Assembly (NCBI RefSeq): GCF_026210795.1
Contig: NC_089430.1
Location: forward strand, 1,860,001-1,924,000
Direction of reading: 5' to 3'
Length of the DNA stretch: 64,000 nt
DNA from: Rhizophagus irregularis
Lineage: Eukaryota
Positions within the stretch are counted from its first letter, which is position 1. The number at the start of each line of letters is the position of its first letter. The notes beneath the pieces were generated by a model. It saw nothing but the letters and a program-made list of their open reading frames with translations. It made no database searches and was not told the origin of the DNA. This document shows positions 1 through 64,000 of this stretch, piece after piece. Made by a program: the position numbers and the translations under genes.

Positions 1-3000
1 TTAAATAGTAATATTTTTAAATATTCAGTTTATTATCCTTTTTGAAATTATCAAGTTTAATGTAAATGACACTAAACAGATACATATTCTTCGCATATGA
101 AATATTTCTAAATTACAATTGCTTTCATTATTTGTCATTTATATCTTACAGTATATACTGAACAAGTATCTCTTGCTAGTCAATAATAATAAAATATCAT
201 TCATTCTCTTGTTAATGAAAACTCTTTATAGCAGGATCCATCCGAAGCCCCTACAAAATTAAGAGGTAGAAACATTCAGTTAATATAATGTTTCTTTTTT
301 TTAAAAAAAAAAGAACAAAAAAAAGTTTCGTAATACATACGAAACTTAGTATTTTCATTTTCCGAAAAGCTCCACCCGAAATCTCTATAAAATAAAGATA
401 GAAATGTTAAAACAAGATATTTCTTTAAAAAAATAATAATCCGTTTTGATAGATTCAAAACTTACCACTATCACCATCCAAAAATTACCTACATTAAATA
501 AAAAGAACTTTTTAAAAATAATGTAATGAAAACTTGCCAGATTTTTAAAGTTCCTACAGATATATAAATAAAAATGTTGATAATGTAGTTTTCGAAAGGG
601 TTTATCTAGGACCCATGTTTTGCCAAATCCTACAAAAAAAAAAGTCTAAAAAGACATGAGATGGTAGGATTATTTTGTTAAAATTAAATTCAGAGGGAAA
701 AACTTTCCCTCACCATATGACCAAGAGATCTGAAGAATTGCCTAAAAAAGAAAAAAGTTGTTAAATAATTTAAACAAATTAAAACAAAAACCACTATCAC
801 TCCAAATTCTACAAGTCCAAGAAACCTGGTGAACTACTGTTAGTTATCATTTTGTTAAAATAAAAATTTAAAAAAAGCTACACGCTCCAAGAAAAATCTA
901 AAAAAAGAAAATCTAATAACAAAAATGGGAAGGAGTTGAACACCAATAAGATTTATAATATTTAAAAAATAATAAAAGTATGTGAAACATAATCTTGTGA
1001 AAAGAAAGTGATTGGCATTCCAATTGAATCTAATAATCAGGATAATGATGTCATTGGTACTGATATCTTTTTCTACGATATTCTCAAGTGGTGGTCTAAC
1101 GAAAATGTTATAGAGAATTTGAGTAATTTTTGAATTAGTTTGAAAATTGAAAATGAAGAAGTTTTAAGTATCAGTCGGTAAGAGTGGAGATTGTGTTAAA
1201 CAAAGAAGATTTAGGTGGTATAAAGGAAATGCGATTGATGACACAAACAAGCAGAATGTAGCAATTTATCAAAAATATAGATAAAGAGAGTGAAAATTGT
1301 TATTAGACTATATAGATATAAAAGTAGAAATGATAGAAAAATATTTGGAAGAATATGGAGCGAATCATATAATCACGTATACGGTAAATACGGTTAAAAA
1401 ATGATTATTTTTTAAAAAAATAGAGACCTAAAAAGTACACGGATATATGATCAAAATATACAATGAAATAAACTCATTAAATAAATTGGCTACTATATAA
1501 AAATAGCTATTTTTAAACTTTTCATTATTTCTTTGTAATTTCAAACTTCTCTTTTAAAACTCTATGGGCAGCTAAATTAAGAAAACAAAAAGTAAATAAA
1601 GTAAAATTAAAAAAAAAATTAGGTGGGTATTTTTATGTCTAACTAAAATAATCTAAATGACATAATATACATGAAATCAACCGTTGAGCTATACCATAGA
1701 CAGTGTAGTGACGTAGTATACATGGCGAATTTATTAATTATGGGGCGCAGTATTATATTTAGAATTAGTGTATAAATTTTTAGTAGTTTAAAATTGTATA
1801 TCAAATGGCCGAAATGACGTTAATAAACTATCTGATTAGGGGTTTACTTCCGAAAAGACGTTAAACTAGGGAATAAGGAATATCAGGGGATTAGGAATAT
1901 CAGGAGTGGATAGGACTTGAATAGTGAGTCATAACTTATAATTGTAATACGAATGAAAATTAAAGAACTAAAAGATATGAAATTTGACTTTATAAAATAG
2001 AGGTTACAAACTTGGAATTTGTATTGTTAATTATATTTAGTATTGTTAAACCAAGCATATTTGTATTTATTTACATTATTAATAAAGTACTATTTTGTTA
2101 AGTCCTAAGGTGGCAAACGTGTGTTTACACGGGACAACAGTAAATTCCTGTGACCGTCACAGATCACAGATCCCGCGGATGATTTTTTATCTTCGTGATA
2201 TGAGAAAGGTATCACACATCAATCACCTCATTACTCTAAAATGCGATTCGTTCTCGTATCTTATTATTATGACTTATTGCGCCACCCACAGCCTTCCTCG
2301 AAGGTAAAGAATTTCTTCTTTACAAAACTTTCAAGTTTTATTACTTCGTAAAAATTTGTATAGAGAAGCTTAACATAATTGCTGAACTTGTTATTGAAAA
2401 AAACTTAAACTTCAAAAATATATCGCTTTGGTTGTAAAACGTCTTTGTTCGATATTTCTCTATCTCTAATAAAACTTCCTAATATAAAATAAAGGAAAAC
2501 GACAGTTGGATGCAACAAAGAGTGTCAAATTTCTAAATTAACAGCAACACTTCATATAACTTTTCTGACTTTTTTTTTAACCTGAAAATTTTAGTCAGGT
2601 GATCGGTAGAAAAGTTTTTTTGGGTGAAAATAGGTGTTCATTTTTCTACATTATCACTTCCCTTTTTTATGGAAAAAGTAACTACCAGCCTAATTGTAAA
2701 ATAAAATTAGGCAAAAGCCGGGCAATTTGTCCTGTAATCATCCTGTAATGATAAATCACAATAAATCACAATACAGAATTCTGAAAACTGCAATAATCTC
2801 TAAAAAAAAATAACATGGTGGACATTTTCATAATTATTTTATTTTTATTTTGATTTTTCTGATTTTTTGTGTAGCACATGATTTCAGTCGAACAGTAGTC
2901 GAACGTGTTTCACCAATAGAATGGTTTATTTTGCATATGACCGAAAAATGCAGGCTACTGCTATAGTCCTTCGCTTCTCTCTGGACAAAATGTAAAAACT

Positions 3001-3341
3001 ACACAAATTAAATACTATATTTTAAAAAAATTCCCACGGCATATTTTTATTATAATTTCTATCTTTTTTTAATTTAAAATATTAGATATATGAAGCTATT
3101 TGCTACTTCCGAATCATTCTACTTCAAAAACATAGGAAATGTTTGCAAGTTAAACAGAATTCCTACTCAAATTTTTATGACCAAATTTATGTATCCTAAT
3201 GCGTTAAATGTACTATTACAAACCTTCAAGTTTATTCAAGTTTAAGCTAATGATAAAACTTAATCAATATACTGAAAAAATTTACTGGTTGTATATTGTA
3301 AGTTGTATATTTAGGTCCCCTAGCCATTTAATGATTGTATT

Positions 3342-5212
3342 TTATAATACTTTACATCTTTCAGCATGATATTTCTTGGTTTCGGTAACTATTATTTGCA
3401 ATGTAATATAAGCTAATAAAATCAAAATATATTGTAAATATTAAAGTATGATTACAAACCCATATGCTCGATCTCTTCTTTTGATAATCGTCCTTCGATG
3501 GTTATTTCACTTGACCTGTCAGTTGATTTATCAACAGCAGAGACCTAAAAAAATTAGAAAGTAAAAATTCACGATTAAAATTGTGGTGACATTTTTTTAT
3601 ACGAATACATACGATTAAGATTCCATTTGCATCAATAGCGAAGGCAACTTCAATTTGTGGAACATCTTTTGGTGCTGGATGAATTCCAGATAACTCAAAT
3701 TTTCCAAGAAAGTTGTTATCTCTTGTTTGGGTACGTTCACCTTCATATACTCTAATCAATATATTAGGTTGATCATCAAAATCCGTAGATATAATTTCAC
3801 TTTTCTTGGCAGGTATAATGGTATTCCTTTTCACAAACGGCATAAAGGTACCACCAAGAGTCTCGATACCTAATGATAAAGCGGTAGCATCAAGTAAAAG
3901 AAAATCTCGAAGCTTTCCAGAAAATTTACCAGATAAAATAGCAGCTTGTACGGTAGCACCATAAACTGCTGCTTCATCAAGATTAATAGATTTGTTTAAT
4001 TCTTTGTAATTAAAGAACTCAGATATCATCCTTTGAATTTTGGGAATACGTGTTGAGCCGCCAACCAAAACAACTTCGCCAACATGATTTTTATCGATTT
4101 CACTATCTTGAAACACTTTCTCAATAAGTTTCATTATCGGTTGGAACAAATCTTGATTTAATTCTTCGAATTTGGTACGTGTCAAAGAGGTATAAAAGTC
4201 GATATCTTCAAAAAGATAAGCAATTTCGATGAAAGCATGTGTTGATGTTGAAAGTATACACTTTGCACGTTCACAATGCTCCCTTAGACGACAGAGAGCA
4301 CGTTCATTAGAAGAAAGATCTTTCTTAAATTTACTTTTGAATTCTTGTACAAAATGATTTACAAGACGATTGTCAAAATCTTTTCCACCAAGATGATTGT
4401 TCCCAGAAACAGCCATTACTTCATAAATTTCATTTCTAATACCTAATAGAGAGACATTACAAGTACCACCACCCAAATCAATGATAAGAACAATACATTT
4501 TTCTCTAGTAGTAATCTTGTTTAACCCGTAAGCAATAGACGCTGCAGTTGATCCAACAACGATACGAATTACATTCAAACCGGCAATCAATCCAGCAACT
4601 TTTACAGCTTGACGTTGAGAATGATTAAAGCAAGATGGTACTGTAATTACAATATTTTTAACTTGTGTACTAAGAAAAGTTTCTGCAGTTTCTTTCATTT
4701 CTACCAATATCATGGACAATATTTCTTCGGGTGCAAAATCTTTTTCTTCGCCCTTATATTTGATACAAACATATGGTTTTTCATTTTTTTCAATGACTCT
4801 AAACGGCCAATGCTATATAAATATTTCGAGCAGTTTTCAGTGAAATCAATTCTTTTTTAAAAAATTATAATACTCAAATAGCATACCTTCAAATTAAGTT
4901 GAATGTTAGAGTCATTATAATTACGACCGATTAGACGATAAATGTCAAAAACAGTATTATATGGATTTCTATAAATTTGATTTTTTGCCGGTTCGCCAAT
5001 AAGAATTCCTGTATCAGTAAATGCGACATATGACGGTGTTGTGCGATTACCCCATTTGTTGACAATTATTTCGACATCGTCATTTATCCAAACACCGACG
5101 CGAGAGTATGCATTTCCTAAATCAATACCGACTATAATTCAAACAAGTTAAAACATTTGTCAGAAATAAAGAACATTTTTTATATCGTAATTTTATAATT
5201 ACCGGTCGCCAT
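3342..5212 (-). CDS. Divergent Hsp70 (Ssa-like) family protein, 5 exons, ~528 aa, lacking the helical lid and EEVD
   Basis: Exons 5212-5203, 5131-4887, 4812-3613, 3544-3460 and 3388-3342 join through GT-AG introns into 1587 nt in frame. Motifs: [45 protein letters not shown], linker [30 protein letters not shown]. Confidence 0.9.
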
Positions 5213-5373
5213 ATTTGATATTTTAAATTAAACTGTTGCAAAAAGATTAGGAGAGCGGAGCGGACGTTGCAACTTATTAAATATCCAATTTGTCAGATAA
5301 ATTTGTGAAACAGTAATACAAAATATTGTACATAATTTCATTGATCGTAGAAACCGTCCTTCTTGTGTTTCAT

Positions 5374-5604
5374 CCTCTTGTGTTACGTTATAAAAAAAAC
5401 CAAAAACATTCTTAAATCACCTCTTGTGTTACGTTATAAAAAAACCAAAAACATTCTTAAATCACCTCTTGTGTTACGTTATAAAAAAACCAAAAACATT
5501 CTTAAATCACCTCTTGTGTTACGTTATAAAAAAAACCAAAAACATTCTTAAATTACCCTCTTGTGTTATGTTATAAAAAAAACAATCAAAACATTCTTAA
5601 ATTA
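5374..5604. repeat. Minisatellite, ~45-47 bp unit x5, just upstream of the Hsp70 start
   Basis: Unit CCTCTTGTGTTACGTTATAAAAAAACCAAAAACATTCTTAAATCA starts at about 5374, 5420, 5465, 5510 and 5558; the last copy is degenerate. Confidence 0.95.
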
Positions 5605-5708
5605 CTTCTAGAATTTCTTTCTTCATTGTTTAATTTAATTAGTTTTCTAAATTTTCAAATAAAAAAAATTATTATTTTTTTTTTAAGATAAACTAAAAAA
5701 TTATATGA

Positions 5709-6826
5709 AACTAGCAGTCAACCGTTGCTTCGCACCGAGACCAATGATTTTGTTTAAATAGACAAATTTAGTATTATAATGTAATACTAAGTAAATTAAA
5801 GATGATTACAGTAGTTTTGTTTATAATTAGGAATTTAATATGGTAATGATATAAATTATTTTTACAATAATGTAGCTATTTATATTAATGATTTGATGAG
5901 AATGTAGAATGAAATTAAGGAATTGTGAAAAAATAATTATCAATAAAAATTGATTAATTTATTAGAAGTATTTTCGAAAAAACTTTATGAAAATACTACA
6001 AAGATTTTTATTAATTAATTAATTATTATTTTATATTACGTCAATCTTAAACTTATAACCAACTTGAGAAAAATATTGAACAATCAAATGTATTAGAAAC
6101 TGCAATTATTATTCTTTTGATACTCATTTTACTCGATAAATTATTAATTTAACTAAACCATTTGAAAAAAAATTTTATTCAAAAATCTAGTGATTATTTA
6201 AAGAATTTCGGATATGGATTTGGTTATAATAATCTATTATTAAATCAACAATTTCTTTAATTAATTAATTATAAAATATTGTAAAAATATCAATTTTTTT
6301 TGATTTTATTTGAAATCTATTTATCCAGTGTTCAATTTAATTGAAAAAATCTTAATCATCTTTATATCAACGTCGGTCAATTTTCCTACATGTTATATTG
6401 ATTTTTTTAAAAAAATATAATAATTTTGTAAATATATTTAATATAATATTTTATTTCTTTATTTAATAATAATAGAAAAGGATGAAGAAAGAAATCGGTT
6501 TAAAAAAATAAAAATAACAATACGGTCTAAAAAAAAAGATCGAAAAAAAATAATATAAAAAAAAAATTGGTCTTAAAAGACCGAAACAATAGGATTATTT
6601 ATTAAAAAATTTTCAGTTTGGGAAAAAAAAATTAAATGTAAATGGGAAAAGAATGAGAAAAAATAAATTTTTCGGTTTGAAAAAAACTGAAAGAAGAAAA
6701 GGGAGAAAAATTTTTTTGGTTCGAAATCAAAAAAAGCATTAACTGAAATTGGATTGGTTGATTGGAATGCACATGGATCGAATAGTTTTTCAATCAAATT
6801 TCCTTAATTATGATATGATAATAGAT
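5709..6826 (+). mobile_element. Possible non-autonomous Helitron/Helentron-like element
   Basis: Starts ACTAGCAGTCAACCGTTGCTTCGCACCG and ends ...ATGATAATAGAT, resembling the ends of non-autonomous Helitron-like elements. Its 3' part (from ~6399) recurs at ~19400. Family call is by resemblance only. Confidence 0.35.
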
Positions 6827-6863
6827 CGGACGCAAGAAATATCACACTTTTCAATGTTACACA

Positions 6864-7076
6864 AGGACCCCGAAATATACATAAAAGGGTCAGGTCAGAG
6901 TTTGCGTATAATGAGTCAAAAAAATCATGTAGATCATTCCTTTTATGGATAATCCCAGCCAAAATAATATTTCCTAATTTAGATAATGGCTGAAATTATT
7001 GTAATTCCGGCCCTGAAAGAATGCGTATTTTGGACCACTTCTGGACCTGACCTCTACATATATATTTCGGGGTCCT
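6864..7076. mobile_element. MITE family A (AGGACCC...GGGTCCT TIRs), 213 bp, 8-bp TSD
   Basis: TIRs AGGACCCCGAAATATACATAAAAGGGTCAGGT / ACCTGACCTCTACATATATATTTCGGGGTCCT. TSD GTTACACA on both sides. Empty site CAATGTTACACAATTT in duplicate copy B (~19891). Confidence 0.93.
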
Positions 7077-7099
7077 GTTACACAATTTAAATTATTTAT

Positions 7100-7626
7100 A
7101 CACCCTTAACAATATATAATCCAGGTGCCGTTTATAAAAGTAGACCTTTAAGTGATATGATTTAATCTGCAATGTCTTTAACGAGTTTAAGAAGTCAATC
7201 TTTTAATTTAGAAACTGGTAAACATTTATTATATTAAGAATTACATTACATTTTTATATCAATGTTTAACTTTTTTTTTACTTGAATAATTAGACCCATT
7301 TTATTATTATCAGACACCGTCTACTGGTAATTAGTCAATTATATATTTGTTATTGCTTGAGATATCATTCATTATATTAATAACCATTATTCTTTTAAAG
7401 TTAAAAGAAAATTCGATGAGATTAATGACGATAATGGTATGATATCAAATAAACTTTATTGTAAAGATTATAAATTGAATTAGATATTAATAATCATAAT
7501 AATAGTAAGTTTTTTTTTATAAATATTTATAATTACTTCATTATATTTTGACCTAATTATTTTTTTAAATTTATTAATGTAGAACATAATTCCAGAGAAT
7601 TTGAATTTGATATTAATACTCTTTAA
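7100..7626 (+). pseudogene. Orphan 3' tail (micro-exons) of a TKL-type kinase gene, copy A
   Basis: Reads NPGAVYKSRPLSDMI*SAMSLTSLRSQSFNLET, then short GT-AG exons ending ...HNSREFEFDINTL*. This resembles the tails of the intact kinases in the window. No kinase domain lies upstream; there is an internal stop and a small deletion relative to copy B. Confidence 0.6.
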
Positions 7627-8056
7627 TTTTTCAAAGTGGTTTTTTTATTTTATTTTTATTTTATTATAATAATAGATTATTTTTAGTGCTTTTAGGAAAT
7701 AATAGATTATTTAGTGTTTTTAGGATTTTCTATTATATATGTTGACTTTGACGGAAGATTTCAATCGCTATTTAATTAGTATACAAAGAGAAAATTATGA
7801 AAAATAATTGATTTTCTAAATTTTTAAACCACTAGGATTCGTTTTATTTTAATAAAATATCCTAAAAAAATTTTTTCTTATGTCATAAAACTCAAATTTA
7901 AATATTGAGTAATTTTCAATAATTTTTATTTAATTTGTTTTCTCATAAATTTATATATATAGTAATGTTGTTTAAATATGTACAGTAAACTCACCTTATA
8001 TGAATTTGGCGTCTGGACTTATTCATGCCTTCGTTCATTTATCAGAAAATTTTGTT

Positions 8057-8437
8057 TAGAGTTTGGAATCGATTAAGGTTAATCGATTAATTAATCGACT
8101 AAGACGGTTAATCGATTAAGGTATCTCAAAAATCGGTTAATCGATTAAATTATCAACCCATAATTCTGGTCAAATTATCTAATGCGTCCCAGAGCTGTGA
8201 ATTTTTGGTCTCGTGTTCTCCGAACTTGGAAGAATTTGTATTAATTTTTTAATGATAATAATAATAAATAAGACTTTCCTATAACTAAATGTATGATCAA
8301 AACCAATTTGGTGCAATCTGCGGTCAAAAAAAAAAAATTTTTTAATATTTTAATATTAATCGATTATTAATCGATTAGGGCCCTTGGTTAATCGATTATT
8401 AATCGATTAAGGTTTTTTTGGTCGGTTCCAACCTCTA
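8057..8437. mobile_element. hAT-like MITE, 381 bp, 8-bp TSD
   Basis: Termini TAGAGTTTGGAA / TTCCAACCTCTA. TSD ATTTTGTT at 8049-8056 and 8438-8445. Many subterminal AATCGATT palindromes. Absent from copy B (~20840). Confidence 0.92.
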
Positions 8438-8966
8438 ATTTTGTTAATGCTATAAATGAAGGATTTGGTATAGTATAGAATATTTCGGTATACAATTTTT
8501 TTCGGTATAAGTAAAAACAACGTGAACCGTCCTTAAATAAATTATAAAATATCTTTCTAATTTAAACTTGTTTCAAATTTATAAAATTTTATTAGAAACT
8601 TAAATCTTTGTTTTACTGCAAAAAAAAAATTCATTGTAATAAAAAATTCATTATAAAAAGTCATTTTATATGTTTATACACTTTATTTCGTTAAATCAAG
8701 TGTAACAGCGCTTGATCAATAAAAATTTTTATGTTAAATATCAAAATTCGTCATAAGGCAAAGAGTTGACTATATAGTTGAGTTAAAATATTAATCATTC
8801 TAAAGAAGATTATTTACATATAGTAGTAAATTCTTTGACAAACCAATTTCTCTTTTATTTATGTATAAAATAAAAACATAAAACTATAATATATAAAATG
8901 ATCGAAATAACAATATCACTATCGTATAAATTTGTTTATATTCCCTATAATATTATTTCTTCTTTT

Positions 8967-11900
8967 TTACAAATTGTGATTAGTGATGATATAAAGATCA
9001 CAAAATTCTTTGAGCTGGTTAGCTCCCGAAGTTACAGCAAATTTTTTCATATTTTCCACATTCGACCTGGTAATCTTTCGCGAGAGCCTCAATTCCATCA
9101 TCTCTTTTAAATGGGCCAACTCATAACTATTTGCTAATTTAAGTAGATCTTCATAAAGTACAAATTTTGAAGTATCGGAATCAATCTTTAAACTTTTAAT
9201 TGCCACATCGATGTCCTGGCCATACAAGTATCGTAATAAGATTCTCATCGAGTTAGGTTTAATGTCATTCACAGTATTCTTAATCAGACCTGGATTTGCC
9301 GAAGAAAATTCTTTTTGAAAAAATTCAGAGCTTGCCGCAAGCATATATCGATTTGCTTTAATTTCTTCTTCATCCACAATAAAAATGATATCATTTAAGG
9401 AGGTTTCCTGATCAAACAAAAGATCAAATACGGCTTTTCCAATAATAATGGACTGATTGTGTAGACAAACGTTTATTTTATAATCTGGTCGTTTTACTTC
9501 CTTGACACCTGCACTTTTGAGCATGGTGGGATATTTTTGAAGGGCCAAACAAATATATCTATCCTCATCTATTTGACTATTCAAAATCAAATCTTTTATA
9601 GAGACCCAGTTATCGTCATCAAATGGGTCTTGATTTTTGTTGAAATTAAGGAATAATCTTTCACGTTCATGAATATGTTCTGTTAAGTCAATATCATTTT
9701 CCTTACATTCATCTTCGAGCCATTTATAAACTTCATAGACGTTGTTTTTAAAAACTCCAGCCCAATTTGTCTTCCATTCATCATCAACCCGTAAATTCAT
9801 ATATAAGTAACGAAGATGTTCGATTACAATAGTTACTTCCGGTTTACCAAGTGTTGGATATTTTTGAAGCACGTGTTTAGGCGGTACAACATCTTCTGCA
9901 ATCAAAGACATTTGACTCCACGCAACTTCCTTATACTTGGAAAGTACTATGTGATCGAAACAATCCAAAGTATTAGTACGAACATGATTCAAATTATAAG
10001 GTTTACCCAGATCTTTGGAAATTGGGATAAATTGAAATCTTTCCATTCCTTCTTCAAATTTAAGAGTGTCAATATTTTTATAGAAATAATCGATTAAAGC
10101 AAAACCTCGATAACGTGTGTCAGATGGAGGGTTCACTTTTTTCCCCAACTTCTCAATATACTTAGCGCAAATAATGAATGTTTCTTGATTAACCTTATAT
10201 TTAAATCCAATACTTGACAATTCATTTAAATATTTTAGATCATTATGAAGAAACATGCCCATGTTTCCACTAAAAATGGTCTTAAAAACACTATTATTAA
10301 TATCATATAGTTGATCAACTTTCTTTAATTTCTTATTATATGTGGGGAAACAGGGCTTATCCTTCAAATCTTTAACAACTTTACCATAATCGAGTATGCT
10401 GTTAAGAAAATTAACATAATGATAATCATATTCATTAGGGAATTCAACGTCTTCGAAAGTATACGAATAAACGTCTCGTTCTTGGACATCAAGTTTGATA
10501 AGACATTTTCGAACATCATCTGCTGCATACAAATAAATTTTGGAATCCTTTTTTGTTCGATAATGTTGAAATTTATTTGGCAAAATATACCCGCATGAAA
10601 TTGGTTTCAAAGCTGGTTTCGAATCTGGTTGTATCGGATCCGAGAGTGTTGGCCAAATAGGCAATGAGCGGATGAGTAATTTTAGATCCGGGTTAGATTT
10701 TATGTCTGCACAAAGTAAAAAAAAAAATAAAATAAAATAAAAGAATAAGCAATTCAACCATTTGTTTAGTCGCAAGGATGATAATATTTGTATACTTAAA
10801 ATTCTATGTAGCTACCTAATTCATCCAAATTATTTCGTAATAAGTCTCGAAATCCTAAAGTCTGTTCACGTGGTAAGAACTTGAAGAGAACGTCTACGCG
10901 GTCATTCTTGTCAGGTAAGCCTTCATTAATCAACTGGAAGATATCATCATTTTTTAATACAAGTTGAAGTACTTTAAATCCATATTCGACTATGCATTTT
11001 GGATAATTTCCAGTGACGGACGGAAAGGGCCAGTATTTTGAGATGGGATGATCTTTTAGATCTATTTCTTTATTTTTATGTAATTTGATAATTTCTTCGA
11101 GTAGTTTGCAATAAAGTTCCGGTAAGAAATCGAGCAAAATATACCTATTCCAACCAAGTTTCTGATGATCTATATCCGGTAGATCATCTTTATCTATTAG
11201 TAATTTTCCACGATCTGAACCTTGGGCCCAAGTTCCGTTAAGATGAACTGGCAAATTTATTGCATCCGGCAGTGAGAAAAAAGAATACATTCTACCCTTA
11301 AAGTTATCCTGAATATTCTCTGAGCTTTTAAGTATTGTAGCGATGCCTCCTAATACGCGTAAACGATATTTTCTCGCATATTCTTGTAGTTTTGAATCCT
11401 CAGGATTTTGTTGAGCACCATTAGTAATAATCCAATGTTCTTCTTGTTTATTGCCTGAATTGTCAGTTAATTCGATTTTTAACTGAAAAGTTTTAATTAT
11501 ACCATTGTTAATATACTTTCTTCGATTTCGAATATCTTCATCCAAATCGGTTATAACCGCTTTCCAAAGAGAAGTTATTTGAAATGGAGATGTAGTTTCA
11601 TTTATAAAGGAAGTTTCAATTGTCTCAATGTTTCGAAGGAATAAAAATTGAGAGGAAACAATTGATTTAATATCGGTGAGTAACTTGCGGACTTTCTTAG
11701 TAGTAAAAATGCTGTCAGTTATATCACTTGGTTCTTTCCTAAGTGGTAATCGAAAGAGAGTCCCTTCAAAAGTAGATCGAAAATCCATCCCTTCAATACC
11801 TTCAAAAGGGATCAATTGATCCTTTTTAGAGAAACCACCAATGCCATTATTGGGAATATGACCTCTAATACCACGTTGGGATAAATATTTCTCTTGAGGA

Positions 11901-12460
11901 TCCAAAAACGCAAAAGAATCACCACTTATAAAACTTGGAACATCAGTAAAATGATAGCACGAATTAAAGCCCAATCCATGCTTCCCAATTTTTGTATCAT
12001 CGCCTTGCTTTCCTCCAACGCGTATTTGCATAAGTGATTCAAAATCAGTTTCTTTAAATTTCGCATTATTAAATATCAAAATGGCTGGGCCTTGCCAAGC
12101 CTTCATTTCATTATAAAATAGAGAATCTGTAGGATGTGAACGGGCGTCAACTATCACGTGATATCGAGTAGCTCCAGCGTCATCGGCTATTTTTTTTTTT
12201 TTAGGTAAAATAAGTAACATATTTTTTTTTACAAAAGTTACAAAAGCGAAATAAAATTAATTTTTTTTAACTCCTTACCATTTTGAAGAAATTCTTTAAA
12301 TATACTCTCGAAAGGATAATCCTGGTAAAATATGGGGTTTAATAATGTTATTAAAAAGAATTATAATATATATTTTAAATCATAGATGAAAACCTACTTT
12401 TATGATATTACGTATGGACGAAATAAGTGTCTCATTTTGACCGTAAGATTGAAATGACAT
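8967..12460 (-). CDS. Sacsin-like (Hsp90/GHKL-type ATPase) N-terminal domain plus C-terminal BTB/POZ domain protein, copy A, ~1071 aa
   Basis: Exons 12460-12398, 12321-12279, 12186-10816 and 10705-8967 total 3216 nt in frame. Motifs: EFLQNADDAGA, KIGKHGLGFNSCYHFTDVPSFISG, GTLFRLPLR, LPVHLNG. BTB region: DIIFIVDEEEIKANRYMLAASSEFF...LLRYLYG...LLKLANSYELAHLKE. Confidence 0.92.
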
Positions 12461-15229
12461 GATGTATCGTTTATCTTTTTTTTTCGCCTTTTTTTTTTAA
12501 ATTATTTTTGTTGATTTAAATTAAAAAAAAAAAAAAAATTGATAGATTGGGAATTTGGAATTTGATACCATTTGATACCATTAAAAAACTTATTTAATGT
12601 TTAAATTTGTTCTTTGTACGATTTTTGTGACAAAATTTTATTCTAAAAAAAGCTGTATATCGTTTTCATATCTACTTTATACAGTAAAAAAATCAAATAT
12701 ATGCTGATACATTGCTAAAATAAGCTTGTTAATGAGACTATTAAAGACAATGATCTTCCGGAAAAAGTTTTGAAGATGGTTTATTTGAAATTCTTCATAT
12801 ATTAGAAGTTAGAACTGAAACATTAGTAAAGAGATTGAAAACGATTTTCAAGATTGTTTCTATAGATGAACTAGATGAACTAGATGAACTACTGATTTAA
12901 AAACTAAAACAAAAATGATCAGCATTTTTAGGAAGATTGATGCTTTTGCCGTTTTGCGTCAAGATCGGCTTACATGTAAAAAACTTGTATTACTATTTTA
13001 TTTTCGAATCTCTATTTTTCGTTATAAATTGATTCTTTTCAACCAACATCTCAAAATTTTCCCAATAAAGAAATTAATACCATAGCTCCCAAAAGGATAA
13101 GGTTGATAAAGTCTATTAATGGTTGAAAATATTATTATTGCATTTTCACATGATTTTCATATGTATTAAATATCATTGAGAATTTATTAGTTTATTAAGT
13201 TAGATATATATTTTCTTTAAATTTATGTTTCATTCATTCCATCAAACGATAAAGACTATTGTGTGCTTACAAAATTAATGATTTTTTACAAATTTTATTT
13301 GAATATTATGAATATAAGAACATATCTAAGTTATCTAAGTTGTTAAAAACTTTGGACTTTTAATTAAATTTTGTACTAGATTCCGAATAGTTGTTCATCG
13401 ATAGCAAATTTATAATGCCAGCTGGAATTAAAAATCCCAAATCAAAGTTTATAGTAGCGTAATTTTAAAATTATCTATTAATGTAATTATATGTTCCTTT
13501 CTATTTTTGTATTCATTCATTATAATGCCAAAAATCTTGTGTAAATGTTAACTTTTTTGGAGAAATTTTATATTTTACATGATGATCATACTAACCAAGG
13601 AATTCAGTTTGTTCGTCCGGCACGTGATGATATGCAATGTTTTCCGTTTACTCTATACATAATCTTATGTTATGCTTTATGTTATGCTTATGCTTATGCT
13701 TTATTCTTTAGGGTCAGCAAAACCCAGCTTTCCATGGATAGTAGGTCAATATATCGAGAAGAAAAAAAATCCGATACACGTTATTGGCATTTTCTTTTTC
13801 AAAAAAAAAAATCTTTGATACATTTTAAGAAAAATAATAATAATCGACAAATTCATGTTAATCATATTATCGTCATAAAAAATTTGTCGTAAATTGTGTA
13901 TCATTCAGTAGAATTTATAAATTGTAAATTATTTTATACGATTATATATCAGCAAAAAAATTGTTTTGGTGTTTTTTTTTTCTTTCAAAAATATGTATAT
14001 TGATTTTATAAAAAAACAGATTCAGTATATTAGATTCAGTATATTGATTTTTTTTTAATAAAATTCTGATTCCAGATCTGCAATACGAGCGAAAGAAAAT
14101 TCTAAAAATATAATTGACACTAATTTTAATTTATTCAGATTTATCATCAAATAAAATTCTCTTGATTTTAATAAATGAACACTTTCCTTACACAGTATTT
14201 TTTTAATGTCAAAATCAATTGTGTTTTCATTATAAATTTGAAAATAAAAGAAAAAACTTTGGATTTATTGAGTTTTTAGAAATTTGATAAGTTTATTATA
14301 AAGCCAACAACATTTCCGTTCGTTTCTCACAATAAAATTGCTTATTTTTAATATTTTTTTTACCAAAAACCATTATTATACCTTTTAACTGTTTGAAATC
14401 ACAACTTTTTTTTGAATCAAAAAAAATCACAAAATAAAGAAACACATATAAAGAATCACTGTGAAGTTACCATTAGGAAAGTTATTCTTTAACTTATCCT
14501 AAAATAATAAAATGAGCCTTTTAAGACGTGTGTCGTATATTTAGTTGTTTAAAAAAATTATATTTTAGAAGAAAAAATTTTTTTTTATTAAAATTTATTA
14601 TAGCAATTGATAATAAAATTTACGAGAGACGAAAAGTAATTTATGCAGAAGTGGTAATAAAAAATCACTTAGTTTGACTGGATATATGTCATGTGATTGC
14701 AGATCATTTGTGTGTGTAACTTTGTGTTGCGGTTATTTTTAATGAACGTCGCATAAGATAAATCTGAAAAGCCCCAATAATATTCCGATTTTAAAAGTTT
14801 CTGCAAAATTATTTATGTGTTATAACCAAATTATGTGATTATTATTTTTTTTAATCAAATTTTTATATTATATGATATTATTTGATAAAATATGTATATT
14901 TATATTTTTACCATCCTACAAAAAGGAAAGGACTCCCAAACTGATCTACAAAAAAGAAAAAAGAAAACTGAATCTTCTCACAAAAAAAAATCTGCTGGCC
15001 TATGAAATAAAAAAAGGGATAAATATAAATAAAAAAGAAAGAGGAATAAAGAATAAATAAAAAAAAATATTTTTTTAAAAAGAGGGGTAATGAAGTTAGA
15101 AAAGTTAAAAAAATTTTTTTTTAAAGGGAGGACGTCAAAGTTAGAAAAATAAAAAATTTTTTATAGAGGAAATAGAAATAGAACGAAGAAAATTTTTATT
15201 AAAAAAAGAAGAGTGGGAATAAAAGAATA

Positions 15230-15362
15230 AAATCAAAAAAATTTTTTTTAAGGAGTGACGAAAAAAAATTTTTTTTTAAAGGAGAGTGACGAAAAAAAAT
15301 TTTTTTTAAAGTGAGGTACGAAAAAAAAAATTTTTTTTTTAAAAAGGGGGGTGACGAAGAAA
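15230..15362. repeat. Degenerate ~30-bp tandem repeat (GGAGTGACGAnTn) in low-complexity DNA
   Basis: About four copies of (G)GAGTGACG-poly(A)-poly(T)-AAA. Confidence 0.7.
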
Positions 15363-16930
15363 GAAGAAAATTTTAGAAAAAATAACAGATCAAAAAGGGT
15401 TTATATAAAAAAACAAAAAACGTATCATAACAAGTCAATAAACAATCACATGATCTCATGTTATGATACGGGATTTTTGTAAAATTATCTTCTAAAAATA
15501 TTAAGTTTAAAAATTCCGTATACATTCCGTATGATTAATTTTTTCCGTTTTTTTTAAAAAATGTTCAAAAATAAATTGTTTATTAAATATACGGAATTTG
15601 TATATGGAATCTATAGAAACGTACTGTACATAAAATATATACAAAACGTATCCTTTCCATATACATATTTCTTATAGGGATTATTTAAAAAAAATCTTTC
15701 GTAATAAATAAATCTCATTATGTATCGAACTTCGTGGCGCAACTTTATTGGTCGATTTGTACAGATCAAGAAATATTTGATATATCAAAGTTATTCACTA
15801 GTTGGTATAAACTGGCACATTCAAGTCGTATCTAATCAATACAAGTGACCCGAATGTCCAAAATTTTTATTTAAGAAAATTTCCTCGATATTATCTTCGA
15901 GTTAAAATAAATCAAACAAGAACGTTACTATTAAATATTGTCAAATTTTAGATATTGACTTTATAGAACTGGATTTAAAATCATTTAGCAGTAATTAATA
16001 CATTTAATTGTTAAAAAATATAATAAAATATTAGAAAAAAAGAATAAAAGAAAAATGTCCTTCGAACTTTTATGATATAATATTAGTACAAAGACACTGA
16101 TGGAAATTACCCTCTTAAAAATTACGTTAATGGTTCTTGCGCGTTGTGGCGTAGGAAGCGATTTAGTCACCTTTTTTTACCATAATTTGTAAAGTATTTG
16201 TAACATAGAATCTTTAAGTAGTCGAAAAGCCCAGACAGAGTGAACATAAGCAAAAAAACATTTGCAACTACCTTGAAGCGTCTAACCATAACTTGGAGCC
16301 AATAAAAAAAAAAGATTGATAATAGTTTGTAAAACTTAATCATCTCTTAAAATTTGAAATTTGAAAATGTGGTTTGACGGTTGAAGTACGATCACCAGCA
16401 CTGTACCATACATACAATGAAGGTTATATCATACTTATCTATATACACTTTTATTATAAAGGATTTAAAAATATTGTCAGGACTATTTGACGATTTTTTA
16501 TATTATTTTTCAGTTAATATTTAATTTTAACCAAATTGATAAAGAATTTGTTAAAATAATGGAATTATACAGATAATAACAAATGCAATATCATATGTAT
16601 GTTCAATTTTAACATGACTTAGGCTATATAAAAACCAAATTTTAATATTTTAAATAATATAAATAAAAATTTTTATTGTACTTTAAATTATTATTTTTAA
16701 AATTTTTAAAACATAAATAAATAATGTTCATCTTAACTAAAAACCTCCAAGTTGAACAATTGAGAGCTAACCTAATTTTTTTATTTCCTAATACCAACCA
16801 TAATTCAAATACATAATTTATCTTTTAAATTTTTAAAGTCATAAAAAGTTATTCTTTAAATATCTCTAATATACATTATTACAATTCAAAGTATTAATTG
16901 TAACTATACAATTTAGATTATTTCACATTA

Positions 16931-18520
16931 TTACCATAGAAGCATAGATAAATCTCCTTTATATAATACATCAAAATTTCTCATATAACTATATTTTAAA
17001 ATTTGAATATCATATAATCTAAATTCCTCTATATCTTTCGAAGAAAACCAACTTACATTGAATTTATCAGAAATAGTCAAATATTTAACTTTTTTCTTTT
17101 TCATAATATATTCCTTTATACAAGGATAAATAGTTACATAAAGATCATGACTTTCATTTTTAATTGACAATTCTTTAATAAAAGTATTTTGAGAATTTTT
17201 TAAGAATATTTCTAAATCATTTTCATTAATTGCAAGACACAAATTCAAATATTCTAATTTAAAAGGAAGAATTTGTCCTAAATTTTGTAATATAATTGAA
17301 TGAAAATCATTTTTCATATCAGTGACAAAACAGAGATCAATTGAAAGATAATTAAGACTTTGTTTAATATTTTCAATTAAATTGAATACTAAGTTAATAT
17401 TCCGATAATCCCACAATAGGTGTAAGTATAAAGATTTAATTTTTCTACAATATTTTGTAACTGATTTAAATAATTGTAATAATTGTGGTTTACTATCTAC
17501 ACGACTTTCAAAATTTTCTAAATAACAACCAAAATGTTGTAATAGCAGATCCAATGGTTCAAATTGTGATACTTCACGCAAAAATAAAGATTTCAATTTA
17601 AATGGTTTATTAATATTAATAATTTGTTGAACAAATTTGGTATCTAGATAACTACAATGAATAATATGAATTGATTCTAAAACATTTAATTGATTAAATA
17701 CTTCATTTAAAATAATTATATTTTTAAATTCAATATAATAAAATATGATTGTGTTTAATGTATTTGAACAATTAGAATTTTTCAATGATAATAATGATTG
17801 GTACAAAGGAGATCTAAATAATATTTTTCTAAGATTCTTTTGAGATTTAATAATTTGTGATAAACCGTTTCCCATCATTTGTTGATGTTCGTAGTGATTA
17901 TAACATTGATATAATAGAGATGAAATTGAATTGCAATTAGAACTTAAAAATGTTAAAAATTTTATTATAGATACAGACATTTCCAAATGACTCAATTGCA
18001 AATTTTTTATATTACCAATAAAATTTGAATTTTGTAAAATCAATTCAAAAATATCATCAAAACTACCATATAAAACATGCAAACTATGTAAATTTGCTAC
18101 ATTTTCAATGAATAGTTGAATTAATGATCTACAAATTAATTTTGTAAAGTTTGACTTTCGAAAATTTTTAGTTGCTAAAGTTCTATCCCAATCTTCAATA
18201 GATTTACTAATTTTATATATATCCAAATGTTTAATAAAACTAGAATATTTAAATAATGTATTTGAAGGAAATAAATTTTTATCCATTCCATATTCAATTA
18301 ATTTTGTTTTCTCATCATCATTTAAATCATATAAATAAATTTCAATAAAGTGAAGATTTTTAGGACGCATAAATGAAAATGGATTTTCCCATAATAATGG
18401 AATTGCTGAATTACACCATAATCTATTAACCAATATACATGAATATAGTATTCTATAATCTTGACGAAAATATTGTAAAATTTCACCTAATAATTCTGGT
18501 AAAATCTTTGAAAATGCCAT
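16931..18520 (-). CDS. F-box domain / RNI-like repeat protein, intronless, ~529 aa
   Basis: The N-terminus MAFSKILPELLGEILQYFRQDYRILYSCILVNRLWCNSAIPLLWENPF is F-box-like and is followed by L-x-x-L-x-L repeats. First ATG at 18520. Confidence 0.88.
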   Translation of the reverse strand: MAFSKILPELLGEILQYFRQDYRILYSCILVNRLWCNSAIPLLWENPFSFMRPKNLHFIEIYLYDLNDDEKTKLIEYGMDKNLFPSNTLFKYSSFIKHLDIYKISKSIEDWDRTLATKNFRKSNFTKLICRSLIQLFIENVANLHSLHVLYGSFDDIFELILQNSNFIGNIKNLQLSHLEMSVSIIKFLTFLSSNCNSISSLLYQCYNHYEHQQMMGNGLSQIIKSQKNLRKILFRSPLYQSLLSLKNSNCSNTLNTIIFYYIEFKNIIILNEVFNQLNVLESIHIIHCSYLDTKFVQQIININKPFKLKSLFLREVSQFEPLDLLLQHFGCYLENFESRVDSKPQLLQLFKSVTKYCRKIKSLYLHLLWDYRNINLVFNLIENIKQSLNYLSIDLCFVTDMKNDFHSIILQNLGQILPFKLEYLNLCLAINENDLEIFLKNSQNTFIKELSIKNESHDLYVTIYPCIKEYIMKKKKVKYLTISDKFNVSWFSSKDIEEFRLYDIQILKYSYMRNFDVLYKGDLSMLLW

Positions 18521-19919
18521 TACGTTAAGCAAAAAGGAAAGAAGAAAAAAAGGGTTTGGGCGACAACTTCGTTTCGTCGCACAAGTATTTATGCAACGTT
18601 TAAATTTCTTATTGGTTCCTTATTATATAGATCCTTATCACATGATGATCATCACTATTTTCCGCAGCACATCAACATGAATTATTTTATTCTATTTTAG
18701 CGTACCTGCTGATTTATCACCTAGGTTATTTCGGTATCGTTCACGGGTCCCTGACCGATATCAGTAATAAAAAAGGGAGACAGAAAAATCATATGACTAC
18801 TTACCAAAATCCGCAGCATCCAGTATTATTTAAAAAAAATTATAAATAGGGTTACAGTACTGTAAAATCTCCCGGTAGTACTAAGAAAATCATCAATTCT
18901 TGAGACGACTTTTGGGTTCCGTTGCAAGTGTAGTATGTGAAACTCTTCATTCAAATTTTAAATTTGTATGTTCGCTATTTATATTTAGAAAGACAGACAT
19001 CATAAAAATTTAGTTTGATTTCAAATTATTATAATTATAACGGTAAAAAACATAAAAGATTAAACGTTTAAGGCGTAAGCATTATTACGAGTCTGACGCT
19101 AAGTCAAATAAGCTGTAAGTAAGTATAGAAGCATAACAAGTATATCAGTCTTTTTCCGAAACTTATTCTACTGTCAAAAAAAGTAACAAGAAAATTGAAA
19201 CTCATAAAACCCGGTATAAATTGGGTTGGAATTTACTGTATAATTAGGAGTTTTTGAGTTCTGTCCAGTTTTTTTAAAATTGAATCTAAAATAGCCCTGT
19301 TCATTTCCAGTCGGTTGCATTTTTCGGTCGGATTTTGTTGTAAAAAAAATTATCCAATAAAAATTTTTTTATTTTCGATCGCAAATTGAACTGCTTTAGA
19401 TTGATTTTTTAAAAAAAATATAATAATTTTGTAAATATATTTAATATAATATTTTATTTCTTTATTTAATAATAATAAAAAAGTTGAAAGAAAAAGAAAA
19501 AAAATCAAAAAAAAAATTGGGGAAAGAAAAGGATGAAGAAAGAAATCGGTTTAAAAAAATAAAAATAACAATACGGTCTAAAAAAAAGATCGAAAAAAAA
19601 TAATATAAAAAAAAAATTGGTCTTAAAAGACCGAAACAATAGGATTATTTATTAAAAAATTTTCAGTTTGGGAAAAAAAATTAAATGTAAATGGGAAAAG
19701 AATGAGAAAAAATAAATTTTTCGGTTTGAAAAAAACTGAAAGAAGAAAAGGGAGAAAAATTTTTTTCGGTTCGAAATCAAAAAAAGCATTAACTGAAATT
19801 GGATTGGTTGATTGGAATGCACATGGATCGAATAGTTTTTCAATCAAATTTCCTTAATTATGATATCGGAATCAAGAATATCACACTTTTCAATGTTACA
19901 CAATTTAAATTATTTATAC

Positions 19920-20446
19920 ACCCTTAACAATATATAATCCAGGTGCCGTTTATAAAAGTAGACCTTTAAGTGATATGATTTAACCTGCAATGTCTTTAAC
20001 GAGTTTAATAAGTCAATCTTTTAATTTAGAAACTGGTAAACATTTATTATATTAAGAATTACATTACATTTTTATATCAATGTTTAACTTTTTTTTTTTT
20101 TACTTGAATAATTAGACCCATTTTATTATTATCAGACACCGTCTACTGGTAATTAGTCAATTATATATTTGTTATTGTTTGAGATATCATTCATTATATT
20201 AATAACCATTATTCTTTTAAAGTTAAAAGAAAATTCGATGAGATTAATGACGATAATGGTATGATATCAAATAAACTTTATTGTAAAGATTATATGTCAA
20301 AAGAAATTGAATTAGATATTAATAATCATAATAATAGTAAGTTTTTTTTTATAAATATTTATATTGTATTATTATATTTTGACCTAATTATTATTAATGT
20401 AGAACATAATTCCAGAGAATTTGAATTTGATATTAATACTCTTTAA
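19920..20446 (+). pseudogene. Orphan 3' tail of a TKL-type kinase gene, copy B
   Basis: Same micro-exons as 7100-7626 (DYMSKEIELDINNHNN, HNSREFEFDINTL*) with the same in-frame TAA. Confidence 0.6.
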
Positions 20447-21388
20447 TTTTTCAAAGTGGTTTTTTTATTTTTATTTTTATTTTATTATAATAATAGATTA
20501 TTTTTAGTGCTTTTAGGATTTTCTATTATATATGTTGATTTTTGACGAAGATTTTATCGCTATTTAAATAAAATTCTATATACAAAAAAAGAAAATTATG
20601 AAAAATAATTGAATTTATAAATTTTTAAACCACAAGAATCGTTTTATTTTAATAAAATGTCCTAAATCGATTTTTCTTATGTCATAAAACTCAAATCTAA
20701 ATATTGCGTAATTTTCAATAATTTTATTAATTTGTTTTCTCATAAATTTATATATAGTAATGTTGTTAAATATGTACAGTCAACTCACCTTACATGAATT
20801 TGGCGTCTGGACTTATTATGCCTTCGTTCATTTTTCAGAAAATTTGGTAATGCTATCAAGTATCAACGAAGGATTTGGTATAGAATATTTCGTTATACAA
20901 TTTTTTCGGTATATAGTAAAAACAACGTGAACCGACCGAACCGCCCTTAAATAAATTATAAAATATTTTTCTAATTTAAACTTGTTTCAAAATTTATAAA
21001 AATTTTATTAGAAACTTAAATCTTTTCTTTACTGAAAAAAAAATAAAAGTTAATTATAAAAAGTTCATTTTATATGATCACACTTTCGTTCGTTAAACTG
21101 GTGTAACAGCGCTTGATTAACATCACTATAACAAAATTTTTTTTATTTATATGTTAAATATCAAAATTCGCTATAAGGTAAAGTTGACTATATAGTTGAG
21201 TTAAAATATTAATCATTCTAAAAGAAGATAATTTACATATAGTAGTAAATTCTTTGACAAATGACAAACTAAATTTCTCTTTTATTTTTGTATAAAATAA
21301 AAAAGCAAACTATAATAATATATAAAATGATCGTAATAAATATCGTATAAATTCGTTTATAATTCCCTATAATATTATTACTTCTTCT

Positions 21389-24300
21389 TTACAAATTATT
21401 ATTAGCGATGATATAAAGATCACAGAATTCTTTGAGCTGGTTGGCTCCCGAATTTTCAGCAAATTGTTTCATATTTTCCACATTCGACCTGGTAATCGTT
21501 CGCGAGAGCCTCAATTCCATCACTTCTTTTAAATGGACTAACTCATAACTATTTGCTAATTTAGTTAGATCTTTATAAAGTGCAAATTTTGAATTATCAT
21601 CATCAATACCTAAACTTTTAATTGCGACATCGATGTCCTGACCATACAGGTATCGTAATAAGATTCGCATCGAGTTAGGTCGAATGTCATTAATAGTGAT
21701 CTCAATCGGACCCGGATCTGCCGAATAAAATTCTTGTCGAAAAAATCCAGAGCTTGCCACAAGCATATATCGACTTGCTTTAATTTCTTCTTCATTTACA
21801 ATAAAAATGATGTCATTTAAGGAGGATTCATGATCAAATAAAAGATCAAATACGGCTTTTCCAATAATAATGGACTGATTGTGTAGACGGACGTTTATTT
21901 TATAATCTGGTCGTTTTACTTCCTTGACACCTGCACTTTTGAGCATGTTTGGATATTTTTGAAGACTCAAACAAATATATCTATCCTCATCCTTTTCACT
22001 ATTCAAAATCAAATCTTTTACAGAGACCCAGTTGTCGTCATCAAATGGGTCTTGATCTTTATTGAAATTAAGGAATAATCTTTCATGTTCATAAATTTGT
22101 TCTGACAAGTCAATATCATTTGTCTTGCATTCACCTTCGAGCCATTTATAAACTTCATAGACGTTGTTTTTAAAAACGCCAGCCCAATCGCTTTTCCATT
22201 CATCATCAACCCGTATGTGTGTATACAAGAAACGAAGATGTTCGATTACAGTAGTTGCTTCCGGTTTACCAAGTGATGGATACTTTTGAAGTACGTGTTT
22301 AGGCGGTACAACATCTTCTGCAATCAAAGACATTTGACTCCACGCAACTTCTTTATATTTGGAAAGAACTATGTGATCGAAACAATCTAAAGTATTAGTA
22401 CGAACATAATTCAAATTATAAGGTTTACCCAGATCTTTAGAAATTGGAACAAATCTAAATCTTTCCATTCCTTCTTCAAATTTAAGAGTGTCAATATTCT
22501 TATAGAAATAGTCGATTAAGGCAAAACCTCGATAACGTATGTCGGATGGAGGATTCACCTTTTTTTCCAACGTTTCGATATATTTAGCGCAACCAATGAA
22601 TGTTTTTTGATTAACCTTATTTTTAAATCCAATATTTGACAATGCATCTGAATATTTTATATCATTATGAAGATACATGCCCATGTTTTCACCAAAAATG
22701 ACCTTGTAAACACTATTTCGAATATCATACAGTTGATCAATTTTCTTTAATTTCTTATTATATGTGGGAAAACAAGGCTTATCTTTTAAATCTCTAACAA
22801 CATTACTATAATGAAGTATGTCGTTTAGAAAACGAACATATTGATAATCATATTCACTAGGGAATTCAACGTCTTCGAAAGTATACGAATAAACGTCTCG
22901 TTTTTGGACACCAAGTTTGATAAGACAATTTCGAACATTATCCCCAGAAGCATTCAAATAAATTTTAGAATCCTTTTTTGTTCGATAATGTTGAAAATTA
23001 CTTGGCAAGATGTACCCGCATGAAATTGGTTTCAAATCTGCTGGTAGTATCGAATCTGAGAGTGTCGGCCAAATAGGCAATGAGCGGAGGAGTAATTTTA
23101 GATCCGGATTAGATGTTATGTCTACGCAAATTTAAAAAAAAAATAAAAGAATAAGCAATTCAACCATTTGTTTAGTTGCAAAGATGATAATATTTGTACA
23201 CTTAAAACTCTAAGTAGCTACCTAATCCATCCAAATTATTTCGTAATAAGCCTTGAAATCCTAAAGTCTGTCCACGTGGTAAGAACTTGAAGAGAACGTC
23301 TGCGCGGTCATTCTCGTCAGGTAAGCCTTCATTAATCAACTGGAAAATATCATCATTTTTTAATATAAGTTGGAGTACTCTAAATCCATATTCGACTACG
23401 TATCTTGGATAATTTCCAGCGGCGGACGGAAACGGCCAGTACTTTGAGATGGGATGATCTTTTAGATCTATTTCTTTATTTTTATGTAATTTGATAATTT
23501 CTTCGAGTAGTTTGCAATAAAGTTCCGGTAAGAAATCAAGCAAAATATACCTATTCCAACCAAGTTTCTGATGATCTAAATCCGGCAGATCATCTTTTTC
23601 GATTAGTAATTTTCCACGATCTGAGCCCTGAGCCCAAGTACCGTTAAGATGAACTGGCAAATATATTGCATCAGGTAATGAGAAAAAAGAATACATTCTA
23701 CCCTTAAAGCAGTTATCCTCTGAGCTTTTAAGTATTGTAGCGATACCCCCTAATACGCGTAAACGATATTTTCTCGCATATTCTTTTAGTTTTGAATCCT
23801 CAGGATTTTGTTGAGCACCATTAGTAATAATCCAATGCTCTTCCTGTTTATTTTCTGAATTATCAGCTAATTCGATCTTTATCTGAAAAGTATTAATTAC
23901 ACCATTGTTAACATACTTTCTTTTATTTTTTGTATCTTCATTCAAATCTGTTATAATCGCTCTCCAAAGAGAAGTTATTTGGAATGGAGCTGTATCTTCA
24001 TTTATGAAAGACGTTTCAATTATTTCAATATTTCGAAGGAATATAAATTGAGAGGATGCAATTGATTTAATATTGGTGAGTAATTCGAGAACCTTGTCGG
24101 TAGTAAAAATGCTGTCAGAGATATCACTTGATTCTTTCCTGAGTGGTAATCGAAAGAGAGTCCCTTCAAAAGTAGATCGAAAATCTATTCCTTCAATGCC
24201 TTCAAAGGGAACTAATTGGTCCTTATTAGAGAACCCATCAATGCCATTATTGGGAATAAGACCCCTAATACCACGTTGGGACAAATATTTCTCTTGAGGA

Positions 24301-24841
24301 TCCAAAAACGCAAAAGAATCACCACTTATAAAACTTGGAACATCAGTAAAATGATAACACGAATTAAAGCCTATTCCATGTTTCCCGATTTTTGTATCAT
24401 CACCTTGTTTTCCCCCAACGCGTATCTGCATAAGCGATTCAAAATCAGTTTCTTTAAATTTCGCATTATTAAATATCAAAATGGCTGGGCCTTGCCAAGC
24501 CTTCATTTCATCATAAAATAGAGAGTCTGTAGGGTGTGAACGAGCGTCAACTATAACATGATATCGAGTAGCTCCAGCATCATCAGCTATTTTTTTTTTT
24601 AAAAAAAAAGGATATTTCAATTAAAATTTTAACGAAAGTGAAATAAATTGAATTTTAACTCCCTACCATTTTGAAGAAATTCTTTAAATATACTTTCGAA
24701 AGGATAATCCTGGTAAAATATTAATTTAATGAAACCATTAAAAAAAAATGCACTTTTAAAGCATAAATGAAAATCTACCTTTATGATATTACGAATGGAC
24801 GAAATAAGTGTTTCGTTTTGACCGTAAGATTGAAATGACAT
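21389..24841 (-). CDS. Sacsin-like ATPase plus BTB/POZ domain protein, copy B
   Basis: Same four-exon structure as copy A (MSFQSYGQNETLISSIRNIIK | DYPFESIFKEFLQN | ADDAGATRY...). ORFs 23202-24620 and 21389-23080 are open. Confidence 0.92.
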
Positions 24842-26848
24842 TTTATATCGTTATCTTTTTTTTCGACTTTTTTTTTTGAATTATTTTTTTTTTAAAATAA
24901 TAGATTAGAATTTGATACCATTAAAGATTATTTCTTTTAAATCTTTTCTTTATGCGTTTTTTTTGTGACAAGATTTTATTCTAAAAAAAGTTATATATCG
25001 GTTTTCATATCTACTTATACAGAAATAAATCTGATACATTGCTAATAAATAAGACTATTAAAGACAATGATCTTCCGGAAAAAGTTTTGATGACGATTTA
25101 TTTGAAATACTTCATATATTAGAAGTTAGATTGAAAACGATTATCAAGAATGTTTCTATAGATGAACTACTTCCTGGTTTAAAATTAGTTAAACAAAAAA
25201 TGATCGGCATTTGATGCTTTTGTCTTGTCGTTTTGCGTTAAGATCGGCTTAAACTTGTTAAAAATCGATTTTACCTATTTTAGTTTCGATTTTTTTTTTC
25301 TATTCTATTTTCAACCAATCAAATAACATCTCAAAATTTCTTATGCTAATAATTAAATTACCAACTGCGAGTGATCTCTAATCAAAATATGTTCAGATAA
25401 TTTTTTTTTTTTCAGATATCCTGATAGAGCGTTCTTTATCCGAATAAAATTACCAGGTCTATTATTATCTGGATAAAAAAAAGCCTTTTTGTTTTGGTTT
25501 TTTTTTTAAAAAAAATAAAAAAAAATGTAAAATCATGATTAAATATCAAAAAATAAATAAAATTTCAATAGAACATCATATCTGATATAATTTAATGAAA
25601 TTGAAATAGCAATAGAAAATGATTTCAATAAATTATAGATATTAATAAATGATGTTGATATACAGTATAAGAAATTGATGAATACATTAATAGATAATTT
25701 TAAAAATTACGTAAACATATAAAGATTGAATTAATGGTTTAGATTTAGGATTTTTTTTTTAATTCCAGCTGGCATTATAAATTTGACCTAAATTACTATT
25801 GATGAACTATTTGAAACCTAGTACATTAATATAAAATTGTTAACAACTTAGACATGTTTTATATTCATTATATTCAAAATATTATTATAATATTTGTAAA
25901 AAATCATTAACTTTGAATGTTATTTCAAATTGTGTAAGCACAACAATAATAGCCATTTATAATGTAATTACTTTGTTTTTTCTTATTTAAAATATAATAA
26001 TAATAGTAGTATAGTCTTTATCAAATTCATGTGGAAATGCGATAATACTATTGATGGATTGTTATCGACGCCTAAATATGGTTTAGTCCTTTCCGTTATC
26101 TTTTATTATTTGTCCGGCACGTGATGATGTGTATGCATAAGCATATTCATAATTTTATGTTATTCTTATGCTTATACTTTATAGTTTATACTTTAGGATC
26201 AGCAACCCAGCTTTCCATCGTAATAAAATTTTTTATTAAATATCCAATGTCAATTACTGCATTAGCCTTTTAAAGTAGTAAATATTTTTTTTCATAGAAT
26301 TTTTTTTAGTAAGCATATTTATTGTCATTTTCTTTTTCAAAAAAAAAAAAAAAAAAATCTTAATGACTATCAAATTATTATCATGTTAATCATATTATCG
26401 TCATAAAAAATTTATCGTAAATTGTGTAATTGTAAATTACTTTATACGACTAGATATCAGCAAAAAAATTGTTTTGGGCGATTTTTTTTTTTCATAAATA
26501 TATATATTATTTTTATCAAAAAAAAAACCTTCATTATAATGATGATTAGAATTTTTAGATTCAGTATATTGATTTTTTTTAATAAAATTCTGATTTCAGA
26601 TCTGCAATACGAAAGAAAATTTTTAAAATATAATTGATACTAATTTTAATTTATTCAGATTTATCATCAAATAAAATTCTCTTAATTTTAATAAATGAAC
26701 ACTTTCCTTACACAGTATTTTTTTAATGTCAAAATAAATTGTGTTTTCATTATAAATTTGAAAATAAAAGAAAAAACTTTGGATTTATTGGATTTTTAGA
26801 AATTAGATAAGTTTATTAAGCCACAACATTTCCGTTCGTTTCTCACAA

Positions 26849-26984
26849 CATATCGGCTGATCAGAAAAGCCTCCCATAATTTTATATGCTAAATGACAAT
26901 AAATAACCCATCAGTTTATATATAATGAACCCATCAACTGAGCTTAAATATTAATTGGCTTGATTTTTCCAATCAGCCGATATG
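26849..26984. mobile_element. 136-bp MITE with CATATCGGCTGAT terminal inverted repeats
   Basis: Termini CATATCGGCTGAT / ATCAGCCGATATG. Absent from copy A (empty site CTCACAATAAAATTG at ~14326). TSD unclear, 2 bp or less. Confidence 0.85.
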
Positions 26985-28495
26985 ATAAGTTTGTTTATTT
27001 TTAATATTTTTTACCAAAAACCCATTATTATACCTTTTATAAAATAATAAAATGAGCCTTTTAAGTTGTTTAAAAAATTATATTTTAGAAGAAAAAAATT
27101 TTTTTTATTAAAATTTATTATAACAATTGATAATAAAATTTATGTACTGTATTTTTAATGATAGAGACGTAATAAAAAATCACGTAGTTTGATTGGATAT
27201 ATGTCATGAGATTGCAGATCATTTGTGTGTGGCGGGTGTGGCGGTTATTTTTAATGAACGACGCATCACGCATCAGATACAGTAAATCTGAAAAGCCCCA
27301 ATAATATGAAACATCAATTTCAAAGAGGTACTTAAACGTTAATTTCATGTGAGGAGAGGAAACTTGAATAACAATCTTTCAAGTAAATCTCTTGGAAATT
27401 TAGTTAATCCCTAATGATAACTTAAGGAGAGGATTTTTTACTTTAAAAACATTTCATCTTTTTTTGGATTTTTTTTATAGGAATTGGCTTTTGACTCTTG
27501 AGTGAGTATTAATCAGGGTTGTGGAGATTTTATTTATTTATTTATTTTTTCATTTTAACAACTAACATTTAATACTAATACTATTTTGGAAGTTTCTAGA
27601 TGATATCAGTTTTTTTTTAGATTTTTGAAAACATTATTTTGAATTTATGTTTAGGATAGATGAGAAATTGAAAGTACTTTTATAAAAAAAAATATACATT
27701 ATCTCATTAATTAACACCATACATTAATCTTATAAAAAATCTAATAAAAAATAAAGATAAAAATTGACCTGATACATGGATACGAATCTAAATAGTTTTT
27801 AACAACATAATAATAATAAACATAATTTATTTCACCATAAACATTTTTTTTTTAATGATACATTTTTTAAAGATAATAAATAATATTATTTATTAATTTG
27901 ATAATATTATTTTAATTTTTCATTTATTATTTTTTTTTTAAAAAAATATACAAATACAATATATTCAAAAAATATACTAAATGGTTGATCTAACTCCTCT
28001 ACTCACATACCCTCTCCAACTATTATCATCCACAATGGTTTTGATCTAGTATTGCAGAAATATTTTCAACCAGCAATTTTAATTAAATAGCACCAATTGA
28101 TAAATCCGCTTTTAAACCAGAATCAGATGATATGAACGTCTTGACTCTTGAATTAATGGCTGCAAACCCCTTACCAACCTAATTAATAAAATGTGAATTT
28201 AAATATAATAAAGTATTAATATTTTTAATAAATTTTCCAAATAAAATACTGTATAAACGTGGTAAAATGCACTCTAAAGCATCATAAATTCTTTTCTAGT
28301 CATCACACACGTCATGTGAAAAAATTCAATTAAATTTGATCAGTTACACATGAACCTTTGCCTTTTACGCCGATCACAATCAAAAAAGAAAAAACAAACT
28401 TTTGTTTCACCAAAGAAATAACGAAGTATTGAATTAATAGACTTATGACATTGAAATAGGGTAAACGTTGAATTAGAAGCATTAGATTCATAGTT

Positions 28496-28623
28496 GTTAG
28501 GGTTAGGTTAGGATTAGGATTGGGTTAGATTAACATAAGTTTAGGATTAGGACTAGGGTTAGTTTAGGAGGGTCAGTCCAGGATTAGGATTAAGGTTAGG
28601 ATTAAGGTTAGGTTGGTTTAGTT
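28496..28623 (+). repeat. Degenerate interstitial telomere-like (TTAGG[G/A])n tract
   Basis: TTAGGGTTAGGTTAGGATTAGGATTGGGTTAG...ATTAGGATTAAGGTTAGGATTAAGGTTAGG. Confidence 0.8.
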
Positions 28624-30258
28624 AAAATTCGAAAGTTCAAAATGATGCTCTAACTCAATTATCTTGTTAATTTTGTAGATACGAAGTACAAATTTGCGTT
28701 GAAACTGTTGCAAAAATAAATAATTTTTATCTGCCTCATACGAACCTGTCAAACTACTCGCAAGAATTTATTTGGTAGATTTTTCTATTACGTTACTGGT
28801 ACTCTGCCGCCAAATTTCTTAGGTTAACTGCTTTTCTCCTACTATCTACCGGCTTTGTGGTAGTCGTTATTATAATGTCGACAAAATGTTAACGGGTGAC
28901 CCACTGGTATCTATGGCGATATATGATAATGTATATTTACCATTTATTCTTTTTTGCTCGGTTAACATTACTCCTATACAAATTTTAGGAGCCTACTACT
29001 ATGACGATCTGATAATGTGGGTAGAACTCAGTCTCTTGCTAATTTATCTAATTATTTGATAATATTATTATGGGAAAGAAACCTCAACTGAGACATTGCA
29101 TACTGTTTAATGACACATTGTTCGCAAGGCCGAAAGACAAGATCGGGGGTCTACAATTTCGATCTTAGTAACAATATATTTTTAGTTTTTATTGGAGATT
29201 TCAACGACGTTGATAAAAGTCGCTCATTTTTTCAAGGAACCGCACATAGTGACATAGGAATGCAATTGACCGAACTATATTCACATATGAAGAAACCAGA
29301 TACAAAGAATTAAATGGAGGTAAAGTCCACCGTTGCTACTGAATAAATCACGTTGGTGGTCTTAGTTCCGAAATAAATACAGAAACAAATAATATAGTTG
29401 TCATTGCACCGGCTGGCGTCATATTAGCTACCCCTTGATCTGACTACATTTTTCGGAAACATCGGTGGTTTCCTTACTATTTGTGGCGTTTACCGCTTTC
29501 TCTTTGGCAGTGGGATGATGAACCATTCGGGTTTGTGACTGAGTATTGCTTTCAATATAGGGATTTGGATAATACGTCGGATAAAGTTGGTAATGATGTA
29601 GAAAAAGGCGATGATGATAAGGATAGTGAACTAACTGGAAGCGAAATTCGAAACTCTGTTTAGAAAATACTATGTTGACATGGAATATTTTGAATCAAAA
29701 AATTAATCCTTTTTGAGTCATTAAATTAAATATACAGTACTTTTATTTTTATATTCAATTTTTTAATGGATTGTAATGCATATACTGTATTATATAGCTA
29801 GTGTACGCTATACAAAAAAATGTCTTGGCTTACTAAGTAAAGTTATATAATAGGCAAAAAATACACAATAGTAAATAGTTTTTAAAGGCTCTATAATAGG
29901 TACATCAAAGGTGCGCTATGGTTAATTCAAAAAATTCGTTAATAAAAGATTTGAACATCGAAGTATGCAAAATATGCTATTAACGCTATTTTTTTTTAAA
30001 AAAAAAAAAAATATTGCTGTTTGCTTATTGCTTCTTTTAATCATTGGAATAAAAGAGCTCTCCTGTGGCGCCCTTATTACATAAATTTCAACAATTTTTT
30101 TTTTTATATTACGATTCCTTACTTAAAAATTAACAAAAGCTATTTGTTATTCAGCATCAAAAATTCATCCAGTGGTCAAGGATATGATCTTGTGCATAAT
30201 AATTAATTTATTTTATTATTTGGATTTGGTGTTTTATTTTACGTTCCATTATGAACGG

Positions 30259-30482
30259 AGGACCCAGAAATATATATAAAAGGGTCAGGTTTGAGTTTGC
30301 GTATTTTGAACTAAAAAAATCATGAAAATCTTTCCTTTTTTAGATAATTTCTGATAATGCCGGTCAGAATTTTATTTCCTATTATAGTATCCGACTGATA
30401 TTATCATAATTCCGGCCCTGAAAAAATGCGTACAAAAAATTTTTTTCATCACCTGACCCCTATATATATATTTCTGGGTCCT
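30259..30482. mobile_element. MITE family A, second copy, 224 bp, 8-bp TSD
   Basis: Termini AGGACCCAGAAATATATATAAAAGGGTCAGGT / ACCTGACCCCTATATATATATTTCTGGGTCCT. TSD ATGAACGG. Internal similarity to 6864-7076 (AATTCCGGCCCTGAAA). Confidence 0.93.
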
Positions 30483-31593
30483 ATGAACGGCTTAACTGTT
30501 AAGTTAAACTCTTGCCAACATGACGTAATTCAAATACGTGATTTACTGCGTAATGACAACGATCGCTCTTCGCAACTCCCGCAGCGAGTCTCATTCAAGG
30601 AAACGTTAATGGCTAGTTCTAAAGGTATAACCTTCAGATTTTTTTAGTTTTCTTTAACGGAATATTTATTAAATCGACATTTCATTCATTCTTTTTAGGT
30701 TCTGATGTCTCAAAGTACTAAACGAATGAAGTTAGATTTTTTTTTTTATTTTTTTTTAAATTTAAAAAGTTAATGTTTTCTTTTTTTTCTTTTTTTTTTG
30801 TAGGGATACCAATTTGGGCTTCTTGGATGAGCTTGAGAGGTAACCAAACTTCCAAAACTTGTAATTTTATTTTTTTGGAAGTGTTTACTAACACTTTTTT
30901 TTGTAGTTTCTCTTGAAACAGCACTTTGGAAGGACATATAATCGGCGTTTCCCAATGGCTAATTTTCCAAATTTGTGGTCCATATTGCACTAATCATTCT
31001 CGTATTAAATTTGTCCATAGATCTAGGTATTTAGATTCATAATAAGCAAATAAATAAAAATAAAAAAATTAAACTAGGAAACAGGAACTTTGTTGGAGCG
31101 TCCGCCGTCCGAAGCATTTCTAGTCACATGATCATCATTTACATATTACAAAAAATTAAAGTCTACAAAAATATGTATTGCTAAAGTTAAAAAAAAAATG
31201 TACTGCAAAAAAAATTATAATTAAAAAATTTATCACCAAGTTATAGTTAAAAATATTAAAAAATATATAGTTATATAATCTAGTTAAATTCGTTGACATT
31301 TGATAAAAAAAAAATTTTCACACAAAAAAGCATTTTGTTTCAATTTTTGTTTAAGATGCGATTTAAAAAATCATACTTTATTTTAACAAATTTTTAGAAG
31401 CAACTAATTTATTAACACTTTAGAAAGCCAACAATATTTATTATTGAATTTTATTATAACAATGAATAATTTAGGAAGTTTATGTAAAACATAAAATACA
31501 TTTATTTAATTCTTATAATTGATTACAAACTGGTCCATTTAATACTATCTATAATTCCAGTGATCAAATTATAAAACTAACATAATATTTAAA

Positions 31594-32372
31594 TTATTTT
31601 TCATGTTTTTCTTCTAATAATTTCTCTAATTTCCCTAATTTCCCTTCTAACATATCAAATTTCTTATCATAAGATTTTAATTTATCAAATATTACCTCAT
31701 TGTCAATAGTGTTATATTTAATTTGAAGTTTTTCAAATAAATCTTCCCGTAATTCTGTGAATTCCTTTGTATCCCATTCACCCTCTTTAATCAATCTTTT
31801 AATTTCTATTCGAGTCTTATCAACATCGGCATAATAATATCTTGAAAAATAAATTTAAATAATTAATAAATAATGTCACTAAATTTTTTTAAAAAAGTAA
31901 AATTACATACATTACTTCAGGAAACCATAATAGGTAAAATAACTCAATCTCAGCCAAAATCTAAAAGTTGAGATATATTAGTATATTTATAGAAATGGGA
32001 TGATTAATAATATTATTATTTACCTCTGCCTTCGGCATCAAATATGAGACTCTATTATTATCTTCTTCAATTGCATTGCTGAGTAATCCAATTAACAAGT
32101 TCATAAGATATATAACAATTAAAAGGGAAAATAAAACAATCAATACTGCAATTGATGGATTTTCTGTATATGTCCAATTGGATAATGCACTTGAATCACC
32201 TATTTATAAGAAGAATTGCTTAAATATATTAGAAAATATTATGTATATTCACATAATTATGAAAAATTTAATATACCTATTAAAAATAAATATATAGCAA
32301 AAAGGGAAGTTTTAATATCCATAAACATGTTTGTATTTCCATCAGAAATTTGAATCATAAGTGGATTGGAAT
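31594..32372 (-). pseudogene. 3' fragment of a TRP-like ion-transport channel gene
   Basis: Spliced pieces NMFMDIKTSLFAIYLFLIG | DSSALSNWTYTENPSIAVLIVLFSLLIVIYLMNLLIGLLSNAIEED | ILAEIELFYLLWFPEV | YYYADVDKTRIEIK match a pore/S6/TRP-box-like region. The 5' part of the gene is missing. Confidence 0.75.
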
Positions 32373-32375
32373 TTA

Positions 32376-32792
32376 TTAAAACAATACCTCAATTAGAAAT
32401 ATTAGAAATTCATTATCACGAGTGACATAATTTAAACATTTTTTTAGATCAAATTTCATTCTTGAATGGCGAGATAGATATCTTACTGTATAATTTCCAT
32501 CAATATTTGTTACTAAATATATTGTACATGAGTTACCCTTACTTACATCTTCAATATTTTCAAATCGATAATATGGTACCAATTCAACTATATCATTATC
32601 CCTTACATTAATTTTTAATTGCATTTCTTGAACGAAATTATCAATCATTTCATTCTTACTGGTCCATTTACTATTATTAATATATATTACGCAATGTTTA
32701 CTCTTTACATTTTTTTTATTTGTATATTTATTACCACAATTTTTACATATATTTTTATTCGCTTTATTAGATGAACTGTTTTCGGATGACAT
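32376..32792 (-). pseudogene. Isolated first exon of a TKL-type kinase gene
   Basis: CKNCG...WTSKNEMIDNFVQEMQLK...VELVPYYRFENIEDV resembles exon 1 of the kinases at 36175 and 42642. The Gly-loop is degenerate and no catalytic exon follows. Confidence 0.7.
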
Positions 32793-33602
32793 CTTAAATA
32801 CTTAAAAAAAGTTTTAACGAGAAACACATTATATATATGAGTTATTCTTTGGCGCAGTTCTTTTTTATTCATGTGAATTTTACTTTAAGCCGCTATTAAA
32901 AAAAAGTTAGGCCAAAAATCACAATTAGCTAATATTTTCGTAAATTGCGCCAAATATTGATCATCACAAAATATTCTAGTATATATATGGGACCTGATCT
33001 AGGTTAGAGAATTTCTTTCAAAATTGAGATTTTTATTGCATTATACTTTTTTGATATGACTAGATTAAAATACAATAACTTAAACTTTAGCCCTCCAAAA
33101 TAATATGATTATTTAGTTATTATTTTTCCCAGAAATATTACGACTTTCGCTTTTACATAGTGTCAGAATATCAGGTTTATTGAATATATTGGATATATTA
33201 TTGATTAGATTGCCGACATTTCTGTTGAGAATATTCTTTTTTTTTTTTAAGATAAAGAAGATATCACAGGAATTAATGGCTGGACAATATGCCATTATGT
33301 GTCATTGTTGTCACGCTTGTGCAATTTTACGCTGATCACAACATTTGATGTTCTCAGAATGTTCATTGCCCGTACATTATGATGTACATTATTTTAAAGA
33401 TAATAAACATTATACTAATATTTATTTATTACTATTATAATAATAGTATTTTCATTTATGTATTAATTAAAATGTATAAAAAAATGTATTATTATCACGC
33501 TATTTTACTAATATAAAAAAGCCTAATACTGTAGTTGAATAATTCGTTCAAAATAAAATATTAATTGACCGATTTTCTTACCAATAAAATCTGTAAAATA
33601 GT

Positions 33603-36175
33603 TTAAAATCCATCTAAAGAAAATAAATAAATTAGTAAATAAAAAAATTTATTATTTTATTATTAATAATATTAAAGAATAGATGAACCATCAGGAATTT
33701 CAAATTTATCTTGTTCCTCTGAGTGAAGATTTGGATTATTATATACTTCTTCATCATCTATAAAAACAAAGGTAAAATAATATTAATTTATTATCTAAAA
33801 AGAAGCTTAGTAAATGTTTTGCTTACCTTCATTATTGACATTTTGTGTTATCACTGTTTTTTTATTATAATCATTTTGATTATCTGCGATTATTAAAATT
33901 ATTTAAAACAAATCAGATTTAATAAAATATTATCTTATTATAAATTGAATTATAATTGATTTATTAAATTTTACTTACCATTTTTTGAACTAATCTGTAA
34001 TTTTTTAAATACTTTGGATAATTTTTTACTATTACTATCTAAATTAAAATATTAATTAGTAAATATTATATATAATGAAAAAATTTATTTCTCACCCCCC
34101 TGAATTTAATATATAAAAATGACGTCATGCTGATCATTTGCGGATCATTTCCAAAAAGGAACAATGTAATTAATGTAATATTGACGAAAAAAATTTTTAA
34201 AAAATAAAACTTAATATAAGCTTCGTATAGCCTTCAAAATTATAGTTTATAGGTAATTTTGACTGCTTTACAAATTTACTTAATACCTTAACTCCATTTT
34301 TGTCATTTTTGACAATTTATGACTTGGGAGGTGAGGAATAAATTCACCCTTATATAATATTCATTTTATTTTTTAAAAATTAATAATAAATTACCTTTAA
34401 TAATACTACTTATTTTTGATGTGTTATTATTATTATTCTGATCACTTGATTTGCCAAAATCACTAACTAAAAATGAAACAATTATTAGTAAATGATGTAA
34501 ATATTCATTATAATTTTTAATAATTACTTACTATTATAAGGAATACTAAAATCATATGATTTACTATGAAATGCTATTAATAGAGATGGTTTTTATTAAA
34601 GATTTTATAAATAAAGCTAAAAAAGTCAATTTATATTACCTTCTTGTTCTTCTGTTATTACATAAATTGGAGAGAATGATATTATTATAAATACTAGAAA
34701 AAATATCATATATCCAATATAAATTATTATATAATTAATTACCTTCAGTTGCATTTTTTGGTTCAGGAAGTTTTTCAAATTTATGAATTTTACTTGTAAA
34801 TAGTTTACTACCTCTATTAATTATTTCTTTATTTATTTTTAATTTTAGTTGAGGTAATTCATTTGGTTTGTTTTGATAATATGACATAATATCATTCATT
34901 TTATTTCTAAGTGTATCAATATCAGGTCTTTTTAATGGATCAGCATCCCAACATTGTTCCATTAAACTTTTATATCCTGAAGGAATTTCTGGTATAATTT
35001 TTGGTCTTATACCATTAATAATATTAATTGCAAGATTACAATCATGTTCATAATTCATAAATGGTGGTTGTCCAGATGAAATTTCCCACATAAGCATTGC
35101 AATACTATAGATATCAGATTTAAAAGTACATTCTTTTCCATTAAAAACTTCAGGAGCTATGTAAGGAAGATTTCCATATATACATGTTGATGATTTATTT
35201 GCAGGACCACAAAAACCAAAATCACTAATATACCAATTATCATTAAACTGTGAATATAATATATTTCCAGAATGCAAATCTCTATGAATTGAATTCTCTT
35301 CATGAATATTATAAAGTGCATTAATTGTTAAAAAAGCAATTTTAATTCTTTCTTTCCATGTAAGTTGATTATGATTTTGCAAATATTCTCTCAAATTTAC
35401 ATCCTTTTTTCTCATGACAAGCATATAATTTCCATTTGATAGATTTTGTGTTAAACCAAAACATTGAACAATCTCTGCATATTTGTTGCTTATTGTTAAA
35501 TGCGATTTAGCCTATAAAAAATGATTTAAATTTTAGTTTCTTATAAATAAAAAAAAAATATCTTAAATTCTTTTAGTTACAAACCTCTTCAAACCAACTT
35601 TGACTTGCACTTTCAACATTTTCTAATTGTTTAAGTATTACTTTAATAGTTCCAAACCTTATTAATTTTCGTTCTTTAGAATCCCATTCATCATATCTTC
35701 CACCAATCCAATCTGCTGTATAAATTTTAGAGAAACCACCTCTCGTTAGATATTCAATATTTTGTAAATTATTATATGGAATCCATTCAACAATTTTACT
35801 TGGCATAATTGTTTTCATTTGAAGATTTTTTATTAAATTATCAATATTATTATTTCCAGATATCCAATTTGAAAAATTATCTTTTAAATAATTTTGAACA
35901 CAATATTCACAATATAACGTAGCTAAACATTTTTGGTTACAATTCTCACAAATTCTTCTTATTCCTGAATTATACTTAATTTTATCTCGGTCATAATCTT
36001 CAATATTTAATCTTATTGCTTCAGTTTTTTCTTCTTCTGTAAGAGAATTATCAGCAAGAATTGTTTGTTGCATAAATTCATATTGTTCATGAAAACCTTT
36101 GTGAATATTATAATCAATTAATGTATATGCTCTATTAATTGCTGCATTTATTAGTTCTTCTCGAATAGTGGACAT
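33603..36175 (-). CDS. Tyrosine-kinase-like (TKL) protein kinase with multiple C-terminal micro-exons
   Basis: Exon 1 is 36175-35585 (CENC..CEYC, WISGNNNIDNLI, RGGFSKIY, VILK). Exon 2 starts at 35511 (HRDLHSGNIL, DFG, PYIAPE, CWDADPLKRP). Short exons continue to NNPNLHSEEQDKFEIPD|DGF*. Tail exon boundaries are approximate. Confidence 0.88.
34078..34349. mobile_element. Degenerate TIR MITE inside a kinase intron
   Basis: AATTTATTTCTCACCCCCCTG (34081) is an imperfect inverted repeat of CTTGGGAGGTGAGGAATAAATT (~34323). TATATAAT lies on both flanks. Confidence 0.6.
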
Positions 36176-36637
36176 AATTATTATAAAGTGTGTTTAATAA
36201 TTTGTTAGAAAAAATAAGGTTTTTTTTTACAAATTTTGTCGCTTATGGTCGCAAGTTAAACAAATCAAATGTTGTGACTACTGATTTACCTTTAGTTGTA
36301 ACAGTTGTGATACCATATTAACTATTGCATAAATAATATAAATAATGAAAATGCTACAAATAAGAAATATTCTTTTTAGTAACTGGTAAATGCCGTTATT
36401 AGTTTATGATTATACAATATATACCTTATACAAAATAGAATATATTATCATATTAATAACTGTTAAAATAAATTTTTGTTTCTAAACTGAGGTCATCAAC
36501 CGACAATCTAGAATTTTATTTTCATACAATTTATAAAAATTATGAAGGAACTAATAATTGTTATAGTCTAGTATGGATAATATAAAAAAAGGAAAAAAAA
36601 ACTTGAGGGTTTATTGCCGTTTTAAAAAATGTTGACT

Positions 36638-37211
36638 CAGTGTGTCGATCATTTCTACAAAACGAATGCCGTGAACACATAAAAAATTATGCGAACTTGA
36701 AGTATGTATGCATAGTTTTATATAAAAACTACTTTGTCATTTTTAAATATGAAAAAAAATTGAAACGGACACAACCGAATACACCGAACACACTGAACAC
36801 AAGTGAGCGCAAGTGAGCACAGGCAAATATTTTATGGATATTGTACAGTGTTATATTTATATTGGTTAACGTCGTTAACCAACATAAATACCACCATACA
36901 ATATCTATATTATCGTACGGCTAATTCAGGTCATGCTCAAATAAACTATCACTATTCAATATAATACACAAATAAACTATTGACACCAATATTGTACGAT
37001 AATGAAAATATTGGTCAAATAAAATCAGCATGATCCTATAGGGCCGTGCGATAAAAGTGAGTACATAATATGTGAATAATATAATTTTTATACATTTTCT
37101 TATGCACACTACCTAAAATATATTACTAAAGTTTTATTTTTTGTTTTATAAAGGAAAAAAAAAATTCCCAATGTGTTTGGTGCATTCGATTTGTAGAAAT
37201 GATCAACACTG
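36638..37211. mobile_element. Non-autonomous TIR element with CAGTG termini
   Basis: Termini CAGTGTGTCGATCATTTCTACAAAACGAATGC / GCATTCGATTTGTAGAAATGATCAACACTG. Internal GAACACAC-like repeats at ~36770-36820. No clear TSD. Confidence 0.8.
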
Positions 37212-38645
37212 ATAATTATTTGAGAAATTAAATTTAAAACTTGCAGAGGGAATTTATGATAATTTATAAAAACGTTAGATATAAAGAATATGACAGTGTA
37301 TTTAAGTTAGGATGGTACGTAATTTATTTTAATTTTGACTAGTTTTTATTTTTTTATTTTTTTTTTAAAAAAAAAATACATTGGCGACCATACCAGTGCG
37401 ACCCATAAATCATGTGATGAACATTAGCCAATTAAATTCATTTTAATGTTGTCTTATTGTCTTCATTGTCATTTAATTTTGAAATCACTTTCTAAAATAC
37501 TTTAAAAACAAATATAAATTTTTTAAATATAGATAATATAGGCAAATATTATAGTTTACATATATTTCAAAGTAGATTTCTTTCTAATTTGGTTAATGAA
37601 GATGCGAACCAACTAGTATCATCACTTAATTTATTATATTATCCAATAAAAATTAAGTAAATGATCACGTGGTCAGGTCGTCAGGTCACCAACCAATTAT
37701 ATAGGATGAAAAATGGAATAATCAACTAGTAATCAACTTTAGAACATTTAAGAAGTGAAGTAGTTATTAGAAGCTACCAGAAAAGACAAGTACTATACTT
37801 TAATATTTTGGTTTTATTTTATTTTTTATTTATTTACTATTTTTAAAATTATTTAAAATAACGTTTAAAATTTTTATTTATATTATTTATATAGAGTTAT
37901 TAGAAGCTAACTTTGCAGATAACTATAATTTGTTTAGGTTTTCGCTATCAACCCGCAATAATTTATTATCCAACACGTAGTGACATGGTATCAGATGATC
38001 TCGTGAAACTACAATCGTAAAATACTAAAATAATAGTCTTAAATAGGTGGGTATATAAACTCTTTCCGACGATCTTTTGTACCAATTTTTTAGCGGAAGA
38101 AATATTCAACAAAAATACAAATTATTATACAAATTATATATAAACATGTCAAAAAATCAAAAAACACAGATATAATGTCGGAAAAACAACTTATAATAGA
38201 GTTCTATCGAGAGTTTGATGATTTGAGAAGAGATATTTGCAACGTACTTACGATATGCTGAAGACAAAGGAGTTTCAAGAGTTTACCAAAAAGACTACAG
38301 GCACCTGGGATATAATATCAGAAGTATTTTCACACGATATACGTAGGCCATTCTCAAACCAAATAATGAATATTATAAATTTTATAATAAGGTGGAGTGC
38401 ACATATCTTGACCATCATGCTTACAAAGAAAAAATACGTGGCGTTACCTCTTATCAGCGTTTCCACGTTCAGGATCAATTGACCATTTTTTTACACATCG
38501 ACAAATATAATGTTGGAAGCTGTTGGTAACTCATTCAAAATCACAATTTAAGAAATGTTTATTTCATGTTAAATTATTAAGATATAGACATATTATTTGT
38601 TCCTATTTACATTATACCCGAGTTTGAAACGAAGCACTCAACGAT

Positions 38646-39058
38646 GCAAAAATTACGTTCTTGACCTTCCTCGTATTACTTTCTTGACCAGGTCAAAATA
38701 TGCATGATTATGTATGATAAAAATGTTCCTTTCTTGACCTGAAACATGATATGTGATAAACAAAAAAGAAATATTTTATTTTTATCATATTTATATTTGC
38801 GTCCTTTAATACTTTTTTATTTCTAGCTACAATATTGATAAATTAAAAAATTTTATTTTAATTACAAAAGATAGCCAATAAATAGATTACATTTAAGATA
38901 AGTACATTAATTAGGTAATAAATACTAAACACAACCGCATAAAACTAAATATTAAAATAAAAAGAAAATAATAATAAATTATTTTGTCATTAATCATTAT
39001 TTGACCGGGTCAAGAAAGTAATAAGTAATACGAAGAGGGTCAAGAACGTAATTTTTGC
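38646..39058. mobile_element. MITE with ~50-bp TIRs and 9-bp TSD (MULE- or Merlin-like)
   Basis: Termini GCAAAAATTACGTTCTTGACC...GGTCAAA / TTTGACC...GGTCAAGAACGTAATTTTTGC. Perfect flanking direct repeat CTCAACGAT at 38637-38645 and 39059-39067. Confidence 0.9.
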
Positions 39059-39399
39059 CTCAACGATAGACACTTCATTTTATTATTATTATTTTTATTA
39101 TTATATAAAAAATATTATCCTGTATAAAAGATAACTATTTAAATTTAAATACTGTAAATTGTATATGTTTAATACACAAACAATTCCTTAAAATATCACA
39201 TGACGCGATAACAATTATTGATAAAACTATGACATTAAAGGCGCAGTACTGTAGTGCTGTAATGAATCATTGCATATACATAATATACTATTGCATAAAT
39301 CATGACTTCATAGGGGTATTGCTATTAAAATAAAAATATAATGTATTAAGACCAAATTCAATCAAACACAACGTTGCAAAAGACAATAATAATAAATAT

Positions 39400-39739
39400 T
39401 CACATGATCTTGATCTTGAGATTTTCTTCCGAATCTTATTAATCGAACATATAATGTTCAACGTTGGTCCTAATTTCACACCTCAACTTTCGAGTTTTTC
39501 TTCCGTTAATAAAAGGAACGTTCGCCCGATTATTTATGATATTTGAGAACATCGAAGTCATCATCTGTCAATCCTAAATTTGATTCTTTTAATCTGTGTA
39601 TCAAGTCACTTGTTTTCGATATGTTTTCAAGTTCCTCAGTGGATGGTATGGAAGGAAGGAAGGTCTGGGGGGAAGAAATTATTGTTTCATGGTTTTTCAT
39701 TTCCATTTCCGTATCTTCTTGTCTAGAATAATTTTCCAT
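39400..39739 (-). pseudogene. SAM-like domain pseudogene
   Basis: LGLTDDDFDVLKYHK, then a frameshift to IGRTFLLLTEEKLES*GVKLGPTLNII. This is a SAM-like pattern with one frameshift and one stop. Confidence 0.65.
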
Positions 39740-42641
39740 GAATAAAAAATATCAAGACAAATTATGTCGCAAAAGTTTACGCTGTTAAAATTGAATGGTT
39801 GTATTTAGGAATAATATTTCATTGTTTCATATAATAAGGGTATGGTATTTTATTTTTTGTGAAATTTTCACGTGAAAAAAAAAATAATAAATAAAATGAC
39901 GAAAAAAAGAAATACTTAATATTGATGCAATAAATCAATTCTTCTATTATTACATTAATATCGTTAGACTTGGCATCGTATTGTAGATTACGCATCGTAG
40001 ATTACGCATTATAATATAAACTTTACCAATTGTCTATTTAAATTGATCAGTAAGTGTATCATGTGATTGACAGATTTACGAATTCAATAACATTTTACCT
40101 AATAAACTTCTTACAAATGTTGTGAAAATGTTTGCCTTTTAAGAGCCTTTTTGATAGCGCCTTTTATTTAAAAGATGTTGAAACGATGTTGATCGATCGA
40201 TTGTTAGTTTGCAAATAATTCAAATGAGTAATTCCTTTGTCGTAATAATCAGCTTTTAAAATATACAATCACATGATTATTCGTTAAATTTATTTTAAAA
40301 GTAACAAAAGAAATAATGTTATATATCTGTTTAAAAAAAAAGTAAACCTTTATTACTTTGTTTATTTGTGTACAAATACATAATGCACAAGTAAAAATAA
40401 AGATTCCTTTGGGAGAATATTTATTTTACGCCAAAAATTGAGCAATCTTAAAAAGATTGATTTAAAAAAAATTTCCTTTGATTCTCCTATGTGTAAATGA
40501 CATTTTTTAGTTATTATTTTTTCTTTTTTTTTTATTTCAATTATTTATTTAATTATACTTTTTTTTACCTTATTTATTTTAGGATCGATCTTAAGCTTTG
40601 AAACGGAAGGAATGGATCGAAATGGAATGCTGATGGTAAGTAAATCTTTACCATATTTTCTTATTTCCGATCACTGTTCAATTATAAATTTTTTTTTCCA
40701 TTAAATTCAGAATGACCAAACTGATACTTCGTTGATGCAAATCCAATAAGTCCACTCTATAAAAAAAATTATTTTGTTTTATTATTATTAATCATACAAA
40801 TCAATGGTAAATTCTTATGTTTGACTTTGGAATAGACGAGCAGATACGTTGGCTGAAATAAGAAAAAACACGAGAAATTTTTCTATTATTATTTATTAGT
40901 AAACAATAAGAATATTTTTTTTTTTACCTTAAATTTGGTTTTTAACTCAAAATGGAAAAAATGATCAAAATAGATTTGCGGTAATTTGGTAAATGACTTT
41001 ATATTTTAACAATCAATTTATTACTAATTGATATATTAAAATATTTTTTTTTTTCACTATTTCAAAAGTGAATTTTTATCTTTTTTTTTAAAAAAAAAAA
41101 GTTGATTTGTTATCGAAATAGTAAAGTAAAATTTAAAAAAAAAAGAACTGGGCTGTAACTTAATCTAAACAAACAAGTTTACAACCGATTTGAAAGAGAT
41201 AAATGGTAAAAGATTTAATTGAATGTGAAATTCTTTCCTTTTGTCTTATATAAACATTAGATATACCATAATAGTAATTACTTTTCATATAATACATTTA
41301 AATTATTTAAATTAATTGAACTTTTTCTTATAATTTATCTCATCAAATATTAAAATTTTGTTAGTATTGGAAAATAATTTTCAAGAAAAAAAATTTAACC
41401 AATATTTAAATAATTTAAATAAAGAATATCTTGTAGCTTACATTACTTGCTTTGAAAATATTGATACCTGAGCTTGATGCTGGTTCTGTATCAGATTGAT
41501 ACAAAGAAGCCTCGGAGAAAGCATTTGTAAGGGGACAGTGAGAGATTCTTCGTCACTGAATAACTTATTTATATAACATTTACTTGTTTGATTATATTAT
41601 TAAGTTAACTTTGTTCACGTGTCATGATCGGCATTAAAAAATTGGTGACCAAAATTTTGGATTTCCCAACCCCCTATTTATTCTGCTTAAGCAAAGTTAT
41701 AATATTTTCAAATAACTTCCTTTCTTATTTCATTTATTAATATAAGAATAATTTTAGTAGTTTAATATTTTCCATAGGTAATAACGCAGTCAATTATTTT
41801 AAAGGCAACTTGCTTGATTTTATTTAAGATAATTTACAGTATCTTTGAGCGTAACTACCTTGTCATTATTAAATTTTTATAATTTTTTGAATTTTGAGAA
41901 AATATTTGCGTCATTAAATACCATTTTGTTTTTACAATAATTTATGTTAATAGAGTTATTAGGAAAAATGATGTTATAATAGATTGAAATATTTAATTTA
42001 TTGTTTTGTCATAACATTATTTTTTTTTATTTTTACAAGCAGTTGAAATTTTTATAATCTTAACCTACTTTAATGATGATTATATCATAACTGAATTCAT
42101 TCGTTAATACGAATTTTCTTCACATAATAATAATGGAAATTACTTCTTTTTAAAATTTTCTGTACAGATTTATAGTAACTAAAACTAATTGGTCAATACA
42201 TTTTTTTAAAAATTTTTCAACCTAAATAATTTTAACGTGATTGATTCTAATTATAATTTTTAATGCATGCATGTTGTTACTGATGATGATATTGATTGAC
42301 TGTACTGTATTTTTCAAAATTCAATAAAGTACCTATATCAGATATAGTATAATGGAAATAATTTTGGCGTTTGATAATCGACACAGCTTTTTTTTTTTGT
42401 GAAACAAGTATTTTGGTTTTGGTTTGGAGTTTATTGAAAAGGAAATTTATAATCAGTAGTGATTTCTGTGATCATCAGCTGATTTCTTGAACGCTTTATT
42501 GTTTTTGCCTAAATTAAAAATGATTTTGTCAATCGCTGCTGTGCAACAGTAATACGTTTTTAAAGCCGTCTTTTTTTTTAAAAAAAAAATATTTTTTTTA
42601 CTCGTTTGATATAAAATTGAAGTCACATTTATTAATCCAAT

Positions 42642-44340
42642 ATGGAAAAGTTTATGCTCAATGATGATGTGTTTGAGCAAATAAAAGATTTTAACCATTG
42701 GAACCTGACTGAAGAACAAAGTTTGTTAATTGATAAGTTAATATTAAATGAAGAATTTAAAAAACGTTATAAAGAAAATGGTTCATGCAAAGAATGTAAG
42801 CAACCTAGAGCTTCTCGTGATTGGTGTCAATGTAAATTTCAACAAAATTTTAAAAATTGGACTAGTGGAAATCATGAAGTTGACAATCTTATTCAAAAAG
42901 TACAACTTAAAGCTAAAGATTATCAAGAAGTTTTAGAATGGATTGAATATGATAGATTTGAAAATGTTGAATACTTGGCAAAAGGAGGATTTGGAACTAT
43001 TTATAAAGCAATTTGGAAAGATGGACTTATAGATAAATGGGATTTTGAGAATAATAAATGGATAAGAAGTAAATTTTGGTTTAGGGAATATGAGAATTTT
43101 CCAGTTGTTTTAAAATGTTTACATAATTCTCAAGATATTACATCCGATTTTTTAAGAGAAGTAAGTTACTTATTTATATATAGTAATTTCAAGATATTGT
43201 CCTATTATAAATGTTAAACTGTCTATTAATTATTATTATTATGGATTCTTTTTTAGATTGAAACCCATATTATGATTCCATACACAGGTTGTATAGCACA
43301 CTGTTTTGGCATTACTAAAGATCCAGAATCTAGAAATTTTATAATAGTAATGGCATATGTAATAAATGGTAGTTTAAGACAACATTTAAATAATAGTTTT
43401 AATTCAACAAAATGGGATGAAAAGTTGAATATTTTAAAAGAACTTTTATTTAGCCTCAAATATATTCATTTAAATGGGTTAATTCATCGTGATTTTCATT
43501 GTGGTAATATATTAAAAGAAAGCGAAATTATTTTAATTGCTGATTTAGGATTATGTCGACCAGCAAATGTAAAACCATCTCAAAATGAATGTAAAGAACT
43601 ATATGGAGTATTACCCTATGTAGCACCGGAAGTTTTAAGAGGAAAAGAATATACTCAAGAAAGTGATATATATGGATTTGGAATTATTGCATATGAAGTC
43701 TGTACAGGGCTTCCTCCTTATCATGATATTGCTCATGATAAATTCTTAACTATTAGCATTTGTTAAGGACTTAGGCCAAAATCAAATTATAAAATTCCTC
43801 AATTAATTCTAAACATAATTAAACAATGTTGGGATGCTGATCCTTTAAAACGACCTAAAGCTAAAGAATTATATAATTTATTAAAAGATTTATATTATTC
43901 AAGTAGTGATCATGAAATCAAAAAGCAAATTGAAGAAGCAGATAAAATTAATGAGAAGTTAACATCATCATCATCATTATATACTGGTCCTACTCTTTCA
44001 TATACTACAAATCCTCAAGCAATTTACACGAGTAGACTTTTAGATTTTAAAAATCTTCCAGAACAAAAAAATGCTATTGATAACAAGGATGATGATAATT
44101 CATTTGGAGAATATTCAGGTAATTCATTTCCTATTTTAACTTTACAAAAGCATTCTTTAAAGATTTTATTGATGTATATCATTATTTTTTTATATATATA
44201 TATTATAGAATCAATAGAAGCAATAGATTTTACTAAACTAGACCTAGGTACTTATATACATTAACTTTTTACATGATTTATTTTATTAATAATATTATTT
44301 AATAATTTATTTTTCACTTATAGATAAAAGTAACCGAGTT
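42642..44340 (+). pseudogene. TKL-type protein kinase with a single premature stop
   Basis: Exon 1 is 42642-43160 (AKGGFGTIY, VVLK). Exon 2 starts at 43257 (HRDFHCGNIL, DLG, PYVAPE). TAA at 43764-43766 is followed in frame by GLRPKSNYKIPQLILNIIKQCWDADPLKRP. The 3' end is approximate. Confidence 0.85.
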
Positions 44341-47300
44341 AAAGAAAGGAAAGGGATCTTGGGTATAAATTTCTTTATTATTTACTATTTATTTTCTTTA
44401 ACATTACTATAGTATGATATTTTATTGGAATATATTTTTTATGATTAAATAAAGTATTTATAATTATATGACAAATAAATATAATGATTTGTATGTAGTT
44501 TGTTATAAAAATGTAACAAAGTAAAAATTACATTGTATTTTATATTATGTTAATTTTATTATAATGTTACTCAACCAAAAAGTAGGATAAAAATCTATTA
44601 TGACCTGGCTCAAATTTGGATCGGATACCCGATCTGAGCTGATCCACTAATTAGATATTTGACAGTTGAAATATGGTGATTAGTAGGTGAAAACTAAAAA
44701 CACTAGGGGGAATGGTAAATAATTCGTGTTCGAATTGGAACTAGTAACAATTGTAATGGTGATAATTATACTTCCTGCTGATGATAGTAAAGTTGATTTA
44801 TATGTTGATAATATGAGTGTTTTGCAATGTTGGAAAAACTTTGATAGATAATTAGAATTTTACTGCCGTATGCAGTAGGACTTCATCCCTATAGTTAATT
44901 TTATTTGTATTGTTTAAGCAAATAAACTAAATAAATATAAATTGCAGTCTTTTTTTAATTTTAATGAAATAAATTCTCAGGTCTGTACTAGTTTCCATTA
45001 ACAATTAATAATAAAATAAATTATATGATTTAATTTTAAAAATAGTAGGTTTTTTTAACAATAAAATAAAATTTACGTTTTGTTTGATCATTGAATAATT
45101 TTATAGGTAATTCGTATTATTATTGTATAGCCATTAAATTATCCATTTAATTTTTTTTTTATTTTATCTTGCGTAAAATAGCCATATACGAGATACATAT
45201 GAAATCAAAATAATTTTATGACTATTATGAAAATTAAAACAATTGAAGTTTTTATTTTATTAAAAAAAAAAATGTCCAAAAGTAAAAGAAAAGAACTCTT
45301 TTACTAAGTACAATTAAAATTCATTTTTTAGGTTTAAGCCAGGTTGAAGATTAAGATCAGGCTGCAGATGTTTAGAATAGTTATTTATAACATGAAACCA
45401 TGACATACCTGCGCCTGATCAATGAGGATTATTTTCGTAATTATGAATAGTTATAAATTTACGTTATCCTAGAATGAAAAATATATAGAACAAATAATAG
45501 TAAGTTATATAATTAAACCTGGAAATTTTGCTATTAACTAGAAAATATTTTTTTGTGTTGGTAATTATACTTCGATCGTGAAACCATTTGTATATATTTA
45601 TTTCTTTATTGGCAAAAAATTAAAAAGCTTATTTTATGTACTTTAATATCATTATTTATTATAACAAACTATTAAGGTATTACATTTTACTTACTTTCAC
45701 TATAATAGTTAACAATATTATATTTGTTTCTAAATAGCTTTTGTTCTTATACATTACAAATATTGTTATAAATACTACAATATGTATTATGCCCATTGTG
45801 TTATGGTTCAAATCTTTCCAAGTTCTAGGTTGGTTTAGCAAATTTTGTGCTCTAATGTCATCATTAATCTTTTCCAATGATTTAAATTTGGTGGTTCCTC
45901 TAATAATACATCCTTTACAAACCTTATTTTGTTGTTGATATGACATGTTAACAATTTTTTTAGAAAAGAAAGGTGTGGATAATCATGTGGCGCGGATCAT
46001 GTATAACATGGCGACAAATCAGGTTAGAATAATTTGGTTGGCTATAATCTATGAAGATTTCGTGACTAAATCAGTTCCGGTTAATGAAATTTTTGATTGA
46101 ATTTTTGCTAATGAAAAGGTTTGGTTTTCTTTGGAATGATGCGGTAGCAGAAAAAATTTTTGTTTTTTTTTTAAATTGAAATTTTTTATTTTCAAATTTA
46201 TTTTTTTTTTTCAGTTTTTTTCAAGCTTCTGATTTTTATTTTTGATTATTAATATTTTTATTTTATTTTTTTTTAGTTCTTTATTTCAAATCGAAAATAA
46301 AATTTTAATTATTTTTGTTATTTTTTTTGATACTAAAAAAATAAATCTTTAATCATTTTTTTTATTTTTTTTTCGGTCAAGAACTAAAAATTAGTTTTTT
46401 TTTTTTAAAAAAAAAAAATTAGTTTTTTTATAAACTTACTAAATACTAAATAAATAACCGATCTTTCTCTTTCATATAACACTTGCTAGAATTACATAAT
46501 GTTGTCAATTTTTCAAAGATGATACTAAATACTTATATGATTATCATTATTTCTTAACTGACAAATTAAAATTTCATCATTTAATAAGAATCTTTTTTAT
46601 GATAAAGCTAAAAACATATACTATATACATAACATTGGTTATTTATTAGGATCACTCCATAATTAATAATAAATAATTGTAGATAGTATTTATCGCAAAT
46701 TTTAAATTTACGATTTTTCTAAAAAACTTATTATTAAACAAGTATGAACACAAATAAAAATAGAATTAAAATTTCAAAGTAATATACTGTATAGTGTAAT
46801 AAAAAAAAATCCTTATGTAACCATGTTCAAATAAATAACAAAATACACAGATAAATGTATTTCAGCGAGTTTGGAATCTAGACTAAATAAGGTTTAAACT
46901 TAAAACTTAGTGTGAAATTATAATTTCAGTTCAAACGAATATATGAATGAAATATCAACTTGTAATTATATGTGTCCATATTAAGGTCGTACTTTCGTAA
47001 CAAAAGAATCTCTGATTTACAGTATTAATTAGTAAGATTATAATTATTCCTGTAAACCTACAATGTGAAGGAATAAAGCCTACGAAAGAATTGAAAGATG
47101 CATATCTTTCTAATTATTTCTTTATTCCAATTAAATCAATAAAAATAAAAGTAAATAATAATAATTTGCAGATTTGTTTAATACATTTAATTTTAATAAA
47201 AGAAAATGAATGTTAGCATTCCAAAAACAAAGATCGTTCGTCAGACATCCAGGAAAACGAGTTGATGTGGAACTCCTGAATATGTCATCAACTATGTCGA

Positions 47301-50300
47301 TGCCAGTCCATGTTCATCATATGTGTTACTATTGGTATGCATTGCGATTAGAGTAGAGCTTTCCAGCTCGTTTGCAAAAATTCTGTCAATAATAGAATAC
47401 AGATGATGTAATTCAATTGACGTTCTTGATTTGAAGAAATCGATTTCATGATAAAATTCTCTGTAAACTAGATTTTATAATAAAATTATATCAAAATTAT
47501 TAATTGGTTTAAAACATGAAAAATATTTTATTTTTCGCTATTTAATACTATTATTTAGAATAATTCAATTTTAAATAATGCCAGCCGGCAGTAAACCAGT
47601 TTAATTCAATATTTCTTTTTTTCATATAAATTTAAACGGTTATTTTGGCTATTTTGAATACAGTAACCTTGCAATGTCCTAATGGCTTACTAGTTGCACC
47701 ACACATAAGAAATTTCATTTGATACATGTTTTTTTCTTCCAAACGAAAGATTTTATCTGTTATAGTTTGTAAGTTCATAACAAAAGTCATGATTTTAACA
47801 ATCTTTGCAAGAAAATAGATAATAGTCTACATGAATTTCAGCTATTCTTCTTTAATCACAAGTATAATAAATGGAGTCTATAACTGAAATAACAAGAAAA
47901 AAAAGTCGTTAGTATGGCTGGTACCAGGTGGAAGAAAAATCAACCACCATAGCGTAAAAAAAAAGTCTCCAGAAAGGTGATGGTATCATACTCAAGTGGA
48001 CACCCTAGAACTTGCACAATAAAGATTTTTTTTTGTTTTTTTTTTATTTTTGTTAATTTTTTTTTCTTTTTTTCATTTCTTTTTCTTTATTTTTTCATTT
48101 TCATTTTTTTTCACCTTTTTTCTTTTTTTTTTATATTTTTTTTTTCTATTATTCTGTATTTTTTTTCATTTTCATTTTCATTTTCATTTTTTTTTTTTTT
48201 ACCTTTTTTTCTTTTTTATATATATTTTTTTCTTTTATTTTTTGTTACTTTTTTTTAACCCCTACTGTAATGGTCCTTTGGGATACCACTGACAATATGA
48301 CACCATGCATACAAGCCAGGTGCATAGGCTAACCCTCCTCCAGGAAAGCCAGTTTCTCATATATACTCCCTTTCAACTTTTTTTATCTGTAAGCCTGTAT
48401 CATTAAAACTATGCAAGCAGGGAGCGCATGCTTACCTTAATATTGGTCTACCATAAATCTTAATTTGTAAATACAATCCATACTGTATTACATTCTTTCA
48501 TCTTCAGTAGAAAATTCAAGATTATATTCTTTATTTTCAACCTTTGTAACATTGACCTTAAATGTTGAGTTTGAGTATTGTTTATTGTTATTTCATTACC
48601 AACCAAGAAAGAATTGTCACAAGTATTGCCTAAAATTAAAAAAATAAAAAAAATTTTATCTTGAATATATTTTTCCATAAAATAATAAAATGTATCTTTT
48701 TAATATTGAAAAAACAAAAGAAGACCTAAAGAACCCATCTGGTAAAAGATATTCTTGGTTTATTAGTTTCATCTGACAAGTTACTTATTGAAGAGAAAGT
48801 TCGTAAAAAGGAAAATTTCATATTGAATATATTTTTCCATAAAGTACGAGTTTAATTTCTCTAAGTTCGTGAGTTTGTGAGTTTGTTATATGAATATATT
48901 TATCTGAAGTTTTTGATAAAAAAATGAAAAATGAAGTATTGAGAAATTTGAGGGAGTTTGGGTATATTTATACTTTTTTAAAAAACCTTTTACACAGTAG
49001 ATGATATGTGGAACTTCGATGTACAAAATTTACAAGATCAAGATTTGTTTATATATTTTACTATATTGTTTCATAAAAAAAATAATGACTCATAAAATCT
49101 TGAATCTTGATAAAAAAATCTGATCTTGATAAAAAATATCTCAATTTTTTTTAAAAAAAATGTAAAAAGAAGTTTAATATTGAAAATCCTCATGAGTCAT
49201 TACTAATATTTATAGGGGTATATCGATCGTGAGTCACATTTATCACATCGATCGATTCCTAATTTTCTATGTATTAAATCTGGAAACTAGTAATATGAAT
49301 CCTTTTAACTTCATTGCGGAATCTTAAAATATTATATCATAAAATTATCATGTAAAAAAAAGGAAATAATCACAAATAATAAAAATTCAACACTAATTCA
49401 ACACGAAATACGCTTGATACTTTAAGAATATTAAGTATGAACTCTAAATACGGGTTCTTATTTATGACGTTTCAGTACTTATCAAATCTCCCTGTTAAGC
49501 TTTCTATGCTTTCCTTGTTAGAAAGATCTATAACCTCGCATGCTAAGAAAGCAACACTCTGTAGCGTATACGCTCTTGGCGCTCCTTATAAGGATGCCGC
49601 AGAAATAATTTTTTTTTTTAAAAAAAAAAGTGATTTTTTAATTTTATAGTACTTTTGTTTTTGTTACAATTTTTAAAAAATTAACAATTAGAGTTAAATA
49701 ATAATTTACATTTGAATTAATTTTCACAATTTCGCAATAAACTTCTACTCTCTTCTTCATTTTCACTTATCAACACTTTAAAATTTCGAAAATTATTTTC
49801 CTTTAACTTTTTAAACTCACTTAAAAACCTTATAAGTTTTCTTTCATAATGTCGTTCTATAATATGAACGGTAATAAAAAAAAATTGTTCAATAACCTTT
49901 GATTCAATTTTAATATCATGCTACGCTACTCCATCTATTTATTTTTACGGTTATTGATGCAGGAATTACTATCTCTGTTCCAATATTTTAAGTAAATTTT
50001 TCTTTCTCTGAATAATATTCTACATGTTTCGCTGTTTCTCAAGTATTTCTATAAATTCTTCGATAAAGAGCAATATAATCTAAAAGTTCATCTATGAAAA
50101 CTAAACATAATTTAATTTCATTATCAAATCAAAATTAAAGTGCAACATATAAATCTCACCCAAGTAATAACTTATCAAGGTTACCTTCAAATTTGAGAAT
50201 CGAAGAAGAATTTTCTTCAAAAGGTCACAAATCATTTTTAATTAAAAGGAAATATTACATTAATGCACTCGGATATCCTTAGCGACTATCAAATTTGATT

Positions 50301-50813
50301 CTTATTCTTCGCAGTTGATCAATTGACACTTTTGATTTTCTTAGTAAAGAAAAAATAAAAAAAAAATCGATTTCTATGATCAACTGATAAAATTACTGTA
50401 GGTTTGTAATTAACACCCTGCTAGAGTTAAATAAAACGGGATTGCGGTCAAACGTTGTAAATTAATTATAAATTAAATAAAAATCACGTGAAAATTTGTG
50501 TATATTTCATAAATAGAGGTGAAAACGTAGATCAACTGGATTATGCATTCATGTGAAAAATTACGCCGACAATATAGTTGATCACAAAAAATATTAAGAT
50601 TATTCGATTGTCATTTCTATTGTTTTGAATATTATTTGTTTCACCTTTTGAATTTGCACTTTAATTTCCTTTTTTAATCTCATTTTGAATTGCAAATCGA
50701 TTGTATTCATTGTATTCATTATTTGATCAGCTGATGTTTTTGTTTCCGTATAAGGAAATTTTTTTTTAATATAAATAATACGTAAATTTCTTTAATAGCA
50801 TTTTAAATTAACG

Positions 50814-51902
50814 ATGAACTCTCCACGAAGCACCCAAAAAATAACTGATAAAGTTGAACCAAAAAATGAATTTCTCGCACATGGAAATATTAAGGATTAC
50901 TATAATTCACGGTCCAATGAATGCAAGATATATGCCTTCTCAATGGACTATGCAGAAAAATTAAATTCCAATCCAACTTCTATAATCTGGGAACAACCTA
51001 CTCCGCATGGATTGGCCTCAGCAATCATCAATGCGTATACCCTTCATCAACACCTTCGATTCTCACCAGATGATGTTTGGTTAACAGTTGCACAGGGTGT
51101 CAGTAATCACATTTGGAGAAACGCCTACCGTTTTCGTCATTTGTTTGTTGACCATAAAGGTAAAAAAGAAATCTACCTGGACGCTCGTGATATTATAGAT
51201 CAAGTTGGTGGAAATTTTGTCGGTGATTGGCCACAAGCAATTACTCGACTTTCGGATACAGTTGATGAAAAAGTTAAAAAAGTTGCCTTAAAAGAAATTT
51301 TCGAATGTGATTTTTCTACTTCAACAAATACATCTATTATAGTCAGTCGAATTACCTTGTTAAATGCGATGAAAGAATTTTTTATCCTTAGATTGCGTGG
51401 TGGATGTGGTATTCCAAAAGTTACCCTTGATGGCACCTTAGAAGATTGGTTACACCTTCAAGAAAAAGTTGCAAATCTTCGTAATTTAGGATTGGAACTT
51501 GATTTCTGGCTCGATAGGTTGGAACCGGTCATTTCTCAATTCATTACCACTTATAAAGGAAACGTTGATGAAAACTTTTGGAATATGGTTGTTTTTCAAG
51601 CTCCTATTATTGGACCCAGTGGTTACAGCAGCGAAGAACTTGGTACACGTCCTCGTTGGGATGGATGGATAAGTGCATTATTTCCATACACTCAATTAGG
51701 ATGCTATCCTTCTGATATACCTTCTGGATTGGTTAATGTTCCATTCACATTGAGCATTAATAAAAATAACTTCCAATTAAGATTTGTTGGAGGGTTTCTA
51801 GGTTGTAGACAAGATAAGATTGATGAAGAATATGTTGTTTCGCCTGTTATTGGTTGGTATATTGATGATAAAAAACTTTCTCCAAGGGATTTAAGGGATT
51901 GA
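50814..51902 (+). CDS. DUF4419-family protein, intronless, 362 aa
   Basis: Recognised from the motifs AIINAYTLHQHLRFSPDDVWLTVAQG, CDFSTST, CGIPKVTLDGTLEDW, GWISALFPY and VVSPVIGW. Confidence 0.85.
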   Translation: MNSPRSTQKITDKVEPKNEFLAHGNIKDYYNSRSNECKIYAFSMDYAEKLNSNPTSIIWEQPTPHGLASAIINAYTLHQHLRFSPDDVWLTVAQGVSNHIWRNAYRFRHLFVDHKGKKEIYLDARDIIDQVGGNFVGDWPQAITRLSDTVDEKVKKVALKEIFECDFSTSTNTSIIVSRITLLNAMKEFFILRLRGGCGIPKVTLDGTLEDWLHLQEKVANLRNLGLELDFWLDRLEPVISQFITTYKGNVDENFWNMVVFQAPIIGPSGYSSEELGTRPRWDGWISALFPYTQLGCYPSDIPSGLVNVPFTLSINKNNFQLRFVGGFLGCRQDKIDEEYVVSPVIGWYIDDKKLSPRDLRD

Positions 51903-52171
51903 ATTATTTTTATACAAAGTTTCTTTTTTCTTCTTTCTTACAAATCCACAATTATTTTATTATTGTGTTTTCAATTATTATCAAATTAGTTTTATTACAA
52001 TAAATTTAGCTAGTGAATTTTGATTATTTTCATTTTTTATAAATATTTATTATATTGAATGTACAGTATATCTGAAATTATAATAAAATTCATACTTTAC
52101 TTACGAACCTTAACTTATGCATCTTGCAACTGATATGAGATCTTTTCCATAATTGATCTTTCAATCAAAAT

Positions 52172-52550
52172 GAAGAGGGGTCACGACTCGTTTATCCGTA
52201 ACCCGTTTACCCTGTAAAAAAAGTCTATCCGTTTTTTATATTCCAACTTTTTTTCCGTAAAAGGCTCATATTTCCAGAATTAATAACCTTATATCACGGA
52301 ATTTTTTGAATTATTTTCATTTTTTTGTGAATGGAACCGTGAAAGGCACATTCTTACGGATTATTTACAAAAAAATAACGGATAAAATTTTTTATAGGGT
52401 TAATCGGATACAATCCGGGTATATTAGGGGAATACAGTAACAAATGGGTAAAAATGGCTGGCCGTGTTTGTATCCGTTTTTTATGTTGATACAAATATAC
52501 CCGAGTAAAGCCGGGTTATCTACCCGGGTATGCCCCGGGTAATTACTCTA
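52172..52550. mobile_element. hAT-like relic with 8-bp TSD, hosting a nested MITE
   Basis: Direct repeat ATCAAAAT at 52164-52171 and 52551-52558. Right end ...CCGGGTAATTACTCTA; subterminal ACCCG/CGGGT repeats; left TIR degenerate. Confidence 0.65.
52210..52399. mobile_element. MITE family B (CCCT[G/A]TAAAAAA termini), nested copy
   Basis: Termini CCCTGTAAAAAAAGTCTATCCG / CGGATAAAATTTTTTATAGGG. Related in inverted orientation to 57415-57604. Confidence 0.8.
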
Positions 52551-53067
52551 ATCAAAATTAAAGCTTTCCAGAATCAAAGGTTTATATAAATTACATTTAG
52601 GAACTTTACTAGAAAAATGGACCCTGAAACAATGAAACATGTATCATTAGTGATAGTCATATAATTTTTTAATTTTATTAACATTGACCAAAAAAAAATT
52701 AAATTTTTCGGTCAGAATTAAGTAATGTGTTGTCAGTCACTAATAATGAGCTTTAGCAACGCTTATTATATAATACTTTATTTTTTAAAGTTTAACAATG
52801 TCAAAGTCTTAATAAATTCAATAAATATCTAATACTCAGATATATAAACGGGTATAAATGGGTATTTCCCGTTATGGAGTTGTTATGATCCGGATCCAGA
52901 AATTCTGCACAGTCAGTTATTTAGCCAGAGAAGGTTAGTCTTGAGTGCAATTGTCACCGTGAGTCATAACTTGTAACTGCATTAATAACGTTAAATTCCG
53001 AATGATGCCGCAATTGAATTAATCAATATTTAAAGACAAAGCTTTCTTACATTTTTTTTCTTGAATA

Positions 53068-53273
53068 ATGGATTATATAAGTAAGAGTCACAGAGTCATT
53101 GATTTATCTGCTAGAATTTATTCTATTAATTAACTTCTAACCTTTTTTTATTTATTTAAGCTGATGCGTGCTCGTTTATGAATTGTGGCAAAGAAACGTC
53201 ATGCATTGTCTGCGGGAGTAAGCGAGGCGGTGGGGCATGCCGTGAACATTGTACATGCGGTAATTGTAAGTAA
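53068..53273 (+). CDS. Cys-rich micro-peptide 1, 41 aa: MDYITDACSFMNCGKETSCIVCGSKRGGGACREHCTCGNCK
   Basis: Exons 53068-53080 and 53161-53273 total 126 nt. GTAAGA...TTTAAG intron. Homologous to three downstream copies. Confidence 0.8.
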
Positions 53274-53700
53274 AATCTCTTTTTTATTTTCGTAAATCAT
53301 AATGACTCAATGACTCTGTGAAAAAAGAAAATGAAAAGTTATATTTCTATCATTTATATCCATATTTACAATAAACAAATTTTTTATTTTCAATTTATAA
53401 ATTTTTATAAAACGTAATACGTTATTATAAACTGAAAATTTTATACTTGATAAAAAATATTTCCATTTGCAAAGATGTATATAAAATTGATGAGAGGATT
53501 ATTTTGAGCTAAACTAAAAATAATTTCCTGATGTCAAAATGGTCTTTATACTATTTGTTTTATTACCTCCTATGTTACTTAGAATTTCGCCATGGTCAGA
53601 ATGAAAGTTTAGGTAAAATACTTATGATTTTTAGTTTAATTTATAAATAAGTAACTTGCCTTATTGTATCGTAGTTATTTTAAAAGTCAAGATACTTTAA

Positions 53701-54092
53701 CCATTTATCGCCGTTTTCGAATTGGTGTGATCGTCGATCAATTTCTATAATTGACTCAAAATAAAATCAATATCATTTGATCTGTGTAATGCTAAGCCAC
53801 CATCGTATAATATTCACCTTTTATTTTTGTTATAGCTTATAAACCGATTCCTAAAGACCTGATTGATTCCTATAGATTCCAAAGTTTCTTAATAACTCCA
53901 ACCAAATAAAAGATAATACTTTTTCATTTTATTTTTATAATTTCTAACTATTTTTTCGTTTCTATCTATTTTTTTCATTAGTGTAAATAAGCTGTATTTG
54001 TATTTCTTGTTTTTGGTTGCTTTCGGTATTCGCAGTTTTATAAATAAAATATATCACCTGATCACAGTAATTCGAAAATGGCGATAAAAAGT
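53701..54092. mobile_element. piggyBac-like MITE flanked by TTAA
   Basis: TTAA|CCATTTATCGCCGTTTTCGAATTGGTGTGATC ... GATCACAGTAATTCGAAAATGGCGATAAAAAGT|TTAA. Confidence 0.7.
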
Positions 54093-54194
54093 TTAAATGA
54101 AACATCACATATTGTAAATATTACTTGGCTAGACCATAAAGAAAAATTCAAGAAAATTCTAATGGCGCTATAGTATTGATATTAATATTTCATA

Positions 54195-54610
54195 TAACAT
54201 CTGGAATAGGTTGCTTGCGACATTTTAGGATATGATGATGGAAAGTTTGTCAGGGATTTGCCGCAAGCAATTACTCGATTTTCAGATTCTATCAACAAAC
54301 GAATTAAAAAAGTAAATGTTCGAATGTTTGATTTATCTACTTTAACAAATGCATCTATTATTCTATTACTACCAGTCGAATTATCTTGTTAGATACGATG
54401 AAAGAATATTTTACGTGGTGGCTAATCGCTGTGGTAAATTGATAGTATCTTGGAAGATTGATTACACCTTTAAGAAAAGTTGTAAAAAAAAATTTCATGT
54501 TTAGATAGGCTAGAACCGATCATTGCTCAATTCTTATCACTTCTTAATTAATCAAATTTATTCTTATACGAAGTTTCTTTTTTTTTTCCCTTACGAGTTT
54601 ACAATTATAT
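54195..54610 (+). pseudogene. Decayed paralogue of the DUF4419 gene
   Basis: GCAAGCAATTACTCGATTTTCAGAT, GAAGATTGATTACACCTTTAAGAAAAGTTG and GATAGGCTAGAACCGATCATTGCTCAATTC match 51230-51550. The 3' flank matches 51910-51955. Multiple deletions and stops. Confidence 0.85.
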
Positions 54611-55313
54611 GTTTAAATTAGAAAATTCGTAAACATACAGTATTTATAAGATAACATTTTTCCGCTCAATTTTTTTTTTTACGCGTACGCGAGAACTTAC
54701 TGTGTTTGTATAATAGTTTGTAATAAAGTTAGAAAATAGAAATTGTTATTTTGCTGACAAAGTTAAAACTTAGCAATGGAAAAAATTGTTTTTTCCTCCT
54801 TATTATTAAATAAACGTTTTTATTAAATACAAATGGATAATAAAAACTTAGTAACAATCACTTTATATGATCATGTTCTGTTATTAACATTAACTATACT
54901 TAAAACTACAAATAATATATAATCTTCTACGATATCATATAACTACTAAGTATCTTTAAAGATTGAAGATCATAATTAATTTATATTTGTCAATGTCGTT
55001 AGAATTATTTGTATAATCCTTTTCTCCTTTCTATTTAAACTTTTAAACTTACTATATTTTCATATATTGGTAAATCTCTTACATCCATAAATTCCAAATT
55101 TCTATCTTATCGTCATATCGTGATCGAAAAAAAATTTTTAATATTGACATTAACAAATATTTATAATGCGTGATGCAGGGGCACATTGACAAATAAATTG
55201 TCACAGTGAGTCATAAATAGTAATACGTTAAATTCCGAAGATTTGTTACATTGAGTTCAGGTTATTTTTTTTTATTTAAAGGCAAGCTTTTTCCTACACT
55301 TTTTTAAAAAATC

Positions 55314-55496
55314 ATGTCTTATAAAATAAGTAAGGTCACAGAGTCATTAGTCTTCTACTAACATGTATTCCGTTATTAACTAACTTTTAACTTTTTTTAT
55401 TTAAGCTGGTGTGTGCTTGGTTTTTGATTGTGAACTTGATATAAAATGCAGTAAATGTAATGCAATAGACATTGTGGCTGTGGTCAATGTAAGTAA
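55314..55496 (+). pseudogene. Cys-rich micro-peptide 2, frameshifted: MSYKITGVCLVFDCELDIKCSKC/CNRHCGCGQCK
   Basis: Exons 55314-55329 and 55406-55496 total 107 nt, 4 nt shorter than copies 3 and 4. TGT AA TGC replaces TGT AAG ATG TGC. Confidence 0.75.
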
Positions 55497-56669
55497 AATT
55501 TTTTTTATTCTCATAAATAATGACTCAATGACTCTGTGACTCTGTGACAAAAATAAGCAAATTGTAAATTTTTATAAGTAAGTTATGCAATTTCTTTAAT
55601 TATATCAAATATTATACAATAAACATAATATATTCATCATGTTCAACCAATTTACAAAATTACGAGTTCAATATATATGATGTATTATTGTAGACTGAAA
55701 ACGGTATGTTTTATGTTCTCTCTTCGTCATAAATATCTTTGTAGAGTTATTTAGAAAAAAATTAAATGAACATATAAAATTTATTCTTTAAACTGTCATT
55801 CATCATATTGGCAAACCACCCTCTAATAATAGAAAAAAAGAAGGTAACCTATAACTAATGAACGAGATCATAGCTATAAATCTAAAATCAGGTGGTAACG
55901 AAAAATATTAACGGGTAAAGTAGAAGACAGTTCCTATAAAATAAAACCCACGTATTTATCTTTCACTCCGGAAGGAATGCTACACGTAAATACTGTAAAG
56001 TGTAGAAAGATGGGCGGCCAAAAGATTTGCATAAGCAAAAAATATACAAATACCTCGTGATCCAAGCGTTATCAACGTCCGGGTAAAGAAATTGCTAAAA
56101 AGGAATTGTGAATTTGTTTTCTAATCACATGACGTATCACCGATGCATTACTTTTGATCGTTGACTTAAAAAAACTAATTTTTAAAGATTAAAAATATGC
56201 CTTCATAGAAAAGTTAAATAATTAAAATAACCTAAAATCATTATAGTATAAACTTAATTTATTGATAATTTCATTAATTGAAAATTTTTTATTTATGCAT
56301 ATTTGCATATAAAATCAGTTAATTTTTGCATTAATATTGTATGAATTTTCTAAATATTATATTTATATGAAGTAATACACTATATTTTAGTAATAATTAA
56401 AAATTGTAAATATATAAGTAAATTTTTCAATCGCCGAATTTATATTAGATTAATCTAAGCTAAATCGGGTCGGTCGAGATAATTAATAAAGATCGGCATA
56501 ATTAACAGATAAATTGATACCGGGTCGACTCGCATCTAAAGGTACACTGACAAAATATTTGTCACATTGAGTCATAAGTAGTAATTGAATTGATACGTTA
56601 AATTCCGAAGGATCAACAGATTTTTTCTTTTATTTAAGACAAACTTTTGCCTCGCTTTTTTTAATAAAA

Positions 56670-56854
56670 ATGTCTTATGAAAGAAGTAAGGGTCACAGAG
56701 TCATTAGTCTTCTACTAAAATGTATTCCGTTAACTAACTTTTAACTTTTTTTATTTAAGCTGGTATATGCTCGCGTTTAGAATGTACTTTTAGTGTATCA
56801 TGCACTAATTGTAGGTCGTGCAATAGTCATTGTACCTGTGGTCTATGTAAGTGA
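56670..56854 (+). CDS. Cys-rich micro-peptide 3, 36 aa: MSYERTGICSRLECTFSVSCTNCRSCNSHCTCGLCK
   Basis: Exons 56670-56685 and 56760-56854 total 111 nt. GTAAGG...CTAAC...TTTAAG intron; TGA stop. Confidence 0.82.
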
Positions 56855-57414
56855 AATTTTTTTATTCTCATAAATAATGACTCAATGACTCTGACAAAAA
56901 TAAACATAATACAAATTCTATCGAGTAAGTTATAATACTCTTATAAATCCTATATTTTATATATTTCTATCATTATAAACACTATACCTATATATATAAT
57001 AAACAAAAATTTTTTTACATGTATATTCATCACATTCTGATATTTTCAATAAATTTATAAAATTATAAAGTTCAAAACACGTTATGCAAAACTATTATGC
57101 ATTATTAGAAAGATTTTACTCTCTGGTAAAATGTATTTCAAATCCCTACTTTGCAAGATAAGGATCGTTACAGCAGAGAACATAATACATATGTCTAGAG
57201 TTATTTAGAAAAAATCAAATGAAACTATTCTTTTAAACTGCCATTCACCATATTGGCAAACCCACCCTCTAATAACAGAAAAAAGGAAACCTATAACTAA
57301 TGAACGGGATCATAGCTATAAATCTAAAATAGGGTGGTAACGAAAAATATTAACGGGCAAAGTAGAAGACAGTCTCTATAAAATAAAATCCCGTATTTAT
57401 CTTCACTCTGGAAG

Positions 57415-57604
57415 CCCTATAAAAAATTTTTATCCGAATATTTCCATTATTTTTCCGTGTCTTCCGTAAAAAATCCGTGAAAATGAGGATATCCGTGTTA
57501 GCGAGATGAAAATTTCCATGATTTAAGGCTATAAATTCCATGAAAATGATACATTCACGGAAAAAACATGGAAAGATAAAACACGGATCAGATTTTTTAC
57601 AGGG
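57415..57604. mobile_element. MITE family B, second copy
   Basis: Termini CCCTATAAAAAATTTTTATCCG / CGGATCAGATTTTTTACAGGG. Empty site TCACTCCGGAAGGAATG in the preceding tandem unit (~55963). Confidence 0.88.
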
Positions 57605-58331
57605 TAAGGAGTGTTACATGTAAATACTGTAAGGTGTAGAATGATGGCGGCCAAAAGATTTCATCAGCAAAAAAATATACAAATACCTCGTGATCCAAGC
57701 GTTATCAACGTCTGGGGTAAAGAAATTGCTAAAAATAGAATAATCACTCATTTTAAGATTAAAAATATGCCTTCATAACAAAGTTAAATAATTAAAATAA
57801 CCTAAAATCATTATAGTATAAACTTAATTTATTGCTAATTTCACTAATTGAAAATTTTTTATTTATGCAAATAAAACCAGTTAATTTTGCATTAATATTT
57901 TATGAATTTTCTAAATATTATGTTTATTTATATTGTCTTTCAGAAGTAATACACTATTAATCTTTTATATTTTAGTAATAATTAAAAATTTCCAATATAA
58001 AAGTATAATCTTTATCAGTTTTATATATTCCAAATAAAATTTTGGGAAATTAGAATTTATATTCGATTAATCCAAGCTAAATCGGGCCGGTTGGGAGAAA
58101 TTAATTAATAAAGATCGGCATAATTTTTTGATTTACAATATAGAAATTGATACCGGGTCGACTCGGGCAAGAAGAGCATCTATAACCAGAATAAACCAGA
58201 TGCGGGTGCACTGACAAAATAATTGTCACATTGAGTCATAAGTAGGAATTGAATTGATACGCTAAATTCCGAAGGATTGACCCATTTTTTTTTATTTAAG
58301 ATAAACTTTTGCTTGCTTTTTTTTAATAAAA

Positions 58332-58517
58332 ATGTCTTATAAAATAAGTAAGGGTCATAGAGTCATTAGTCTTCTACTAAAATGTATTCTGTTAAACTAA
58401 CTTTTAACTTTTTTTATTTAAGCTGATGCGTGCTTGTATTTTGGATGTGACCATAATGTAAAATGCAGTAATTGTAAGATGTGCAATAAACATTGTTCCT
58501 GTGGTTTATGTAAGTAA
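58332..58517 (+). CDS. Cys-rich micro-peptide 4, 36 aa: MSYKITDACLYFGCDHNVKCSNCKMCNKHCSCGLCK
   Basis: Exons 58332-58347 and 58423-58517 total 111 nt. GTAAGG...CTAAC...TTTAAG intron; TAA stop. Confidence 0.82.
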
Positions 58518-60298
58518 AATTTTTTTATTCTCATAAATAATGACTCAATGACTCTGACAAAAATAAACATAATACAAATTCTGTCGAGTAAGTTATAATA
58601 CTCTTATAAATCCTATATTTTATATTTCTATAAACACTATACCCATATATACAATAAACATAAATTTTTTTACTATATATTCATCACGTTCTGGTATTTT
58701 CAATAAATTTATAAAATTATAAAGTTCAAAACATGTAATGCAAGCTATTATGCATTATTAGAAAAATGTAAAATGTACATTAATTTGTATACCCCAATAC
58801 CCTTCTTTGCCTATGAGGTTATTAAAAGTTGGTCTAGGGCTTATAGAAATACCCATTGGCATTGTTAAGGATAACAACAGTAGAGCAGCTGTTTCATACA
58901 AATAGCCCATATAGTGTTCTGTAAGACCCAGGACTACATATAGATTACGTTATGAAGTTTATGGATCGTCCTCTGGTGCAGTGACGCTTGGAATATCACT
59001 ACATACATTGCGATACCCACTTATCTGCGTATTCCTTAAAGCTACTTTGTACACCAATTTAAATTCCAAAGCCTTTATTTCTTCAAATATATAGGACTCT
59101 TATTTTTCAGTCAAGAACTTTCGAATGTATGCCATCCTTAATGATCCTTTGAGAATGCGTAAAAGATACATTATTAACTCTAGAGTTTACTGAATAATTC
59201 TTTATGAAATACAATCGATAATTCAAGGTTATCTAGTTTAACACCGTGTTCACATATTAGTTAAAAATGCTTGCCTCTATATTACGCTCTTATTTTCTTA
59301 CAATGTTATTCATTTTTTTTACACATTTTTTGGGTTTAAAAGGAAAAATTTGTTTAATTCCTATATTTATCGCTTCAACTTTTTTTTTGATAATGGCGTC
59401 ATAATTTCCATACTTTCTTTATTAAGCATGTTATCCTTAGAACTAAAGGCATAATTTACGGTTTATGATGATTAACAATAAAATTGTAATATACATACGT
59501 GCATGTTCATGTGATTTTCAAATTTACCAGTAAGTGTTTTTGCGTTTCCAGATATTTTAATTTCTGGACAAAAATGTCCGGAAAATATCCAGGTAATATA
59601 CGGAATGAATTATATATCGAAAATGAATGTCCGGAAAACATCACGCACCACAATAAAATTTGTGTAACATCATCCTATTCGAAGAAAATTTAAGCGAAAG
59701 TTTCATACTTTTATTTATGTAAACCTTAAGAAAGACCTTACGAAAAACCTTATGTATGTAGTTTATATTCTTGCTTAATTTATAAATATTGATTAAACTT
59801 ATTTTTTTTTTTACTTTAGAAGTCGGAATGGTAATTAGAAAAATAAAAGTCGTACATATGCTAAAGTAATTACTAAAACCGAAAGTGGCCCACCCTTGTT
59901 TAAAAAAAAAGGCTAAATATAGAAACATTGTCGCTACATTTTTTTTTTGTAGTCTAAATTGATTTACTATTATCTTCCTCTTTCAGACATGTCACGTGAT
60001 TCTGCATACGTCCTGATCGTTTCAGTTATTAGGGAGTAGGGGCTACGGTAAAAGAAAGGTTTCATGTATTTATTTACTTGAATATAATGTATTTTGTTAA
60101 TTATGAAATTTCTTTTTTAAGAAATATTTAACAAGACGGGAGTTACAACAAATTAATAAGATTTTCTGAGAAATTTACTATTAAAAGGTACAATAGGTAC
60201 AATCAAAAAGAAATAAATAAGCCTTTTTTTTCTTTTTTTTCTTTAAAAAAAAACAAAAAAAAAAATTTGAACTTAGTCTCTCAATTACTTTCATAAAA

Positions 60299-61757
60299 AT
60301 GATCACCGATAAATCATCCCGCCTTGTCGGAGTGACAAGTGGAAATATATCAATTGATAATTTTATTAAAGCAACGCGAAAAAATAAATCCAACATTGAC
60401 AAATGCATGAAGTGGTTTGAATTCGAAAAATTTGAAAATTTAAAACAAATAGGTGAAGGTGGTTTCGCAAAAGTATATTCAGCAACTTGGTTACATGGAG
60501 GAAAAAAATTTATTTATACAGATCCAGTAACCAAAACTAAAAAAATTCGTACATATCCAAATACTGTTGCACTTAAAAGTATTAAAGGGTCAAATGAAAT
60601 TTCTGCTGAATATTTAAACGAGGTAATTATTTTTAATACATTTATATACTTGATCTTTCTTTTATTTTTAAAAATAAAAAAAAAAATTAATGATTTTTTT
60701 AAAAAATAGCTGGAAGTTTATCATAAATTGACACTAGATAATGTATCATTACCGTTTTATGGAATTACAAAAGATCCAAACAGTTCAGAATTTATGATGG
60801 TGACAAACCTTGCAGAGCAAGGATGTCTACGATCCTTATTAGGAGAAAGGTTTACCGAATTAAATTGGCAATATAAATTACTTATATTATTATATATTGT
60901 AATAGAATTAAAAATTTTGCATGAACAAGGAATATGTCATAAAGATCTTCATAGCGGAAACATATTACGATCATTAGGTCGTTATTATTTAACAGATTTT
61001 GGATTATCGGGACCATCAAATAAATCTTCAGATAAAATTTATGGTGTTTTAGGTTATTTGGCTCCCGAGGTGTTAAAGGGAAAACAATATTGTAGTCATG
61101 CTGATATTTATAGTTTTGGCGTTATGATGACAGAATTATCATCTGGTTTCCCCCCTTATTTTAATAAAAGTATGAGTGAAACTACTCTTGCTTTATCTAT
61201 TTGCGATGGATTAAGACCCGACTTTGGTAAAGGCACTCCCGAAATTTATAGAAGTTTAGCCAATAAATGTATGAATGCAAATCCCGATAAGAGACCAACT
61301 GCAAGTGAATTAGAAGAGAATATGTTATATTTGTATAATTGTTTATGTGGAAATATTAGTGGAGACGACGCTAAAAAAATTAAAGTGGAATTTGACATAG
61401 CTGATAAAGAAATTCCAAATGTTCAATCATTATTTAAAAAAAGTTCAAAAGATTCTAACTTAATGTTTGTAAGCAAACAGTTAGGTTTTAATGATATAAT
61501 AGAAACTTCTGTATACGATAGTAAGTATGAAATTACAAACTTGTTCAACTTGTTCTTAAATATTTATATACGATCATTAATATTAAATTACTCACTTTTT
61601 AATCAGATTTAGATTCAGGTCTAATAGGGCTCAATTTATCAGGTGAATATTTATCTGTAAGTCATATGCAATTATGAATTTAAACTTATATATTTATTAA
61701 AATTCTATATTAGATGATATCGGTGAGGACAATGAAGATGATGATAATGAAGATTGA
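60299..61757 (+). CDS. TKL-type protein kinase with acidic tail, 4 exons
   Basis: Exons 60299-60622, 60710-~61520, ~61606-61642 and 61714-61757. Motifs: IGEGGFAKVY, VALK, HKDLHSGNIL, DFG, GYLAPE, CMNANPDKRP. Ends DDIGEDNEDDDNED*. Confidence 0.88.
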
Positions 61758-62049
61758 TATTTTAAATGCATATTAAATATATAGATTATATTCAATCATT
61801 GTTCACCCTATTTATGTTCGTAGATTGTAATAACTGTCATGATAATTCCTATTTATATTCTTTTACCTCTTATACCTTTTTAATTTTCATCAAAATAAAA
61901 TCAAAAAAGGTTTTTGCGTAGTGCAATAAACCAAATAATTTTTATTTAAACTTATTTAATTTTAAAATATTGTATTTCTAATATCGATAAAGACAGATAA
62001 TACTATAAATATTGTTTCGATTTTTCATTTTTCTGAACGAGTATTTTAT

Positions 62050-63560
62050 CACACATTAATCATGAACCATCTTCCGTCTATAAATTAATAATTCACCAAA
62101 GGCACAAAAAATTCATCTTCAAATATGGGAATAGAACGTGGTCGTCAAATGTTCTTTAACTGGTTATTATTATTATTTGTTATATTCCCATTTTTCACTG
62201 GTTTCCAAAACTTTACAAAGTTGAAGCTGCTGGCCAACAGGTAACAATTCTGAATTACTATTTCCCATACCATTTTCAAGCGAAAATATTTCATTTACTT
62301 CAGTGGAACAATAAGCACTGAAGCACCCCTGATGTATTTAACAAAGGTCATCGAGAACAACGCGTTAGTTTGCTGTAGTAAATTATTCACTCTGCAGTAC
62401 TTCCATTCATTCATGTCGTAAACTTGCTTTCTTCTTGTCTTTGTACTCTCCGTCGACATAATGTTAAAAAATAATAACACTGATTCGTTACATCCTTTAC
62501 TCATTGAATCATAATATTCTAATCAGTATTCTTTAATGTTTTGACCAACAAATCCCGATGAATTTGCAATGTTGCTACCATATCGAGAGAAAATACAACT
62601 TCACCTCTAGCTACACTCGAATATCAGTAATGTATAGAATAGTATTGAACATATGTATTTTAAGGTATTTTCCGTTTCACTAGCGACACGTTTGAGCATT
62701 AGCTCGATTTAAAGTTATCATTTCATCATTTAACCAGCCTCGTTTTTAAGAGTTAATTGGGTCATTTTCACGCAACTTCCTCTATAAGAATTTTGTCACC
62801 AAATCAACATAACGACAAGCTTCTCAGCTTGCTCTAATATCAATGAGGGATACCCATCACAGTCTCGTAAACTTCTAGTGACGGACGACACAATATCATT
62901 ATATAGTAATTCACGGCCTTAAAGTTATCATTATTCTTATATGTTTAATTGTGGCATGTATACTCATTTCCCCGACTTTTTCAAGATATGGTAATTCTAC
63001 TTGAATCTCTTAGCTGCATATTTACGATTTTCTTTTATTTTTTTCATTTTCTTTAGATACACCTCTTTGAAATGACCTCTATTGATCACCTTTTTCTCCT
63101 TGTGGCATTAATACTCGTTTACTATCTTCAGACTTATTTACTGCTCTTTCTACATTCGCTACGATCTATTACACCATGAATTTAATCTATTATATATCTG
63201 AGGGTCAAGAAGCTCAAATGAATAAATTTGTTCAAATTTCTTTAGGTATAGTAAGTTTATCGTACATGCGTCTCCATCAACGTTAAAAGTAGCTCTTTTA
63301 TAAACTCAACTAATGAATCTGAACGAGTCTTGGCGACGGAGAGTGCTTGATGGCTTGTCCGTACTGAAACAAACGACAGTGTCAATCTAGCTATAGAAGT
63401 ATGATCTTTATTCGTCGTTTCTGAGAAGGTTTTTCAATGTGAAGGTAATTTCCTACAGCTCTAGGTGACTGTTTTCGAATATTGAGAGTGGGCTCATCGG
63501 ATCTTTTGATCCAGGTTTTATGGAATTAGTTGTGCCAACATTATAATATCAAAGGAAAAG
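62050..63560 (-). other. Probable decayed coding relic of unknown identity
   Basis: Higher GC and non-homopolymeric sequence over ~1.5 kb with only short broken ORFs. No recognisable motif; the strand is a guess. Confidence 0.25.
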
Positions 63561-63859
63561 CACAAAATATCCAAGGGGTAAAATTCAATTTTAAAATCTA
63601 ATAGATTAGACAGTATTTAGATCCGGAAATGCTATAATTATTGTAGTATTTATAATAATACTCGCGACAAAAATAATTACATTTAATATTTGTACTCGGG
63701 AAAAGCAAAGATATACAATTATCGATCACGTGATATCAAATAATAACTGATCTACTACTGATAAAAGGATAGATTAAAAAATTTTTAAACATAATATTTT
63801 TCTTAAATTACTTTTATGAACAATGAACACCGATATTGACACAAACACTTTAGAAAATC

Positions 63860-64000
63860 AAAATGAATCGATGATAATAAAATAACGGATGAATCAAAAC
63901 CACCATACCTTACCGAAAAGTTAAGTGGAAATAAATCAATTGATAATTTTTTTTAGAAACGAGTAAAAATTAAATTCATATAATAATGACAAGTGTATAG
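63860..64000 (+). pseudogene. Possible start of another kinase-like gene or fragment at the window edge
   Basis: ...TEKLSGNKSIDNFF resembles TSGNISIDNFI of the kinase at 60299. The frame appears broken. Confidence 0.4.

What the first reader, a model, noticed from the sequence alone, without database searches (positions are those of the whole stretch)
53068..58517. Hidden tandem family of four spliced 8-Cys/1-His micro-peptide genes (36-41 aa) missed by the ORF track
Seen: four copies each have a 13-16 nt ATG exon, a ~75-80 nt phase-1 GT-AG intron and a second exon encoding C-x4-C-x5-C-x2-C-x2(8)-C-x2-H-C-x-C-G-x-C-K*. Cys codons alternate TGC/TGT, the stop alternates TAA/TGA, and copy 1 has an in-frame 6-codon insertion, which is what selection on a protein would produce. 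There is no signal peptide. Established: small cytosolic Cys-rich peptides with CxC/CxxC motifs are typical of metallothioneins, whereas defensin-like peptides carry signal peptides. Inference: a compact metal-binding (metallothionein- or Zn-finger-like) or RiPP-precursor family that I cannot assign to a named family. Aromatic and hydrophobic residues (F, Y, L, I, V) are atypical of classical metallothioneins.
Basis: partly seen in the sequence, partly recalled or inferred. Interest (0 to 1): 0.9.

Follow-up and report, generated by a model that had tools for sequence, protein, structure and literature searches.

The report
Fungal exon that splices to itself
In a mycorrhizal fungus, four short genes each hold one cysteine-rich exon whose RNA is mostly spliced end-to-start onto itself, which likely builds long repeat messages (or small circles) that would encode chains of a predicted metal-binding module from a single genomic copy.

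Summary
The four loci are real. Three keep the Cys/His pattern; copy 2 is frameshifted. The 'Cys-Lys-stop' tail is a GTAAGT splice donor. In four RNA or RNA-like runs from three studies, the listed joint at these exons links the exon's end to its own start at the AG/GT sites. For copy 1 this is 33 of 34 and 48 of 67 laid reads in two polyA runs. None of the proposed ATG-exon junctions reached the listing threshold. Two DNA-like runs show a single flat-depth copy of exon 1. The intact exons are 105, 87 and 87 nt, phase 1-1 and stop-free when repeated (7 Cys + His per turn). They are flanked by complementary 10-15 nt elements that are more conserved than the exon itself. Reads exceed one turn of the exon. 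Best reading (0.45): relay trans-splicing (exon repetition) makes polyadenylated repeat mRNAs for a cytosolic metal-binding polymer. Rival: unusually small circRNAs. Short reads cannot separate the two; translation and metal binding are untested. No homologue or family was found. The closest precedent is Schistosoma SmPoMuc exon repetition.

The parts
53068..53080 (+). Copy 1 ATG-bearing coding start (13 nt), phase-1 donor follows
   Evidence: Sequence; RNA depth 0.4-0.7 in X22, 0 in X23
53081..53160 (+). Copy 1 intron 1 with pairing element 53088-53102, CTAAC-type branch point and acceptor
   Evidence: essentially no RNA depth inside the intron
53161..53265 (+). Copy 1 self-splicing exon, 105 nt, 35 codons, 7 Cys + 1 His, stop-free when repeated
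   Evidence: Joint 53265->53161 in X21 23, X22 48, X23 33, X24 9 reads, X2 contig depth 456; absent in DNA-like X17, X1
53266..53321 (+). Copy 1 GTAAGT donor (reads Cys-Lys-stop if unspliced) and downstream pairing element 53299-53321
   Evidence: 15-nt perfect complement to the intron element
55314..55329 (+). Copy 2 ATG-bearing coding start
55330..55405 (+). Copy 2 intron 1 with pairing element 55335-55348
55406..55488 (+). Copy 2 exon, 83 nt, frameshifted by a 4-nt deletion (probable pseudogene) but still self-spliced
   Evidence: Joint 55488->55406 in X21 7 reads, X2 depth 28
55489..55548 (+). Copy 2 donor and expanded downstream element
56542..56638 (+). Copy 3 5'-leader intron holding a second GAGTCAT element (56565-56575) that can also pair with the downstream element
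   Evidence: Spliced in one X2 contig, depth 4.9; complementarity
56670..56685 (+). Copy 3 ATG-bearing coding start
56686..56759 (+). Copy 3 intron 1 with pairing element 56692-56706
56760..56846 (+). Copy 3 self-splicing exon, 87 nt, 29 codons, 7 Cys + 1 His, no in-frame ATG
   Evidence: Joint 56846->56760 in X21 2, X22 14 reads, X2 depth 270
56847..56893 (+). Copy 3 donor and downstream element
58332..58347 (+). Copy 4 ATG-bearing coding start
58348..58422 (+). Copy 4 intron 1 with pairing element 58354-58368
58423..58509 (+). Copy 4 self-splicing exon, 87 nt, 29 codons, 7 Cys + 2 His
   Evidence: Joint 58509->58423 in X21 12, X22 7 reads, X2 depth 176; also receives 53265->58423 in 3 X22 reads
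58510..58556 (+). Copy 4 donor and downstream element

Best explanation
Each locus holds one Cys-rich exon whose RNA is spliced from its own donor back to its own acceptor, most likely between neighbouring nascent transcripts (relay trans-splicing, 'exon repetition'), which would give polyadenylated mRNAs of ATG exon + about 10-40 exon copies + one tail and a predicted cytosolic metal-binding polymer. Shown: the joint at the AG/GT sites, its dominance, one genomic copy of exon 1, templates longer than one turn, an unbroken frame in three copies, and selection on Cys. Inferred: the downstream element of one transcript pairs with the intron element of the next. This would mask the intron-1 donor (the element starts 6-8 nt behind it) and join a downstream donor to an upstream branch point and acceptor as one split intron. 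An exon of 87-105 nt is too short to close easily on itself, so the reaction would go in trans. The chain would start with the one transcript whose intron 1 is spliced normally (supplying the ATG) and end when a donor is left unspliced, where the frame reads Cys-Lys-stop. Each repeat carries 7 Cys + His, eight ligands in four pairs, which would suit two Zn(II) sites or a Cu(I) cluster per repeat. The fast-changing loops between the Cys suggest that paralogues differ in metal or partner specificity.
For: Self-joint in all four copies, with 0 letters of microhomology at the junction and both ends on canonical splice sites. Copy 1: 33 of 34 laid reads in X23 and 48 of 67 in X22; depth 32-56 on the exon against 0-4.5 beside it. 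DNA-like runs X17 and X1 cover the locus in one contig at flat depth (136; 18.8) with no such joint. The shorter side of the joint reaches 69-75 nt where one nicked turn allows 41-52, so templates hold at least 1.4-1.7 turns; X23 has 17 first and 17 second mates, all inside the exon. Three of the five RNA or RNA-like runs laid are labelled polyA, and the exons have no A-run over 4. A 3' tail contiguous with the exon exists (X2 contig 53236-53612, depth 46.6, exon:tail 9.8), and one X22 read fits the ATG-exon junction. Copy 3's exon has no in-frame ATG, so its frame needs the ATG exon. Intron-downstream duplexes -25 to -30 kcal/mol, z -4.2 to -5.3, reached by 0-1 of 500 shuffles. The 20-nt downstream element is identical in all four copies; intron 1 is 96-99% and the downstream stretch 98-100% identical among copies 2-4, the exon only 71-80%. 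The terminal Lys is AAG in 4 of 4 copies where AAG is 72 of 384 Lys codons in 12 window ORFs, as a donor requires. Short exons circularise poorly: over 80-fold loss after a 90-nt deletion in S. pombe mrps16 (PMC4479058 section 9); only 300 nt or more efficient in fly cells (PMC4617980). Engineered upstream trans-splicing gives head-to-tail protein multimers, more so with short inserts (PMC6381186).
Against: Linear-only chains must be long: with 86 inside reads, at most 2 exit reads and 1 entry read, a simulation rejects 5 repeats and disfavours 10 (P 0.024 with a short tail, about 0 with a long one) and fits 20-80. That needs over 95% efficiency per step, while the engineered system gave mainly dimers up to tetramers. 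X23 has no read on either flank. Circle junctions do turn up in polyA libraries, and rolling-circle reverse transcription makes repeats from circles (PMC3946582 passages). Pairing in cis is the usual outcome for flanking repeats. The one cross-copy joint (53265->58423, 3 reads, 2 starts) runs forward, and the two exons share their first 12 nt, so read-through splicing or template switching could explain it. No protein evidence: no repeat protein among 243-2000 aa candidates (a weak search using half of one exon). The DNA control covered copy 1 only, and X17 and X1 are judged DNA from their coverage, not from their records. No compensatory base changes are visible in four paralogues. Aromatic residues and varied loops are unlike classical metallothioneins.
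Confidence: 0.45

Rival explanations
1. The exon is back-spliced in cis into very small circles (83-105 nt, or 2-4-unit circles after one trans step) that are not translated. The protein is the rare single-exon 36-41 aa peptide, and circle formation is a conserved off-switch or sink for it.
For: Inverted repeats flanking an exon are the classic back-splicing signal (PMC4201285, PMC4617980 passages). Almost no flank reads. Frameshifted copy 2 still self-splices, so the joint needs no coding capacity. The ATG exon and the Cys-Lys-stop end are conserved. Concatenated circles were seen in minigenes.
Against: The exons are far below the sizes that circularised efficiently. The reads come from polyA-labelled libraries, and nearly all exceed one turn (only 5 X22 reads show adapter), so they would need both carry-over and rolling reverse transcription. 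The repeats (10-15 nt perfect) are shorter than the 30-40 nt found sufficient in human cells.
Confidence: 0.3
2. The exon forms circles that are themselves translated round and round (infinite ORF), giving the same Cys-rich polymer without a linear repeat mRNA.
For: Lengths of 105, 87 and 87 nt with no stop in the Cys frame; only 1 of 73 AG..GT pseudo-exons of 80-110 nt in the window is a multiple of 3 and open when circular (narrower donor pattern). Rolling-circle translation is known from synthetic circles of 129-387 nt (PMC4639774 passages) and from a few longer natural circles (PMC11724312).
Against: Copy 3 has no in-frame ATG in the exon. The circles would be shorter than those tested. 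A conserved ATG exon would then be unnecessary. Apparent circle translation has been traced to linear trans-spliced by-products (PMC7544230).
Confidence: 0.12
3. These are ordinary two-exon micro-peptide genes. The GAGTCA/TGACTC motifs are AP-1/Gcn4-like DNA binding sites (motif name recalled), their complementarity is incidental, and the self-joint is a stable by-product.
For: TGAGTCA lies upstream of all four ATGs and TGACTCA downstream; Cys selection fits a monomer equally well.
Against: The by-product would outnumber the normal junction about 48 to 1. The donor sequence and element spacing are invariant while most non-Cys codons change.
Confidence: 0.08
4. The joint is a technical or assembly artefact: reverse-transcriptase template switching, or a collapsed genomic array of identical exons.
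For: Template switching is a main source of false non-colinear joints (PMC4132752 passages). Copies 2-4 had no DNA control. A fifth paralogue elsewhere shows an odd back joint that includes intron sequence.
Against: The joints fall exactly on AG/GT in four diverged copies with no microhomology, in three studies. Two DNA-like runs give one flat-depth contig across copy 1.
Confidence: 0.05

Closest known systems
Schistosoma mansoni SmPoMuc exon repetition (PMC2576457, passages read)
   Same: A short exon is repeated in transcripts beyond its genomic number (25-100 repeats), with 12-13 nt complementary sequences in the flanking introns; multigene family; repeats of one type per transcript.
   Different: SmPoMuc genes already hold up to 20 genomic copies of the exon; here copy 1 is single. 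Their product is a mucin, not a Cys module. Here the self-joint is nearly the only junction seen, and the donor doubles as the last codons before the stop. Animal versus fungus.
Exon repetition in rat carnitine octanoyltransferase (seen as described in PMC2576457; the Rigatti 2004 paper was not held)
   Same: A single genomic exon appears in tandem in mRNA.
   Different: Two copies of an internal exon of an ordinary enzyme gene, not a gene built around the repeat.
Repeat-driven back-spliced circRNAs (ZKSCAN1, Laccase2, S. pombe mrps16; PMC4201285, PMC4617980, PMC4479058)
   Same: Donor-to-upstream-acceptor joint at canonical sites; flanking complementarity (not in mrps16); the circle can exceed the linear form.
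   Different: Exons of 83-105 nt against about 300 nt or more; repeats of 10-15 nt that are not transposon-derived as far as seen; an open frame with Cys selection; abundance in polyA-labelled runs.
Modular fungal metallothioneins CnMT1/CnMT2 and Tremella TmMT (PMC4755600, passages)
   Same: Chains of 7-Cys modules without a signal peptide; TmMT is encoded by exons of 63-105 bp.
   Different: Their modules are hard-wired in DNA and built on CxC pairs with small spacers and (in the first TmMT fragment) no aromatics. Here the spacing is C-x4-C-x5-C-x2-C-x2(8)-C-x2-H-C-x-C with F/Y/L/I/V, and the repetition is made in RNA. No Pfam metallothionein match.
Engineered upstream trans-splicing, pCS2-V5 system (PMC6381186, abstract and first part of discussion)
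   Same: A donor hidden in the last codons joins an upstream acceptor in phase and yields head-to-tail protein multimers; more efficient with short inserts.
   Different: Artificial plasmid, no pairing elements, mostly dimers.

Membership tests
Exon repetition (linear trans-spliced repeats) | Exon-to-same-exon joint at canonical splice sites | tested here: met
   four copies, no microhomology
Exon repetition (linear trans-spliced repeats) | Fewer copies in DNA than in RNA | tested here: met
   Copy 1 only: flat single contig in X17 and X1, no joint; copies 2-4 not tested
Exon repetition (linear trans-spliced repeats) | Repeats lie in a linear, polyadenylated molecule with leader and tail | tested here: inconclusive
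   PolyA-labelled runs and multi-turn reads, but only about 1 entry and 2 exit reads against 86 inside
Exon repetition (linear trans-spliced repeats) | Complementary sequences in flanking introns | tested here: met
   function of the pairing not tested
Exonic circRNA | Back-splice junction | tested here: met
Exonic circRNA | Covalently closed, RNase R-resistant, no polyA tail | not testable with these tools
   No RNase R or long-read run among the 24 listed
Exonic circRNA | Exon long enough for efficient cis closure | tested here: not met
   83-105 nt against thresholds; those come from other organisms, so this lowers the claim but does not exclude it
Metallothionein | Small or modular, about 20-30% Cys, no signal peptide | tested here: met
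   7 Cys per 29-35 codons; in-frame stops upstream of each ATG
Metallothionein | Match to a known metallothionein family, few or no aromatics | tested here: not met
   No Pfam metallothionein hit for 3 of 3 peptides; none among 21 weak PDB hits; Phe or Tyr in all three intact exons
Metallothionein | Binds Zn/Cu/Cd in thiolate clusters and is metal-induced | not testable with these tools
   Needs ESI-MS and expression data
Named zinc fingers (RanBP2-type and others) | Profile match above the curated cut-off | tested here: not met
   Copy 1 only: PF00641 20.8 bits against cut-off 27; copies 3 and 4 none; low-confidence model (pLDDT 65, pTM 0.31) had no Foldseek match
Defensin-like / secreted Cys-rich peptides and Kex2-processed fungal RiPP precursors (features recalled) | Signal peptide or leader before the Cys-rich core | tested here: not met
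   Only 4-5 codons precede the exon, with in-frame stops upstream

The most novel reading that the evidence does not exclude
A gene family built to polymerise itself at the RNA level. One 87-105 nt exon, with a donor hidden in its last codons and short pairing elements on both sides, is chained 10-40 times by relay trans-splicing into mRNAs for variable-length, occasionally mixed, Cys-rich metal-binding polymers. Chain length could be set by transcription rate, and the loops are under diversifying selection. No report of this in a fungus was found, and annotation pipelines would miss it.
Probability: 0.4. Interest if true: 0.95.

Novelty: new variant of a known kind. Interest (0 to 1): 0.86.

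Why it matters
Whether natural exon repetition or circRNA translation ever yields a selected protein product is an open question; most cases are minor by-products or come from plasmids. Here the non-colinear joint is the main RNA form of a small gene family whose frame, stop and flanking pairing elements all look selected for it, so one long-read or RNase R experiment decides the matter. Either outcome is unusual: long trans-spliced repeat mRNAs from a single exon, or abundant circles of 83-105 nt. The roughly 250-nt cassette would also be a compact natural tool for making protein multimers or tiny circles. It points to a hidden class of products, predicted to bind metal, in the main model fungus of arbuscular mycorrhiza.

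Tried and rejected
No whole genome is held for this window, so the family size and the fifth paralogue could not be examined. One search listed no holder on record as RNA; this blank is not used as evidence. Of the 24 listed runs 7 were laid (X21, X22, X23, X24, X2, X17, X1), raw runs at 24-30% of their reads; X21 and X23 are one sample. The metagenome scan gave 176 pattern matches and 1 locus, L001, a chance hit in 47%-GC DNA with no similarity to the window. The profile search of 1.84 billion representatives gave 1 hit, a Rhizophagus irregularis gene model (UniRef100_U9TNI9) holding the first half of copy 1's exon. Word searches with that region found nothing else among shorter, similar or longer proteins. 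Atlas: no usable hit for copy 4; one unnamed 43-aa cluster at 0.75 for copy 1, a lead at best. PDB sequence search: 21 hits, all E 0.3 or worse, mostly the CxxCxxCxxxC stretch of ferredoxin-type proteins; rejected as weak. The AlphaFold model was low-confidence and had no fold match. Rfam: 0 matches at E up to 1 in 52500-59500. Viral contigs: 0 matches to the downstream element. Earlier scan findings: nothing in 4 look-ups. dN/dS: dN exceeds dS in 9 of 10 uncorrected tests, but only 3 reach P under 0.05 (2v3 all codons 0.033, 2v3 non-Cys 0.008, 1v4 non-Cys 0.036; 3v4 non-Cys 0.10), and leaving out the invariant Cys inflates dN, so diversifying selection is suggested, not shown. The Lys codon count used one ORF on the wrong strand; one search is the corrected figure. 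A recalled claim that short exons give linear concatemers in the Laccase2 study was not found in its text and is not used. A downstream third exon for the hidden donor: no such joint was listed.

Full report
Setting. The window is 21-33% GC with kinase, BTB, Sacsin and DUF4419 genes. The only database protein that matched the exon profile is a gene model of Rhizophagus irregularis DAOM 197198 that carries the first half of copy 1's exon letter for letter. The organism is therefore R. irregularis or very close to it.

The observation. Four paralogous units of about 500 nt lie at 52908-53419, 55155-55648, 56512-56992 and 58177-58647, and there are no others in the window. Copies 1, 3 and 4 would give 41, 36 and 36 aa with 8 Cys. 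Copy 2 has a 4-nt deletion that shifts the frame. Cys is unchanged at 7 of 7 exon positions while 15-17 of 21 other residues differ between intact copies, so the exon is under selection as protein. In-frame stops lie upstream of every ATG, so no signal peptide can be added.

What the RNA shows. I laid 7 of the 24 runs listed. The listed joints go from the end of each exon to its own start: 53265->53161 (X21 23, X22 48, X24 9 reads; X2 depth 456), 55488->55406 (7, 0, 0; 28), 56846->56760 (2, 14, 0; 270) and 58509->58423 (12, 7, 0; 176). Each falls between the intron's AG and a GTAAGT that follows the exon, with no shared letters at the joint. The 'Cys-Lys-stop' end is thus a working splice donor. 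At 35-nt resolution on copy 1, X22 has depth 51-56 on the exon, 0.4-0.7 on the ATG exon, about 0 in the intron and 0.4-4.5 in the tail; 48 of 67 laid reads carry the joint. X23 has depth 32-34 on the exon and none elsewhere; 33 of 34 reads carry it. Three X22 reads (two starts) join copy 1's donor to copy 4's acceptor.

Controls. X17 and X1 each cover copy 1 with its intron and flanks in one contig without differences, at flat depth (136 and 18.8), and show no joint. I take them as DNA from this pattern; their records do not say so, and either could be the window's own source. This excludes a collapsed array or a retrocopy for copy 1. Copies 2-4 had no DNA control. Template switching is a known source of false joints (PMC4132752, passages), but it would not pick exact AG/GT ends without microhomology in four diverged copies.

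Anatomy. The exons are 105, 83, 87 and 87 nt and phase 1-1. Repeated, copies 1, 3 and 4 have no stop in the Cys frame and give 7 Cys plus 1-2 His per turn; copy 2 runs into stops. Of 73 AG..GT pseudo-exons of 80-110 nt found in the window with a narrower donor pattern, 16 are multiples of three and 1 is open when circular. An element 6-8 nt behind the intron-1 donor is complementary to an element 28-55 nt behind the hidden donor. Perfect stretches are 15, 14, 10 and 9 nt, and duplex energies of -25 to -30 kcal/mol were reached by 0-1 of 500 shuffles. The 20-nt downstream element is identical in 4 of 4 copies and occurs nowhere else in the window. Among copies 2-4 intron 1 is 96-99% and the downstream stretch 98-100% identical, the exon 71-80%; for copies 3 and 4, 25 of 87 against 3 of 128 positions differ. 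Gene conversion could add to this but would have to skip the exon. The terminal Lys is AAG in all four copies against 72 of 384 in window ORFs. No compensatory changes are visible in four sequences. A second such element sits in a 5'-leader intron that is spliced in one X2 contig.

Circle or chain. Both give the same joint. For chains: three runs are polyA-labelled and the exons have no A-tract. Reads hold at least 1.4-1.7 turns, and both mates stay inside the exon. A tail contiguous with the exon exists at a tenth of its depth in X2. The ATG exon and the stop right after the donor are exactly the start and end a chain needs, and copy 3's exon has no in-frame ATG of its own. Short exons circularised poorly in S. 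pombe (PMC4479058, passages and section 9), fly cells (PMC4617980, passages) and human cells (PMC4201285, passages). For circles: entry and exit reads are so few that linear chains would average 20 or more units in X22 and X23. PolyA libraries do contain circle junctions, and rolling reverse transcription repeats circles (PMC3946582, passages). Trans-spliced and circular forms can share one junction, so both may coexist. I put 0.45 on translated linear chains, 0.30 on untranslated circles with a rare monomer peptide, 0.12 on translated circles, 0.08 on a by-product of ordinary genes and 0.05 on artefact.

What the protein would do (inferred). With no signal peptide the product is cytosolic, where thiols usually bind metal instead of forming disulfides (general knowledge). 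The repeat has eight potential ligands in four pairs, and copy 1's six-residue insertion falls between pairs two and three. This suits two Zn sites per repeat or a Cu cluster. Long fungal metallothioneins are chains of 7-Cys modules with additive Cu binding, in Tremella encoded by exons of 63-105 bp (PMC4755600, passages); the present loci would reach a similar architecture in RNA. The spacing and aromatics differ, and Pfam, PDB, atlas and fold searches gave no family, so it may work like a modular metallothionein or zinc-finger array without being a member. Non-Cys codons tend to dN above dS (3 of 10 tests under 0.05, uncorrected), which would fit binding of changing partners. Neither translation nor metal binding was tested.

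Relation to what is known. The nearest case is SmPoMuc of Schistosoma: 25-100 repeats of an exon in cDNA against at most 20 in DNA, with 12-13 nt complementary intron sequences (PMC2576457, passages). An engineered system makes head-to-tail multimers by the same geometry (PMC6381186, abstract and first part of the discussion), and apparent circRNA translation has been traced to trans-spliced linear RNA (PMC7544230, passages). Infinite-ORF circles are reviewed in PMC11724312 (passages) and were tested synthetically at 129-387 nt (PMC4639774, passages). Searches of the open library (listings and abstract starts) found no report of these loci or of exon repetition in a fungus. Of the three papers joining circRNA and R. 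irregularis, the two I opened analyse the host plant (passages); the third was seen only as a listing. The library lacks most subscription papers and I saw no supplements, where a long-read annotation of this fungus could list such transcripts.

Verdict. The finding is real and more unusual than reported. It is a small gene family whose main RNA is a single Cys-rich exon spliced to itself, with frame, stop and pairing elements that look selected for it. It is a new variant of exon repetition or back-splicing, and one long-read or RNase R experiment would decide which.

Noticed in passing
window 56686-56742 and 55479-55510 (reads from outside the window): A fifth paralogue is transcribed elsewhere. 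Reads match intron 1 with C56702T (16 of 16, 18 of 19, 13 of 13 reads), run on into a different exon (17, 25, 13 loose ends) and return to a copy-2-like exon end. Its intron is retained in polyA reads, and an X2 contig goes back 55510->55344 (depth 23), hinting at a larger cycle or a genomic tandem unit.
   Followed up: no
window 57415-57604 (inverted relative near 52207-52306): High-copy, transcribed, polymorphic repeat inserted between copies 3 and 4, probably a small non-autonomous transposon.
   Followed up: no
window 53610-53832 and 55703-55831: GT-AG introns spliced in the 3' tails of copies 1 and 2; the copy 1 tail reaches at least 54828 in X2.
   Followed up: partly
window 53686-53930: Depth jumps to 770-2150 in DNA-like X17 (background 136): a high-copy repeat, with an inverted pair at 53696-53732 and 54060-54096.
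   Followed up: no
window 53160-53220 and 54070-54540: The public gene model U9TNI9 fuses the first half of copy 1's exon to unrelated frames; it looks like a mis-prediction of this locus.
   Followed up: partly
window 54213-54486 vs 51183-51475: A 70%-identical fragment of the upstream DUF4419 gene lies inside copy 1's 3' tail.
   Followed up: no
window 8967-12256 and 21389-24620: Duplicated Sacsin-domain plus BTB-domain genes, typical of expanded Glomeromycotina families (only the first pair scanned).
   Followed up: partly
window 49086-49236: Three TGAGTCA/TGACTCA motifs cluster here without a Cys exon.
   Followed up: no

Follow-up and report, generated by a model that had tools for sequence, protein, structure and literature searches.

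Four small paralogous exons of Rhizophagus irregularis are each joined head-to-tail in RNA, the donor at the end of the exon being linked to the exon's own upstream acceptor exactly at GT/AG sites. They lie on the + strand of a 64,000-nucleotide stretch of contig NC_089430.1 (positions 1,860,001 to 1,924,000), referred to below as the window. Such joints were present in 174 raw RNA reads from four runs of two studies, with 114, 9, 22, and 29 reads for copies 1 to 4; their position was unambiguous ('both' = 0), and the shorter side of the joint reads reached 69–75 letters. The RNA runs, three of the four labelled PolyA, were chosen by species label and are related to the sequenced DNA through that label only. 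Read evidence was taken from tables, in which no single read links a joint to exon 1 or to the 3' UTR. The initial annotation had proposed back-splicing at these donors, as opposed to transcripts that always read through them; the joints in all four copies agree with the former. Our favoured reading, held tentatively and at slightly less than even confidence, is that transcripts pair through the flanking repeats and yield both circles and linear mRNAs with a repeated exon, and that the linear mRNAs are translated from an in-phase exon 1 ATG into a poly-metallothionein-like protein.

Gene layout and head-to-tail joints

Exon 1 of copy 1 (53041..53080, ATG at 53068) has 13 coding nt in phase 1 and is followed by an 80-nt GT..AG intron (53081..53160) and the 105-nt joined exon (53161..53265). 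In copies 2, 3, and 4, the coding part of exon 1 together with intron 1 occupies 55314..55405, 56670..56759, and 58332..58422, with 16 coding nt in phase 1 and introns at 55330–55405, 56686–56759, and 58348–58422. Their joined exons are 83 nt (55406..55488), 87 nt (56760..56846), and 87 nt (58423..58509) long. All four exons end after the first letter of TGTAAGT(A/G)A. The final Cys-Lys-stop codons noted in the initial annotation do contain the donor GTAAGT (53266..53273 in copy 1) at every exon end, but in copy 2 they are out of frame with its own ATG. Likewise, the predicted stop-free exon was found in copies 1, 3, and 4 but not in copy 2, which is frameshifted, 4 nt shorter than copies 3 and 4, and runs into seven stops in three turns. 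A likely poly(A) signal, AATAAA, is located at 53370..53375 of copy 1, and RNA depth in run X21 stops near 53400.

At copy 1, joints accounted for 105 of the 137 reads placed (24/43, 48/60, and 33/34 in three runs, all from poly(A)-selected libraries). The intron was not covered, with depth 0 over 53093–53156 in 3/3 RNA runs, and exon 1 was represented by one read of run X22, which spans about 53041–53080 according to depth bins and ends at the exon 1 donor. No joint of exon 1 to exon 2 reached the listing threshold of at least three reads in the four RNA runs, and RNA corresponding to the two-exon peptide gene of the initial annotation is minor there. Copy 1 reads were mostly at least 99% alike.

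An origin of the joints in DNA (processed copies of the exon arranged in tandem at another place in the sequenced strain) or in a library artefact is highly improbable, since four loci are each joined exactly at GT/AG in two studies and a contig of X17 (depth 136) is colinear at copy 1, with 0 differences and without the joint. What leaves it some weight is the link of RNA to DNA by species label and the scope of the contig check, which covers copy 1 in one contig set of unrecorded data kind and unestablished strain match to the RNA runs. As in exonic circular RNAs, the joint is at canonical splice sites and, for copy 1, absent from genomic DNA; the exon is repeated in frame in RNA with no genomic duplication.

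The main rival to our reading is that all joints come from untranslated circular RNAs of 83–105 nt. Back-splicing would then divert the pre-mRNA, as an off-switch or with a stable by-product, and the sole protein would be a monomer of 36–41 residues from a rare exon 1–exon 2 mRNA. We regard this as a serious possibility, though one that we rather doubt. Intramolecular pairing is expected to be easier than intermolecular pairing. The depth of copy 1 was 31–57 over the exon and 0–3 in the flanks, including the distal 3' region, so that a linear model needs roughly at least 20 rounds per mRNA and circles are the simpler account. Some copy 1 inserts were about one turn long, at about 109 nt (adapter begins at 53231 in five reads), which counts against linear repeats. 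The single exon 1 read and about 10 read-through reads at this copy are compatible with a plain, minor monomeric mRNA, and the frameshifted copy 2 is joined head-to-tail nonetheless. Small fungal genes are known to make circles (PMC3946582). On the other side, joints dominate in poly(A)-selected libraries, and a two-exon version in cis and a joint between copies, both described below, also count against this account. Some reads (about 10, 15, and 13 in copies 1, 3, and 4) continue past the donor to the 3' region, which indicates that linear ends exist. Joint reads with 70–75 letters on the shorter side cover more than one turn of the 87-nt exons, which rolling reverse transcription could yield too.

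The exon circularisation or inter-unit splicing suggested in the initial annotation is supported by the joints in four copies and by three reads (two starts) linking the donor of copy 1 to the acceptor of copy 4 (53265 to 58423) in frame, although joints alone suit circles and linear forms alike. These three reads may represent just one or two molecules. The copy 1–copy 4 joint is colinear, and could arise by cis splicing of a precursor of 5.2 kb; since the first 11 letters of the two exons are identical, template switching is possible as well. A loose end at 53265 in X22 was considered as a sign of a new paralogue, which was dropped because the positions were those of copy 4 (6), copy 1 (2), and library adapter (4/4 remaining).

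Endless frame and cysteine units

The joined exon forms an endless frame in copies 1, 3, and 4 and in 3/3 homologous metagenome exons (L001a, L001b, and L002), the exon identity between the window and the L001/L002 lineage being 47–59%. Each turn of these six intact exons contains seven Cys and a 5-residue linker spanning the joint. Within a turn, the Cys are spaced 4,5,2,2,3,1,5 in copies 3 and 4, L001a, L001b, and L002, and 4,5,2,8,3,1,5 in copy 1. In L001/L002 the joint coincides with the seventh Cys codon, whereas in the window copies it lies three codons further on. The seven Cys and the linker stay constant across this shift, while the monomer length before the first Cys varies, which argues against untranslated circles. 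However, in-frame closure from a single ancestral origin has a one-in-three chance of arising by luck, and the conservation of the linker counts as a single event, separating two lineages.

A phase-1 ATG was found in all six units having exon 1, the coding part of which is 13, 16 or 37 (or 22) nt long. At the donor, 7/7 units use the codons TGT and AAG; the inner Cys codons are 23 TGT and 16 TGC, and AAG makes up 67 of the 348 Lys codons in ten window ORFs. In L001, two such exons are present in cis, and the 198-nt GT..AG intron between them begins at this same donor. Rolling-circle translation of the circles themselves into a Cys-rich polymer is unlikely. The endless frame in three of the four window copies and in the three homologous exons would suit it, and human cells were reported to translate synthetic 129-nt circles lacking an IRES (PMC4639774). 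But an in-frame Met is absent from four of the six intact exons (copy 1 has one, copy 3 has none), 87 nt is less than the 129 nt tested, and the conserved in-phase exon 1 ATG and the terminal Lys-stop would be left to the monomer alone. Besides, apparent circle translation elsewhere was traced to linear concatemers, according to 10.1101/2021.03.23.433163 and PMC7544230.

With 7 Cys per 29–35 residues (8 in the window monomers) and CxC and CxxC motifs, the predicted exon products are small and Cys-rich, as metallothioneins are, and their composition makes them likely metal-binding, metallothionein-like units. No Pfam relative, metallothionein families included, was found for the four exon peptides, such short queries having low power. 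The RanBP2 zinc finger PF00641 scored 20.9 bits against a cut-off of 27, for copy 1 only, and 4Fe-4S ferredoxin matches had E 0.33 or worse. The Atlas search gave a best value of 0.84 (RanBP2-type, a lead only), and the PDB search revealed no relative (best E 0.27). A profile search of 1.84 billion protein representatives yielded 0 matches at E 0.001, with low power at 30 positions. No earlier report of such a head-to-tail exon system was found in the literature searched.

Flanking inverted repeats and upstream sites

The inverted repeats of the initial annotation were recovered, with exact reverse complementarity of 53088–53102 to 53307–53321 in copy 1 (15 bp; upstream arm 53088..53102, downstream arm 53303..53321) and of 55335–55348 to 55527–55540 in copy 2 (14 bp; downstream arm 55521..55540). 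Copies 3 (arms about 56689–56706 and 56875..56893) and 4 (about 58351–58367 and 58539..58555) have shorter perfect pairs, of 10 bp and 9 bp, respectively. Pairs of the observed length were reached in 1, 0, 11, and 57 of 500 shuffles for copies 1 to 4, and the perfect pair of copy 4 by itself is thus not beyond chance. Folding predicted 15, 26, 26, and 18 flank-to-flank base pairs at p>0.5, and RNAalifold predicted the arm helix in 6/6 units. Covariation of the stem across homologues, to which the initial annotation had looked, did not appear: two-sided changes were found in 0 of 14 arm-helix pairs (RNAalifold, six units). In an in-line register, a C-G to U-A swap is present in L001b and copy 4, and a G-U pair is kept in L002. 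Rfam gave 0 matches at E 1 over 52800–58900, hence no known ribozyme. In viral contigs, the 16-mer of the downstream arm occurred at 45 loci, and the donor and upstream arm together at 0; prokaryote genomes gave 0.

TGA(C/G)TCA is the AP-1/Gcn4 bZIP site, here a candidate only. As previously noted, each ATG is preceded by TGAGTCA, at 108, 107, 102, and 100 bases in copies 1 to 4 (52960..52966, 55207..55213, 56568..56574, and 58232..58238); that of copy 1, AP-1/Gcn4-like in sequence, is a likely promoter element. RNA depth was zero over 52981–53028, with the copy 1 TGAGTCA just outside the stretch examined. The bZIP stress module offered in the initial annotation agrees with this upstream site but not with the arms. 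It is very unlikely that the motifs are a dense bZIP (AP-1/Gcn4/Yap) site cluster acting on DNA, with head-to-tail splicing as a side effect. Such a cluster would explain why nine TGA(C/G)TCA sites fall within 5.7 kb against eight in the other 58.3 kb of the window, although the copies are not independent, and why the full site precedes each ATG, upstream of the RNA depth onset at copy 1. Yet full sites, found upstream in 4/4 copies and in the downstream arm of 7/7 units, occur in the intronic arm of 0/7. The orientation is opposite on the two sides, GAGTCA being restricted to the upstream and TGACTC to the downstream arm in seven units; this polarity is needed for pairing, not for a near-palindromic bZIP site. 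The fixed donor codons and the swap and G-U pair mentioned above also speak against the cluster.

The third proposal of the initial annotation, that the repeats are ends of a mobile element carrying the exon, is barely credible. Short inverted repeats do enclose a stretch of 200 nt, but in all units homology extends well past each arm, covering the promoter, exon 1, and the 3' region. Duplication involved entire units of 1.4–2.2 kb, and no direct repeat of the MITE/TIR kind is seen next to the arms (12 bases on either side, by eye).

Proposed mechanism and comparison with known systems

In our favoured reading of circles together with translated exon repeats, the donor, joined head-to-tail to its own acceptor in all four copies, would be brought there by pairing of the arm just inside intron 1 with the arm 30–55 nt past the donor. 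The predicted stem begins 4–8 nt from the intron 1 donor and may slow normal exon 1 splicing. Pairing within a transcript would give a circle and pairing of two transcripts would give trans-splicing, the product of which would retain one free arm per end and could be extended further. Late removal of intron 1 would then produce a capped, polyadenylated mRNA of the form exon 1–(exon)n–Lys–stop, coding for a metallothionein-like polymer, a character suggested by composition, whose length would depend on splicing rather than on the genome. That the same flanking repeats can give circles and trans-spliced RNA alike was described in PMC6283421. A bolder version, plausible and held with only slightly less confidence, is a fungal gene family whose purpose is the polymerisation of a single exon. 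Its short conserved inverted repeats would drive repeated trans-splicing between identical transcripts, its stop-as-donor would decide on growth in each round, and a 200-nt gene would thereby make metal-chelating proteins of tunable length, including mixed chains with neighbouring paralogues.

If the chain reading is true, a long series of likely metal-binding units could be encoded by one short exon. The linear form would be a natural case of a repeat protein made mainly, and under selection, by iterative trans-splicing, with RNA processing achieving what metallothioneins of Cryptococcus, Tremella, and tunicates got by DNA duplication. The circle form would represent an unusually small, dominant, and apparently dedicated circRNA family with minimal arms of 9–15 bp. 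In either form, the units provide a 250-nt natural minigene for studying translation across endogenous head-to-tail joints, and suggest that a group of plant symbionts has candidate metal-handling genes that are still unannotated.

The circular RNAs of Sry and of Alu-flanked exons are generated by back-splicing between inverted repeats on either side. Compared with known exonic circRNAs, the candidate circles described here are very small (83–105 nt), have arms of just 9–15 perfect bp that are conserved across diverged paralogues, take their donor from the final exon of a gene with two exons, and have an endless frame in all intact units. Shared with exonic circRNAs, including those described for S. 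pombe (PMC3946582), are the joining of a donor to an upstream acceptor, reverse-complementary flanks, and a single exon. The infinite ORFs of rolling-circle translation (PMC11724312, PMC4639774) likewise have a length divisible by three and no stop, whereas here an in-frame Met is missing from most intact units, and their size is below that of the circles tested there.

Tandem Cys-rich blocks, with seven Cys per block in the fungal ones, are described for CnMT1/CnMT2 and TmMT (PMC4755600), AcMT1 (PMC12508003), and OdiMT2 (PMC8283569), and the capacity of such modular metallothioneins increases with repeat number according to these sources. No sequence similarity to these proteins was detected. 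Their repeats are DNA-encoded, unlike those proposed here, and the TmMT block C-x-C-x3-C-x-C-x4-C-x-C-x2-C (PMC4755600) differs from the spacing 4,5,2,2,3,1 plus a 5-residue linker.

A close parallel in design is provided by the SmPoMuc mucins of Schistosoma mansoni, as described in PMC2576457, and by rat COT, cited there. In both, one exon is likewise flanked by short complementary intron sequences, of 12–13 nt there and 9–15 nt (perfect) here. SmPoMuc transcripts repeat the exon head-to-tail and in frame, to 25–100 units and beyond the genomic copy number, as proposed here. Linear repeats were demonstrated for SmPoMuc, whereas here we infer them. The long SmPoMuc genes have up to 20 genomic repeats, while each gene here has one exon copy (two in L001). 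Unlike in SmPoMuc, the last Cys-Lys-stop codons also serve as the donor, and the head-to-tail joint is the main RNA seen.

Head-to-tail joints in RNA reads

Four raw-read runs labelled R. irregularis (at most three samples from two studies; 11 million reads per run, roughly a quarter of its total) were aligned to positions 52900-58800, where four neighbouring units on the forward strand each contain one Cys-rich exon. A total of 174 reads carried head-to-tail joints, all exactly at the predicted donor and acceptor sites. The joint of copy 1 (53265->53161) was found in 24, 48, 33 and 9 reads per run, that of copy 2 (55488->55406) in 7, 0, 2 and 0, that of copy 3 (56846->56760) in 2, 14, 6 and 0, and that of copy 4 (58509->58423) in 12, 7, 10 and 0. 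The GTAAGT donor is in use, linking the end of the exon back to its own beginning. In run X22, 3 reads with 2 starts carried a forward joint, 53265->58423 (GT..AG), which connects copy 1 to copy 4. Among its options, the initial annotation had proposed a pre-mRNA stem favouring exon circularisation or unit-to-unit splicing into concatemeric Cys-rich proteins, and the head-to-tail and unit-to-unit joints in these reads bear that option out.

Despite its frameshift, copy 2 (55406-55488) has head-to-tail joints in RNA, the fewest of the four (9 reads), and they span 83 nt; therefore, the short length is present in the RNA strain too. Reads at 56742, 55479-55540 and 56931 came from a further paralogue outside the window, whose exon starts with GT, as in the metagenome homologues L001 and L002, and was read unspliced by 18-25 reads per run in X21 and X22. 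At 56871->55527, eight reads in X22 and one in X21 read through the donor and come from another paralogue, whose flanks are partly like those of copy 3 and partly like those of copy 2.

Unit architecture and homologues

The units are spaced 1.4-2.2 kb apart and share TGAGTCA 100-108 bases 5' of the ATG, an exon 1 of 13-16 nt ending in phase 1, an intron of 74-80 nt, and the Cys-rich exon with T|GTAAGT at its last Cys-Lys-stop. Perfect inverted pairs between intron 1 and the 3' flank measure 15, 14, 10 and 9 bp in copies 1-4, lengths matched by 1, 0, 11 and 57 of 500 shuffles, and folding predicts stems with bulges, of 15-26 pairs at p>0.5. From acceptor to donor the exons measure 105, 83, 87 and 87 nt, and the Cys frame has no stops in copies 1, 3 and 4 when the exon is repeated head-to-tail. 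The repeats, upstream TGAGTCA and GTAAGT donor described in the initial annotation were confirmed, but copy 2 had to be corrected: at 83 nt it is 4 nt shorter than copies 3 and 4 and acquires 7 stops over three turns.

At 52950-53000 and equivalent positions in copies 2-4, L001 and L002, the upstream site lies inside a longer conserved block resembling the intronic arm and followed by a second conserved 14-mer. This block is likely a promoter and possibly the origin of the arms. Three further TGA(C/G)TCA sites are clustered at 49086-49236, outside any unit.

The GC content of the window is 21%-33%, and its ORFs include many kinase-like, BTB-like and F-box-like ones; a kinase flanks the array on one side and DUF4419 (Pfam) on the other. 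Such gene content suggests a glomeromycotan (arbuscular mycorrhizal) fungus. A repeat element (57415-57604 and 52217-52306, a 90-nt inverted match) has inserted in the interval separating copy 3 from copy 4, and collects numerous reads derived from other loci. A separate tandem duplication is seen in two large gene pairs similar in sequence (8967-12256 and 21389-24620, reverse strand).

A pattern scan of metagenome contigs revealed two loci. L002 contains a single complete unit, whose arms are longer. L001 (132-600, reverse strand) contains exon 1 and two exons in cis, 94% identical, the first without an upstream arm and the second following a remnant of exon 1 whose donor is changed. They are linked by a 198-nt GT..AG intron starting from the same donor, where splicing would join them; by its sequence, L001 looks as though a unit had been duplicated and had become a gene of two units. 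The exons of both loci are 87 nt long and 47%-59% identical to those of the window. Since they begin with GT, the joint there rebuilds the seventh Cys codon; the window joint lies three codons later, giving Ser. In the alignment, one lineage has 9 additional bases at the 5' end and the other has 9 at the 3' end. All intact exons have 7 Cys per turn, with 5 residues separating the last Cys from the first of the next turn.

Donor TGT and AAG are fixed in all seven units, and the inner Cys codons are mixed (23 TGT, 16 TGC). GAGTCA occurs upstream only (8 copies) and TGACTC downstream only (16 copies). RNAalifold, run on six of the seven units (the first L001 exon was omitted for want of an upstream arm), recovered the arm helix, with covarying pairs at 0 of 14 positions. 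Viewed in the in-line register, a single C-G pair is replaced by U-A in the second L001 exon and copy 4, and a single A-U by G-U in L002, changes that are only suggestive.

Possible forms of the spliced RNA

The arms are predicted to pair, bringing donor and acceptor together, and the same arms could pair between transcripts. A trans-spliced product would retain the unspliced intron-1 arm 5' and the downstream arm 3' and, having one arm on each side, would be able to grow. Excision of intron 1 would leave exon 1-(exon)n-Lys-stop. Translated linear exon repeats of this kind have, in our estimate, somewhat less than an even chance. They are favoured by the in-phase ATG in exon 1, the lack of Met in four of the six intact exons, the conserved period, the two-exon gene in cis in L001, and the fact that the reads come from poly(A) RNA.

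At copy 1 (53161-53265), fine-scale alignment showed that 105 of 137 aligned reads carry the joint, with a depth of 31-57 over the exon and 0 in the intron. Exon 1 was represented by a single read ending at its donor, and an exon 1-exon 2 joint was not found at the listing threshold of at least 3 reads in the four runs over 52900-58800. Read-through depth directly past the donor was about 8, 2 and 0, then dropping to 0-3. This depth ratio speaks for circles, as do the short inserts and the fact that back-splicing in cis is easy. Non-coding circles accompanied by a monomer we regard as somewhat less likely than translated linear repeats; rolling-circle translation seems improbable. A contig of set X17 covers the copy 1 stretch with zero differences and no joint. 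Reference-like reads extending beyond the donor, counted by subtraction and possibly including cross-mapped paralogues, numbered about 15 for copy 3 (56760-56846) and 13 for copy 4 (58423-58509). In X22, the loose end that follows 53265 resolved into sequence from copy 1, from copy 4 and from adapter. Linear repeats and circles probably coexist, as both forms are reported to do for 20%-35% of human non-colinear joints (PMC6283421).

The encoded unit and known systems

The exon-encoded unit may be termed metallothionein-like by composition only. All its Pfam matches were sub-threshold, a profile search of 1.84 billion proteins found no match, and Atlas and PDB gave only weak Cys-motif look-alikes. 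Full-text searches, covering few subscription papers and no supplements, showed among the top 10-20 rows of each no publication describing this exon family, nor any describing metallothionein-like exons of these fungi that are spliced head-to-tail; the loci could be included in supplementary gene or circRNA lists. By term counts, metallothionein and trans-splicing are absent from the main text of a recent genome paper on these fungi (PMC10234402).

As far as the available portions of these sources show, the closest known work comprises exon repetition in SmPoMuc (PMC2576457), fungal circRNAs (PMC3946582), concatemers from complementary-intron vectors (PMC7544230; 10.1101/2021.03.23.433163), circRNA translation (PMC11724312, PMC4639774) and modular metallothioneins (PMC12508003, PMC8283569). 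If it binds metal, the unit would act in the manner of the 7-Cys blocks arranged in tandem in metallothioneins of Cryptococcus and Tremella (PMC4755600), but its Cys spacing is unlike theirs, and it was therefore kept out of that family.

What the first reader, a model, noticed from the sequence alone, without database searches (positions are those of the whole stretch)
55406..58517. Coding exons of the peptide array are more divergent than their introns and flanks
Seen: the introns (GTAAGGGTCA[C/T]AGAGTCATTAGTCTTCTACTAAAATGTATTC...) and 3' flanks of copies 3 and 4 are almost identical. The inter-Cys residues are nearly all different: GICSRLECTFSVSCTNCRSCNSH vs DACLYFGCDHNVKCSNCKMCNKH vs GVCLVFDCELDIKCSKC--CNRH. 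Inference: diversifying selection on a fixed Cys scaffold, as in toxin, effector or recognition peptide families, which fits a conflict or recognition role better than simple metal chelation. One copy is already frameshifted, consistent with birth-and-death turnover.
Basis: partly seen in the sequence, partly recalled or inferred. Interest (0 to 1): 0.8.

Follow-up and report, generated by a model that had tools for sequence, protein, structure and literature searches.

The report
Fast-evolving cysteine peptides in mycorrhizal fungus
A root-symbiotic fungus carries four tandem mini-genes (one broken) for cysteine-rich peptides that lack a secretion signal, and in the recent copies their variable residues change several times faster than the surrounding DNA, likely because they are small zinc-held binders adapting to a changing partner, not simple metal sponges or secreted toxins.

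Summary
The window is most likely Rhizophagus irregularis. It holds four two-exon genes for 35-40 aa peptides; copy 1 (53068-53273) lies outside the finding, and copy 2 has a 4-nt deletion. Copies 3 and 4 differ at 26/95 exon-2 bases, against 2/74 in the intron, 10/240 downstream and 63/958 in the wider non-coding flanks. Silent sites stay low (0/8 Cys codons), and site models favour positive selection in 6 of 6 settings (p ≤ 1.6e-4). Flank-only gene conversion is therefore not enough to explain it. The toxin/effector reading is not supported. There is no signal peptide, and a metagenome homologue keeps only 7 Cys plus an invariant His. That eight-ligand spacing recurs in some phage and bacterial proteins and suggests a two-zinc mini-domain (inferred). 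No known family or solved fold matches. Best reading: cytosolic metal-stabilised mini-proteins with diversifying surface loops. Expression, metal binding, partner and strain variation are untested.

The parts
53068..53080 (+). copy 1 exon 1 (ATG, 4 codons + 1 nt)
53081..53160 (+). copy 1 phase-1 GT-AG intron with branch-like CTAAC
   Evidence: splicing inferred
54213..54539 (+). degenerate remnant of the DUF4419 gene (intact copy 50814-51902) between copies 1 and 2
   Evidence: tblastn 40%, E 1.5e-14
55314..55329 (+). copy 2 exon 1
55330..55405 (+). copy 2 intron
55406..55496 (+). copy 2 exon 2, frameshifted by a 4-nt deletion near 55459 (likely pseudogene)
56670..56685 (+). copy 3 exon 1
56686..56759 (+). 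copy 3 intron
56760..56854 (+). copy 3 exon 2: 30 codons + TGA; C-x4-C-x5-C-x2-C-x2-C-x2-H-C-x-C-x2-C
57415..57604 (.). 190-bp MITE-like insertion in the spacer before copy 4, absent from the matching spacer before copy 3
58332..58347 (+). copy 4 exon 1
58348..58422 (+). copy 4 intron
58423..58517 (+). copy 4 exon 2: 30 codons + TAA
56548..56575 (.). upstream element of copy 3: TGACA-N-TGTCA palindrome followed by TGAGTCA; counterparts at 55187-55214 and 58212-58239; copy 1 keeps the TGAGTCA half (52961-52967)
56698..56704 (-). intronic ATGACTC site of copy 3 (5' arm of an inverted repeat); counterparts at 53093-53099, 55341-55347, 58360-58366
56877..56891 (+). two tandem ATGACTC sites 3' of the stop of copy 3 (3' arm); counterparts at 53302-53316, 55520-55534, 58540-58554

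Best explanation
This is a tandem birth-and-death array of four two-exon genes for 35-40 aa peptides with no signal peptide, whose invariant Cys7His core likely binds two zinc ions in the cytosol and whose variable residues are under positive selection, likely to bind a fast-changing partner. Shown: gene anatomy, invariant ligand spacing, excess amino-acid change, one dead copy, and four conserved ATGACTC sites per gene. Inferred: expression and splicing, metal identity and number, cytosolic location, co-induction through an AP-1/Gcn4-like bZIP factor (motif identity recalled), and the partner (a viral, endobacterial, competitor or non-self protein). Unequal crossing-over and occasional conversion would supply new copies, and selection would then retune the surface.
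For: Selection: M1a vs M2a p = 1.6e-4 to 1.2e-8 in 6 of 6 settings, with 36% of sites at omega about 0 and 64% at omega 12-149. Silent differences fall in 8 of 82 same-residue codon pairs, against 0.25-0.30 simulated under a relaxed-loop model (P ≤ 0.006 in 3 of 3 settings). Cys codons differ 0 of 8 in each pair among copies 2-4. Scaffold: 7 Cys + His are invariant in all 5 intact-frame sequences aligned, and the eighth Cys is Arg in both L006 copies. No signal peptide. The same spacing occurs in phage amidoligase-like proteins (L025, L033, L048; Pfam Amidoligase_2 tested on L025), at the C-terminus of L024/L042 and as short ORFs in L167, L036, L063: 7 clean of 37 viral matches, against 1 of 34 and 1 of 22 for two permuted spacings. 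In the amidoligase repeat next to it the His position is Cys. Copy 1 scores weakly against the RanBP2 zinc finger (E 2.3e-4, below cut-off). All 10 non-significant PDB Foldseek rows are zinc fingers or proteins with zinc sites (PHD and nsp10 zinc recalled). 16 of 23 ATGACTC sites in the window are in the array (4.7 expected).
Against: No expression, metal-binding or partner data; no reads were obtained. The selection tests rest on 4 sequences and 30 codons, and 7 of 16 changed codons carry several substitutions; that and recombination can inflate such tests. Pairwise dN/dS for copies 3 vs 4 (2.4-4.0) is not significant at kappa 1 or 2 (p 0.19, 0.07). One-ratio omega exceeds 1 significantly in only 4 of 6 settings. 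The L006 pair shows no excess: 4 of 8 changed codons are silent. The phage matches were picked by the pattern, fall into about 3-4 families, and may be convergent; the all-Cys variant gave only 1 clean match of 416 in a truncated scan. No significant fold match. Only one homologous locus was found.
Confidence: 0.45

Rival explanations
1. Metallothionein-like metal or redox buffers: small cytosolic Cys-rich peptides amplified in tandem and stress-induced, with divergence tuning metal preference or merely relaxed.
For: Size, 8 Cys in 35-40 aa, CxC and CxxC motifs, no signal peptide, tandem copies and AP-1-like sites. AM fungi have metallothioneins (GmarMT1, GintMT1; passages of PMC8908265).
Against: No Pfam metallothionein family matches. 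Each exon 2 has 1-2 aromatic and 3-4 aliphatic residues. Relaxed constraint predicts the neutral rate, but change is about 5-fold above it. No sequence comparison with GintMT1 was made.
Confidence: 0.25
2. Unconventionally secreted, disulfide-stapled antimicrobial, toxin-like or plant-directed peptides.
For: The window copies have 8 Cys and net charge +2 in exon 2. Exons faster than introns is the venom-peptide pattern (passages of PMC2651877). Fungal effectors can lack signal peptides (passages of PMC10252856).
Against: No signal or pro-peptide. 7 Cys in L006 and an invariant His. No knottin or defensin among the sequence or fold hits.
Confidence: 0.15
3. The contrast comes from gene conversion or recent unequal crossing-over that homogenised flanks or imported exon tracts from older paralogues, without positive selection.
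For: Exon-2 informative sites split 5:4:3 among the three groupings, whereas downstream sites are 4 of 4 for one grouping. The L006 copies are identical over 50 intron bases and the first 20 codons, then differ at 10 bases. The intron is more conserved than the spacers.
Against: Older exons should carry old silent changes, but third positions differ at 4/30, not distinguishable from spacers (p=0.14), and Cys codons at 0/8. Conflicting sites are interleaved, not in tracts.
Confidence: 0.1
4. RiPP-type precursors with a 5-residue leader and a variable Cys-rich core, or iron-sulfur peptides.
For: Short conserved exon 1 and variable exon 2; a CxxCxxCxxxC run gives weak ferredoxin hits (E ≥ 0.29).
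Against: The two flanking genes scanned are DUF4419 and a kinase; exon 1 itself varies; copy 1 breaks the ferredoxin spacing with a 6-residue insertion.
Confidence: 0.05

Closest known systems
Fungal metallothioneins (GintMT1/RiMT of R. irregularis, GmarMT1; Neurospora-type Cu-MT, recalled)
   Same: Tiny, Cys-rich, no signal peptide, CxC/CxxC motifs; a C-terminal C-x-C-x2-C run resembles the Neurospora type (recalled)
   Different: No Pfam MT match; aromatic and aliphatic residues between the Cys; invariant His; change above the neutral rate; GintMT1 and GmarMT1 are about twice as long (recalled, not fetched)
Hypervariable disulfide peptide families (scorpion toxins, PMC2651877; conotoxins, defensins, NCR peptides, recalled)
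   Same: Fixed Cys scaffold, fast inter-Cys residues, conserved introns, paralogue turnover
   Different: Those are secreted through a signal peptide and disulfide-bonded; here there is none, and the core is Cys7His
Small two-zinc fingers (AN1, B-box; patterns recalled) and RanBP2/NZF finger (PF00641)
   Same: Order of ligands C..C, CxxC, CxxH, then xC; copy 1 scores E 2.3e-4 on PF00641; weak Foldseek rows include AN1 and RanBP2 fingers
   Different: Loops are much shorter, His and Cys are adjacent, PF00641 cut-off not reached, no significant fold match; these are stand-alone hypervariable peptides
Uncurated C-x4-C-x5-C-x2-C-x2-C-x2-H-C-x-C module in phage amidoligase-like proteins and short bacterial/archaeal ORFs (L025, L033, L048, L024, L042, L036, L063, L167)
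   Same: Identical spacing of 7 Cys + His; L167 is a 33-aa stand-alone ORF of the same build
   Different: Little similarity beyond the ligands (28-35% identity to copy 4, mostly the ligands); homology or convergence unresolved; no function known

Membership tests
Metallothioneins | Low molecular weight and cysteine-rich (passages of PMC5666878) | tested here: met
   8 Cys in 35-40 aa
Metallothioneins | Match to a curated metallothionein profile | tested here: not met
   No such Pfam hit for copies 1, 3, 4 or the 14 rows of A4
Metallothioneins | Few or no aromatic and bulky hydrophobic residues (recalled) | tested here: not met
   1-2 aromatic and 3-4 aliphatic residues per exon 2
Metallothioneins | Metal-thiolate cluster binding and metal induction | not testable with these tools
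   Needs bench work and expression data
Secreted disulfide-rich toxins, defensins, effectors | N-terminal signal peptide of 18-30 aa (passages of PMC10252856) | tested here: not met
   4-5 codons precede the Cys domain; upstream frames are closed or lack an ATG
Secreted disulfide-rich toxins, defensins, effectors | Even, fully paired cysteine set | tested here: inconclusive
   8 Cys in the window, 7 in both L006 copies, which may be degenerate
Secreted disulfide-rich toxins, defensins, effectors | Positive selection on inter-Cys residues | tested here: met
   (small sample)
Secreted disulfide-rich toxins, defensins, effectors | Knottin or defensin fold | tested here: inconclusive
   No match, but 31-residue models search poorly
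RanBP2/NZF zinc finger (PF00641) | Score above the gathering threshold, four-Cys motif | tested here: not met
   Copy 1: 20.8 bits against 27; copies 3 and 4 no hit
AN1 / B-box two-zinc fingers | Eight ligands with family spacing, or a fold match | tested here: not met
   No Pfam hit; AN1 row E 9.3; VIA none at Z ≥ 2
Diversity-generating retroelement-like hypermutation | Adenine-specific change in the variable region | tested here: not met
   17 of 25 differences involve A; A-containing His, Lys and Asn codons are invariant
2[4Fe-4S] ferredoxins | CxxCxxCxxxCP motifs with significant similarity | tested here: not met
   One run, no Pro, broken in copy 1; best PDB E 0.29

The most novel reading that the evidence does not exclude
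AM fungi carry an overlooked family of intracellular zinc-scaffold micro-binders, built on a module also seen in phage proteins, that diversify like venom or immune peptides without being secreted. They would be a variable cytoplasmic recognition or defence repertoire, switched by a shared bZIP site cluster or by an RNA stem that brackets the coding exon.
Probability: 0.3. Interest if true: 0.82.

Novelty: new variant of a known kind. Interest (0 to 1): 0.58.

Why it matters
Positively selected Cys-scaffold peptides are nearly always secreted and disulfide-bonded (recalled). An unsecreted Cys7His version in the model mycorrhizal fungus would point to an arms race inside its shared cytoplasm; a recent large-DNA-virus insertion is reported in this species (abstract of PMC10640383). 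The genes seem to be missed by annotation: no 17-79 aa relative passed the word filter in the protein collection, and the only hit is a chimeric gene model (P0001). At 35-40 aa the peptides can be synthesised, so metal binding and partners are directly testable.

Tried and rejected
No whole genome was held and no sequencing runs were obtained, so further copies, expression, splicing and strain variation remain open. Protein homologue searches: none at 17-79 aa; only P0001 among 29 longer candidates and among 1.84 billion representatives. P0001 fuses part of copy 1 exon 2 to the DUF4419 remnant and looks like a gene-prediction artefact. ESM Atlas gave no usable hit for copy 4; copy 1 did not complete. 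The copy-2 rows were mis-registered by one codon and were discarded; one search corrects them. The 14-row model reached pLDDT 82, pTM 0.39, but its rows were chosen by pattern, so this is not independent evidence of homology; no significant PDB, VIA or viral match. No PDB sequence match for A4, no NCBIfam match, no relevant PHROG, no Rfam match in 52500-59500. 14 of 15 metagenome motif hits were unrelated. Most of the 169 Cys-pattern matches were low-complexity frames. Expanding two phage families gave only 2 and 1 weak extra loci. A fungal-type C-terminal pattern found nothing in viral contigs. A second intron after the GTAAGT at the stop was rejected, as no acceptor is conserved. Transposon ends as the duplication unit were rejected, as homology runs far beyond the inverted repeat. 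RNAalifold gave no covariation support for the stem. Ten paper searches (listings only) showed no description of this family; subscription journals and supplements were not seen.

Full report
Setting. The window is AT-rich (GC 21-33%) and has intron-split kinase, HSP70-like, F-box-like and BTB genes (names by eye except the kinase). The DUF4419 protein at 50814 falls in a cluster whose 6 named members of 9 are all Rhizophagus irregularis. The window is therefore most likely that arbuscular mycorrhizal fungus.

Anatomy. BLAST and a six-frame Cys scan find four copies in the window, with ATGs at 53068, 55314, 56670 and 58332. Each has a 13-16 nt exon 1, a 74-80 nt phase-1 GT-AG intron with a branch-like motif, and an exon 2 ending Cys-Lys-stop. 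Copies 3 and 4 would give 35-aa peptides and copy 1 a 40-aa peptide with an in-frame 6-codon insertion. Copy 2 has a 4-nt deletion. Upstream frames are closed or lack an ATG, so there is no signal peptide. Splicing and expression are inferred; no reads were available.

The observation. Copies 3 and 4 differ at 26/95 exon-2 bases, 2/74 intron bases, 10/240 downstream and 14/128 upstream. Because the intron is constrained, I also used four alignable non-coding blocks: 63/958 = 6.6%. Non-Cys codons differ at 25/66 = 38% (p=5e-12; p=1.5e-7 against the most divergent block). Change concentrates before the fifth Cys (13 of 15 residues), while the C-terminal third is conserved (2 of 7). For the older pair, copy 1 vs 4, exon and flanks are equally divergent.

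Selection or conversion. If flanks had been homogenised around old exons, silent sites should be old too. They are not: Cys codons differ 0 of 8 in each pair among copies 2-4, and same-residue codons differ 0/13, 0/16 and 1/15. Third positions (4/30) do not differ from spacers (p=0.14). My codon-model fits on four copies (broken and inserted codons left missing) prefer M2a to M1a in 6 of 6 settings, p = 1.6e-4 to 1.2e-8. One-ratio omega is 1.9-5.5 and significant in 4 of 6. Simulation under a fixed-scaffold, neutral-loop model gives a silent fraction of 0.25-0.30 against 0.10 observed, P ≤ 0.006. Against this: the sample is 30 codons; pairwise dN/dS for copies 3 vs 4 is 2.4-4.0 but significant only at kappa 4; 7 of 16 changed codons carry several substitutions; informative sites in exon 2 conflict. 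Adenine-specific hypermutation is excluded.

A homologue. A scan with the 3' motif returned 15 metagenome loci, of which one (L006, GC 0.29, taxon unknown) is homologous. It holds two copies 298 bp apart, with the same intron, motifs and spacing but Arg in place of the eighth Cys. The invariant core is thus Cys7His: eight potential ligands, or two tetrahedral metal sites (inference). The one exon 1 visible in L006 is out of phase at the matching donor, so these copies may be degenerate. They are identical over 50 intron bases and 20 codons, then differ at 10 bases with 4 of 8 changed codons silent. This points to conversion or assembly collapse and shows no selection in that pair.

What the scaffold resembles. 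No Pfam, NCBIfam or PDB family passes its threshold. Copy 1 alone scores E 2.3e-4 on the RanBP2 finger. Some matches lie in plausible genes: Cys-rich repeats ahead of an amidoligase domain (L025, L033, L048), the C-terminus of L024 and L042, and short ORFs L167 (Shimazuella, 33 aa, purine-rich run upstream), L036 and L063. In viral contigs the true spacing gave 7 clean matches of 37, and two permuted spacings 1 of 34 and 1 of 22; an all-Cys variant gave 1 of 416. The 7 belong to about 3-4 families, so the enrichment is modest and homology is unproven. A model built on 14 such rows has pLDDT 82 and almost no regular secondary structure. It has no significant structural match, and its 10 weak PDB rows are all zinc fingers or zinc-site proteins.

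Conserved non-coding motif. Every copy has four ATGACTC sites: about 100 nt upstream, at the start of the intron, and twice after the stop. That is 16 of 23 in the window against 4.7 expected. The motif resembles AP-1/Gcn4 sites (recalled; PMC6531763 passages list other AP-1 variants, and PMC12638772 passages do not contain it). The intronic and 3' sites are inverted and form 9-15 bp perfect repeats. They pair in all 3 single folds (z -1.6 to -2.5), with one apparent compensatory change in L006 by eye. RNAalifold's covariation term is unfavourable. Transcription-factor sites and an RNA stem are both open.

Reading. The best-supported mechanism is a cytosolic metal-stabilised mini-domain whose exposed residues are being retuned by selection after tandem duplication, to bind a changing partner (0.45). 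Metallothionein-like buffering (0.25), unconventional secretion of a disulfide peptide (0.15), conversion alone (0.10) and RiPP or Fe-S roles (0.05) remain. It evolves like venom peptide families (PMC2651877, passages) but fails their membership on the signal peptide. It is built like a metallothionein or zinc finger but matches no curated family.

Papers seen: passages of PMC6305351 (RiMT transcript unchanged under Zn), PMC8908265, PMC2651877, PMC10252856, PMC6531763, PMC5666878 and PMC12638772; abstract and outline of PMC10640383; listings only for ten searches, none describing this family. Supplements were not read, and gene tables there could list these genes. Earlier scan notes held nothing on this genome or sequence.

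Verdict. A real, apparently undescribed micro-gene family under diversifying selection; a new variant of a known kind; interest 0.58.

Noticed in passing
window 53081-53316, 55330-55545, 56686-56895, 58348-58556; L006 1895-2130: An inverted repeat (9-15 bp perfect) brackets exon 2 in each complete copy, from just after the splice donor to the 3' flank; it could be a splicing-control stem or inverted transcription-factor sites.
   Followed up: partly
window 53266, 55489, 56847, 58510: The Cys-Lys-stop codons spell a perfect GTAAGT donor, making exon 2 a symmetric phase 1-1 exon (87 or 105 nt in the intact copies) with no stop; with the bracketing repeat this is the layout for exon skipping or back-splicing. 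No downstream acceptor is conserved.
   Followed up: partly
window 52210-52399 and 57415-57604: Two related 190-bp MITE-like elements with CCCT...AGGG ends; the first is flanked by TTA on both sides; 77% identical over 98 bases in inverted orientation.
   Followed up: partly
window 49085-49236: A second cluster of three TGA(C/G)TCA sites with no peptide gene found beside it.
   Followed up: no
window 6393-14783 and 19396-27307: A roughly 8-kb segmental duplication at about 85% identity carrying a large sacsin-like/BTB gene (names by eye).
   Followed up: no
P0001; window 53160-53216 and 54213-54540: A public 138-aa gene model fuses part of copy 1 exon 2 to the DUF4419 remnant, probably a prediction artefact that hides the real micro-gene.
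   Followed up: yes
L006 2170-2200: The 298-bp tandem unit joins at a TGA(C/T)AAAAA stretch present both in the upstream palindrome and after the 3' motif, suggesting duplication by recombination at this shared word.
   Followed up: no
L167 226-378; L036 589-720; L063 286-435; L025, L033, L048: An uncurated Cys7His module in short bacterial, phage and Asgard-archaeal ORFs and in repeats ahead of large-phage amidoligase domains; L167 weakly matches phrog_26961 (E 0.006).
   Followed up: partly
L004, L009, L013: Unrelated contigs hold 8-bp-period tandem arrays of the AATGACTC word.
   Followed up: no
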